Source: Tubiluchus corallicola
Taxonomy: Eukaryota > Animalia > Priapulida
Assembly (NCBI GenBank): GCA_030141605.1
Contig: JAQGDQ010000120.1
Coordinates: forward strand, 372,001 to 436,000
Reading direction: 5' to 3'
DNA: 64,000 nt
Positions 1 to 64,000 of this stretch are shown piece by piece. The translations under genes were made by a program, and so were the position numbers. The notes beneath the pieces were generated by a model. The model was not told the DNA's origin, made no database searches, and saw only the letters and a program-made list of their open reading frames with translations. Every line of letters starts with the position of its first letter. Position 1 is the first letter of the stretch.

Positions 1-1774
1 TTGAAATAGTGAGGGAACACCATCTGGTGGGCAGTCAAAGGACCACCAGACAAACAACCACTGATCGAAGGACCACCAGTAGATGTACTGACAGCAACTT
101 GAGTGAAATTGAGTGAAGTCTTAATTATCTTTAATATTTTATTTAATAAAATGTAACTGATAATTTTTTGTAACAATAATAACAACAACAACAACAGTAA
201 TCATAATAATAACTACAACGACAACGACAGCAATAAAAATAATACTTGATAAATGTCTTATACTTTTTTGCTCTATTTTTATTCAAAATTAATGTCGTGA
301 GGATAGAGTTTTTTGGGAGAGTTTTTAATACGAAAGCATCTTTTTGTAATAGATGGTGCTCGGATAATTGTCGTCGCTGGCTTTTCATAGCTTTAATATC
401 TATTTGAATACATCCGAGCTCCAAGTAACAAACAGATGTACTACTTCTTTTGCTTTTAGTATTTTCCAGTTACAATGTCTAGTGAAGTCAGTCATTGTAG
501 CAAGAAAAGTCTTCATTAAAACTACATGACTCGGTTAGCCGGTAACTATTGTCAACAGTACGTCTGAAAATATATGATTTATTATTTCTATACTGTTCTA
601 TTAAACTTCATAAAGTTAAACTTAAATTTTCGTACACATTGCAAATTTTTGAAAAATTAAGATTTAATATTTTTATTTTTTTTAAATTTTTTAGTTTTTT
701 TAATGCAACGTCGCATTGTTCAATATGTAAAAAACAGAATGTATAAAAACCAAGCATTTTTTGACCTGCGCCCGTATAACACCATCCCCTCTTCCAAAGA
801 GAGTAAGGAAATGGGCCATTCTCAGGTATTCCCTTAAGACAACGCTACACCTCTGGTACCAATTAACACTAATGCAGATAATTATCACATTATTTTATTA
901 CGTTATCGAATAGAATTTTTGTTATTACTCTGCGCGCATTGTTGTTCTACTACTTACAATGTGTGTTAATGTTTGGGTTATTAGTATTACATTAAGTCCT
1001 TTATTTGGTGGTTGTTTCATTTTAATGGGGATGTTTTGAGGATCTTACATTAAGCGTTAGTTTTTTTTTATTACATTATAGGCTAGTTATTACTTAACGC
1101 GCTAATTTTTTACTTGATACAGTATGGGGCGTTTATTACATTATCAGTTATATAACACGCAACCATAGCTCTTTTTAAACAGATTTTTAAGATCATGTAT
1201 AACTGTGTGCCACCAATAAGTGCTTCGTTCACGCATGGGCTTTTCCTTTCTTGCCGAAACCGAAAGGTTTGTAGTATAATTGCATCTATATTTGTTATCT
1301 GTATATAATTGTATATTTTACAATAATGATAAGATGCTAATATTGAACACTAATTAGCTATTCACTCAAAAATCAGCAACTCGACTTTCTCAACAAACCC
1401 TAAAATCTCGAATTTTTACGACATGTCAGAAAATCGGTTTGTATGCAGCTACATGTATTTCTTTCGGTTCTTGTTGTTCTTTTATCAAGATGAAATTTCA
1501 GAGACAAAAATTCCAATTTTATACACGTTCTTGTTAGTTCCGTGTGATTATAGAACTGCAGGTAGATTTAGGTGGTGCTAAATACCTGCTTTTATCGCCC
1601 TGTGCAATAATATCTGTAATCAGTTTAAACTCATCATAGCTCATGCTTGTTTAAGTTGAGTAATTCCTAGAGTGAGTCGGGCACGGTGACACAACCGTGT
1701 CTTGATGACAGAAGAAATGTCGCGTTAGTCAAAAGCTACTGTCAGTATAACACAGTACATCGTTTAAAGGCACA

Positions 1775-2120
1775 GTATAGCATAGCATACATATCATGTT
1801 ATAGCATTGATCAGTATACGATAGTCTAGGCGCAACACAAAGCTATGCAAAAGTACACAATGCCGCACAATACAAAACAGCGTATAGCAACAAAAAATAG
1901 AAACAGAGTGGACTAGCACAGGACAAGACAAAATAGAATGAAACGGAAGGAGCAGAACAGAACCAAACTGAACTGAATAAAACAAAACAAAACAAAACAG
2001 AGCAGAAAAAAGCAGAGCAGAGCAGAACAGAATAGATAATCGTCGTTATAATCATCATCATGATCATGATCATAATCACCATCACCACCACTACTGTCAA
2101 GGTCGTCATCATCGTCATTG
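1775..2120. repeat. Degenerate pentanucleotide (AAAAC/AGAGC/TAGCA) and (CAT)n simple repeats
   Basis: Visible runs such as aacaaaacaaaacaaaacag, agcagagcagagcag and atcatcatcatgatcatgatc. They explain the low-complexity ORFs at 1794-2134. Confidence 0.85.
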
Positions 2121-2630
2121 TTTTCATTTCTCACTGTTTTTATTGAACATATTTAAACAAAATGAGAGAAATTATTAAAACATAAGGCAAATAACTATGA
2201 GACAAAGGCACTTAAAATATAAACAAAAACAACTTGCAATAGAAACTTTTTCGGGTGGGTTGAGCTGTACATGCCCACACCACCCAACCACCCACCCTCC
2301 CAGGTATCTCATATTCAAATTCAGCCAAAATCGGACCTCTAAAGAGCCTGTTTGTGGAATCCTCTACCAGAAAATTGTTTCTCTGTTAACCTCAACTTCT
2401 AATGGTTTAAAAAACTTCAACAGGTGCTTTCTGTAATTAGTTACAATAAATCTGATTTTGCGAAAATTTGTGCGAAATTTGAGACCTCTTGCCCGCTCAA
2501 GCAAACAAATTTTCAAACAAAACACTTATTAGCAGAAGTCATGTAGGCAGGCAAAGCATATTGTGGACTTCCTTATTCACAGCAGTCTTCCTTATCAGCC
2601 ACTTAAGTACGACAAATATGTAATTAGTAC

Positions 2631-2739
2631 CTCATACACGCTGACAAGCTTCAAATCAAAATAGATAGGTATGTAAAGATGAGCAGCCAGGAAGACGTTA
2701 ATGACTTGTCCTACGCAGGTAATAATGAATGATATGCCT
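2631..2739 (-). CDS. SLC5-family (SMCT/NIS-like) sodium:solute symporter, shared coding exon 2
   Basis: Acceptor ttTCAG and donor GAG|GTACTA; 109 nt (phase 2 in, phase 0 out). Encodes (R)GISFIITCVGQVINVFLAAHLYIPIYFDLKLVSVYE, matching the SLC5A8-type segment that ends in P.FY.L...S.YE. Phase fits both upstream ATG exons. Not in the ORF track. The rest of the gene appears to lie left of the window. Confidence 0.9.
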
Positions 2740-4489
2740 CTGAAATGTATAAGTATCATACAGTCTTAGAAGAAAAACAAGAAAAACATTATCGCCGCAA
2801 TTTAAAATGATGTGAAATAATTTTCATCTAAATGCGACATATTTATAAGAGTATTAAACAAAATGTAATTGGGTGATGGAAAAAATCAAACTACCACAAA
2901 AGTCGTGAGCAGCAGCAAAATTTCTAGCAATCAACACTTTCATACATGCGATTATTAGTGAGTGACAGGGCAATTTTCACTAACTCGGTTCGTTTTTAAA
3001 TTTGGTTATTAATTAGATCGGCCCTTGAAAATCACTTATAATCTCATTATTCAAAAGAGAAAAAGTAAAGATCCGTAAAATTCTCAATGGGACGATAACT
3101 GCAAATAAGTAAGTGAATTTCAATTTAATGATTTCATTAAAATGAAATTACATTAAATGGCAAGAAAAGACTCTTCAGAAAATAAAGGTAAAAATAAGTA
3201 TTGAATTTTTGTATCTGTCTTATGGCATACACGGCTTGTACGAAATTTATAAATATAAAATCCCGATGACCTTTAGGCGCAACAAACATGTTAACGGTAA
3301 GTTGTTTTAAACAAGTTTAGATAACAGTGGGTAAAATTTGGAAAAAATAATCAGAGCATTCGTAGCCCAGCAAAAGTTTAAATTACTGTATATTGCCAGT
3401 AAGATCAATAATGTGTTTTATGGTGAGCCAGTGGTGCACACTGGAATAGCATAGTGGCGTATTCCTAGTTGGTGCGACTATTTTAAATTTTTACAAATTT
3501 TCTTTTCCATGTCATTTCAAACGGGTTAGTGTAATGCTAAGAACGGTAACTTAGTATAGAAAGTTTTTTGAGATACTTTAGAAATCACTTTTTCCTCCGT
3601 TAGGTTAAGCAAATGAAATAAAACACTGTTACATTCATTTTGTAACAGACAAACGTAATTTTGGTCGTGGTCTGTGACTTGATATTCTCACGATGTGGTT
3701 TGCTCTAATTTACGAAGCGGGTCTTTCTGTTCTAGATACGGATCTGGTGCCAGCTGGGGGTTTGATCTTGGACTCAGGATCGTGTGGCTAGTGTTTGTTC
3801 AGTGGTCTGGTCTGGTTAGTGGTCTGAACGAAACTAGTGGTTTTGAGAAATGTATTCTCTACTAGAAACGTAGCGGCGCTATGATACACTTTGCCTCTGT
3901 AGAGAAGCTGTATAGGTGACCCTGGGTTTCAGTTGGAATCCAACCTGTGGAGATACTCAACCTAGATCAAACCCCTGTCGGACCAAACCCAGCTGGACCA
4001 CCCCTCTGACAGATCGTGCTTAAAACAGGCCAGACATCAGACCGACCAGTCACAGGCCAAATCTCTAACAGGCCAAACCTCAGACAGATCGGGCCACATA
4101 TGAACCAGCCACAGGCCAAACCTGTAACTAAACGCAAAATTTACTGTATAATGGTGATTTTTGTGATTTGTTACATGCGTAATACAGCATTTTTGTTTGT
4201 GTTACATTGTTACACATTGAGATTTTTGTTAGATAATGAACCTTAATAACTGACGAAAATTTAGCTGGAGGGGCGGGAAAGGTTACACTAATTGGAATGA
4301 GAAAGTGCTTATGTTCGGCGAGCTTTTCTTCATTTTGAAAAGTTGAGCACTTTGCAAGCCGAGTTTCAGCCATCGGCTTACTAATAGCAGGGCTTACTAA
4401 TTACTATGTTTCTAAGATTGTGGCAGGACTGGACTTATTCCATGAATATAATTTTCCAAAAAAAGTCATGAAACGATGATACCTTGGCT

Positions 4490-4583
4490 ACTTTTGGGTG
4501 CGTGTACAATGTACATCCTCCCTCGACGAGGTTAACAGCTATGGGCAGTATGACAGATGAAATCACTTAACACCAGTTTCAAA
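4490..4583 (-). mobile_element. SINE-like dispersed repeat fragment
   Basis: Minus strand gctgttaacctcgtcgagggaggatgtaca...cccaaaagt resembles 17086-17129 (+) gctgtttacctggccgagggaggatataaacggcaaccaaaagt. Confidence 0.4.
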
Positions 4584-5522
4584 TTTTTTATAATGATCAC
4601 CCATACGTTTACCAACTAGTTTCGGTGTTGCTTAGGTTAAGTTCAGATTTTTTCCTCACGCCACTGTTAAGCATATATGACAAACACTCATTTTAGATGC
4701 AGGTGGCTTCGTAACATAGGCTCCTTGTTGGTTGAGCATAAAGCAACTATTATAACCTTATTGAGAAAAGTACCTAATTATGATTCAGTATAAGCCCTAC
4801 GTAGCATTTACGTCAGTAATAGCTTCTAAAAAGATTAAAGAGATTTTACTCAAAATCATTAACGAATGCATTAGCGTCATGAAAAACAGCGTAACTACTC
4901 TACCAGTAACTGCGGATGTGTACTTGAAAGTAATTACCAATGATTTTTGAAACTAGAATGAGAAACTAACAACAAGTGTTGCTGTTAATATATACTTGCT
5001 TATACTACTGCATCATTGTTGTGCTGTTGCTACATGTCAAAATGTAGTGTAGCATGATTGCTTTTTCTTTCATAGTGTAAGTTCTGAACCAGAACGCTCA
5101 TTACACTGTCGATTGTATCAAGCCCTGCTGAGAGTGAATTTTCTCTTGATTAGGATAAATTTTGTAAGAAAACACGTCACAATTTTTTGCTGGTGTAAAG
5201 TTGTAGAGACTTTTTATAAGGACTGCAACTTGTGCCAATATTTATTTAGTATTTTTGAGATCGTCTTACCCTTAGCGATTTAGTTCCAGTTGAAACTCGG
5301 CTTGTCTGGACTTTAATTTGCCGTAAGCTAATTTTAAGATTATTGCATTAATTCATTTATTATTATTTTTGACTTTCAGATGTGTGGGCCTGCATAAAAT
5401 GGTGTTTAAGACTTAAACATATCTCCTACGGCATTACAATGACTTCAGAAAATTAGCACTATTGTGAACTTAGCATGAAAGATGCCACCTTTGATAATGT
5501 AAAATTTGACACTTTTGCTTAC

Positions 5523-5758
5523 CTAGTATAAAACTCAGAACTATATCCAGTTATAGCAATGGCTGAATAAAAACTAGCCAGCAGACTCAGCGCCACGGGA
5601 ACAGTAGACATCTTGCGATCAGCCATAAGAAATTCAGACGTTGTTTGATGCTTAATGTCTCTCAAAGCATAAAATATCCCCACGGCAGCAGGGATAATCA
5701 GCGTTGCAGCAAAAACAACATAATCCCAAACAACAAACTGATTCCTTGTCTCAGGCAT
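5523..5758 (-). CDS. SLC5-family symporter, first coding exon copy B
   Basis: ATG at 5758, donor ACTAG|GTAAGC, 236 nt. MPETRNQFVVWDYVVFAATLIIPAAVGIFYA...EFLMADRKMSTVPVALSLLASFYSAIAITGYSSEFYTR is a typical SLC5A5/6/8/12 N-terminus. Confidence 0.9.
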
Positions 5759-6249
5759 TGCTGTTACTGGACCAAATTAAAAGACAAGATTGTCAGGAAA
5801 AACACTACAGCAAGACTGAAGATATGTATCACACGATTCAGCTTGTAATAAACTATAACTTAGTTTAAAATTTTGAAACAAAGGCCGGACAGGAGGGCTG
5901 AACAGGAGGAATGAACCCCCTAATCTCACTTCAAGTATGTGAAGAATACAATGTATGTGTTACAAGTAAGGTAATTCACGTGACTGTTTATATGTCACAT
6001 TCTTGTACTTTTATCACTCAGTTTTACACAGCATAAATCATTCCCAGTGTGTTGTATAGTTTCGTACTCTAAAATTTGATGAAGCGAACTTTGCCCCCGT
6101 TTGAGTACTAGCAGTTTGGAGTATAAATATCATAGCTTATCTTAGATATTAGCTATGGAACTGCCTGTCCGTTATGTCTTATGTGTGATCGTCCCGGTAA
6201 TTAGACTACTACATAATACATATACAGCGGCAGCAACACTATGAAATTA

Positions 6250-6729
6250 CAGTGTTCCCTCGCTACTTCGCGGTTCGTTTATCGCGGACTCGCTGTTTCG
6301 CGGGTTTTCAAAAATTGCGGTACTCCATCTAAAGTATTTTTGGCATATGCGTAGTACGTATTATACAGTAATGTATAGATTTGATGAATTTTGCATAAAG
6401 AATCACAAAATGTATAAAAATATATTAAAAATATTAATTCCAACATTAAAAGAATGTTATAAATCATAAAAAAGTGCCATTTACAGTAAATAGTGTATTT
6501 ACTCGGCGGTTGAACACACACCAAAAATCGGGAGATCGTTTGCTGCAGTTTGTCGCCATTACGGGATCAACGAATCTACGGTTCGTTATATCAAGAGTGT
6601 GAGTAGGGTTTATAAAGACTTAAAATAATGTATAACTACTAAAATAAGTATAGCGTCCCTACTTCGCGGAAATTCACTTAACGCGGGTGGGCCTGGAACG
6701 GAACACCCGCGATAAGTGAGGGAACACTG
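6250..6729 (+). mobile_element. Tigger/pogo-type non-autonomous DNA transposon
   Basis: TIRs CAGTGTTCCCTCGCTACTTCGCGG / CCGCGATAAGTGAGGGAACACTG with TA on both flanks. Internal remnant GRSFAAVCRHYGINESTVRYIK (about 6530-6595) resembles the Tigger psq-type HTH. Confidence 0.92.
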
Positions 6730-7821
6730 TACTGTTTCATGCCCATTTCATCATTCTTCATTACTGTCACTGCCAGCACGAGCGTCACCATCATCACCGT
6801 CATAGTCACTTTTTTAATTCCGGTTGAAATACATTAATTTAAATTAGATGGCAGTTGGTACTTATGCACCAAAGTGTATAGTTCTAAAACCCTGTATGTT
6901 AATGGGCAAATCATAGCCTTCAGGTCTAAATTATTAAATCAAGCTTGTTTGTGTTTTTCATGGACAAAGTTAAGGAAATTTTGATATAAGTAACCCTGTT
7001 GCTGAGGTGTTAATTTAGGAAATGACTTGGGTTAGTGTCAAGGTCACCAACTTGAAAATACAAGGACAAGACAACTGCGTACGACATATAACTAAAACAC
7101 GGCTTGAACACTAGAAAATTGTAGTAACCTTAAATCACGATAAAGATGAAAAGTTATCAACAGGTCATAATAGAAAATATGCACAAAAAGGCATTATATT
7201 GTTGACTCACTGATAAGCTCAAAAAAAACGTACCCAAAATGTTACCCAGATTATTATCTGAGATCAAGGTCATCCACTTAATAACTTTACATCTTTGTTT
7301 ATGTCTGGTACTTACTAAGCTGTTTTTGTTGGCTAATAATTTAATGATTTTAAACAAGGATTTATAGACATTACAATAAACCAAATTATCTGGGGTAATG
7401 GTCATCAACTTGAAAATGTCTTTACTTTTACGTGCTGCACATTATTGCAATTTATGAAAAATATTTAGAAGAAATTCTGCGTTTAGCAGAAATTTCAGCA
7501 AAATACGCTCAGAAATCTCAAAAATCTTAGAAATCGCTGCAAAATATAGAAGACTTCAGATTATGATCGATCTTAGTGGTCATCTTACTAAAATATTCAG
7601 AAAAGAAAAGAACTGTGGCTCAGTACTGTAGTTAGTGGGCAGGTTGTGCTGATTAATCAATCCTGTCTGATAGAGAGAAGTAACTACAAAATCTCACAAA
7701 TCATCTGCATAATACACAAGACTTTAGGGATCTTTGTTACACGGAGGCTGTTGTTTTCAATTTAACACCTGCATATTACGTTTTCTAACTTATTTGTAAG
7801 CAACAGTGCATTTTGACTCAC

Positions 7822-8057
7822 CTAGTGTAAAACTCAGCACTCACACCAGTTATAAAAATCGCTGAATTAAAACTAGCCAGTAGACTCAACGCTACAGGTA
7901 CTACAGACATCTTGCGATCAGCCATGAGGAATTCAGACGTTGTTTGTTGCTTTCCGCCTCGCATAGCATAAAATATCCCCACAGCAGCAGAAATGACCAA
8001 TGTAGCAGCAAAAACAATATAATCCCATACAACAAATTGATTGGTGCTATACGACAT
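7822..8057 (-). CDS. SLC5-family symporter, first coding exon copy A
   Basis: ATG at 8057, donor ACTAG|GTGAGT, 236 nt. MSYSTNQFVVWDYIVFAATLVISAAVGIFYAMRGGKQQTTSEFLMADRKMSVVPVALSLLASFNSAIFITGVSAEFYTR. An upstream acceptor (ttacag) near 8098 suggests a non-coding exon further upstream. Confidence 0.92.
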
Positions 8058-11000
8058 TTTTAACGTTTTTATAAGAAATACTTTCAAAACAAATAAACTG
8101 TAACTGTAGAGCTTTTTTTAGTTGCTGAAGGCACTAACCAGCGTTGTTTTGTTACGTATATATTATTATACAGCGCGACGCAATGTCCAGTGAGAACTTT
8201 GCCCCAGGTAACTTCATTCTAATGTAAACGATATGTAGCATAAACAGTGGTCAACTAACCAATACTAACAAATAAATACTAACTACTAAATGATAAATAC
8301 TAACCAATGATGTGACTATTTCTTCTATTCAAGTTTATATTACTTCTTTTGCTTTAATATAAGATCAATATACATATATGTATAAAGATAATGTAAATAA
8401 ATATATAAACAGATTTTATATATCACAAAAAGTAGATCAATCTTCAAAGAAATATGCCTTACACAAGCCAATTTTACATCTCCAGTTTCATTTTATACCC
8501 TAGCAAATTTCATCAAAAGCGATCATTTTCAACTTTCGCTTCGCGATATTTTTATTAGCCCAAATAAGCGAATAATGTCTTTTACCTGACCGTGCAGGGA
8601 ATAGTCATTTAACATCGCTGATGGCACATTTCAGTCTCGTTAGTTTTAACCGAACTAGAAAACTTAATTTTGATTTGGGTCTTTCCAGAAGTCAATTTTT
8701 CAATTTATTTTGCCCAATGTAATGAATACTTTCGAGATATTTTTATTCAATTTATCTGCTCAAATCTTTCTTCGTGTCTTGAAAGTGTGCTATATGGTAC
8801 GACAGCTATAGCTGACATCTCTCGCTTATGACCGATTCACACAGCAGAGCATGTAAGTCTAGGTCTGATAAATTTTGAATCCGCTTATTATATGCAACTG
8901 CGAAAAAAACGAGCAGCCTACCTTATTTGAACTAAAATAGGGCCATAGCTTCACCTGAACGTTTTGTTAAAATCGTAAAACAGTGAAAAAGTGAAATTCA
9001 TATTCTTTATTTTACTGTTTTAACTGTTTTTCTCTGTAACAGATAACATGGCTCACTTTAACTTATTAATACTATAACATGGCTAAACCTGGCTGATTAG
9101 TTAGTCACGAGCATGTCAAGAGATCTGTTCTAAATCAGAACGAAAATTGAAGTCCTATCTTTCAGCTCAGTCATTATCATATCTTGATAAACTGAAGTAT
9201 CTTTTTTTCATTGGCATTGAATGAAAATTTCTTAATGTGAACGTTTTTAAGCTTTGGATAATGTTGCTGTTTTCTGAAAAGGAGAAATTTTTGGACAATG
9301 AAATTTTTCCATTCTGCTATCCCTCTCAAAGATTATAATTATTAATTTTATGGTCAACAAATTACTACTACTACACGGTGCGACTTTTGCTTACGTCGCA
9401 TGAGTTGTATACGTCGAAAATTACAATATAAACTGTACATACGATATGATTTTATGACTTGTGCGATACATGATTAAACAGTATCGAACTGTGGGATTTC
9501 ACTTTAAAAATTTTGATGTTTCTTGGGTTTTTATAAATCATTCAATGGGATTTAAAAGTAATTATCATTTTGATTTAAATCTATCACTTAAATCGCGATC
9601 TAAATGGACGATCTTTTAAATCACAGATTTTTTTAACAATGCGAAGCTGCAGTCGGAAAAATAATTATTTAGAATTTGATGATTTTTGCGAAACAGTATG
9701 TTTCTTGGCCAATATAGTTTTGCTTTGTCTTTTTTGTAAAATTTAACGAGTTACTATAGTAGCAACACGTCTGCTTGCAAAAATACCACATCGTAAGATG
9801 CTTCTATCTCAAGTATAGGCCTAGTATTAGAAACATTGGATAAAGTCATTGAGCAGATGGATAATAAACAAAACAAGCTTTACCTTGAAAGGGCAACAGT
9901 TTACAGCAAACTGTAACAGAAAGAAATTAAAAACAAGAAAAATCCGTTTTTGGCGTTACCATTATTTGAAATACAAAAAAAAACACTTTTTAAATCATAA
10001 CTTTATCCAACTCTATCATTCAAATCTAGACAGGGCAGCCTCATCTGATGCCAAGAACCTAAACTCCTAAAGATTAAAGATAAACGTTTTTCAGAATAAG
10101 TTCTCTTATTAGAAAAGACACCATGACAATTTGCTATAAATGTCGTTCCAAGGCAGCCTGCTCTAAAATGACTTACTACGTCCATTACATACGAACACGA
10201 TGCAAATTATTGTAAAGAGATTCGCCCTCTCGGATGTCTGTCAAAAACGCGTAAATCTCGGATATAGGTCTAGAGATACATCGCGTAAATAAACCCTAGC
10301 TTTGTTTCTTTTTGGTTTATATATTCGGTCCCCGTAGCGAATATCATTCAGCGGGGGTAAACATCATTTTTGGCCCCCTTTTCTAGCTTAAAAATGCATA
10401 GAAAACGACTAAATCATCGGTTTTTGTTATTGGGTACCAATCGGTGTAAAACTACGAAGATTGGGGTGTAACTGGTTCGTATAAAGCTGATTCATGCATC
10501 GTCTGCACTGGGCTTGCCACTAGAAATGCCTCAAAATGTGTAAAACGCTTTCTTGTGTGCACTAAAAGCTATAATTAATTCTAATACATCTGCAGAAGAA
10601 ACCAAGGAGAGAGTTTAATAAAATTGATTTAAGTTTATTATAAATTAAGTGACTAATTTAGTAATGTTGAAATGATGTTTAGGCCATTAAACATTTGAAT
10701 TTGCACGGTTAGTTCATTTCGTAATGCTTTCGCATTCTCATTTAAATTCATTTCTTATATAAACTAATTATTGCCGCGGTTATAAAGTTGGGTTTAAGAA
10801 TTGCAACTCACGTGTTTCAGTACATGGTTAATTTTATGCTTTAAATAAAATTCCAAATTTTATTTCCATTATAAAATCGATAGTTAGAGTTTGACATCAA
10901 TTGATAAAGTAACCCTCAACTTTTTAATTTAATGAAGATTTATGCTGTTTCATATAAAATTCTTCCTTGACAATGCAAAACATACTTAGTGAACATTATC

Positions 11001-12646
11001 TAGTTCCTGAGTTTTTATTTTGACAAATATATGTGTTTTTATATTGGCTTGTGATATTTACTTAAATGTCCCCGTACTGTGTATGAGGGTTACCTGTAGT
11101 TTGGCCAAATGTATGTTTTGCCACAGATGTGACAGGAGGACTCATAAAGAGGATCGTAGAGTATGTCTGACCATATATGGTGTGTTCAGATACCTTTGGT
11201 TAAGTCTGGGTCCCTTGTCTTTCATGATTGTGTCGTTTAAGCTTTTTACTACCTGTTGACGTCGAGTGGACTGTCTAAATTAAGAAGTATTTTCATTTAC
11301 TATCTTTCCTGCGGATAAGTGGATTAAAATTCATGCATTTTAGCAATACGCGTAAATCGACAGAGAAATTATTCTTAAAACAATACACAGCGTCTTGGGT
11401 TTTAACAAACTAAAGACAAATTTTCACATTCCCTGATATGTTTTGATAGAGTGTTCTACATAAGTGGAGCAAAAATTAAAGACAATCACCACCTGCGACT
11501 GATATCGTACTTGAAACTCCTAAGAGTGGTGACTGGACAGTCATTACAGATCTCGATTGCTTACTTTAGTTGTTCCTAATATGAAATGAACTTACGAACA
11601 GACGTATAAATAAGAATGAACTTAGTAACAAATTCATGCATTAAACCAGGTATGCCTTTAAAAATTTCTGTCCTACGTCTAAAGGCTGTTCAGTGGCGAC
11701 ACTAATATTTTTAAAGCAACTGAAAATATTACGTTTGTATTGACTTTTATTTCCAGTCTTTGATTTCCTCCTAAGGCTCTAACGAACCAATTACGAGAGT
11801 TGTTTTAAGATCCCTGTTATGGATTTACATACCGGTCATATATATGCAGATTCCGTGTCAAGCACTAAACTACGAGACATTACAAAAAACTCATAAAACA
11901 TCAAGTATAATTTTACTGTTGTTGAGATGTTTACGCGCTGTTGTAATGGCGCAATTGTCATGCGCTTGCATTGTAGTTTATTCATGCATAATACAGCAAG
12001 TGTCTGATGCAAAATTGAACATTAAATTTTCACCAGAAGAAACAATACAAGTTTGTAATGATCTTCTCGCATGTGTTTATGTGCAGTGTTATTTGAAAAT
12101 AAGTTGGCTTTTGTTTAGCTTAATTTGTAAGCGTTGTGGCGTTGGCATGAGATGGATTTCTAATAAGGAATGTACCTTTTATGTTTAGTAGCACGGGATT
12201 TCGAGTTTCTTCACACAGGAACCTACCTCGTTCCTAATTCTCTAAATGAGTCTTAGATACTGAACTGGCAAAGATATATTTAAGTGGCTTAGTCACATCT
12301 GGGCGTGTATACACACTTATTACATTTGATGTATATCTGACGCGTGCCTACCTAATGCCGCTTAAAAACGTGAACAATATAGTGCTTATTTTAGCTACTG
12401 AGATTGACGCTTTATATTTTTTTTTAATTTTTTGTAGTGTATGAATCAGAAAGAAGTCGTCGGCTTAAGTATTTTGTGCCGTGTCTTGCAATGGTTTAAA
12501 AATAGGCATTGCAGTTGAATGCCTATGTAGCTTTGGCAATGGGGCAAGAGATGAAAAGTTGGACACAGGAGCAAGAGAAGACAAAGAGTGACAGAGAATA
12601 TGAAAAAAGGGAACGAGAAAAAGGGGAGAGAAAGAGAGGAGAAAGA

Positions 12647-12650
<4 letters not shown>

Positions 12651-12698
<48 letters not shown>

Positions 12699-12710
12699 GA
12701 GAGAGAGAGA
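12651..12710. repeat. (GA)n microsatellite
   Basis: About 30 GA units with one interruption; explains the ORFs 12523-12819 and 12588-12788. Confidence 0.97.
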
Positions 12711-12879
12711 AAAAGAGACAGAGACAGAAAGAAAGAAAGAGAGGGTAGCGGGGAAAAAGATAATTACAATTTAAAGAGCTACCACTAATGATAAACTGAA
12801 CACACAGTTTTGTAACCAAAGTTAATCGATATGATTTAGTCCAAATTTAAAGTAACAGATTTTTCGATTACAAGACCAA

Positions 12880-13481
12880 CATCTTAAACCATTACAGCTT
12901 AAAACAATCTACCCTATAAAATGTTGAAAGGGAACATACTTTTTCAAGAACGACACGTGAAAGAATTATTACCACAGAAACATACAATTGCGTTCGCGCG
13001 GCTAGTTCTTCGCTGTTACATGCATTTCGCTTTTCACTTAGATAGGCACTAGCGCCTGCATTTCGGAAACGCAACCCGGCACAAAAAACAGGTGTTGTTT
13101 TTCTCAGTTCAGAAGTATTTAGTTGTGACGTCGTGCTCACGTTCGAGAGCTCATGCATGAGCACAGCGGTAAATTTGAAATTTGAATTTTAAACTTAAAT
13201 CTTGTCCGGTTTTTGTATATCACAGTCAATGTTGCACAGTAGCAAGGTATTTCAATTTTCGCTTTCACAAAAATCTGGCACACATTCGTGGAATGTTTGT
13301 GCTGTTGAAAATTATGTTCATTTGTGATGTCAGTATTAGTTGGGCTCGCCCGCCATTAATTAAGTTTCTAACTTATTATTTAATTATCAGAAAAGTTTTT
13401 ATATTATAATAGGTGTTAAAATCTATACATTTCACCATGCTTCAAAATGGGGTAGGACATGAAAAATCACCTTGTTTTCCG
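12880..13481 (+). mobile_element. Kolobok-type non-autonomous DNA transposon copy
   Basis: Shares aaacaatctaccctataaa, gttcgagagctcatgc and gtttgtgctgttgaaa blocks with the copies at 21593, 26487, 51640 and 56049. Ends gttttccg|TTAA. Left boundary approximate. Confidence 0.75.
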
Positions 13482-14717
13482 TTAACAGTTTTGTAACCTA
13501 AACTACGTAATAATGCATGCTGATTACAAACATTATGGCCTGTGCTAGTTAGAAGTGGCTGATGTTATGAACAAAGCTTCTGACACATGCCAGACATAAA
13601 ACAAGTTGATGCTGTCAGCCAAACTAGCGAGAAGTTACCTAAAATGGCAACTTTTTTATAAGACTCGTGAGAAGTTATTAAGATGATTGCTATAAAAGTT
13701 CCGTAACAAAGTTCTAATATTACTATTGCCCAACATTTCATTGCGCAGATTTAATACAAGAACATGTTTACTGCACGTCATTCTGCTGATTTGTATACTT
13801 AGCTTAAATTTGTTTTTTTAACAAAAAACTAAAACTAAAATTTCATTATAAGCCAGCGACTGCTGCAACCACGCATATATATGAACACGATAAAAATAAA
13901 AGCATGCTCGAAAGTGAAATTATATACATTTCAAAGTTTAATAAGTGGTAGAAGTTGAAGTGCAATTAAATTCTACATTTCTTATAATGTCTAACCATTC
14001 TGTCGTGAGAACTCATGAATCAGGCATAGTGGGGCTAACAGCAACATTTCTTTAGAAAATTAAACACCTTATTTTTTCTTATGCTACAATAGATAATTGA
14101 TTATAGAGTCAATTATAAGTTTACGCGAATATCTTATTCAATGATATATTGAGCTAGTCAACTAGGTAGCTCAGCTAAGTAACTCATACATGTAGTAGGC
14201 ACATCACATGAGATAAAAATGCAGTAAATGTCAAAATTCAATTCGGGATGAATATCAAAAAAAGCTAGCCAAAACAATCTGCAACGATTTTTCTATCAAT
14301 GCTGTAAACTCAAAACGTTTGCAGTAAAATGACGCAAAAAGTAGTATAATAATGTCATTTTTTATCCTTGCGATCAGCTGTGTAATGTTGATTATGTCGT
14401 CTGCGAATCATATCTAACGAGAATCGCGAACAACTGCAAGTCAAATGCAACATTTATAACCGGTTGCGGGCATTGTATGAGCAATACTTATTTCATACTA
14501 TCTTTAGCTGGAAAAGATACTCTGCTTGATAATTAGTGTATTTAGCCCAATCTTACCTCATTCATGTACTTATTCATTTTCATTACATTTTTACTCGCTT
14601 TTCTAAGAAACCAATGCAATTATCCATTCCAGAAAAAATTAGCTTAGTATTCTGTACAGCTTTCTTTCCCTTCAGCAAAAACTAAAAGCAGGAGTCATCT
14701 TATACTATCTATATTTT

Positions 14718-15178
14718 TTATTTAAAACTGTTGCACAACCGTCGACAACTGAATATTGATTTTTCTTTTCGTTGTAGTTTGCAGTACTGAATGCACCTAT
14801 CTCTTTTACTCTTATTTTTGTACAATTCTTCTGAGCCCTGCGATTTTTTTCGTTTTTGCAGTCTCTCCTTTAACCACTTGGCTGCGTCGCTTAGTGCTAG
14901 ATGAAGGTGAGCATTGTCCAACTCCGGACTACCTGGATCTTGTCCTTTAGGTTCTAACAGCGGTTGGATGCGCCTGGTGATGTGACGAGGCGGGACAAGT
15001 TTTCCATTTTCATCTAGATCGTACTCTAGGTCGTACCCTGGTGCATCCTTAAAATTTTCAAGGTAATTTTCCTGAGCTACTGCTTTCTTGAACAAATTCA
15101 CTGCATCTTTCATCTTTATATCTGGTACGTGTGACGAATTATCATCATACAATATTTCACCAAATTCGTCAGGTTCAC
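14718..15178 (-). CDS. Secreted Cys-rich peptide precursor 1, exon 2 (propeptide plus mature peptide)
   Basis: Acceptor ttttttctttAG|GT (phase 1); open for 461 nt to TAA. Acidic propeptide, basic sites KRKK and KSKR, then C-terminal DRCIQYCKLQRKEKSIFSCRRLCNSFK. Confidence 0.85.
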
Positions 15179-15414
15179 CTAAAGAAAAAAGCAAATTGCT
15201 GAAAGGCCAATAATATAATATAATATAATCGTCAGAAAATGGTCGTTAAATTTACTTGTACAAGCATGACGTGAATTCTGGTTAAACACTGGGTTTTAGG
15301 CAAGTGGTATATGAGCAGCAGTCTTTACTTGCGCGGAATCTGTGGGCTCTTGATTTAAAGAAAGTTCTCCACCACCACCTTCCCATTTCTCTTCCCAAAT
15401 GCCACTACCATTAC

Positions 15415-15466
15415 CTGCTTCTGTCGTTACCATAGTCATCGTTACTACCACGATTATCGGTATCAT
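15415..15466 (-). CDS. Secreted Cys-rich peptide precursor 1, signal-peptide exon
   Basis: ATG at 15466, MIPIIVVVTMTMVTTEA plus G|GTAATG (phase 1), joining exon 2 in frame across a 236-nt intron. An in-frame ATG-TGA lies 45 nt upstream. Confidence 0.75.
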
Positions 15467-17029
15467 ATATAGCAGGCTTGTCAAAGGTTTTTGTTTGGGG
15501 AGGATTCACATTTACTAGAATTTTACACTGTTACAATAATGCCATAGTCACAAGGTAGCCACCAGAGCTTAATTTTTGAAGAAAACGTAGTGTAAAGAAA
15601 CTTATAAGTAACCACTGTGATGGCACAAACTTCTTTGTGAGTGCGCCCCAAATTAGACACAATAGCTACAATAGCTACAATAGCTACAATAAATTAGATG
15701 ATTCTATCACAAACTGTTAATGTGCCGGATTTACGACAATGCAGTGGTCGAAAATCGTATTCCTGATGAACAATTATAATAGACCCTTTTGAAAAATATC
15801 TTCATTAGGTTGGACATAGAAACTCTGCTGCCATTATAAATAAGCGCTCTTTCGTAATAACAGCAGCAACAACGACACTGCTCTCTTTACTCATAATAAA
15901 TGTTAACAGGGCCTACAGTATAATAAGCCTGTGCAATTACGGTTAAGCCATCAATTATACACATGATATGTTGTTTTTTTTTCTGAAAGGTAAAGTGTTT
16001 ATTGTCTGCTTGTAATTCTCTCGGGATTTGTATGTTACCATGCAAATTTTTGTCACGTCAAGTTAATTAACCCATAATAGTGTGCCACCATCCTTTAATT
16101 ACGAATTTTAATGCAACTGACGTTACGCCTGCTGATGAATATCAAGAAGTTCTTCTTCGGCAAGAATATATTTTAAATTTAATACTATAAATTAAACCAA
16201 TTTTTATTGCAACTTTTTCTAATGGTTACCGTTAACTATAGTGACTTGGCGTTTGGAACAGTGATTTTTTTGACGATTTTTTTCTTTTTGAGCAGCAACT
16301 CATAGTATTGAAGAAACAACTGAAGATATAGGCCTAGTTGGTGTCTTACAGGGTGAAACGTCAAAACTAGCTATGACGCCCCTTCAGGTAGGAAGTTGAG
16401 CTCACATTATTTGAGGATCGCAGGAGTGAAACTTCGATGATGATCCTCGCAACCTACCATCGCTGTCGCTATTGCTGTAGTTGCTCACAAAATAACACCA
16501 TGTTGCTGCTTTGTTTAAAAGTAACGCCACTGAAGATTATAATGTTCAGTAGAGCGATATGCAGTGGACAGTGTGGTATGTGTGCTCTGGTCAGCTCTCT
16601 TACAGTCATATTTACACAATTATTGAAAAGTGCACTGCAGTAGATGCCATGTGCGTTATCAGGTAGCGCGATACAAGTGATGACTGAGCGCATAATAATG
16701 ATTATTCGAAACCAATCGCTTGACGAAGTCTCGGGGAAGCCTACGCCAGAGAACTCAGGAATTTCCACCGCTTATGTAAATGTTAATTCAAGAATTAAAG
16801 AGCACTTATTAAGATTCTGCGAGTTGTTATTAGTTATACATATTACATAAATAGCTAGGCTTAAACTCTGTGGAAATTACCGCAACAAGGATACTTGCAC
16901 ATTGCCAGTCATTCCACTTTTTGACATTCGTGACATTCATGCCCGTCGAAAATCAGTATACCACACATAACTGGACAATTATTTTTCGACTTTTTGTTCA
17001 ACAGGTTTCTAAGATGTGAAATGAAATTG

Positions 17030-17130
17030 TGACTGCGTGGGTTCGATACTCGCTTTGTGTTGTTTCAGTCACCATAATTATTCTGGCTGTTTACCTGGCC
17101 GAGGGAGGATATAAACGGCAACCAAAAGTG
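17030..17130 (+). mobile_element. tRNA-derived SINE-like fragment
   Basis: B-box-like GGTTCGATAC at about 17040, followed by the core shared with 4490-4583. Confidence 0.4.
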
Positions 17131-18073
17131 ATTATTCTGCCAGTTTAGTAGTAGCTCATCTTAGCGAGTTAATCTTGGTAATGAGCAGGAGCAACACCAA
17201 AAAGAAGAGCAGTATCTGCAGGTGCAGCAGAAGCAGCAGCAGGCAGCAACACCAGAAGCAGAAGAGCTTAATTTGCAACGCATTTATAAACCGCAAATTT
17301 AAGATTGAATATTTTAAACCTCTCCTTGGAACGTTTACAAAACAATTTCGGCAATCAGAGGACTAATGGAATATCTGTCCATTATGCACCTCTCTTAGCC
17401 TAATTGTTCTCATAATTTCGCACAAGTGATAAAGCAAGTCGGCTTAATTACTGAATTTAAGCACTAAAATTTTAAAACTCAATATTTTTGTTCTGTTTTG
17501 TTCGCCACACATTTTGTTCACCAGTTCTTGTTATTAATTTTTTTCCAGTTTATTAGCAGGGAATCTTAGACTTAATATAAAGATTACACACGAGTAGTGA
17601 TAAAAACGTTGTCATTCATTTACTTTTTTCGATTTGAATTACAAACCAGCCACAAGTAAAGAAACTGCAGGCAAACGTTATCCGCTCTAGGTTCTCTATG
17701 TTCCTTTACCTGAAGACCTGTCCCCCATGGTTTGTAATTCCAAATGAAATATTGCAAGTGAAGTCACTTCAACGCTATGCTGATCTTTATTTTAAACGTT
17801 TTTTTCTGTGCATTATTTCGTCGCAACTGTTCACAGTGGTGATTTTAGGTATCACTAATCACTAAAAATGCCACAAGACATAATACAAGACTTAATTTTA
17901 ACATCTTCGAAATCTGCAGTAGTTCTTCGTTAAGCAACATCAGAAGTTTTATGTAGGAAGTCATTGATGTGTTAACGTTTGCTTTAAAGCGCAAGAAAAA
18001 CACACAGTTTATGTTAAAAGTAATGCAGAATGAAACTTAAAAATTTAAATTCCCACGACGACCCTTAGGTGCA

Positions 18074-18076
<3 letters not shown>

Positions 18077-18108
<32 letters not shown>
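18077..18108. repeat. (AT)n microsatellite
   Basis: 16 AT units. Confidence 0.97.
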
Positions 18109-18111
<3 letters not shown>

Positions 18112-19152
18112 CTAAACAAAAGATTAAATTACTTTATATTGTCAGAGATCAATAGTATGTGAATCAGTGGCGTCCAGTATCGCTTTACCATGTGGCGAGA
18201 ATATATTAAATTATTAAGAATGCCTAAATACGTAAAATACTGTAGTTGCCTTAAGACGTACCACAGAGAGTCAACAAATACACGATTTCTGGGATATTGT
18301 GCCGCAGGAAATTCATTTATGCTACTTTCATATGCAATATGGCTGACAAGGTGTCTGCCGCTAATTTTTACAGTTATTAAAACGGATACGGTGATAATTT
18401 AGGTGTCTGTCTAGATATAGATTTTTAAGATGAAGGAATCCATATCTGCTGCTGATGATATCCTAACATCACCTCATTAGAGATTTCAACATGGCTACAA
18501 ATATAGTTGCATATGTAACACATTTGCCACATTGCATTCTTCTACTGCAGATAGTGTAATGGTTTTGTGTCAAGATGTAGATTTTAAAGGTCAAGGTTTT
18601 AATTTCTGCTAAGTAAAATGTCAGGCATGATGATCCTGATCGACTTTTACTCAACTCCGTTGATGTGAGTAGTGAATAATACAGAGCTATATGGAGAGTT
18701 ATTAATAAAGAGTTATAATAACAGACGCTCAAACTACTTAAAAGCACATTACTTTGCACACCTTTTTAAATTCCATTTGCGCACGTAAATCTAAAGTTAC
18801 TCCTTTGGTTGGTGGAAATTATATTTAATAAGAGTTGGCATACTTTTGGTGCTTTTGATGCCATAATTTCCAGTAAGATTCCGGTGTCTGTTCGGTAGAC
18901 TTCTTCCACCCAAAGTCAAATAGTGATGGTAATGCTAAATTTCCTGTCTGCTATGCTTAATTATACTGTACGTTTGGTGTATTAACGTTTATCCAGGAAT
19001 CCTGTCTATTTCAAATTAACATCTGGTTACGTGCAGGGGTAAACTTTGCTCTAAAGATGTGTTCACATAATCCCCAAGCTGTGTACGTATTACCCCGCAG
19101 CTGTATCCAGTGCCCATATTACTCACATATTGGGGTAATATGGACCCTTTAG

Positions 19153-19644
19153 CTGTAGCGGATAGCCCTATAGGCTGAATAGGCTGAAGCCTAAGGCCCG
19201 GGATCAAAAGGGGCCCGGCAAAATAAAACGAAAAAAATTTTTTGTTGTAAAAAAAATAAATTGACAAAAGAGCAATGGGCCCGCCAAAATAAAATATAGA
19301 AAAATTTTTTTTTTCAAAAGTCAGTCACTATATTTCAAATCGGGTTTACACAAATCAAGTTTACACAATTTAAGTTTACACAATTCACGTTTACACAGTT
19401 TAAGTTTAAGTTCAAAATTTCAGTTTCCGAATTTTTCTGGGGACAAAGTCAGATATAATTTCTGAAAAGTCCATTTTTTTCAACATATCTGACTCAATAT
19501 GCATCAGTGATAAATTGTTTAATTTGTCATCCTTTACAAACGACGAGAGCTCCACAAAAACACGTCAGCTCAGCAGTGTAGCAACATTTAAAAGGCCCGT
19601 TCCAAGCTCAAGCCTAAGGCCCATAAAATCATAATCCGCCGCTG
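19153..19644. mobile_element. hAT-type MITE
   Basis: Perfect 8-bp TSD CCCTTTAG (19145-19152 and 19645-19652), imperfect TIRs CTGTAGCGGATA / AATCCGCCGCTG, and subterminal aagcctaaggccc at both ends. Confidence 0.88.
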
Positions 19645-20004
19645 CCCTTTAGGTCAAATTTTGAATGTGATTTCTTAAAAATATTTGTACAGTTAGTCGA
19701 TAAATGTTGAATTGGCAGCCTAAACTATCTACTGAGTATTTTTGCAAGCTTAAAGCCTAACAGGTGTAGACCATATTCCAATTTTTGTTTTTACGGTCCA
19801 TATTCCCCCCCCCCGCTTTACCCTCAGAAATGTTACAACAGCAAGCGGTTAATTGGATTACATAGATCATCATCAATAATTTGCTTGTCACAGGGCTAAT
19901 GGTTGGGATAAATTTTCCTTGCTAATAAATCTATGTACCATTATCAGCAGAACTGCGCCTTTTTTGGCTTTCCATCAGGTATAGCAACTTAACGGGAAAA
20001 GAAA

Positions 20005-20220
20005 AGGAAGCAAAGCAAAGTAAAGTAAAGTATATAAAGTAAAAAGTTAAGTAAAGTAAGGTGAGGTAAAGGGAGGTAAGGTAAAATAAGGTAAGCTAAA
20101 GCCAAGTAAGGTATGGAAAAACAAAATAAGGCAGGGCAAGGTAAGGTAAAATAAAGTAAAACAAATCAAAGCGAAGCAAAGTACTGTAAGATGAAGTGAG
20201 ACAAGTGAGGTAAGGTAATT
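20005..20220. repeat. Degenerate pentanucleotide repeat (TAAGG/TAAAG/CAAAG)
   Basis: Visible periodic gtaag/gtaaa/gcaag units. Confidence 0.85.
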
Positions 20221-21592
20221 GGCGGTGATAGATAAGTGAAAAGAAGATAAAAAAGAAATAAACTAAGGAATTGTATAAGCTCGCAACTGTATTAGACATT
20301 TATATTGAGGGCATATCGACTGAATTGAATTCATTTTAAAATAATTAAGCATTTCTGAGACATGTTACAAAATTTAATCATTTAACAAACCATAATAAAA
20401 ATTCTTTTATTGTTGGATATTTGTATCAGCGTTATTGTTCTTGTTGTTAAGAATCTGTTTGACTTTAAGATAATACAAATATTTACATGAAAGATTTATT
20501 GTCGCCATCGTATATATAGGCCTACTGCTATCTGTGTTCCAGTACATAAAGTTGTGATTAATGAGACTGATAATTATTGATTGTTTTTATCGGATTATAT
20601 GTGACAACTTTGACTGCACTGTGCTACCCGTTTTCTCTTGTGCGCACGTTGAATCATTCAAAATTTTCTTTCTCTTCCCTTTTCTCCGTCTCTCTTTTCT
20701 CCACTTCACTTTCGTTTTCTTTTGACTCTTTTTAACATTGTTTTTCCTTCTTACACGTACACTCCAAATATTTTTAGGTTATGTTACAATTATCCACAAG
20801 GGTATATTACATTTATCACGCAATGATAAATTCTAGCAATAAATAGTTCTAAATTTCCATTCGCTTTCAACACTTTATGACAAGCTGTGAATGAATTATT
20901 CAATATCGGTCGTACCATCGATCATGGTTTTGTATTATTTAATTTTTAAATGTGTGCTCTTTGTGATATTTTTTATCAACTATTCACCTAAAACATCAAC
21001 AAATGTAGACAGTAATCAGCTATCGGGTCAGCGCCACCTTCTGAGCACTAATCTGCACGGCCTTTTAGTTTTAAGAATTTTACATTTGAATCGCTGCTGA
21101 CGCACGCGAATCCACACGATTTAGAAAAACGTGCACGTGTGCTATTAACAATAATAACAGTTAACTACGCCCAAACTCACTAATAGACGGCTTCAAACGT
21201 TTACACTCAAAACGTTTCTAGTTTGTTATCAAGCCAAATGATTAATTCTGTAATCTAGTAGCTTATAGGTATTACAAAACTGATTAACTACAACAGAACC
21301 ATGTATTAGACAGAAATGGGTACGTGCTATGGGGTGCCGTACTAAATAATGAACAAAAATTCATCAGTCAGAAGACTAGTAGTTGGCTTCGTGTAATTAA
21401 TCAGACGAAACGTTGTTTTAATCACTTTGCTTTTGATTCTTTTGATGTTGCGTTAATTCGCCGAGGACTATAGATGGCAACAAGGACGAGAGGACAGTAC
21501 ATAAAAGCTCAAAGCAACAGAGGTCACTCCTGATGCCGTTTTGTACCATTTTCCCCACTCGTGACAGTTTTAGTTTGTTTGCTAATAATGAA

Positions 21593-22199
21593 AGGAAAGC
21601 CGATTTCATCATCTTTAAACTACAGCTTATAACAATCTACCCTATAAAATATTGAAAGTACATACCAAAATATTGAAAGGAACACAGTATTTTCTCAAGA
21701 ATGACATACGTGAAAGAATTATTACCACGAAACATAATTTCATGTTCGCGCGGTTAGTTCTTTCCTGTTACATGTTTTTTGCCATTTGCTAGTTAGATGG
21801 GCACAAGCGCCTGCATCTTGGAAACACGTTGCAGAAAAAGATGTGCTGCACCTCTCAATTCAGAGGTGCTCATTTGTGACGTTGTGCACACGTTCGAGAG
21901 CTCATGCGTGAGCATAACGGGTAAACTTGAAATTTTAATTTTAAACTTAAAATTGGCTAGTTTTGCTATGTCACACTGAGTGTTATACAGTAGCACAGTA
22001 CTTCGATTTTCGCTTTCGCACCACGTGCAACATATTCATGGAATGTTTGTGCTGTTGAAAATCAATTTATAAATAGTTGGGCTCCCTTAACATAATATTT
22101 AATTACCAGAAACGTGTTGGCATTTTTATAGGTCTTTATATGTATACATTTTGCCGTACTTCAAAATAAGTAGGATATGGAAAATCACCCTGTATTCCT
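21593..22199 (+). mobile_element. Kolobok-type non-autonomous DNA transposon copy
   Basis: Begins (TGAA)AGGAAAGCCG and ends CCCTGTATTCCT(TTAA); body homologous to 12880-13481 and 26487-26988. Confidence 0.8.
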
Positions 22200-23317
22200 T
22201 TAAGAAACTCGCATTTTATTTTCGATCACAAATGTTTGTAGTGGTTTACAAATTATTCTATCCTCGCGGCGTTTAGTTCTCTTAGGAAACTTTAGACATT
22301 TTATTATGTAATTAACCACGTCCATTAAAATTTGGCAAAGGTTAGCACCTAATGGCAGGATTTGTTTGAGCAGATAGCTTGACACTAACACTTACTGATC
22401 TGACCTAAAGTACAATTTGTTGGTTAAATTTTTACAGCAGGCCTACAGGAAACAACGTTAAATACCAAACGTAATACGATCGTAAAAACTATAATATTAT
22501 TGTAATTAACAAACGTTAAAGAATGGACTATCACGCAAGGTTAAATTCTTACAAAAAATAGATCGAAACTTCCATTGGCTTTCAGCCCCTTGCGGCGAGC
22601 TATGAATGAATCTTACCATTGATGATCATAGTTTTGCACTATTTAATTTTTGTAAAAGCTCTTTGTGATATTTATTATCAGTTACGAAGCCGTAATCAAA
22701 TCAAAATCATTGCATTGAGTTCCTAAATGTTCACGGTAAGTTGCATCAGCTTCATCTAGCGTTTGTTTTTTAGCTCTTAAAGTCCACTTTGTCTAAATCC
22801 CGTGATTTCCATTCAAGTTTTTATAAAAGTTACAAAGCAAAAATAATTTTTGACCCCAGTTCATTTTTACCTTTGTTATGCTGTAATAATCATGATTACG
22901 CTGACAAGGTATGGACTTAATGTCACTAAATGGCGTGTATTAATATAGCAGGCAGTTAGGTTATTATAAACGCGTTTACTTAATGATAATTATTTTTATT
23001 AAATAGAAAGCTTCCGAAAGAATGCGATAGACAATTAATTTTTCACATGAACTGTTATTTAAGTGACCTGAATGGGACGTCTTGTTTACTAGCAAAGATC
23101 AAGTAAAGGTAAGCCTATAGAAAGCATATTCTATTTATTCTTATTCTCTTGATAATTACGTCGTTATTGATATCACTGTATAATATTTTACAAGTACTTA
23201 TGTGACAACTGTTTGAATTTATTTGTGTTAGTTGTTCCTTTGTTGTACAATACATAATACCACACAAATTTCGTTATATGTATTATAATATTATGAAAAC
23301 AAATTGCTTACTTACTT

Positions 23318-23460
23318 GACGATGATGATGATGATGATGGTGACGATGATGATGATGATGATGATGATGATGATAAAGAAGATGAAGAGTACAAAGAGGA
23401 GGAGGAGGAGCAGGAAGAAAGACCGAAGAGGAGTAGCAGGACGATGACGATGATGATGAC
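23318..23460. repeat. (GAT)n/(GAG)n trinucleotide repeat
   Basis: Runs of gatgatgat and gaggaggag; explains ORF 23312-23500. Confidence 0.95.
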
Positions 23461-23597
23461 AATGATTTAATATATTATACGGTAATCTAGCATACAACAT
23501 GAATAAAAAGCATTCGGTATTTATATTTAGTTCTAAGTGTTACTCGTTTTCATCTAAGAGTTATCTCAATAATTAAAATTGTACGAGTATTACTTAC

Positions 23598-23664
23598 CGA
23601 AGCTTTGCTTGGGCATTATTTCCAATATTATTACCAACAAAAAATATCCTTTGCCACACACCAT
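23598..23664 (-). other. Candidate orphan signal-peptide exon
   Basis: ATG...MVCGKGYFLLVIILEIMPKQSF plus G|GTAAGT (consensus donor, phase 1, same as both peptide genes). I found no dedicated downstream exon. Confidence 0.4.
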
Positions 23665-24347
23665 CTTCAGAGTTGAGAAAACTATTCGTCAAATGTTGCT
23701 ACTAATATCATTACGACTCTCACATTGGAAGAAGTGAACTTTATTTATTGTTTTCAACTTTTTTCATGACTTACACGCGGGAGACGTATGTTTGCCAAAT
23801 GAAGCCAAATGCCCTATTATTTCGCGTGTTCCTTTTATCGTGAATTATCCCACTCTAATGTGCGGGTGTATGACGCAAGCGCAGGCTGTTTGATGTAACG
23901 TTGAACCATAGTATTTAGTATGAAAACACGGACAGAGAAGCTTACTCTATAAAAAGACTAAACTGACTAAAAAAGATTAGAGCATAGATTTTGAATCACT
24001 TTTTTCTTCTAAGGAGCTCTGAAAACTTTCATTTTCGGGACTTCTATCCTAAATTATTCTTCTATGACAAATGATAATTTTTCTATGACAACTTGTCATA
24101 TTTCCAATTTCTTGGAAGCATTGGCCATACTGAAACGAGATGGGTTGCTAGACAAAAACAAATTTCCATTCGAAAAAATACAGTTCAAAAATGTTTAGAT
24201 GATTATCGCTTATGGGCGGAAAATTTCATGCCATGCTCTTCTCAGCGCGAGGAATATTGCAGGTGTATGTTTACATTGTTTTCCGATTCGCTTTCATTTG
24301 GGGGCCACTCTCTTGCGAAGTGACTCTATAAAGAGGTTTGTTTTGCC

Positions 24348-24386
<39 letters not shown>

Positions 24387-24397
24387 TTGTTGTTGTT
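24348..24397. repeat. (ATG)n/(TTG)n microsatellite
   Basis: atgatgatg run followed by gttgttgttg. Confidence 0.95.
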
Positions 24398-26105
24398 AGT
24401 CTTCATGTAATTAGTTTTGATCGGTTTTTATATTGTGACATCGCAATAGAATTACTCCATATCCTAAATTTTTATTAAAAAATGGATTAATGACAATGGT
24501 AATTGGTGTTTTAAATGAAATATTCACGGAAAAAACGGATTCATAACAACTGTAAATAGCGTTCTAAATGATATATCTAGGCAGTTAGGTAGTAAAACTC
24601 TTTAAGTAAGCGCTCCATGTGCATGCATTCTGGATTGTTTATAATTCAATTTGATTTCAATTTTAATCAAAATATGACTTTCCAAACACACCAAAATTGT
24701 CATAAATGTGAATGAAGGCTTTGTTAAAATCATTTGGTCGCTTATCACACATTTACTTCAATATGTGACAAAAGTAGTAATTTTCATGTATACTTTTTAA
24801 TCTTTGTGTATGCTAATTCTTTAGCGTCAAATTTTTGGAGCAATTTAACTTGTTTACTTGTTTGCTTTGGTTTTACATATAATCCTTTTTCGATGTTAGA
24901 TATTTTAAAAAATAAATAAATTCTTCTATCAACGTTAATTTAATTGTTTGATGTTATCGAGTCTGCACTATAAATACGTTCAAAGTGCATAGGTACTTTT
25001 AACTTAACCTGTACTATAAACAAAAATTGTGTATGCGACGTCATCTTTTTTGATAACCATGTATATTTGCAAGAATTATAACTGAAAGGTGATTATGACA
25101 TAAAACAAATTTTCAGCTTTTAATTAAAAAACATAGAAAGCTTTTTAAGTAAAACTTTATTGTAAGACATTACTATTGTAAGGCATGTAAGGCATTACTT
25201 TATTGTAATGCCTTATCACACAACATAACTGTGCGCGCACTTAATTTAGTGACAGACAAGAATAAATGGGCTCTGCAAAGCATGAAAATAATTTGATTAA
25301 AGCCCCCACTCGTCTACTAATTCACTAATTCCTTTCTACCGCTACTGTGCATAAACCACTAAAATGTTGAGTTAATGCAATCTTTATATATAACAGATCT
25401 GATATTATAGAAACGATGGAGCATTTTCTTACTAAAGATTGCTTCTCCCATCTAGAAATAAACAACTAAACGAGTTATGATGTTAAAAATTCTTTGATGT
25501 TTCGAGAATGATCTCATCTTCGGGACTATTAAATCATTTTTTACCAAAGAAATTCCAGTGTAAAAGACGCTTGTGCTCGAATCGTGTGAGTGCTTTAAAT
25601 GGGCCTATTGTCCCAATTTGTAACGGTATGGTGTCAAGGATTCCATTTAGCAAATGTCCTCAACTTTATTTGCATCTAATGAGGCAATACGGGCCTCAAA
25701 GGTTAACGATTTTCTGTTTTTATTTAAACTTCTTATTCTCGTTGTCTCCCCGCCATCGCACTTTTTAGTCTGTCCATAAAATGCGTGCCCTAATCCAGGA
25801 AGTGCTCCATACTTCCGTGTTCCACTGATATTTGACTTTCTTACTGGTATTTTAGTTGTTATATAAGTATATCACGAAAACAATGCAAACATAAATCTGT
25901 TAAAAAATTGCCACAATGGCTACCTAAAGCCATCATCAGCAGAAACAATCAGATTGATTGAAATGTACATCCATATCCATCTTCCATAAACAATGCAGCT
26001 TTTAAAGGCAATTTTGTTTGTGATGGCGGGGAGGCAATTTTTGACAAATTTATTTTGCTAAAATTAAGATTACTCAATGATAGAAAATTGTATCTCTCAA
26101 AATAG

Positions 26106-26329
26106 CTAACACATAGTTAAACATTGTAACGCTGTCAGTTTTCGATAACACTGGCGAAAACAGTCATTCCGCTTTTCGTTCCACTGTTTAAGATCATTCG
26201 GAATTCCGCTGTCTAGAGGGTATTCCATCTCTTTGATTTGCTCCTGGGGACTCGTTAACCATTTTTCCAGCCAGTCCATTGCCTGATCCAGATTATACGG
26301 TTCTACGGCTTGAACATCATAAGGCAATA
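26106..26329 (-). CDS. Secreted Cys-rich peptide precursor 2, exon 2 (propeptide plus mature peptide)
   Basis: Acceptor ttcatttcAG|TA (phase 1). Encodes LPYDVQAVEPYNLDQAMDWLEKWLTSPQEQIKEMEYPLDSGIPNDLKQWNEKR-NDCFRQCYRKLTALQCLTMC, then TAG. Confidence 0.87.
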
Positions 26330-26486
26330 CTGAAATGAAGCAGGTCATGCATTTTTTACGTTATTACATCAATGATTACGATGATTTCCGTTATTATGAA
26401 CGTGTCTTGTAGCTAAATAAAATAGTTTCGCACAAAATTAATTCAATTAGAGAAATCGGTAAAATTTTATTCCTACAAAATGTTAA

Positions 26487-26988
26487 AGGAAAACCGGACC
26501 CAATTTTAAACTATATTTCAAAACAATCTACCCTTCTTGCGGTAAGTTCTTCGCTGTTACATGCATTTCGTCTTTCGCTAGTTCGATGGACACTAGCGCC
26601 TGTCTCTCGGAAACGCGTTGCACAAAAAACAGATGCTGTACCTTTCAATTAAGAGTTGTTCAGTTGTAGCGTAGTGCACACATTCGAGAGCTGATGCATG
26701 AGCACAAAGGTAAACTTGAAATTTGACTTTTAAACTTAAAATTTGCTGGATTTTTGTACGTGTATATGACACAAAGATTTTCGCTTTCGCAAACACATTA
26801 TGTTTGTGCTGTTGAAAATTATATTCACTTGTGATGTCATCACTAATTGAGCTCGCCTGCCGCTAATCAAGCTTTTAACCTATTATTTAATTGTCAGAAA
26901 TGCTTTAGCATTGTAAAGGGTCCTAACATACATACTTTTTACCATACTTGAAAATGGGTTAGGATATGAAAAATAATCCTGTTTTCCT
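26487..26988 (+). mobile_element. Kolobok-type non-autonomous DNA transposon, both ends intact
   Basis: TTAA|AGGAAAACCGG ... CCTGTTTTCCT|TTAA. A TTAA target with RR...YY termini is characteristic of the Kolobok superfamily. Confidence 0.85.
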
Positions 26989-26992
26989 TTAA

Positions 26993-27180
26993 AAGAAAAC
27001 CGGAGCCAATCTTAAATTATAGCTCTAAACTATATACCCTATAAAATATAGAAAGGAAACATATTATTTTTAAAGAATGACTTGCACGAAAATTATTACC
27101 TGTCAAACGCATTTTTATGTTCTCGCGCCTAGTTCTTTGCTGTTACATGCATTTCGTCATTCGCATGTTAGACGGGCACT
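26993..27180 (+). mobile_element. Truncated second Kolobok-type copy in tandem
   Basis: Starts AAGAAAACCGGAGCCAATC directly after the TTAA (26989-26992) that ends the previous copy. Confidence 0.8.
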
Positions 27181-27679
27181 ACACTACATTTACACTATTT
27201 TTATAAAGTAGCTAATAATTCTGTATGTACTGGAATCTCAGAAATAAAGTCCAACGTTTTTCAAATGCGTCGTTTGGCACCAACAGTGGTTACCACTGAG
27301 ATCTATGTTGGGTAGAGAATCTACATATTGTATCGTACAATGCCTGTAATGACATCTAAACAAAATGATAGACGCATAGCTATTGTAGAGTAGTAGCTAT
27401 TATTCTCCAAAGTCCATTCTCCTAACCGCGGCCATATTTTTGACAATAGGGTCTGCTTCATCCTAGATAAGATTACCTACCTTTTGTATGCATGTATACG
27501 TAAAGAGCAAACATTTCCATCACATGTTAGAAACAAAATCTCCAATAGTTTCCCCTTAAATAAGAACAAGCTTTGACAAGAGTTTCCGCCCTGTGATCAG
27601 ATGGGTACTATGCCTTTTGACACACTGCAATGCAGGGCAGGGTAACGGCAGGGCCTACTCAAACGAATGGAATTTTATT

Positions 27680-28512
27680 CTCCGTTTACACGATCAGTTT
27701 TTAGTCAAGCTAAAACTGACAAGCAAAAGCTGTCAGTCTAAAACTGACACGTGTTTACATGGCATCAAACTTTATTCTGATGGCAAGTATTCAGCAAGGG
27801 GTGTCAAGCTGTTAGTATCTGTGCGACAATAGTTACGAAATTATGAATAAATCAGATTTACTCTAGAGAAGTTTTTTTATTTGTTCCAATCAGAACAAAT
27901 TACAAGATTATTAAACCCTTTTACACTAACATTAGTTATAACGTGTTACATTAGTTACATTAACAACCGTGCAAATTGTGTACACACTTAACTAGCCTTT
28001 CAATTTAACTTTCAATTACAGAAAAATAATTATGAAATGAATGAAATAATTACAAAATTAACATTATACTGTGAAATAAATCAATATTTCAATTGATAAG
28101 GTAAAATAATTTCATTTTTACTGTTAATGAAACTTTTAAACTTTTAATGCTGCAATTAATTACACTATGATATGAAATTTAAATTTCTTTTAAAGGTAAA
28201 GCAGGATAAAATTTAATACATGAATTGTGGCTTCAACGAAACCTATGTGTGCTTTGTAATTTTCCATTTTAGTTGCCCTTCAAAGGCATTTAAACCTCAC
28301 GCGAAAATGTATAATCGGTATGATGCCACGCTATTGGGTGCTGGTCTGACGTGTCTGTGTTTGTTTGATAAATTTAAGATCGTTTGATATCACCAAACTT
28401 TGTTTGTCAGTCTGAAAGTTTGTCAGTTTCGCAGTTTGCATGATCAAATTATCTTGACAAACTAAAACAGGCAAACAAGTTTGGATGAAAAAAACTGACC
28501 TGATAAACGGAG
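27680..28512. mobile_element. Harbinger-like MITE
   Basis: Inverted ends CTCCGTTTACACGATCAGTTTTT / AAAAACTGACCTGATAAACGGAG with subterminal aaactgac/gtcagt repeats. Superfamily assignment is an inference. Confidence 0.55.
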
Positions 28513-29276
28513 CTTTATATTCGTTATCAAGGGCCGCGTCTCTAAAATCAAGCACTGCACCAACAGAGGTGTCTCAGCCACGTTCGAATGTGACACAATT
28601 TTTCCTCTACGAGGAAAAAGGCTCTGCAAGGTAAACAGCCAGAATCACAGACACTTCCCAAAGCGAGTATTGAACCAGTTCACCATCCACTCACTGACCA
28701 GGCTCGGTGCCATTGTTTATTTCTATTGCCAAGCACACACCAAGACCATTTGGCTATTCTAAATTTTTAGCTTGTGGAACGATATCACAATAGTTTATAG
28801 TTTATGACTTCATTTTGCAATACAAATATAGCTGCCTATTTTCTGTTGCACTAGTTGTAATTTATTTTTGTACCAGTTTTCAGTGTTTATTGTTTAGACG
28901 TACGTACAGTATGCAGACGTAGGACGTGTTATGTTTTTTACATTTACATTTTTACATTTTTTCTCATTTGTTGTGAACTTCAACTGATAAAGGCCCGTAA
29001 CTGCGAAAGCTCCTGTGACAAAAAATGATAATTTCGAGTCACAACAACGTTTTGTAATTCTTTTCAAAACTGTTGGTCAAGGCAATTCATTTCACATTTC
29101 TTTGTAGTCCACTTATTTCCTGGTCTACACCCATAGTTCCTAGTACATCATAGATATTTCGGATGACAAACATTTGTTGCGGCAATTTTCTAGCTAGGAA
29201 AACTTACAATCATCATGGTAATTACTGCAGTAGTTATGCAAAGATTACGTGCATTGAAGCCATAAACAGAGCTTAC

Positions 29277-29361
29277 CTGCTGAATCCACGGTTCGTGGAA
29301 GCCATACAAGTAATGACACGAACAACGAAGCCGAAAACATAATACGAAAAATAGGATCCAT
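29277..29361 (-). CDS. Secreted Cys-rich peptide precursor 2, signal-peptide exon
   Basis: ATG at 29361, MDPIFRIMFSASLFVSLLVWLPRTVDSA plus G|GTAAGC (phase 1), in frame with 26106-26329. Upstream acceptor tttttatAG at 29390-29391. Too short for the ORF track. Confidence 0.82.
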
Positions 29362-29954
29362 AGCTTCAAACCGCCTATATTGTTCTACCCTATAAAAATG
29401 TCAAGCATCTTGATTAACTTAATCTGATTTAACCTGGTCAAAGACCGCAAGCTGATAAATTTTAGACCGATGGCTCGACCCATATTGCTACTTTTCTTGA
29501 CGTTGTTGTTGGTGTTGTTGGAGTGACGGCATTTTTAAAAAATCGCCAATTTGCAACGATCCTCGAGAAACTTCACATCTATATACTAGAATAAATTCTC
29601 ATCGACGGACGGAGTCAGATTTTCGATCTGCTATTTCGAATTTAAGATGGCAGTGATAATCTTATCTTCGAAAAAAGCCGCGCCATTTCGTGACGTATCG
29701 CCATGAAGCTTTACAGAAGTACACTAGAACAAGTTCCGCAACGAATATATATCCAAAACTGCAATAGATATAATAAGCAACCATTGCCCGTAAAGCAAGA
29801 ATTTACTTTAAGTAATTATAAAAAGCGAATAAAGGAGCAGTTCACGCCTGTATAAAATATCCGTTAACATAAATATGACTCTTTCAATAATAAATACTAT
29901 TGATTTTACACAATGCTTCTATTAATTTATTTATACATATAAATAAATATATAT

Positions 29955-30700
29955 ATACATCGGGTGGGTAGAAAAAATGTGGCATTATATTATTATTATT
30001 ATTAGAAGCAAGTACCTTGCAAAATTGAAGTTTTGAACTTGATATTACAACATAATACTTTTTGGCTGACAAAGTTACAAGTTTATAGCTTTAGTAGTTT
30101 TTAAGTTATGGCTGAAAAGCTTGTGCACGGTAAAAATTAAAATGCCGGAACAATGCCAGCTAAATCTTTAATTGAAAAGCAGTGTTGAGGTATAGCACTC
30201 TTAATACATGCCTGAATACTTAAATGACAAAGAAATAATACCAACTGGGTTAAATCATTGTTTCACCAGAGAAGATGAGGGCACTGATAAAAATTTGTTA
30301 TCAGTAAAATGGGACTCAATAATCTGGTCTACGGCACCTGGAATTCCCTTAAAAGAAGCACAGGACGGCCTCACACGGCCGTTTCACCCCGCCCGTTTGA
30401 GGAATTAAAGAAAAAAAAATTGCTGAGCGCCAGGACCGTATACCGCTTAAATAAGTGAAAAACTGTTTATCATCTGTTTCTAGCAACAGAGTTAAGTAGC
30501 CGTTGCATAGAGTAAGAGAGCTAGGTAAGTAGCCGTTAATAGTAGCATATTCTTCGTCCTGTTAATAAACCAGTTTCTTGTAATAGCATTAATCTAATTT
30601 TGGCACATAAACTTATAAGAAATGAAGGCCTTCATGAAAAAAGTAAAAAGTAAAAATATTTATTAACTATTTTGCAACCAGACTAGAGTTATGGCTGTGA
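29955..30700 (+). mobile_element. Degenerate Tc1/mariner (maT-like) element
   Basis: 30010-30120 aligns with 58230-58345. Remnant LNNLVYGTWNSLK (about 30315-30352) resembles the SPDLNPLDYSIW transposase motif. Boundaries approximate. Confidence 0.5.
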
Positions 30701-31342
30701 AGATAATGAAACTAGTGAAATGGATACGCTGATATACAAGAAAAAGAGGAGTTCAAAAATTCTCAGATGAAAACGCTGAGCAAAAATCTAGCCAAGAGCA
30801 TGTACTTGAAGAGTGCGCAGCGGAAATTGCAGAAATGCTGATTGTTCCTAAAGACATAAGTCAATGGGCCATCCATTCAATTTCAAATGCAATCAACACA
30901 AGCTGCAAATACATATATGTGACTGGTGACTGGCACTCAGTTAATACACCTTAATACACGCGTAAGCCTATAATACATGTGTACCAAGTTAAATTTCTTG
31001 GGGTGAGTCCAGTGGCGTGGGGGAGAGGTCGAGAAAGTTCGCTAAAATGTTTTTTGACTAGGGTGTCAAACTACCTAGAGCCGGTCCTGGCCGTGCAGTA
31101 GTACTTTCATTATTTCGCTGGATTTCTAGAACTAAGATCAAAACAGGGTTTGTTCTACAAAGAAATAAACTAACTGTTTTGCAAAATACATATGGGATAA
31201 CACAACTGTTGGCTAGCAATAAATAACTAGTAAATGATTTTTTCAAGAAAACGTGACAAATTAATTTAACTATCGCCTAATCATTTTCAAAAGATAGAAG
31301 AATTTCAAAATTGGTTTGTTTATTTTAATGCAATACACTTAC

Positions 31343-31420
31343 CTGTAACCGGTGTGCAAGTGCTAAAAATTGGACTAACTTTCTGCTCAACTTCTAGACC
31401 TGGAAATGTCAAGTTCTCAC
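31343..31420 (-). other. Candidate non-coding first exon of peptide precursor 2
   Basis: Consensus donor CAG|GTAAGT at 31343/31342, upstream of the acceptor at 29390. The 5' end is a guess. Confidence 0.3.
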
Positions 31421-34400
31421 ATTTCTGGTCAGGTATATGGTACACTTCCAACAGCTATTTTAGTTGCCATGGTGCTTAACTACTGAAACGCAAGGTACTG
31501 GAGAAAATCCGGAATGCGCTCTGCATGCAAGCAACAAAATATTGTTTCAATCATTCAGTTCTTTCAACGCCAAAAATGTTTAAAACGCAATTTCACTGTA
31601 CTTACTAACTTTATTTTATTCACATTGCACCCTAAAAATGTAACATGCGTTTTCCGTCCCTTATCTCCCTCCCCATGAAACGCGTGGTTACTTCCACACA
31701 GGTAGAGTGGTTGTTAATAAGTGTGAAAGGGTTCTGCTTCAGAATATGTCGCCTATTGTTTATCAAGTTTCGTCGATTTATTTCACTTAAGCTAATCGTT
31801 TTGACTGGTCTTACAATATTAATAAGCCGTTATGCCACCAATTAGTATTAGCATGTATTTATGTAATACGAATGCAGTCGTTACCATTACAGTGACTGGT
31901 ACGCTTTGGCTATTTGGCCGATGGTTTATCAGTTTTACAGTTCTTTGCATTCCGGTGTCTAATTCTTATTGACAGGATCTACTTAATGTAAATGGTTGTA
32001 GTAACCGGACCAAAACCTTGCTGACTAACAAAAATAGTCCTTTGGGATAAGGCACTAATGTGATTGAACAGTAAAGATGTTTTAACCATGTACTGACTGC
32101 TAGTCCTATTTTGATTAGCAACAATTCTAAATATGTTTGTAAGACTTTGTTTTGGATACAGTTCGAACATAACTAGTGTTATATAACTAGTATAACTGCT
32201 AACACTAGCCTAAAATTATTTACTGATTTAACTTGAGATCGATTTCTTTCATTTTACTACTGTGCAAATTCTATTACATGCCAAAGTAAACCAAAGTAAA
32301 CCAAAGTAAAATTAACATTATTAACATTAATTTTATCATCCTGTTGCTTTCTTCATCATCATATCTCAACATTCTCTCTCTAAATTACAAATAGTTTTGC
32401 TCATGATATCACTTCTGGTGTTTTCTAAATGTTTGTAATAGCCTTTACTGCTATCTGTTTCTACTGCTCATTTATGGTCACCAGTTTTCTGTTATATTCT
32501 GTAAATCCACTACCTGTGCTCACGAAGAGCCACAGTTTCTGTCGCTGTGCCGCTGTGGACCACTATTGGTTAGATACAGCTCATGGGCATTTGAAAGATA
32601 CTTCGAATTCACTATGAGCTGGGTCAAATATTGACTTGTCGCCTTTAATGCAAACAAGTGCAGGCCTCCCTTTTTAAATTGCTGGGCAGTGATTTCCAAC
32701 AGCAGTGTGAAGTACAAAGGACTCTATTTTTTACTGCGATATATGGGAAACCACTGGCACTTCAGTTCAAAAGAGAGGAAGGAGGCGTACACTTGTTAAT
32801 CAACTGATCAATTAACATTATAATTTTTATTTTACTTTATTTATTTCACATAAAAAGCAGCTCATATGCAAAGAATACAGTAAACGAATCACGAAACAGA
32901 GTATATGAAATAACAAATAGTCATAGATGACAGGTACTGCTTCCCCACGGTTGTGAAAAGCTTGACGCACGGATCTTTTTACATTGAAGTTAAAACTTGG
33001 TGTACAACCCTTCTTTAGCCCATGCTCTACATCACTATCACGCATAAACTATTAAAATTTTAGAACATCCAGCTTTTTGTTATTGTTTTCCAACTTCGTT
33101 TTAAAAAGTTATTGCTTAATTGTTTACTACGACGGTAAAGCAAGTGAAGCTACAGTGAGAAACCAGGCATGCGCAGCGACGTTCGATCAATTTGGCAAGT
33201 TAAGCCAGTTAACCTGTAAGACGATTCATGATTCCACTTTCTTGAAAATTCGTTTAGTCTATTAGTGTAAAGATAACGCATCCGGTTTTCGTGCGAGTGG
33301 CTGTGGTTCAACGCTGAGCGAAGTATTAGCGTTCTTTACTGCTTTCAATTCTTTTTTTGCAGGAGATACGTCGTTTTTTGGTACTGACACGGGCACTGAA
33401 TGAATCGGAATTACCACCGCTTAGAGGAGGAGAAGGAGGAGAAACCAAACGGCTCTATGAATTGCAGTGCCCACAGTTAAAAACTTTGTTTTACTTTCAC
33501 CGGTAACGCGCACTTTTTTCGCCACCTCAGTACTAAGGGGCTCACTATTTCCACTCCTTCAGTTTTGTGTTCAAAATAAGATAGTTAATGAAAATGTTTA
33601 ATGACAAATTAATTAGATTTCTGATTTCTTAATTTTTGACTTGATTTTTTGGTTCCGTTTGACTTTTTTTAATTTTGAAAAGCATTTGAATATTCTTTAG
33701 CTAGGTGTATTTGTACTTACATGCATCATGTACTTTTGCGAAAGAAATTTTGAAAATGATGACCTTTGTACGACGTGATGTGACCCTTAACTCAGTTTTA
33801 CCACAGGTATTTTTTTATAGTTATTTAAAACTCTTGGATGATTTTTTGCCTTTGATTGATCTTCTAGAGATTTTTAATGATTCCCTATTTTTCTAATTCT
33901 CAAAACAACATATGCAGGGATACAAAAATTAAAGCCAGTCAATTGACTCTGTACTTTATAATATTTGATATAAAAGATATTTCAATTTGCTGCAGCTTTT
34001 TAGCTACCATATAGGACGTCATTTCACATTAAAGCAGTTGATAACTTATATCTACATGTCGTACTACGTTAAACAAGTACTCCCATAATTCGATTCCGAT
34101 TTGGAACCAAAGTTGTAAATTTTCGGAAATTAGTTAATTTGATGTTGTTTCTTGTGTTTTAATGTCGAACGCGTTACATTATTTCTATTACCCCAGGATT
34201 ATAACAATGTGAACCAAATAAGCGAGGGCCCGGTGTGCGTGCGCAGCAAGCCTCACGTTTAAATCTGTGATGCGTGTCATAGGCATAAGTCATGGAGAGC
34301 CTCTACAAAAGGGTTTCCGCTCTAGGCGGATGAATATCGAAATAAACACGGAGTTGGTTTAAAATATTAGATGCTCCATTAAATTTTGACTTAAATCAAT

Positions 34401-37048
34401 ATAAGCAATTGTATCCCTAACCGTATGTCATTTTATTTTGTGCAGCAAATTATTCCACTTTGGGTAGTACAAAATTTAATACACCCTTAAAATAGACACT
34501 TTTCTTATGCGGATTAATAAGCAAGAGTGACAGTTCCTCGATTCTTAGCTAATAACTGGGTTTTAGTTTTCTATGTTTTGATTTTAGTAATCTTAAAACA
34601 GTTTACCGTTGGTGATTTTATAAAAGTATTTTAGGTAGGGAAAAGGTATTTTCGTTGAATTATTTCGTATTTTTGTCTAACTTGTAGCTATCTGTATGTA
34701 TTTATAACTTTTCTTGTTATTCGGTTTAGTATTACAGAATGATTAAACTAAAATTTTTAAAACCTAAATTGTTAAAGTTGAGGTGTAAATACCCAATAAC
34801 TTTAGTCAGAAATCCTAGAGTGTTAATTAGACTCTTGTCTGCGTCTTTTATTTTTCTGGACAATATGTGAGGCAAACATATTTATTTACATTGTGCCATA
34901 GACTAAATAAAGTTATAAAGCCTGTAGCATAATTATAACAAATTATTTGATCTTACTGTTAACGTGAAAATGTGATACATATGAACTACGTTGGCTGCTT
35001 TTTTATTAAAAATACACTAGCTTATAGAGGCTTTATATTCCTTTGGGAATCTCAAAACGTATTTAATACTGCGCATTATTAAATCTAAACTTAAATTTGA
35101 ATAAACATTTTTTACGAGTCTTGCTGGAAAAACAATATATCCAAGGAAAAAGGAAAGAGTAGACAAAAGAATAAAATAGTGTACTCGCAGTTCAAATTCA
35201 CCCAGTAACAATGTGCTGAAGAGGATAAAATCAAATGATTATGAGATTGTAACATTAACAGCAAAATTTTTGTAAAACAAGATTAAGGCACATGTAGTCA
35301 AATATCTGTTTAGATGACACCCAATGAAGTTGTAATATTATGTAATAGAGTCAGGTCACAGAGTCAGGGAATCTTAAAAAACTTTCCTAAACCAATCATT
35401 GAAGCGGAAAAGGGGGAATTTTAAAATATGTCTTAAAAAACTGGATGCTAGCTTAAATATATGTATGTCAAAAAACACTCAGTGGCAACACTTCTCAGTC
35501 TGTGGGAATTGAATGCAGTTTACTGATTGCTTCTCAGGAAACAAACACTGCAAGCTAGCATCCAACATTCTCTTGCGGGGCTTACTTATTGCATTACCTA
35601 GCTTATTATCAAAGACAATATTTTCAGATAAGATTTTGAACTGGCAGAGATATCTCAGCTCTGTTGAGCTATATAGTGACTATAACCTGCTCTTTCAGCG
35701 AGCCAGGTAGCTGGAAGAAGTATTGCAGCCTCCTTCCTCAATGAGAGAAATAGACATTCATTATTGCAGATGAAACCACGCAGAAACAATTTTCTTGTAG
35801 TTATTCGTGCATTTACAATAGCTAGGCCAGCATTGCTCAAATTTCGCCTGCAGATCGCATCAGTGATGTGGACTAGAATTATGATTTGAATGTCCAAAAC
35901 CCAACTACATGGAACTTGAATTATATATTTTGATGAAAATGCTGCTTATGGTAGCACTGGTGCATGTAGACTTTGATGCAGTGATGCATTATACTTTATA
36001 GCACTATATACAAAAGATGAACTCTGGGAAAAGTATAAAATACTCTACTTTATATAATTATCCCTTACAAAACAACTTATCAGCTCTTGTGATCTTATTA
36101 TAGGCAATACAGTAAGCCCAAATGGCAGAACTTTACTTGTCAAATTGTTAAAATATATTAGTTAATTAAAATTGCTTTAAAACTGGCTTTCAATGGTCAT
36201 AAAGTGAGTTGATAAATGCAATGATGACATAGGTGGCTCGCTAATATCCCAGAAGGAGCTTACATTGCTCCAATAAACTTCCCAGTTATGTGTTATTTTG
36301 TTGTGCTTCCTCTGATGTTAGTATTGTATGCTCTCTTAAATGATTTTTAGTGGTGCCTGAAAAAGAAATATTTTTCAAATGCAGTGAAATATATTTGAAT
36401 GATAAAAGTTGAAATTCAAATTCAGAATGATGTTAAAATTTGTTACACTGCATTAGCTTAATAAATATATGTAGGCTTGCTTTGTGTTATGCCTCACTGT
36501 GAGATACGTTTTGTTTTCGAATTAACTAATGAAACTATTTTGGATGCGATTACATCATTGCTGAGCACATACTATGACATTTCAGCTTGTGTGAAACATT
36601 AGTTGTCTATAACAGACCTTATAATTTCTTTCTAATGTTCTACTCGCATGATTTTTAGTAGAAATATCATTGTTGTCTTATGTATAATGTATCATTTTTG
36701 TACTGTACAAATTTTTGTACACTTTGGCACATTCCAAGCTGGAATAGGCCATGCTATGGAAAAGTCTATTCAACGCCGAAGTTTGTGTTGAGGCCAAAGC
36801 CTGGTTCTTTAGTCATTATAAACCTTGGATAACTCTCTAAGATGAACTGTGAACAGGCAGAGGTGCTGTAGCCGTGTTCAGATGCATGCACAACCACGGA
36901 ACATACGAGTGAGACCACTTGGCTATTTTTTCACCCCTGAAACAAAAGTGTACAACTGCTGTTAACTGTTTTTGTCTTGTTACAGTTTTACTGTTTGTTC
37001 TTGCAGCTGATGTTTTAATGGATGATACTGCAAGACAGAGATAGATTA

Positions 37049-37114
37049 ATGGCAGTTACAGATATTTTTGTGTGTTTCTCCTGTTGCGTGGCAGATCAAC
37101 CACAAGTAACGCCG
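37049..37114 (+). CDS. CDC42SE2: CDC42 small effector (SPEC) coding exon 1
   Basis: MAVTDIFVCFSCCVADQPQVTP, with the family CF.CC..QPQ motif. Donor CCG|GTAGGT; alternative in-frame donor CAA|GTAACG after 37105. Symbol denotes the CDC42SE1/2 family. Confidence 0.9.
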
Positions 37115-38622
37115 GTAGGTTTGCACATTTTTTCTAAATTACAAACAGAAAAGGGGTGAGTAACAGCATTCTTAGTTTTGCTAAACTTTTGCTGTATTGC
37201 TCCATCTGATGAGATAGTCATGCAAACAATCTTTCACCAATGCTCCTAATTTTAAAAACGGGATTTAATAAATCTGGCAGCTAGGGCAGCTATATTGCTG
37301 TAAGTATTAATATTGAGGAGTGAAAGTCTGTGCTCTTTAGGTAACAGTTTATGAACTAAGTTGTGATCCAGAATTGACCATTGCTGGCTTTTCTGGTCAT
37401 ACTAGTTTTTCCTAATGTATTGTACACATGCATGCATTTATAGCATTCCTTAGAACATTGCCCATCATGTAATGTGGTATAAAGTAAATGACTACTAATA
37501 TCAATTATGCTTGTCTTCAAGCTGCAGTTTACATAATAAATAAGCTGTACTTAAAGCAGCAAAATTAGTTGATATTACAAGCATGTACATCATCTGTATA
37601 GGATGTAAAATAATTTTTTGCTCAATAAAAGCTAAATTGAACTGGATTAGTTAACAGGAATTAATTTTAATGCCGAGTGTAATGAGTGTCATGCTAAAAT
37701 TTTAAATGATCTATTCCAAAATTTCACATTTGTCACATGTTAAAAACAAGTTCGTCATGTTTTATTTGTGAAACTGAGTGACTGATATCAATGTTACGAG
37801 AATAGCTTCCAAAAGGTATTTTAATTTGCAATAACAGCAGTATCTCTGTGATGAAAATGGTTGTATTGCATATTAGATACCGTACACTTTTCTTGATAAA
37901 AAGTAATAATAAAAACTTTAATATAATTGTTATAATATTCTATGTATTATATGTGTAATTGTATGTATATATTTATTATGTAATTATAATGGTGTTTTTT
38001 CTAGCAAATCTAAAAATGAAAAGCGTAACAACAGCATAATTGCTGCAAATATTGAAAATGATAGGACTTTCTGGTTGAAAAGTGGTTTTTCTTAGCCTAT
38101 TAGCTTATATTTTTATGTCTTTTTGCCCATTTTATTTCATTTATAAAGTGGCTTTGCTCACACAACTTGTTCATAAATATTCATAAAATTAAACTTATGG
38201 AAAAAATTGCAAATGTAACTGAAAAATTTAATCATTATTACGTTAGTTACGAGTTAGTACGAGAAATACATTTTATCATTTGAAACTCAATTTTGCCCTT
38301 TTAGGTTCACTGTAGAAAATCTTATACAGAAACATCAATAATTATAAATAATTTTCATTTCTGGATTCCACTTAATCTGTCACAGTAAATTCCATGTGTG
38401 TGTGTATGTGTGTTTGCGTGCGTGTGTATGTTTAATGTGTATCATTATTCTTAGCATTCATAATTATCTCAGAACAGTGATTCCCATCTAAGCTTTTTTA
38501 AAAAAGCTGGAGTTATTTTATAAACCGCTTTAGTTTTGTGTACATTTGTAATTTTACATACTGCTGAAAAAGTATAAAAGTACTTTTAAATCATGCTGAT
38601 TTAGGTCTTTGTAATGTTCCAG

Positions 38623-38718
38623 AGGCGGCGAATAGACAGGTCACAAATTGGACTTCCAACAAACTTTCAACATGTAGGACATGTGGGTTCAGGTGATTTA
38701 CTGCAACCAAACAGTCAT
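38623..38718 (+). CDS. CDC42SE2: CDC42 small effector coding exon 2 (CRIB motif)
   Basis: ttccAG|[32 protein letters not shown]|GTAAGT; CRIB consensus I..P.NF.H..HVG. Confidence 0.95.
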
Positions 38719-39331
38719 GTAAGTTTGACTGCTTGTTTACATGCACTTAAATTTGTTTGTTTGTGTCAAGTGTGCAGTTATTGCAGTAGTTTTGTGTGAG
38801 TAATTGAGTGATAAATATGGTATAGTTGTCAGGTAACTTTACGATAATAGTGCTACTATAACTTCGAGAAAATTATACTGATGCTAGTAATGTTCAAACC
38901 ACATGAATTTAGCTCATTTTTGATTTGGTGTTTGAAAGGAAAAATGACAGTTTGACTGAATTTCAAAATGTTATTAAAAACATCACTTTCATTATGAAAT
39001 TTTTTGATTCTGTAATATGTCCAGTGAGTTAGTAATCAGTGTAAAAAATTCCATTTTTTTACAGTTCATGTGCATTTGCCTAAACAAGATTTTTTTACCA
39101 TAACTTTTTGGAAAACTGGTGCTAGTACTTGCTTTGGTTAAATAATAAATTTAACTTTTAAAGTCATTCTAATACATTAATGTGACTTGTGTCATATTTG
39201 GTATTTCTAATTATAAACATCTGAAGTAAAATACTTCTAAAATACGCTTTGTACAAATCTGAGACACAAAAACATGCTTTAATGTCACATATTTATACAT
39301 CATACAATTACTGAAATCGTATCTCACTGAT

Positions 39332-41054
39332 AGGATTAAGACTTTTTTATATGAAAGGAATGTGCACATCAAGGTCAAATAACTATACTTCTCAGAAATA
39401 CTGTTGTAAGATTGGTCTGGCACAGGGGTCAGTCATCTCCCCGGTGCTATTCAACTTTTATGTGTCAGACATGTTTGACGAAATCTTAGCAATATCAAAT
39501 ACTAATAATTTTAAATATACAGATGATGGAACAATACTTGTAGCTTGCTCTTCCGAAAATGAAACGCCTAGAACTAGTCAGCTGTGCTGTGATACTAAAA
39601 TGCTCGCAAGGAAAAACTGAAATAATTCCATTTGGCTTTCATAATTTAAATGACTGCTTAAAATTTGGAAATGATGACCTTAGTTACGTGCAAAGTAGTA
39701 AAGTTTTAGGAGTTACAATCGACAGTAATTTGTCATTTGAAAATCATGTAAGTAATGTTAGAAGACCAGCTTGGTATAGGTGAATGTCAATTAAGTGTAA
39801 GAGCATGCTGTATAAAGGTTTCAGTCTCAATGTTATCATTGCTCTATTTAAGACTTTAGTTTTGCCAATTATAATGTGTGCTGCTCCTGCCTGGATGGTA
39901 AGAAAGCACTCATTGTTTGACGATCTGTTGTATGACATTATGAAAACTGCTACTGGTTGTCACTTTCACCCCTCAAAAGTCAAATTAGAGTTAATTTGTG
40001 GACTACCCCCACTTGATATTATGTTTAAGGGAATCACAGTAAAATTTATGCTAAAATCTCTAGCAATGTCGGATTCAGATTTAGTCAAAAGTCATATAAT
40101 AGAGATTAGTCGTGATCCCACAATCGGTCATAGACATTTCATTTGAGAATTACTGGCTTCTGCAGGTCAATATTTAAAATTATGTAAAAATTATAACTCA
40201 CGCTCTACTGATTATGGTAATATACCGCTAAATATCCTTGAGTACAAAAAACAGGATATTGAGCATTTTATATTGCACCTATGGAAAAATAGATGCCGTA
40301 CTTGCTACCAATGCCAGGAGTTATCTATTCTTCCTGAAAATGTATTTTTAATTCCACTAGACCTTCCTTTTCATACAGGTAGCAGAACTCTAGAAAAACT
40401 ATCTTGTAGCATTTTACTAGGACAAGACAGGGACCTCTATAACTAAAGTTATTAGTTATTATTAAGGTCTTTAGTTATAGAGGTCCTTGGACAAGGTAAC
40501 TTTAAAGATTTTCTTTTTAAAATTGGATACATACATGAAAATGCCTGTATATGTTAAGAGGAAGCACAAACAGTTGAACATTTGCTTTTTAATTGTACTC
40601 TGGTTGATGAAAATGAAAGGTTAATGCTCGCAGATATCCTACAATCTCAGAACATTAGTAAAATTTTTACCTCTCGTGACAAAAACCTGCCAGATGCTTT
40701 TACTGAGTTAGTCTGTGATCAATGTTGCAAACTTTAGTATAAAATATTAAACTTTGCATAACAGAACAAATTTGTAGACATCTAATTTTTCTGTTTCTAG
40801 TCACTTTTAAATTGTACAGGTCGTTTTGTGGAAACTGGTGCTATTTGATTTTAGTTGTTCTTTTATATTATTTTGAGGTACGAAATCCGTGAATTATTGG
40901 TATATAAAAGCCTTATGAATGTAACAGCTATTTTTATTTACAAAAGTTTTTTTAACCATACCCTGCAAATAGAGGGACACTGTATGTATATTATGTAAAT
41001 ATTTGTACATGTGTATAATTTTAAATTTTAAATAAAGAATAATAATAATAGTAA
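39332..41054 (+). mobile_element. 5'-truncated degenerate LINE (RT plus C-terminal zinc knuckle) in CDC42SE intron
   Basis: RT motifs GLAQGSVISPVLFNFYVSDM, YTDD, KVLGVTIDSNLSFENHV; C-terminal LLGQGNFKDFLFKIG...CIC*EEAQTVEHLLFNC; frameshifts and stops; AATAAA plus (AAT)n tail; 12-bp TSD tatctcactgat (39320-39331) / tatctcaccgat (41055-41066). Confidence 0.92.
40428..40489. mobile_element. 62-bp MITE nested in the LINE (P-element-like ends)
   Basis: 21-bp TIRs CAGGGACCTCTATAACTAAAG / CTTTAGTTATAGAGGTCCTTG (1 mismatch); flanking 7-bp duplication gacaaga/gacaagg. Removing it restores the LINE reading frame. Confidence 0.85.
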
Positions 41055-41258
41055 TATCTCACCGATGTTTTTATTGCCATGCACAAAATTGCTGATAGGA
41101 ATTTTCCAATTGTCTGATGATATTTATACATTGATGGCTTGCATGTACTATAACTCAGTCTACACGTTTATCAGTTTACCTTGTCATTGTAGTAAAACTA
41201 TGTAAGTTTGCTTTTAAAATATCAGTAATGTTTGACATTTTTGTTTGCATACATACAG

Positions 41259-41360
41259 TTAACATCTGTACAGCACCAAATGAGGACAAAGGGTGGTTAT
41301 GAACACGCATGTCCAGTAAATATAGAAATGAAAGTGAAAGACTTGAAATCACCAGGGTAG
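41259..41360 (+). CDS. CDC42SE2: CDC42 small effector coding exon 3
   Basis: tacAG|LTSVQHQMRTKGGYEHACPVNIEMKVKDLKSPG then TAG; family motif Q.QM..KGGY. Stop codon is directly followed by GTAAG. Confidence 0.93.
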   Translation, partial: LTSVQHQMRTKGGYEHACPVNIEMKVKDLKSPG

Positions 41361-41939
41361 GTAAGAAATTTCTGCTAGTTTTTCTTTTTTATGTTTTTGT
41401 TTTCATGGGAAATAAACACACAAGTGTATCTACTGTTGAAACTGCATGACATATCTACATTTTGTTACTAATAATTTAATTTTTAGGCACAATGCTGATC
41501 ACAAATCCTGAAGACATTGTTTTTAATTTAGTTCAGGAGTCCTCATTTTTAGGCCTAAAATTTGAAGACATTTATATCATTTGGCGCTACCTACTCATAT
41601 AAATTTTTATTCTATTGTCTGATGCCAAGTTAAGCTTTCAAGTGAACATTTTACTAATACCAAGTGTTTATCACTGACAGAATGGGAAAGATTCTCATAC
41701 CAAAGTTCTTTCTTGAACTACATTATCTTTCTTTGTTTATTCAGTTCCCGTAGAAGTGTTCAAACCTACGGAGAAGTTAAGGAAATAATCTCGACGTATT
41801 AAACAATGTTGACATATTAAACACAAACACAAATCTTTTCCTTTAAGGTGTCAAACTGATTTGCGATGTGTTGATGCGTAAAAGAAATGCCAATAATGCA
41901 TTTCCACTCGCCTCTCCTGCATGGTAGGTGCTTGTTGGG

Positions 41940-42240
41940 CTAGGACATGTATTTCTTTAACTTATCCAGTACAATTTCTGGACAAAGGGATTCTAACATT
42001 TTGATTCTTTTAATATTTATTAAGGAGCTGGCCTTTAATATTTTAATAATTTTATCATTCTTATTTTTCCACATGTTAGTGTATATATAATTCATTGCTA
42101 CTGTGTTATTTTCCAGATTGTAGTTGCCTGAAAGTGATTTTACTTTGAGTGGTGCTTTACTGTCTATCAACTCAGTGATGCTATCATCAACTTTCATTTT
42201 ATAAACATTGTCTGTGATGTCAATTTTGTCTACAGATCTA
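41940..42240 (-). mobile_element. Possible old LINE (CR1/L2-group) fragment, antisense in the presumed CDC42SE 3' UTR
   Basis: ELIDSKAPLKVK resembles the LDKHAPLK linker motif between LINE endonuclease and RT. Confidence 0.35.
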
Positions 42241-45200
42241 CGTCTACCATGTAAGCTTTCATCGACTTACAAGTCTTTGTAACCAGCATCTTTAAATTGT
42301 TTTTTTTAACATTTTTAATTTGAACATGCAGAGCTTTAATTAAACATTAGTCTAAATTTTCACTTTCTTTGTCTCTCGATTATGTATTTTTAAATAATTT
42401 GTCATTTGAACGCGTAAGAGTTTTAACTGGAAATCAGTTTAGACCTTCAATCTCTGAGTCTCTCTATGGGGGAGGGGTCTGCAAGATCTTTTGTTATGAA
42501 TAAGGATTTGTAAAAATATTAATGAGAACCTTAACAATAACAATGTCTGTTTGTGGCATTTACTGCAGGTGTCGATTGTAATAAATTTAAAATGTTATGA
42601 AAATTAAGTGTCTTGAAAAAGTAAACAAACGATTATGTTTCATTTAATAACTTAACTAATTAACAGATTTTCAAGAGATGTACAACTTTTATATCACCGA
42701 CCCCTAATCATTTTTTAGGACAAAACAGAGTATAATTGATGTACACTTGTAGTATTTTTATAAATTGATGTTTTTAGCATAATTTCATTTTTCAAAGTTC
42801 CCGTGAAATTATGTTTCATATTTTTTAAATTGTTTTCTAAAGTGGCACCATGTCAATTTAATTTATCAAACTTATTACTGGAAATATTTTACGGCTATAT
42901 CTGCATGCGGTTATTAGGTTAAGTTAAGACTACGAGGAAGAATAATTAAATTTTTTGTTTTTACAACATTTCATGTAGTATCAGGGTTTAAACGCATTCC
43001 TTAAATAAGATGGTTCACTATTTTTGCATTGCATATTAATATATCATATATGTCACTTCATTTGTGTTAGATTTTAATGAAAATGATTTAGCATTTATTT
43101 ACTAGCAGCTTGACATTGATATCTAGTGACAAAATAATATTATTTTAATACTTACTTTTATTTACATGCTTGGCTAACATGTAATACAGAGATATGGATA
43201 ACAATATTCTTTTAGATCATGCACAATACTAATGACTACAAAAATGTGTGCTTTGTGTTTTGTTTTAGTGAGACGTTTTCTGTAGTTATGAACCAAAAGT
43301 TTACAATATTATATCTAAGCAAGATGACAAAGTCTATAATAATTCTGAGTGGTTGTTAAAAATTTTTTTGCACACAAATTTCACTTATTTTAAATCATTT
43401 AACTGACCATTCAGATATGTGGCCAAAATATTCTCTGTGATTTGGTACAAAAAGAATGTGTCTTATGCGTTGAACTACTAAAGTTATGCTTGCAGAATTT
43501 TAGGGCACTTTAGAATTCAAAGAGAATTCCATTTAACACTTAGTTTTGTTTTTAATCTTGAACATTGGATTCTTTTATCAACAGCAAATTTGCCGGCTAA
43601 ACAATTATAAATGTGTAAAGCTCAATATACATCTGTATCTTTGAAATATTCGCAATTTTGTCCGTGATGCTGCAATGCTCAGAACGGCAACTACATTTTT
43701 TATTACATCTGGAAAAATTGCATCGAATTTAAGTAATGGTTAATAAAAGGCTATTATTAGCCTATGAATGAGATGTTCCATATACTGGTAATGTCTTTAT
43801 CTGTTGAAGATTTGTTATGTTTCTTCCACTAACTTTTATCGTAAGGTTTGTAATATCAACCTAGAGCACTCCTAGTTTGTTGTTAAATTATTGTCACAGC
43901 ATGTTTAGGTTGAAAGACTGCGCCATCTTGTGTGTAAATATGAAATTTGTAAATTAAATCACTGTACAGATGACTGCGCGTGGGCTTACTGCTTGGCAAA
44001 ATGGCAGCTTGTAGTGTCAGTTTAGTTTCTGGTGATAAAACCATTAAAATCCTTGATGTTTGATTGTTTTCATTTTTTTCAATTTCTATTTTATTTCCAA
44101 TATTATAAATGCATGCCATTGCTCGATAATAGCTATAAAAGTGGTCTTTGTTGCTAAAAAGATTTTGTTATGTTGCTTAACATTTTGTGTTGGCTCACTT
44201 TTTATAAAGCTTGCTTTTGATGTTTCATTTTATTCATTATTATGATCCCCAGACAAACATAGATTATTGTGAGTTTGCTTTTATGCATTTAGATCTTATG
44301 CTTCTCTTATGCTTTTCTACTGTAAATCGACATTTAGCCCAGCACTTGTAGTTGGCTGTTTTGTATTATATTATGTATACCTATAGAAAATAGAAATTGT
44401 AAATAGCGTTATTTTAAGATTAGACAACTGTGAGATTTATCTTGCACCAAATATTTTTTTCAGTTGCTAGGCTATTTCATTCTTAATTTGGGCACAGTTG
44501 TAGTAAATTTCTTTAACGTTTGACATTTTTTTATAAATTTTTAGTTTGGTTTTCAAAATTTCTTAAACTGGTACTAATTACAACCGAGACATATCATTTC
44601 TTAATAATGTATTACATTTCATTATGATGCCATATGGTATAATCCTTTTAGATGTAGCTGTGAAGGTTTTTTGTTAAACTGCGAATCTACACTGCAAATG
44701 TGTTGTTAGACTGATGACGAGTGTAAATTCTATTGAGTTATTCATTTTAAAAAATGAAAAGCTCATTTACATAAAATACCAGTGTGATTTGGCAAAATTA
44801 AATGAATTACATGTATCTCATATTTTTAGTCAAATTCCCATTGCATGTACCACAATAATAAGAGCTGTGGCAAGTCTTGCTTTACTGATCAGTTGCTGAA
44901 ACATATCCATTGCAGGATATCAAAATAATAGGAATCCTTATTGATTTTATAGCATCAGGATGCATATTTACCTATATGATATGCTTTTTGGTTGTTACCA
45001 ATGCTTTTACTATTTTATGACTATTTACACTTGACTAACATGGATTTACTAGTAAGTATAAGAATGAGAACTTTGAGTTACTTTGAACACAATTGCTCTT
45101 TACTAAATCTTTTGCAACTGTATAGATCAGCAATAATCCCACTTGATATTTTTTATTGAAAATAGCCTATAATGTGCATAATTATTTATTCATGATACGT

Positions 45201-46825
45201 TATTAAACTTGTTTATAGTAATAAATAAAAGTGATTATTTTGAAGATTGCAATACCTATTCTTGTAGTTATTTTTTCAACAATATTAAAACGTTGAATTT
45301 TCTTATATGTGTTTGCGCATTAATAATAATATTATTGAAATATTTAAGGCAAATGCTGTTGTTAAAATGAACAAAAAGCTTGTGGAAGTGTTCCACAAAA
45401 AACTAATAAATTAAAATGACTTAAAATTCTAAAAATTAAAGAATAGTGTGAAAGTTATCCAGTGATTGCAATAATTATAAGAGCAGATCTATTAATCACC
45501 AATTACATTGTATAAATTTAATCAGTGCAACATATCAAGTCTACTGTAAACTGCTAAAGATGTAAATGAAAGAGCAACAACTATCCCATGAAATTATTTG
45601 CTTCCGTGGTTTACACCAATGTAATTATGATGGAACGATTCAGTAAGACCAAAATGAAAAAAAACCTCAAAATTAACTCTCGCAACAATTAGCACACGAA
45701 AGTGATCGACAAGATGCTGTAACAAGTTTGTGAGGAATGGTGTGCTGATTCAAATCAACACATTAGAGAAAGAGAGAGAGAGCGTGTTAGTATACCGTTA
45801 GTTCCGGTTAAAATTTACTGACAACAGTCAAAGCGAACTCACCCAAAATGTCATCTTGTTTACACTACGGAGAAAATACGGGACGTGTACTGGATTTTCA
45901 TAATCCCTTTCATGAGTTTAAGATTTTGTCCACTAAGTGTACTTACACATATAACTTATATAGACTGTTTTGCTTTTATGTCATGAAAAACCGGAGTTTG
46001 GAGTTCCCTCATGCTAAAGAAAGCGCTTGGTCGGGGGCAATGAAAGGATACAAGGCAGGTAATATTAACGTTACAAAATTACCTCGGCCGTAGTTTGTGG
46101 TTTCTGACTGTATGACTGTTTGAATTAGGTAAGAAGTACACACCTTGTGTAAATGCAGAATTTAAGCCAAAAAACATTTGATTTCGCCGGATTTTACGTA
46201 GCACTATAAGTAAGGCTTAATTACAATTTATCACAACATAATTAGCTTGCTGTAAACAAAAAGGAGTTAATGGCAGTGGTATAATATATATATATTTATT
46301 CTTTTATGATACAGATTATTTACCGAATGCACCGTGCACGCTTATATCACCACTTACCATTCCAGTTTAGTGTCTAAGCTTTGTGAATAATGATTGAAGA
46401 TGAGAAGAGGGAAAACTGGAATTGATTGGATAAGGTATACTTTATCTTTGAGAAATGTTGCTGTAACAGTTGTGATTATGCGAATCACATGTATACAGCT
46501 TTTTTGGATCAAACTATGATAATAAGTCTATTATATCTGATAAAACCGTCTGTGCCAACTCAGTACTTTGGTCACTGTAACCATGGATTCGATCCTTGAT
46601 GTTTTTTAGTATTTTAGTTGAAAGATGACGCTGCTGTCATTAAGGATTTCGAGCATGCGCATTAAACCACATTAGCTACACGTGCAGAAATTGTGAATCG
46701 TTTCGAAAACTATTTTGGAAAATTGAGATAATTTTAGTTGCTTGATTTAATATTCTTTAATGAGATAAAGAAATACAAATAGCGCTCAAGTTGAGGGGAC
46801 ATCAAAGTTATTTACACCTTGGTAA

Positions 46826-46838
46826 ATGGCCCCACCAG
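46826..46838 (+). CDS. FBL: Fibrillarin candidate coding exon 1
   Basis: ATG GCC CCA CCA G|GTAATT (phase 1) gives MAPP-GFSPRG, like the MKP-GFSPRG / MGKP-GFSPRG starts of known fibrillarins. A rival candidate lies at 46040-46058. Confidence 0.55.
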
Positions 46839-47234
46839 GTAATTCAAGTTGTACCAAGCATTCTTGAAACTAATTTTTTTGTTTGTAGCTTTCCATCTCG
46901 TCTGTACTGTAGTAATCCGCTTATAAAGAGTTCAGTGACCGCCAAAATTTGTTTATTATATACGGGTCTCTCTATAGGTGAGATTAATTCTTTAAGTGTA
47001 GAAATGGAAGGCTATAAGACAGACAGTGTTTTTAAGTAATGTACAACCAGAATACTTTTATGGTAACGAGGTGCTTAATCTGTTAAAAATACTGCTCGTT
47101 ATTTTTCAGTAACACTGTTAAGCAACCACGACTGGATGCTTGTTTATATTGTATTGTCCATCACAAATTTCAATTTATTTCCATGGTCCTGTGATTGTGT
47201 GTGTAGCAGCACTCATTAAGCTGAAACTGGAGTA

Positions 47235-47322
47235 CAGTCAAACCTCATTATAAAGTCCCCAAACTCGCTTAACGCCAACATTTTTGCCGTCTCAGAGTAG
47301 GCGGTATAAAGAGGCTTGGCTG
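47235..47322. mobile_element. 88-bp Tigger/pogo-type MITE
   Basis: TA|CAGTCAAACCTCATTATA ... TATAAAGAGGCTTGGCTG|TA. Confidence 0.75.
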
Positions 47323-47539
47323 TATTGATCATCTAGACAGTTGATCGAGGTTAAGTGAAGCCAAAAAAGTTGCTGTAGTAACTGAGAAATTAAACTGCTT
47401 ATGGATGATCATAAACCAATTGGTCACCTCTGCTCATATTTATATGTATATTATGGACTAACTTCTTAACTACTGTATAAAGTTTATGAAGCTAAATAAA
47501 TTTACCATTACTATTACTAAATACTATTAATTGCAGCGT

Positions 47540-48140
47540 ATAATATCCAATGCCTAGGCTTGTATAGTGATGGTACATGATTGTCGTGGAAAACACAAAC
47601 TAAATCAGCCACATATAAACTTAGTATGATTATTGATCTTTTTGTCAAATTATTTCTTAGATACTTTCATGTTCATAATGCTTACTACTCGCTTGCATAT
47701 CCTTACTTACAATATTGCATCCTGTGCGTCCTGCAAATTCAACAATTCCAGAAACCACTCATTAAAGTCCAACGTAAGATAGCGAAAGACATTTACCTTA
47801 TGCCGTGCTTATGCTACATCATAATAAGTAAAAATGAAACTACTAAAAGTTAGTGAAATCTGTGAATTACAGCTGGCCAAATTTATGTATTGTTACAAAA
47901 TTAAGAACTTGCATGAACTTTTCTGTCACTATTTTGCTGCTATAACTGAAATCCATAACCAGACAACTAAGCCATCTGTGGTTTATATTCTACATACAGA
48001 TTCTGTACTCATAGATTAAGTACTATTAAATGCAAAGCTGTTAAGTTCTGGAATTTGGCGAAAATTAATATCAGCGATTCTAACAGCATTTATATCTTGA
48101 TATCCAAGTTAAAAAAACACTTGCAGTTAACACACTCTGA
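47540..48140 (+). mobile_element. Degenerate LINE 3' fragment (Crack/L2/CR1 group)
   Basis: Frameshifted motifs YYSLAYPYLQYC, LIKVQRKIAK, LLKVSEICELQLAKFMY, FCHYF...H, AVKFWNL, KLKKHL, typical of the post-RT region. Confidence 0.75.
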
Positions 48141-49566
48141 TTAATATTAATTTTTTGCACAGCTAGGCTTTGTTTTCATAAACCTTGTTACTCTACTAGA
48201 CATAAACTCTTTGCTGTAATAGTTTTTCGTGACCTACCTGTCGGACCTGTTAATAATGATTATTTTATAGTATACAAAAAGAGATCAATTAAAACTGAGT
48301 TGAAAGCCAGGGCATTTTCAACAAAGTTGCAAAGATAGTACAACCCGCGAATTTTAAAGGGTCACTTAAAAAGAGCAAATAAAAATTTAATAGGCTTGGT
48401 CTTTGGCCTAAATTTTTACTAACTATTAGTGTCTAGACTGTGTTATTTCTAGGATTAAAGTACATCATCCATGCAATAAATTTTTGCATACAAGTGTCAG
48501 CAAGTTCCTTTTGTAAACCTCTGCTCTCTGACGTGATTTATTCGTTTGTGATAACGTCTGCTGACAATTGAACGTGCTTTGTGTGGATGTTATGCGTGGT
48601 CAGTAAAATAACCCATGTGACTACCTTTTTACCATTGGTGATACAGCGCATGCTGCAAGCACATTTTTTTAGAACTTGCACACACAAAAAGAAATGAATT
48701 TGCATTGTAATAATGTTGCAAAAAATATTATTAAATTACACTTCATTGAACTCTGCACGTTTATTTAAAGTTTTAGAGCAGTAACTAATTTCCTTGCTTA
48801 CTTAATAATAAGTAATGAAAATAAGTTACACATGTTTTTTCGTATGCTCATCGTTTTTCGTAGAGATCTTTTTTCTACTTTGACTGCCAGTACCTGGGAT
48901 TCTTGCACTTGAAATGTAGTGGTTTGTGCGAAATTAAATGTCGTTATAAATGTGTTATTAACAAGAATTGGTTAAACTTCATAAGTAGAAAAACTAACTT
49001 TTTGCCTGAGGTCTTTACTTCAGTTTTGATGTTGACTGCAGGCCACATTACATGTGAAAAATAATAAATAAAAATGTTTTAAAAAAACAGAACAGCTACC
49101 TTTAAATTATAAAGAAAGGGTTATTTTTAGTGTGAATTAATGTGAATTATCAAGTATAATGGATTATAAAGAAGGTTAAATAACTTAAAGTTCTGGAATT
49201 CTGCATAAAAACGAAACGAAAAACTTGAAATTTAGAGTGTGTAGTTACGTTTGTTTTCATTTCTATGTACAAATTTTTAGCTAAAATTTTACATAAAATA
49301 TTATATAAGTATTACATAAATTTACATAAATCACGTAGAACATAGAAGTGGTGGCATCGTCTGTGTATCTCTTTAATGAAAGTTAATTGGAGCGTTAGAA
49401 TTTTTTGCTTTCTTTATGGTACTATCTATTTTCAAATTTAGAACAGTTCACAGTGCCACTACATGGTAGTTTATTGTCAAACTTTTGTAAATACAATTGA
49501 GCAAATTCTCAAGTTATTAAATATTGCCAGTTCTTGCTACCTGCTGATGTGACATTTTATTTTCAG

Positions 49567-49674
49567 GATTTTCACCAAGAGGACGAGGATTTGGAGGCCG
49601 TGGAGGTGGAAGAGGGGGCGGAGGTGGTCGTGGAGGCTTTGGACGCGGAAGGGGTGGTGATCGTGGTGGACGTG
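49567..49674 (+). CDS. FBL: Fibrillarin exon 2 (GAR domain)
   Basis: ttttcAG|(G)FSPRGRGFGGRGGGRGGGGGRGGFGRGRGGDRGGR G|GTGAGA; phase 1-1. Confidence 0.95.
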
Positions 49675-50796
49675 GTGAGATTTTTTTATTTGTGCATATG
49701 ATAAGTGCATCCCGGTTAGTGGTGAAACACTATTACATTTCTTGTTTTTGTTTTTCTTGCTGCTGGTATTTTTTTATTTTATGAGCAGTGTTTTTAAGAA
49801 ATATTACTGGTATACAAAGTATACTAAATATTGGCTGTTCTGACTAATTTAGTTTAAAATATACACCATGACAATAATTTCTGGTAGCCGCTTGTAATAT
49901 AATATAGTTGAAACCTATATATTATTAATATTATTGTGTCATATTTTGTTTGAAAATCTAATCAGTAACTATGATAAATTCGACTAGCACTGCCATTGTT
50001 ATGATTCAATTCATCTGGTGATAACCATGTTAAATGATCATTGGTTGTTACTGAAACATCAAAATCTTTGTGTTAATAAAGCAGCGAAGTCACTAGACAA
50101 ATTGTGCAGCAGTGATTTAATGTAACAGAGTGAATTTGGAGGTGAGCAACAAATTATGAAAACAAAATGTGTGAACGTTATCAAATGAACAAGAAGTAAG
50201 ATGATAAAGTGTCATCAAGATGATAAGCCGTCGTAACTAAAGCATGATCTGCTAATTCTTGTTATAAACGTTTAAATATGAGGAATATCTTTAAATGATT
50301 GTTAAACAAAAACCATGCTATAGTATAAGTACAGTGAGTAGATTATGTTACAACTCCCCTAGCACACACAGAGCTATTTGTCACTCTTCTGTGTGAATTT
50401 CAAACAAGGAGCTTGTAGGTAGCTTTTTGCATTGTATTGTGCAGGGCACCCTTTTTGCATCTTTGTTTGAGTGCTACGAAAGAATTTTGTGTTACCCAAT
50501 AGTGCAACAACAAAGTGTTGTGTGCTTCCCTACTTTTAATATTTCGCCATGATTGTGCTTAATGAGCATGTATTATTTTTTTAGAATAACAAACTTGAAT
50601 GATGTTGAATGTTACATTGTTCTGTCCTGGTGTTTTTTATTCATAAATGCATTTATAATTCCCGGCTAATGTTAATTTATGACATAGGGCTAAATATAAA
50701 ATAATGATGTTTTATATACAGTATTTTATGTTCTGGTGCCCTTGCCAAAATGTGTGTTATCTCTTGATAGATCATATAATGTACTGTATTGAATAG

Positions 50797-50889
50797 GAAG
50801 AGGTCGAGGAGGTGGACGGGGTGGAAGAGGTGGTCGGGGTGGCTTCGGTGCAGGAAAAAAGACAGTTATAGAACCTCATAGACACGAAG
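50797..50889 (+). CDS. FBL: Fibrillarin exon 3
   Basis: aatAG|(G)RGRGGGRGGRGGRGGFGAGKKTVIEPHRHE G|GTAAAA. Confidence 0.95.
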
Positions 50890-50904
50890 GTAAAATGTGA
50901 TTTA

Positions 50905-51279
50905 AGCCTTTTCACAGTTGTGCGCTTGCGCAGTTGCTTTAGGTCAAAGGTTAAGTGTACCACAGCAACGCATCTTATCTACAACCATCACGTGACGTAC
51001 GAAAAGCAAAGACGTCGGCCGCATCAGTTCAGTAACTTTTAGTTATTTTACATGGACTTGCTTAATTATGCATTAGTCTGTACGTAGAGTGATTTATTAA
51101 CAGGATCTTGCTTGGGGACAAGAAAAATGAACTAGGTAAGGTTATAACTAACTGTTAATACTGTTACTATTACAGTCGTTTGGGCTGCGAGGCATTGTCA
51201 TGTACACAAATGCATTGTCATACATTTAACCTTTGGCCTTTTCACGATCATCATCAATCGCTGGAACTGTGAAAAGGCT
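50905..51279. mobile_element. MITE with terminal inverted repeats (PIF/Harbinger-ISL2EU-like)
   Basis: Perfect inverted ends taagccttttcacagtt (50903-50919) / aactgtgaaaaggctta (51265-51281), plus an inner pair ggtcaaaggttaagtgta / tacatttaacctttggcc. Confidence 0.8.
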
Positions 51280-51639
51280 TATTGTCTGAATGCAGTTAGA
51301 ACTATCTTAGTTTTGATAATCAGGCCAATCAACTTGTGTTTCTCATTTGATCAGAGCATTGGTAGTGGACTTCATGTTAGCTTTTTTAATTTGGTGTTCT
51401 AACTGAAACATAAACAATTTTCTATACTGTTGTATTTGTAAACATGATTATTAGCTGAATTGTCATAATGTATTCTTAGCAACTAGAGGTTAAGCAATTC
51501 TGGTCTGCTTAGTGAATGGATGTACATATCCTCAGTATATGACACCTCTGCTGTTTGTGGGTGTTATAAAATCATTGATAATTAGTTAGATTCTGGTCAG
51601 TTACAACTATTAGAACATAATAATTAGGGTGAACTGTAT

Positions 51640-51925
51640 AAAGAAAAGCACTTAATGGCGATTTTTCATATCCTACTCCATTTTGATGTACGGTAAAAAG
51701 TAAACGTTTTAGCACCTGTAATAGTGCCAAAGCATTTCTGATAATTAAATAATTGGTTAAAAACTTAATTAATGGTGGTTGAGCCCAACCAGTGATGAAA
51801 TCACAAGTATTTTTCAACAGCACAAATCTTTCACATAAGTCATTGAAGAAATTGTATGTTCCCTTTCAATATTTTGTAGGGTAGATTGTTTTGAGCTATA
51901 ATTTAGGATTGGGCCTGACTTTCCT
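51640..51925 (-). mobile_element. Internally deleted Kolobok-type copy
   Basis: Reverse-complement match to both ends of the 26487-26988 element; ends ctttcct|TTAA. Confidence 0.75.
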
Positions 51926-52030
51926 TTAATCTAACTGTTCAAAACAGTTTTTCTGAACTATGAGTTATTTATGTTTTTTTCTTATGGAAAAGTTAGGGTG
52001 CAATGCACAGCCAGTGCGTGTCTTTATATG

Positions 52031-52394
52031 TAGGGATGAGCACTCTCTGTCAGAAAAGGAGTCAAATCGAATTTCAAGATTTTGAATCTGAATCGATTCA
52101 AATTCAGTTTTAAAGATTTTCATGTGAATTTTCGAATCATTAATAAAAAGCAGTGTCGCAGAGATCATGTGTATTGCTTGATTTGTTCTGCAGCTAAAAA
52201 CACTAATAATAATTCAAAGACTGTGTACAAAAATTGCAACTAAATTGTGCTTATTGCATGTTGCTTCAGACATTTTAGTGATAAAGAACATATGTAGTTG
52301 AAGTGGTGTATTATTTGAATCCATAATTTTAAATTCGAGCTGAATTCGAATTAAACAAAACTCGTTCGTTTCGAATGTTCACTGCTCACCACTA
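52031..52394. mobile_element. hAT-type MITE
   Basis: Ends TAGGGATGAGCA / TGCTCACCACTA, subterminal ttcgaa-type repeats, flanks tttatatg/ttgatata (6 of 8 match). Confidence 0.65.
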
Positions 52395-52777
52395 TTGATA
52401 TATGTTATGTGGTCATTGCTTGTAATTACTCTTTTACTGAAAAGTAACTGGGTGAAGAAAATTTCTTGATGTCTTGTCATGACTTTGGGAAATGCTGTTA
52501 TGAACCCAAATTTCAGTGTCCTTGTTACCACGTTTACCACGTTTGTAGCATATTGCTATACACATTAGTAAAGGTGAAAAGCAATGTTCAACAAAAATTA
52601 ACTTGAAAAAGATGAAATCAGAAAAAGTCTGCTGCGTCGTTAGCTCATTATATTTAAATTGTAGATGAAATTTAGTGTGAACTTCCTTTCGACATTTTTA
52701 CTATTTTTATGAGAAAATATGAGGATGTAGAGCTGCAAAAAATTTCTATGATAATTTAATATTTTCTTTTTTCATAG

Positions 52778-52875
52778 GTGTTTTCATAGCTCGTGGAAAA
52801 GAAGATGCCCTTGTCACAAAGAATATGGTGTTGGGCGAGTCAGTTTATGGTGAGAAGCGGATATCAGTTGATGCT
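52778..52875 (+). CDS. FBL: Fibrillarin exon 4
   Basis: ttcatAG|(G)[32 protein letters not shown]|GTAAGC. Confidence 0.97.
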
Positions 52876-53514
52876 GTAAGCAGTCCGTTGGCTTAAGCTT
52901 GGTGTTCACAAGTGGCAAAATTCCAATGTTTGGTACATGATGCACGATACACAAACGACTGCTACTCATTACATGAATGGAACGAACAAAATTTTAGGCA
53001 TTTGCAATTATACATGAACAAAACGAAGGAAGATTTGAAAAAATAACGACAATACAAAAAATACAACGACAAAAACTTATTGCAGTTAAATAGTTGATAA
53101 TAATTAAAATTAGACCGATGTCCTACCACTGATACAAACATTTAGTGCTTAACTGTCCGCGTGTATTATTCCTCGTAAAAATGCAAAGCACTGGTCTATG
53201 CTATCTAAGTTGTAAGTATTAACGTTGTCAAAAATTTTGGTTACCTGCCAATTGATAAAAAACTTTAGCTGTTTTGGACATTTGTCACTCATCGGATTGT
53301 AACAATGTCTATAATCGTGCTGTTGTTTTCCAAAAATTTTTTGTTTATACATGCACTGCATGAAGTTTTTGTAGCATTTTGATTTTGCAAATTAGGAAAA
53401 GGTCAAAATCAATCTTTAACTACTGCAGATAAGATTAGCACCATTTTTAAATGCTTATCTTATTGCCAGAAGGTTGTACGTGTGCGTGAGCAGTACTGTT
53501 ATGTTTTATTGCAG

Positions 53515-53682
53515 GATGACAAAAAAATCGAGTATCGGGTGTGGAATCCCTTTCGATCAAAGCTTGCTGCTGCCATTTTGGGTGGAGTTGATAAAATATA
53601 CATGAAGCCTGGAGATAAAGTATTATACCTTGGTGCTGCTTCAGGGACTACAGTTTCTCATGTATCGGATATAGTGGGACCG
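53515..53682 (+). CDS. FBL: Fibrillarin exon 5
   Basis: ttgcAG|[56 protein letters not shown]|GTTAGT; includes the SAM-binding motif. Confidence 0.98.
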
Positions 53683-53748
53683 GTTAGTACACCAGCACGA
53701 TACCAAAATAAATATGAATATTTTACTGAGTGCAACCTTAATAATATA

Positions 53749-55821
53749 CGGTATATACGTGTGTACAAGTCGACCTTATGCACGAGTCGATGTGCATTTT
53801 AAGACCAAAAATTGCATCATTTTATATATTACCTGTGTACAAGTCCACCATAAAATATTAAGATCTTCCAGAGTAAATGATGTCAACATTGGCCATGTAA
53901 TAAATCAATAGCCTACTGTGTTAGTGTGTAAGATACGTGCAAGTGCCGAGTATATTATACCTACCTGATGTATGTGTATATATATATATTCACGTTGAGG
54001 ACCCTCAATGCAATCCATGATAATGCAGCCTGGCCTTTCATCGCTTATAATTGTTTGTAATGCCTTTAACCATAGGATATCACGTCCAGGATCCGTCGTA
54101 ACATTTAAGTCGCTGATTTCTCATTTAAAACTAAAAACTCATACCTGAAACATCACAGTTTTATTCAGTAACATCTGTAACGTGCCGAGGGTTATTTGGT
54201 TAAAAACAAAATAACTCCTGCCACCATTGTAACGTTTTGAAGGCTATTGCATTCCTAATTTTTATATAATGATCAGGAAAATATACTACATGTATTTTCA
54301 CGGGTTCATCTGCTGTTTTTTAAGGCTGCTTAGTTAAAAACAAAACAAGATGAAACATAAATTTTAAAGCTATAATTATTACAAAAGAAGAGCACAACAA
54401 CAAGTCAACAATAAGAGCTCAAAATTACTACTTGTGGCTTGCTGTGAATACCCCCAAGGAAAGATGAGGATAGGAAAATGAATGCGCATAACTTATCTGA
54501 ATGTTCATGACGATGTTGTGCACAACTTGACGATCCTCCCACAATGACAACGCTGACGCCGGCAACATGACGATCCTCCAAGAGCCATAACAATGCAGAT
54601 GACGACAGCTAATCAACAGCTTCCAGCAACCCTCTTGTAGTCTACAACACCAACGTACCAACAGCTGACTGGAATGGAATAACATCACACTTCTTTGGCT
54701 TGACCATCTCTTCAAACCATGTAACAGCAACGAGACTGAGAAAGACAGGCTATACAACAGGAACACTGTCCTTTTGGCCAAAACAACACTTAGCTCAGCT
54801 CTCCATGGTAAAGAAGTTACATCACAGATCGTGTACCAGCCTTTCCAGACAAATACGTTAACTACAGGTATGTTGGAACATGCCCACTGGTCAGACCAAC
54901 AGTAAATGTCTGTACCAGTGAAAAGTATCAACTCAACTGTTCAGATCAGGTATTGCTTTTTCTGCATAAGCAAACGAAACACTCCAACAGGTAAGTACAA
55001 ACCATTTTAAGTGACAGGGGTGAGGAGATGATGAAATGAAAGAACACATACAGCAGTGCAAGGAAAGCAAGCCATTTACTATCAAAATTAGCAGCACGCA
55101 CCTCACAATATCTTTTGAATAGAAATACACCTCAATTTTCAAATATTAATTCCGTTTATGCGTATTTACGCTAGATTTTCAACAGTTGGTATCAATCTGA
55201 AGATCGTTCTTGCTTCCATGTTTACAAGTCCGACCTTATTAATTATGCATGCAGTCCTCCTTTCAACACAACTCGTCACAGGGTACTTTTTCTAATCAAT
55301 CACAGGCATTTTTATAAAAGCGCTAATTGAAGCGGGGCACCCATATTCGCCTGCAAGCTTTTCATATGCTTCTCTTGTAGACTAGTATGGTATGTGTCAC
55401 GTACATAGTAATGTAAGTAAACATGTATTGCATGTGCTTGTATATTGTGTGTAAGCCGACAGGCGACAGCACCTGCACAACATTAGCGATTTCCATGTTC
55501 TGATCGAGTGCTCCGTCGCTAGTTTATTTACTGGTAATATATAAATTTTAACTTAATTTCAGATACATTAAAATAAATTACAGCAATATTTGTTAATTTT
55601 GTGAAGTAATATCAAGGTGCGAACATTCTCTGATGTGAAGTATCACAATATGAGTGTTCATTCAGTCCAGCGCATAATGAAGGATTATTTCTTTACATAT
55701 TCGTATTGTAGACAACTCTTTAGCGACATCTCCCGAAAACATAAGTAAGTATAAGTCGACCCCAAAAATTTCCCCTTAAAATCATCTCCCAAAAATTCGA
55801 CTTGTACATAAGTATATACAG
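53749..55821. mobile_element. Tc2/pogo-type non-autonomous DNA transposon (about 2.07 kb)
   Basis: TA|CGGTATATACGTGTGTACAAGTCGA ... TCGACTTGTACATAAGTATATACAG|TA (25-bp TIR, 3 mismatches); internal repeats of the taagtcgacc-like motif. Confidence 0.82.
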
Positions 55822-56048
55822 TAATATAATAAGACGTCTCTTAAAGACTTCTCATTTAGCAACATTTTGTTTTGATTATGACAAACTTTTACCCCTTTTT
55901 TCACATTTAACCATATATGTTTCATATTAATGGGGGTGAGTTTTTGGCCAAACTACTATTATTGTTATTCTTGTTATATTAATATTATTATTGATTTTTG
56001 CATTGTCAATTTTTGCTCCCAGAACACGTCTCTGTGCTTTTACATTAA

Positions 56049-56500
56049 AGAAAAACTGAACGATTTTTCGTATTCTATCCCATTTTGAAGTACTGTAAAT
56101 AGTATACATTTTAACGTTTATAATGCCAAAGTGTTTCTGATAATTGTACAGTACCTTTAAAACTTAATTAATGCCCGGCATCACAATTGAACATAGTTTT
56201 GTAATGGTGCAAACACCATGCACATCTGCCGTGCGTGTTTGCAAAATCTAAAATTGAGATGTACTGGTATTGTACAAGCATTCACTGTGATTCACAAAAA
56301 CTCTGGAAGTTTAAGCTTGAAAGTTTAAATATCAAGTTTACTGTTGTGCTAACTCACAAATTTTCGAATATGTGTGTCACACGAAATGTGTTTATAGATT
56401 AGGAATGGCGTTTATTTTTTGTGCAGTGCATTTCTGAGATGCAGGCCCTGGTGCCCATCTAGCGGGAATGGTAGAATGCATGCATGGCATGCAACCGCGA
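56049..56500 (-). mobile_element. Diverged Kolobok-type copy
   Basis: TTAA|AGAAAAACTG start; body is the reverse complement of the family (e.g. gtttctgataatt, aacttaattaatg, gtgcccatcta). Right boundary approximate. Confidence 0.65.
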
Positions 56501-56740
56501 AAGATAACAACTGAAATGTGAAAAAAGTCTATTTAAGAGACATACAACGAGAAGCTAATTAAAATGAGCTTAAACTTGCATTTGAAAATTAAATAAACCA
56601 CCTGAGATAAAACTATTTAAGCAAGGACTTGCTGTACTGTGTGTTTAAAAATCCTTGCTTTTTGTTGTCAAGTTATAATTTTGTTTATGAACACCTGTTA
56701 TTAATTATACTGCTATTAATATGTTGTAATATTTATTCAG

Positions 56741-56873
56741 GAAGGCCTAGTATATGCTGTTGAGTTTTCTCATCGCTCTGGTCGGGATCTCATTAATGTT
56801 GCCAAAAAACGCACTAACATCATTCCAATAATAGAAGATGCTCGGCATCCACAAAAATATAGAATGTTAGTTG
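56741..56873 (+). CDS. FBL: Fibrillarin exon 6
   Basis: ttcAG|[45 protein letters not shown]|GTAAGT. Confidence 0.98.
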
Positions 56874-57491
56874 GTAAGTTTGCTGGTAGGCTACTGTTAC
56901 TTAATTTGTGAGAACCCAACTCTGATTTCAAGGTTGTCCTCAAGCTAGAGGTTTTCGGACCTTTAAATTTTATACATCACTTTTAAAATACTTGTGTACA
57001 CAGCGCTATAGAACCAATAAGCATTTGATATTTTTTCCAAAGAAACTAAATCATAAAATTCCAATTATTTGTAATTGACTCTAGGGAGGGTGCAGTGTGC
57101 GATTGTTGAATGATGCTTCACCACTGATGTATGTAAACACAAAATAGAGACAAGGGTGACAAATTTAGCTTCTTTTATTTTGTCCTGCAAAAGTAGTAGC
57201 TTTTGCCTGTTTTGAAACTAGCAACGTGGATAGTATGCATGTAAAGTTCTACATCGAATGTGAGACTGAAGCTTGAAATGTGGAGAAACAATTGGAAATA
57301 GTTGAGACAAATGTGAAATAAATAGGAGAACAGACATTTGTGAAAGACCTGCACTGCAGTAACAATGCAAGTGATTGCCTGACAGTATCAGAACTAGTTG
57401 AGTATTGTGACAAAGAGGTGTACGTTAAATCTATTTTTATTACCCATTCTTCAATGTGCTTATTAATAATTGGCTTGTACTGTGCTTTCAG

Positions 57492-57604
57492 CAATGGTCG
57501 ACACAATATTTGCAGATGTGGCTCAGCCGGATCAAGCTCGAATTGTAGCCATTAATGCACACCATTTTCTCAAAAATAATGGCCATTTTGTAATATCAAT
57601 CAAG
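57492..57604 (+). CDS. FBL: Fibrillarin exon 7
   Basis: tttcAG|(A)[37 protein letters not shown]|GTAATT. Confidence 0.98.
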
Positions 57605-58199
57605 GTAATTACTAATTTCTTATTAACTTTTTTTCTGTTCATAATTGTTAATGGACTCATTAACACAGACAGTAACCTTTTACGAAATTACAGTTATTGC
57701 ACAGATTATACTACGGTGGCGCGGAAAAAATGTGCTGAAGCATAGACTGGGCCAGAATTTCTATGCTAATCTCCCCTCTTGACTTTTTTGCTCTTGGCGT
57801 ATTCTACTATATGCACTTGTGAGTTTATTTAGTTACTTCCCAAGTGTGTTTTCACTCAGAAACTGCATGCAAAAATTGTAGGGTTCTGTGTTCGTTGCCA
57901 AGCCAACAAAAACGCAAACTCGGGACAGATGGTGTAAAATACGAAATTGCTGATTTGTCAAGTTATCAGTGAAATTTTGCAGTTTCGCTTCCAGAATTTC
58001 TTGTAAACCTGGCATTACAAAGAAAACAATAAACAAAATTCTAAATGGTTTGGTCTGAATCAGGAAATGTTAGGTCTCATTCTGAATAAGAGGTTAGTAT
58101 TGATAGTGATTAATTATAATAAATCATTTCAATTGAAATTCAGTCTTCACGCTTCATCCTGGATTCTCTGGATTCTTGTAAAATGTCATGCTGCTTAGA

Positions 58200-58918
58200 T
58201 TCTGGCACTGAGACTACAATAATATTAGAAATAAGTGTTCTACAAAATTGAAACTTCATAGCATTGTATTTGCAATACATTAACTTTTGTCTGTAAAAGT
58301 TACTAGTTTATGCTTTTGATAGTTTTTAAGTTATGACCGAAAAGGGATTAAAAAAGTAAGTGCTGAAACAAGTCAACCATAATTATCAAATGGAAAACAG
58401 CCGTATAAAGCACTCAATACATGACAGCAAAGCAATAAAGACGTCAACCTGTTTACGTAATATTCTTCACCACAGAAAATAAAGCATTGATACAGATTTG
58501 TTGCCAAAAAATCGGACTTAATATCTGGATAATAGTATCTGGAACTCCCTTCAAGAGAAAGTGTACAGTGGCTGCACAGAACTGTTTGATGCATTGGGTG
58601 CTGGGGCCAAATACTCCTTAAAGAAGTAATAAATTGTATCAGCTGTTAGAAGAAACACCTTCGTGTGGTGAACACCTCGCAGTGAAAATGGTGAACACAC
58701 AGCACTTGCTGTAAATTTTAGCAATATTGACACAAAATTTTTCCCGCATTTATCTTTTTAATTTGTTGTTTTAAAACTTCAGCATCTTAGGAAATGTCTA
58801 AGAGAGTGACCTAAAATTGTTGGTGTTTAACATCAGTATGGTAATTTTCAAGCAATTCCTTTAGTTTCTTATAATATTGTGATCAAAACTTTGACACATT
58901 TTTTTGCATCACCTGATA
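58200..58918 (+). mobile_element. Degenerate Tc1/mariner (maT-like) element
   Basis: Remnant LDNSIWNSLQEKVY (about 58525-58567) resembles DLNPLDYSIW..L...VY; TIR-like end tttttttgcatcacctgata; homologous to 29955-30700. Left boundary approximate. Confidence 0.55.
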
Positions 58919-61900
58919 TAAGTTTATATTTTCTCTTGCTTTGCAAACTTCTTTGAAAAATTTTGACTGGATGATCTTGTCCGTACTCCATGCTGTTTTT
59001 GCGTGAGATCAGGCGAGATATTGCGTGACTTTACGATATTACGATATGAATTTACGATATTCTTTAGAATATGGTGTTTGGTGAGTAATATCAGCGCTTA
59101 TTACTTCGAAACACAAACCTTGCATCAGCAGATACGATTAGCTGAAGCTGTACAAGCCCACAAAGTTGAAATGGGACAATTTTTACATTCTACTAAACAT
59201 AGATTAATTGGGCTTAAAAGGTTAAAAGACCTCACACTGAGTTATTATCAGACTTTGAACTTAAATTTTTGCACCAAGCTGTTCTTTGCTTAAATATAAA
59301 ATGTACCAAAGCCAGGTCATTCTTGTGCCCGGAATAATACGAGCGTTTGGAAAATGGTTCCATTAGGTCCATCTAACCCAACTAAATCTGTTCTACATCA
59401 AGTCCACAAATGCTGGAAACCACATTAGCACCGACTTAAAGCAATGATGATAAATTTAATAGTATAAGAGACAAAGAGAAAAATGAGCAATTTATACTTT
59501 TTATTAATCATCAGCAGCCAGACAATTTTTAGAACCGAATCAAAATTAGAAAGCACTAATCCAACATATGCCACTTTTCCCTGATGAGTATGAGTTGACT
59601 CAAAAGGTTACAGATCAACCTGATGGCATGGTTTTTGTAACTTATAAATCAAATTTAACTGCAAATTTAGTAAATGTGTGGGCTATAGACCGTGAATTTG
59701 CATTAATGAATTTACAGTTTCATACCGCAGATGCGCTTTTGTAGCTTCTGTCTCCACCTGGAAATTGCGCTACAAGTTTAATAAACTTGGATGAAAATAT
59801 AAAGAAAATTTGTGAAAGACATCCCCAAAACCAACAAAAAACATAGTTTTTTGGCAAATATAGCATGCAGCAACATGTCAGTGGTGAAACAAAACCAGCA
59901 GGTAGCAAAAACTTATTTGTAACAACTAATGCTTCGCTAGTTACAAAGGTGGAGAGAGAACCAGAAATATCCGAAATAACAAAGGAAACCTGCCACCAAG
60001 TCTATATGTTTGATAGAGCAGACAACCTCGAGCTAAAATGTGACACCAAACTTCCTGACTCATAATTTTCTTGAGAGTCCCCGAATAACAGGCCGATTGA
60101 AGAAAAAGTAAATTGGAATCTGCCTAAAGAAGTCTACAAAATTAAACAATCATGTCCCTGCTAGGGTGATGAAGTCCAGGGGGAGACTACAAGAAATGAG
60201 AAAACATAACTCATAATAAATAGATAGGCTTCATAATAAAATGAAGACAATCAACTCTTCACAGCACTGGCAATTCTACAGGGTTCAGAAGAATAAATCA
60301 ACTTCTACGTCAGTCTCATCATACCATCTCAACAGTATTAATGGTAAAAGCTTAGACTTCGACCTCAAAATGTTTTGGTCTTTTGGTCATATTTTATGGA
60401 TGAAAATCTGGGTGTTCCAATAAAAGATGGGATGAAAAATGGTGAAATAAGTACAAACATCTAATACCCAGTTATCAATGTTAAAAAAAAAAGTAACTGG
60501 TAAAGCATAGTAGACAGTATACTATGTGGAATGTGTTTGTGCATTGCTAATTTTAGCAAAAGTGTGAGTAAAATGTTATTGTGAGAGCTCTTGCTAGCAA
60601 ATAACGAATAAGCTTGAGTTTTAAGATATTCTGTTAACAAAAACCTTGTTGACTTTCTGATGCGGCCTTGGTGAAATTCTACTGTATTGCCATGCCAATG
60701 TCCCCTCAGTCTAAACTGTTAGTGGTAAGCATTAGTAATTCGCCGTATTTATGCGCATTTTTCTCACAGACTCATTGTAAGTTTATATTCAGTGTAATCA
60801 TAAATGAATAATCTTGAAACTTGTGGCTATAATTTCATATAAGATGACCGTGTTGTACAATTCAAGTGAGCTACCCAAATTTGGAAAGTGATTGCTTTTC
60901 ACACAAGTCTTAAGAGCTGCTGTGCATTTGCTTAGATTCAAACAGTCAGAAATGATCCCATCATGAAATGTCATTAATGAAGCACTGCCTATTTTAGCCA
61001 TGGGAGCGCTAGTTTTAATGGCTTAACTTTTTTCAATTTATTACAATCAGGATTGTAAACAGAGCAAATGCATTAATTGGCTATTATTTGCTTCTATCAT
61101 CATCCTGTTGTTACTTTTATGCATACGTGTACAACAAGAGAGCATTAGTTATTTTTTACACTATACAGTAATTACACATAAGAAATTTAACTGTTTTCTT
61201 GCATTAAAGCAAGATTTTTTTGTTTTGACAAAATACTTTGAATCAATCACGATTAGTGTTTTCAGCCTGAAAAACAAAAAACTTTTGAAACTCAGATACA
61301 CAAACATGAACACTGACAATACAAAAGTGCAAAATGCATCTGTCTCATGATTGTTACGTACATTTGTATCCAGTTGATTGGAGTCATATGTGCGTCTATC
61401 AGTTCAGAGAGCAGTGATAGATTGCACCTGAACACCAGCTCCTTTTTACTCTTCGCGTAGGATGAATAATAATAATGTGCTGCCCTCTCTGGAGAACGAT
61501 AGCAAGCAGTATTGATTTTGGTAGCAGATGTTGGAAAGCCACTGGCAGTGAGTAAGCTTCTCTGGTGATGCTGTTTCAGCTGAGTCAAAGTGCAATTCAC
61601 TGTACATTGATATTACCCTAATTAATACTTACTGAATGTTAACCTGTCTTGGATTTAGACTCGCATAATCTTTAACTCTAATGCGCTGTCATTGATATGT
61701 AAAGAGTTATGATACTATGAATTTTAACTGGTCTGTTAATGATGTTTTCTAAAAGTTTTTTGTAACTACAAGCTGCAATGATATTAAAGGTTTTTATTTT
61801 TTGTTTTTGCATTGTCACTATTTATGTACATCTGTTCTAGTATCAAAACTTGTTTTGTTTTTGTTTTTCAGTAGAAAATATTAGTTGTGAATTTATGGTT

Positions 61901-63034
61901 TAAATTATTTTTTGAAACTTTTTAATTTATGGTACAAATTATTGTACAAAAAGTCATTAAATTATGTTTATGTGTTATAGTTGTTTGTACAGCATAATAC
62001 TTAATATTATACTGGCAGTTTGAAATTCAGTTATGCATTTATTAGTCAGGAATAAATGAAATGAAATACTCCAAAATATAAATATTTTAGGTTCTATTGT
62101 TCAGTGTAGAAAATTCAAACTAATTCTCTTTTATTACACGTTTTTTTTTGTGTATACGTTATTGTAACAACTGAAGGTTGCAGCTCAGTAAGAGCCAATA
62201 TATTTGTTCTGTTTACACTTCCTTGAATCCTGATTGGTTCACAGCATCCTAATTGTGGTTGCCATGCCAACAAATTCTTAAATGTCAGGCAAATGCGGGT
62301 AGCCTACTTCTGCGAATATCCCTTAGATTCCAGGAGATGCGACTTACAGACGTAAACAACGCTTATTCAGCAGTTAGTCAGCATGTTATGAGTCAGCCAA
62401 TCCAGCTGGCTGGATGAAGCCAGTTTTACCACCTTGATTAGCAGCAACTTTTAGTTTTTGTTGCTGTAATGTCTCAGGAAACGAGAAGTAGAAGAAATTA
62501 CGACGTGACTAAAATTAATTAAAAATTTTCTTTATTTATACAGTTTTAATTGCTTATGTTGAAGTAGAAGTCTATTATAATTTGAAATATTAAGTTTGTG
62601 AATAATGTGAGATATTTCTCATTGCCTTTGCTTTTCTGTTTTGTCACATTCCTCTTACTGAGCAGACCGCAAAACATATCATGCAGGAATGCTAGTTAAT
62701 TACTATGGTCATCGTTTTCAGTGCTGTAACATTCGTAGCACTGGCTGTTCCCTTGCCACTGATAATTCTGCTAAAAATCCTGTCTTTGTTTATAGTAAAC
62801 ATTCATTTCGTGGATTTCATCTCAAATATCTAAAGTTTTTTATTTCATTTCAAGTATTTCAAAGTTTATAGTGTTTCAACCGTTGTTATGTGCAACACTG
62901 AGAATTTTTTTACCTCTGAATTGTATGTACTGAAAAATTTGAATTATTTATCATTCTTAAGGCCCTAAGGGTACCATAGACTCACCTTTGCTTGACAACT
63001 GGCATATTTTAGTGTATATTAATTGTTATTTCAG

Positions 63035-63180
63035 GCAAATTGCATTGATTCAACTGCCGAACCTGAAGCGGTTTTTGCTGGTGAAGTGAAGAAATTGCAA
63101 GCAGAGAAGTTTAAACCACAGGAACAGTTAACATTGGAGCCTTATGAAAGAGACCATGCTGTGGTGGTGGGTGCATATAG
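63035..63180 (+). CDS. FBL: Fibrillarin exon 8
   Basis: tttcAG|[50 protein letters not shown]|GTATGT. Confidence 0.98.
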
Positions 63181-63994
63181 GTATGTTAATTTTTCTTATG
63201 AAAAATCTTATAAAGTGCTTAATGTCTAACTATTTAATTAATTAGAATTAGGTGCAAAATTAAAATTTTATTCATTAATTATATGAAATATTCTAATGTA
63301 TTTAACTAATATACTTTTTTTATTAAAATACATCTCAAGTGTTTTATTTAAAATGTTTTTTAATTTTTAAAACAGTCAAGTTTTCTATATCATTGTCACT
63401 GTCTCACAAATATCAGAGTGTACTGTACAAAGAGCAATATAATGATTACTAAACAAGTATTGCAATGGAACATGTCTTGATAAAGTTTAATTTAATGCTA
63501 CAGTATAATATTTTTGAGAAAATGTATAATAAAAATGTGCAATTTGTTCCACAAGATTGTATCAGTTTGTATACTGCATCTTATTTTAATTAATTACTGT
63601 TGTTAACATTAAACTCAACTGTTCCTTTACACATACTAATTTTCTTTACTCTTAAAAAAGTTATCGAATAGGGATGTTATCGATATTTTTAAGTATTATC
63701 TCATTACTCATGCAGTGCAGTAAAGAGAGCTCTGAACAACTTACCTTTGAAATTTCTCTCTATTGACTGCCACTTCCTGTACGAATTCCTATACTGTGTG
63801 ATGAGAATATTAATGATACCCAAAGTTTATAATGTCATGTGGTAAAATTTGACTCCTACATAACAAGCTGTTCTTTGTTGTATTTTCTTGCAGTCAAGAC
63901 TCCCGTATGCAATACTGTCGAACGTTCAAGAAAAAATATTAATGTAATTCAAGTATGCATGTGTATGCTAACAAATTTTTTTTATATATTACAG

Positions 63995-64000
63995 GCCACC
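63995..64000 (+). CDS. FBL: Fibrillarin last coding exon (cut by the window edge)
   Basis: ttacAG|G CCA CC completes ...YR-P-P, matching the conserved YRPP C-terminal tail. Confidence 0.85.

Follow-up and report, generated by a model that had tools for sequence, protein, structure and literature searches.

The alternative exons of the solute carriers SLC12A1 and SLC7A2 alter ion or substrate affinity. The exon 4 variants of SLC12A1 (NKCC2) and the alternative exons of SLC7A2 are duplicated exons (PMC8373072), which differ from the case described here in being internal, in belonging to other SLC families and in being found in vertebrates. A closer likeness is offered by tandem exon duplication-derived substitutions at the N-terminus, which also consist of adjacent homologous 5' coding exons, use one exon per transcript and are reported as enriched in transporters and channels (PMC8373072, PMC9741552); in human genes, such N-terminal swaps are described as arising through alternative promoters (PMC8373072). 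Ligand-binding residues are reported to be mostly conserved between the copies of the human set (PMC8373072, PMC9741552), whereas at our locus such residues change. In the UGT1, GCNT2 and protocadherin clusters, a variable first exon bearing the substrate-recognition residues is likewise joined to constant exons, and the copies undergo birth-and-death (PMC1885805). Compared with these clusters, our locus has two copies and not an array (six copies occur in a gene model of the sea urchin Diadema, see below), only one pocket helix is variable, and the product is an invertebrate membrane transporter. A literature search covering few subscription papers returned no report of duplicated or alternative first exons in SLC5, and the main text of PMC9741552 does not contain the term "SLC5".

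We analyzed a stretch of 64,000 nucleotides, hereafter the window, which holds 115 residues of the gene in question. The sequence, the reading frames and the donors agree with the original prediction of two intact exons with identical ends: exons A and B are each 236 nt long, start with ATG, contain no stops and end at AG|GT in phase 2 (donors GTGAGT in A and GTAAGC in B), and the joins of A to exon 2 and of B to exon 2 are both in frame. Exon B is the copy nearer to exon 2; the intron from exon A to exon 2 measures 5,082 nt. The two copies differ at 46 of 236 nucleotides (19.5%, mostly silent) and at 16 of 78 residues. Adjacent, homologous, equal in phase and both intact, they are an N-terminal tandem duplicated exon. 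The coordinates are compiled in Table 1.

Table 1. Features of the duplicated first coding exon and its surroundings, in positions of the window.
Feature	Position	Strand	Description
First coding exon A	7822..8057	-	78 codons + 2 nt; TM0, intracellular loop, kinked TM1
First coding exon B	5523..5758	-	Length and phase as in exon A
Shared exon 2	2631..2739	-	109 nt; TM2 and following loop; acceptor TTTCAG, donor GTACTA
Intron, exon B to exon 2	2740..5522	-	2783 nt
Spacer between exons A and B	5759..7821	-	Without SLC5 exon
High-copy element with imperfect terminal inverted repeats	about 6248-6731		In the A-B spacer
Acceptor-like pyrimidine tract with two AG sites (5768/5767, 5762/5761)	5759..5785	-	Adjoins the ATG of exon B
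Short region upstream of exon A	8058..8170	-	Acceptor-like site 8082/8081; promoter-like words

The absence of any further SLC5 exon between the copies, and the presence of one exon 2, had also been claimed. A six-frame profile search of the window with 24 full-length homologues yielded E values of 1e-35 for A, 1e-33 for B and 7e-6 for exon 2 and brought up no other SLC5 exon, the next match having an E of 3. Stretches resembling exon 2 are absent both between A and B and in positions 1-2630 (best score 7, compared with a self score of 183), as are stretches resembling exon 3 (12-20, compared with 36-56 for true exon-3 sequences), so that the remaining gene lies beyond the left edge of the window. 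Exon 2 ends at the YE|YL intron position, which is conserved in most homologues.

Judging from its homologues, the gene probably belongs to the SLC5 or sodium:solute symporter family (PF00474) and, with its kinked TM1 motif, to the SLC5A5/6/8 type. Exon A aligns without gaps over TM0-TM1 with human PDB sequences of SMCT1 (E 7.6e-23), SMVT (3.6e-19) and NIS (2.6e-12), and homologues carry PF00474. When the three short exon peptides were themselves scanned against Pfam, none gave PF00474 and only DUF4022 appeared, at an E of 0.023, below the cut-off; the Atlas clusters matched were generic SSF. The gene shares TM0-TM1 and the YE|YL intron position after exon 2 with human SMVT (SLC5A6), SMCT1 (SLC5A8) and NIS (SLC5A5), but differs from them in having two first exons, other kink triplets and a further intron behind codon 78, which the end of the open frame hints at in just 1 of 283 homologues. 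In place of the SMVT pocket set Q80, A84, V88, Y99, L102 and Y106, we found N/F/V in A or Y/A/Y in B, followed by F/T/Q in exon 2. The SMCT1 triplet M-T-T at positions 64/68/72 is absent from both copies, and the NIS glutamine at the start of TM1b (Q72) is not matched, with F in A and A in B. Neither kink triplet occurs in the 279 homologues scored, the nearest being N/F/I in P0003, a distant relative. In a tree of 73 columns, whose deeper forks lack resolution, A and B fall with P0003 into a separate clade (95/99) and do not group with SLC5A8.

Three A-to-B differences in TM1 are radical, namely N64Y, F68A and V72Y, and two of them require 2-3 nucleotide changes. These positions align with Q80, A84 and V88 of SMVT and with M68, Q72 and V76 of NIS, residues that contact the substrate or form a gate in cryo-EM structures; the placement of NIS Q72 at position 68, as well as the exon-2 offsets to SMVT, was counted by hand. 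This alignment confirms that NIS Q72 corresponds to F in one copy and A in the other, and it extends the earlier observation that the core helix differs at the substrate site, given that, by alignment, contact or gate residues stand at three positions instead of one. In SMVT, Q80 bonds biotin, A84 is a kink end and V88 is an outer gate; the authors of that structure regard the question of what sets SLC5 selectivity as open and the two kink-end residues as its likely major determinants (PMC13454448). The iodide site of NIS is delimited by Q72 and V76, and the Q72A mutant is inactive (10.1101/2022.04.07.487502). Three of the five A-B differences in codons 50-78 fall on six contact positions, a marginal and uncorrected enrichment (p 0.046; 0.017-0.052 over the four ranges tried), and changes at 64, 68 and 72 are partly expected because these columns rank with the family's most variable ones. 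By alignment to the SMVT and NIS structures, the variable exon appears to carry diverged substrate-recognition residues, as in UGT1.

We lean, with some reserve, towards an SLC5A5/6/8-type symporter gene in which the two first exons are each likely used singly with shared downstream exons, giving two transporters that would probably differ in substrate preference or affinity. Form A, with F63, the bulky F68, N64 and V72, would fill the niche that holds the carboxylate in SMVT, while form B, with F63, the small A68, Y64 and Y72, would reopen this niche and narrow the outer gate. The swapped part would be the TM1 wall only; TM2, 3, 6, 7 and 10 would be common to both forms, so that a complete change of substrate is less likely than a shift from one related substrate to another.

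The duplication of the exon is old, as indicated by a dS of about 0.6 and by flanks that cannot be aligned, the likeness of A and B being limited to the exon and 13 intron bases. A dN/dS analysis between the exons had been proposed as a check; over codons 6-78 the ratio is 0.18 (dN 0.107, dS 0.60, bootstrap 0.07-0.36), which denotes purifying selection (Fisher p 2e-6). This value supports the claim that both copies are maintained. The freedom from stops, on which that claim had relied, is the weaker argument, since a neutral copy diverged by 20-25% would keep an open frame 7-12% of the time. Had B been neutral, with half of the silent substitutions falling on it, the expected number of replacement changes would be about 34, compared with a total of 17 in the two copies (p 8e-4). 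Purifying selection on both copies is therefore supported, although for B's own branch it is less certain.

Exon A probably represents the ancestral type and exon B the derived one, since P0003 shares N64 and F68 with A. This relative, although unlike A at 23 of 73 residues, keeps these two, has I72 instead of V72, and shows only 2 differences at positions 56-78. Most of the A/B changes that can be polarized fall on B; against P0003 alone, 4 are assigned to B, 2 to A and 6 are ambiguous (p 0.69). Besides those in TM1, the changes in exon B include S23P, G34D, G35I and Q37H. The end branch of the tree is 0 for A and 0.21 for B, and by this measure B appears to evolve faster than A. The longer branch would also fit a B that was formerly constrained and is now silent or non-functional, its pocket changes coming from relaxed selection. 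Several of its residues point the same way: P23 stands where 154 of 158 homologue domains have Ser and none has Pro, I35 is found in 0 of 158 homologues and Y64 in 0 of 156, and at 10 of the 11 A-B differences in codons 23-49 a third or fourth copy has A's letter. We nevertheless regard such decay as rather unlikely, because B retains its ATG, donor, length and frame, sits nearest exon 2, and shows too few replacement changes for neutrality, with an overall dN/dS that is at most 0.36 at its upper bound. The allele of B in a DNA run, X1, also has a single difference, silent, in 141 coding nucleotides compared with 13 in 482 upstream nucleotides, which is not significant (p 0.21).

Regarding the use of the two exons, it had been stated that joining A to B through either AG site before B puts B out of frame. 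Both joins do so and meet stops at codons 82 and 84, and joins through all eight AG sites in the 140 nt upstream of B reach a stop at codons 80-119. In its strict sense, the term "mutually exclusive" requires a shared upstream exon, and alternative first exons fit at least equally well. Acceptor-like sites are present before both ATGs, and no upstream exon was identified in the window. The promoter-like words upstream of exon A (TTAGT at -80 and an AT-rich run near -110) occur at chance level, and the initiator-like words at -80 (A) and -61 (B) likewise match the background, which is 1.1 per 250 nt. Each exon would be used alone and joined to one common set of downstream exons, A transcripts skipping exon B. 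Most likely, each would have a separate start site, as with the N-terminal swaps of human genes; other routes may be trans-splicing onto the acceptor-like sites or a non-coding exon common to both.

Similar arrangements are present in database gene models of SLC5A8-like genes from amphioxus, scallop and sea urchin, in which alternative or repeated homologous first exons precede one constant part. Their variable exon spans through TM2 (about 115-122 residues), whereas here it extends only to TM1. The Branchiostoma lanceolatum isoforms XP_066266083.1 and XP_066266085.1 have 19 differences, all within the first 116 positions and none after; these take in the counterparts of 68 and 72 and touch 4 of 9 contact positions (a marginal, uncorrected p of 0.036). 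The B. floridae model (C3Z6K9) contains both first-exon copies in tandem, the extra copy grouping with B. lanceolatum isoform X2 at 100/99. In the scallop Ylistrum, isoforms X1 and X2 (XP_060075307.1 and XP_060075308.1) show 12 differences, all in the first 122 positions and at none of the 9 contact positions, and in Diadema (XP_072169927.1) six first-exon copies with identical residues at 64, 68 and 72 lie ahead of one C-terminal part. As the kink is unchanged in the scallop and urchin copies, a duplicated first exon need not bring a retuned pocket. In the 73-column tree, whose deep forks are open, each set groups by lineage and not with A or B, which suggests that the first-exon duplications of amphioxus, scallop, urchin and the present gene arose separately.

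More than one exon-1 domain was found in 4 of 302 proteins, 2 of which were kept as parallels; P0067 (Strigamia) and P0107 (Condylostylus), with two exon-1 domains about 600 residues apart, were read as fused whole genes and set aside. Of 17 pairs compared, 7 are annotated isoform pairs, from 5 genes, and a homologous N-terminal swap occurs in 2 of these 5, a proportion that is no estimate of frequency because the isoform clusters were chosen for having several members; the other genes differ further on or by truncation.

The constancy of the kink in scallop and urchin, the alternative promoters behind human N-terminal swaps and the encoding of most pocket residues by shared exons are what one would expect if both exons were used for regulation, with two promoters, tissue- or stage-specific expression and much the same substrate. 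We consider this unlikely, since contact positions undergo large replacements (F-to-A, N-to-Y and V-to-Y), and single changes at the NIS equivalent are reported to weaken or abolish transport (10.1101/2022.04.07.487502).

Returning to two transporters of differing preference, a bolder extension is possible though doubtful: invertebrate SLC5A8-like genes may have repeatedly and independently evolved a UGT1-like swap of the selectivity helix, with form B binding a carboxylate and form A, which is aromatic at both TM1 kink ends, a solute that is cationic or bulky and hydrophobic. The choline transporter is described as having such aromatic residues at both kink ends (PMC13454448), but its residue at the Q72 position is given as Ala in 10.1101/2022.04.07.487502, a disagreement that weakens the cation guess for form A. 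If the extension is true, A/B and the amphioxus pairs would be natural three- or four-residue experiments on SLC5 selectivity. In our gene, one kink end, its neighbor and the outer gate residue would be changed on a background identical from TM2 onward, so that the two cDNAs would directly test the kink-end proposal of the SMVT authors. The recurrence, at two of the same positions in amphioxus and as repeats in scallop and urchin, suggests a general, apparently unreported diversification of nutrient and anion transporters in invertebrates without whole-gene copying. Genes with repeated first exons get mis-annotated as single fused proteins.

Interleaved paralogues on the same strand are rare. 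This counts against a further explanation, to which we give only a slim chance, namely that A and B come from two genes of an interleaved or partly duplicated cluster, one of them having its own exon 2 onward past the left edge or having lost it. The window does end 2.6 kb past exon 2, and X1 holds two more exon-1-like contigs, absent from the window (22 other letters in 148 nt and 27 in 143 nt), which indicate several family copies somewhere; however, no second exon 2 is found between A and B or beyond exon 2 within the window, and a copy without downstream exons would lose constraint. That the duplicate is an assembly artefact, from two haplotypes or a misjoin, is very improbable even though no X1 contig spans both exons, because the A/B nucleotide difference far exceeds the allelic difference of about 2% in X1, the likeness stops shortly after the exon, and X1 has separate A and B contigs, each with its own upstream flank.

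The X1 contig for the exon A region (7835-8126) departs from the window in 2 letters and by 1 gap letter, which lies upstream of the ATG, and the contig for exon B covers 5618-5758 with one synonymous difference. The TM1 part of B (5523-5617) is without a B-type contig in X1; this is no evidence for its absence, as the B-type contig ends where two other copies end too. Another run, X2, matches the window in repeats only. Among 199 candidates from a metagenome scan, one locus, on a 4.3-kb contig, carries a single first-exon copy split by a different intron.

By homology, the minus-strand gene in the window belongs to the SLC5 family: the peptides of its two homologous first coding exons, A and B, match human SMCT1, SMVT and NIS across TM0-TM1 without gaps, and none of the NIS, SMVT or SMCT1 pocket signatures was found in it. 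A six-frame search of the 64 kb with a profile of 24 full-length homologues recovered A, B and exon 2 only, which, together with the reading of the exons, bears out the original prediction of two intact 236-nt ATG exons with the same phase-2 ends and one exon 2. Targeted scans within the window found neither a second exon 2 nor an exon 3, so the gene extends past the left edge; the nearest coding-like stretch upstream ends near 14,720. The joining of A to B, predicted to be unproductive, leads to a stop at codon 80-119 for every AG site in the 140 nt that precede B (8/8); as far as these sites go, therefore, only transcripts with either A or B alone before exon 2 can encode a full transporter.

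Features of the window, and contigs of the sequencing run X1 that were compared with it
Feature	Position	Strand	Description
Exon A	8057-7822	minus	236 nt, ATG to AG/GT donor, phase 2
Exon B	5758-5523	minus	236 nt, ATG to AG/GT donor, phase 2
Exon 2	2739-2631	minus	109 nt, in frame after A or B
X1 contig for A	7835-8126
X1 contig for B	5618-6257
Extra X1 copy 1	aligned to 5612-5759; not in the window		668 nt long; 22 letters differ over 148
Extra X1 copy 2	aligned to 5612-5759; not in the window		180 nt long; 27 letters differ over 143
MITE-like element	6248-6731		imperfect terminal inverted repeats of ~24 nt
Another repeat	about 3290-3520
Precursor-like stretch	14721-15180	minus	acidic, CxxxC...CxxxC
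Precursor-like stretch	26109-26360	minus	acidic, CxxxC...CxxxC
Reverse-transcriptase remnant	39315-40446	plus	LINE-like, broken; RVT_1 E 3e-8
Fibrillarin gene pieces	49548-57745	plus	GAR-rich exon, two Pfam PF01269 matches

Five residues differ between A and B in codons 50-78 (V52T, N64Y, F68A, V72Y, A74S). In ungapped alignments, positions 64/68/72 correspond to Q80/A84/V88 of SMVT and M68/Q72/V76 of NIS, contact or gate residues, which upholds the predicted difference at pocket positions of the core TM1 helix. According to the SMVT report, Q80 bonds biotin at its ureido group, the carboxylate is held by the main chain of A84 and V88 belongs to the outer gate; its authors consider the kink-end residues likely major determinants of selectivity (PMC13454448). 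In NIS, the iodide site is bounded by Q72 and V76, the mutant Q72A is inactive (10.1101/2022.04.07.487502), and the M68 carbonyl coordinates Na2 (10.1101/2025.10.07.681042). Three of the five differences fall on six contact positions (p 0.046; 0.017-0.052 over four ranges tried), a modest test because columns 64/68/72 vary widely across the family. More telling is the contrast with P0003, a distant relative that differs from A at 23 residues yet keeps N64 and F68, whereas B, 12 residues from A in this comparison, has changed at 64, 68 and 72. Neither triplet, N/F/V or Y/A/Y, occurs in the 279 homologues scored. In form A the kink end is occupied by a bulky Phe; the small residue of SMVT and SMCT1 at this position makes room for a carboxylate. 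Form B has Ala there, Tyr at the neighbouring contact and Tyr at the outer gate. Judged by sequence, the duplication targets the pocket; for the two predicted forms, the likeliest effect of exon choice would be a changed substrate preference or affinity.

A and B probably have separate transcription start sites, as described for N-terminal duplicated-exon swaps in human genes (PMC8373072); transcripts starting at A would skip B. Acceptor-like sites precede both ATGs, so a common non-coding upstream exon, or trans-splicing, is a possible alternative to separate starts, and promoter words before A and B occur at chance-level frequency. We rate the duplication itself as nearly certain; it is quite probable that both exons are in use and, given such use, nearly as probable that the pockets differ functionally; the two together we rate somewhat better than even.

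Both exons had been predicted to be maintained, and the dN/dS check agrees: over codons 6-78, dS is 0.60 and dN 0.107 (dN/dS 0.18 with a bootstrap range of 0.07-0.36; p 2e-6 by Fisher's test). Replacement changes number 17 in both copies together, against about 34 expected for a neutral B (p 8e-4) if half of the silent changes are placed on B and silent rates are equal. These comparisons indicate that the duplication is old and constrained. B is the faster-evolving copy: in a tree that places P0003, an 81-residue open frame ending at the same place as the exons, together with A and B (95/99), the terminal branch is 0 for A and 0.21 for B. Direct polarisation against P0003, weaker than the tree, gives 4 B-derived, 2 A-derived and 6 ambiguous differences. 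P23, I35 and Y64 of B occur in none of about 158 homologue domains, and at 10/11 A-B differences in codons 23-49 two further X1 copies share the letter of A. This rate would fit positive selection or relaxation alike.

An assembly artefact, one of the doubts attached to the original prediction, is dismissed: A and B differ at 46/236 nucleotides and lie on separate X1 contigs with their own upstream flanks. Beyond the exon, their similarity reaches over just 13 intron bases; the X1 contigs carry about 1-2% other letters relative to the window, and none spans both exons. Contigs of X1 run across the borders of exons and introns, so the run is DNA; it may share the window's source or be independent of it. 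The MITE-like element inserted between A and B is high-copy (summed X1 contig depth >1600). The two extra X1 copies are first-exon-like and absent from the window; one runs on into a TM1a stretch, which reads LPVLPVALSL when its loose end is translated by hand. The two disagree at three sites, where one matches B and the other A, and at other sites both side together; they may come from a paralogue that likewise has two first exons, or from a second organism in the run.

The layout belongs to a class already known, that of N-terminal tandem duplicated exon substitutions (PMC8373072, PMC9741552), and resembles UGT1-type variable first exons (PMC1885805). Literature listings returned no report of duplicated or alternative first exons in SLC5 genes.

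The layout recurs in other invertebrates as database gene models. A search with A, B and P0003 as queries returned the 1274-residue Diadema setosum model XP_072169927.1 (P0157), in which six tandem copies of the TM0-TM2 exon stand ahead of a single C-terminal part. Annotation has likely fused an array of variable first exons here; its copies agree at 64/68/72 and differ from one another in TM2. Ten clusters, picked for having several members, held annotated isoform pairs in five genes, two of which (2/5) show a homologous N-terminal swap without later difference. In B. lanceolatum (X1/X2 isoforms, P0200/P0281) all 19 differences lie within the first 116 residues, and in Ylistrum (X1/X2) all 12 lie within the first 122. 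The amphioxus pair differs at 4/9 contact positions (those corresponding to 68 and 72, plus two in TM2; p 0.036), the scallop pair at 0/9. At the protein level the two B. lanceolatum first exons are identical over residues 25-73, and 16 of their differences lie in 74-116, a pattern that looks like conversion sparing just the pocket-lining part. An older B. floridae model contains the two amphioxus copies one after the other; since the extra one falls with X2 in the tree (100/99), the amphioxus duplication predates both species. The first-exon sets cluster by lineage in a tree of 73 columns and 52 chosen rows with deep forks open, which suggests separate origins in each lineage. A metagenome contig (L001, 2741-3867) carries an SLC5A8-like gene with an intron near codon 50 of its first coding region; the window's gene has its intron at a different position.

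Elsewhere in the window lie the reverse-transcriptase remnant, the fibrillarin pieces and the two coding-like stretches; the latter, without a Pfam match, end in the CxxxC...CxxxC pattern, which follows basic residues, and look like secreted peptide precursors.
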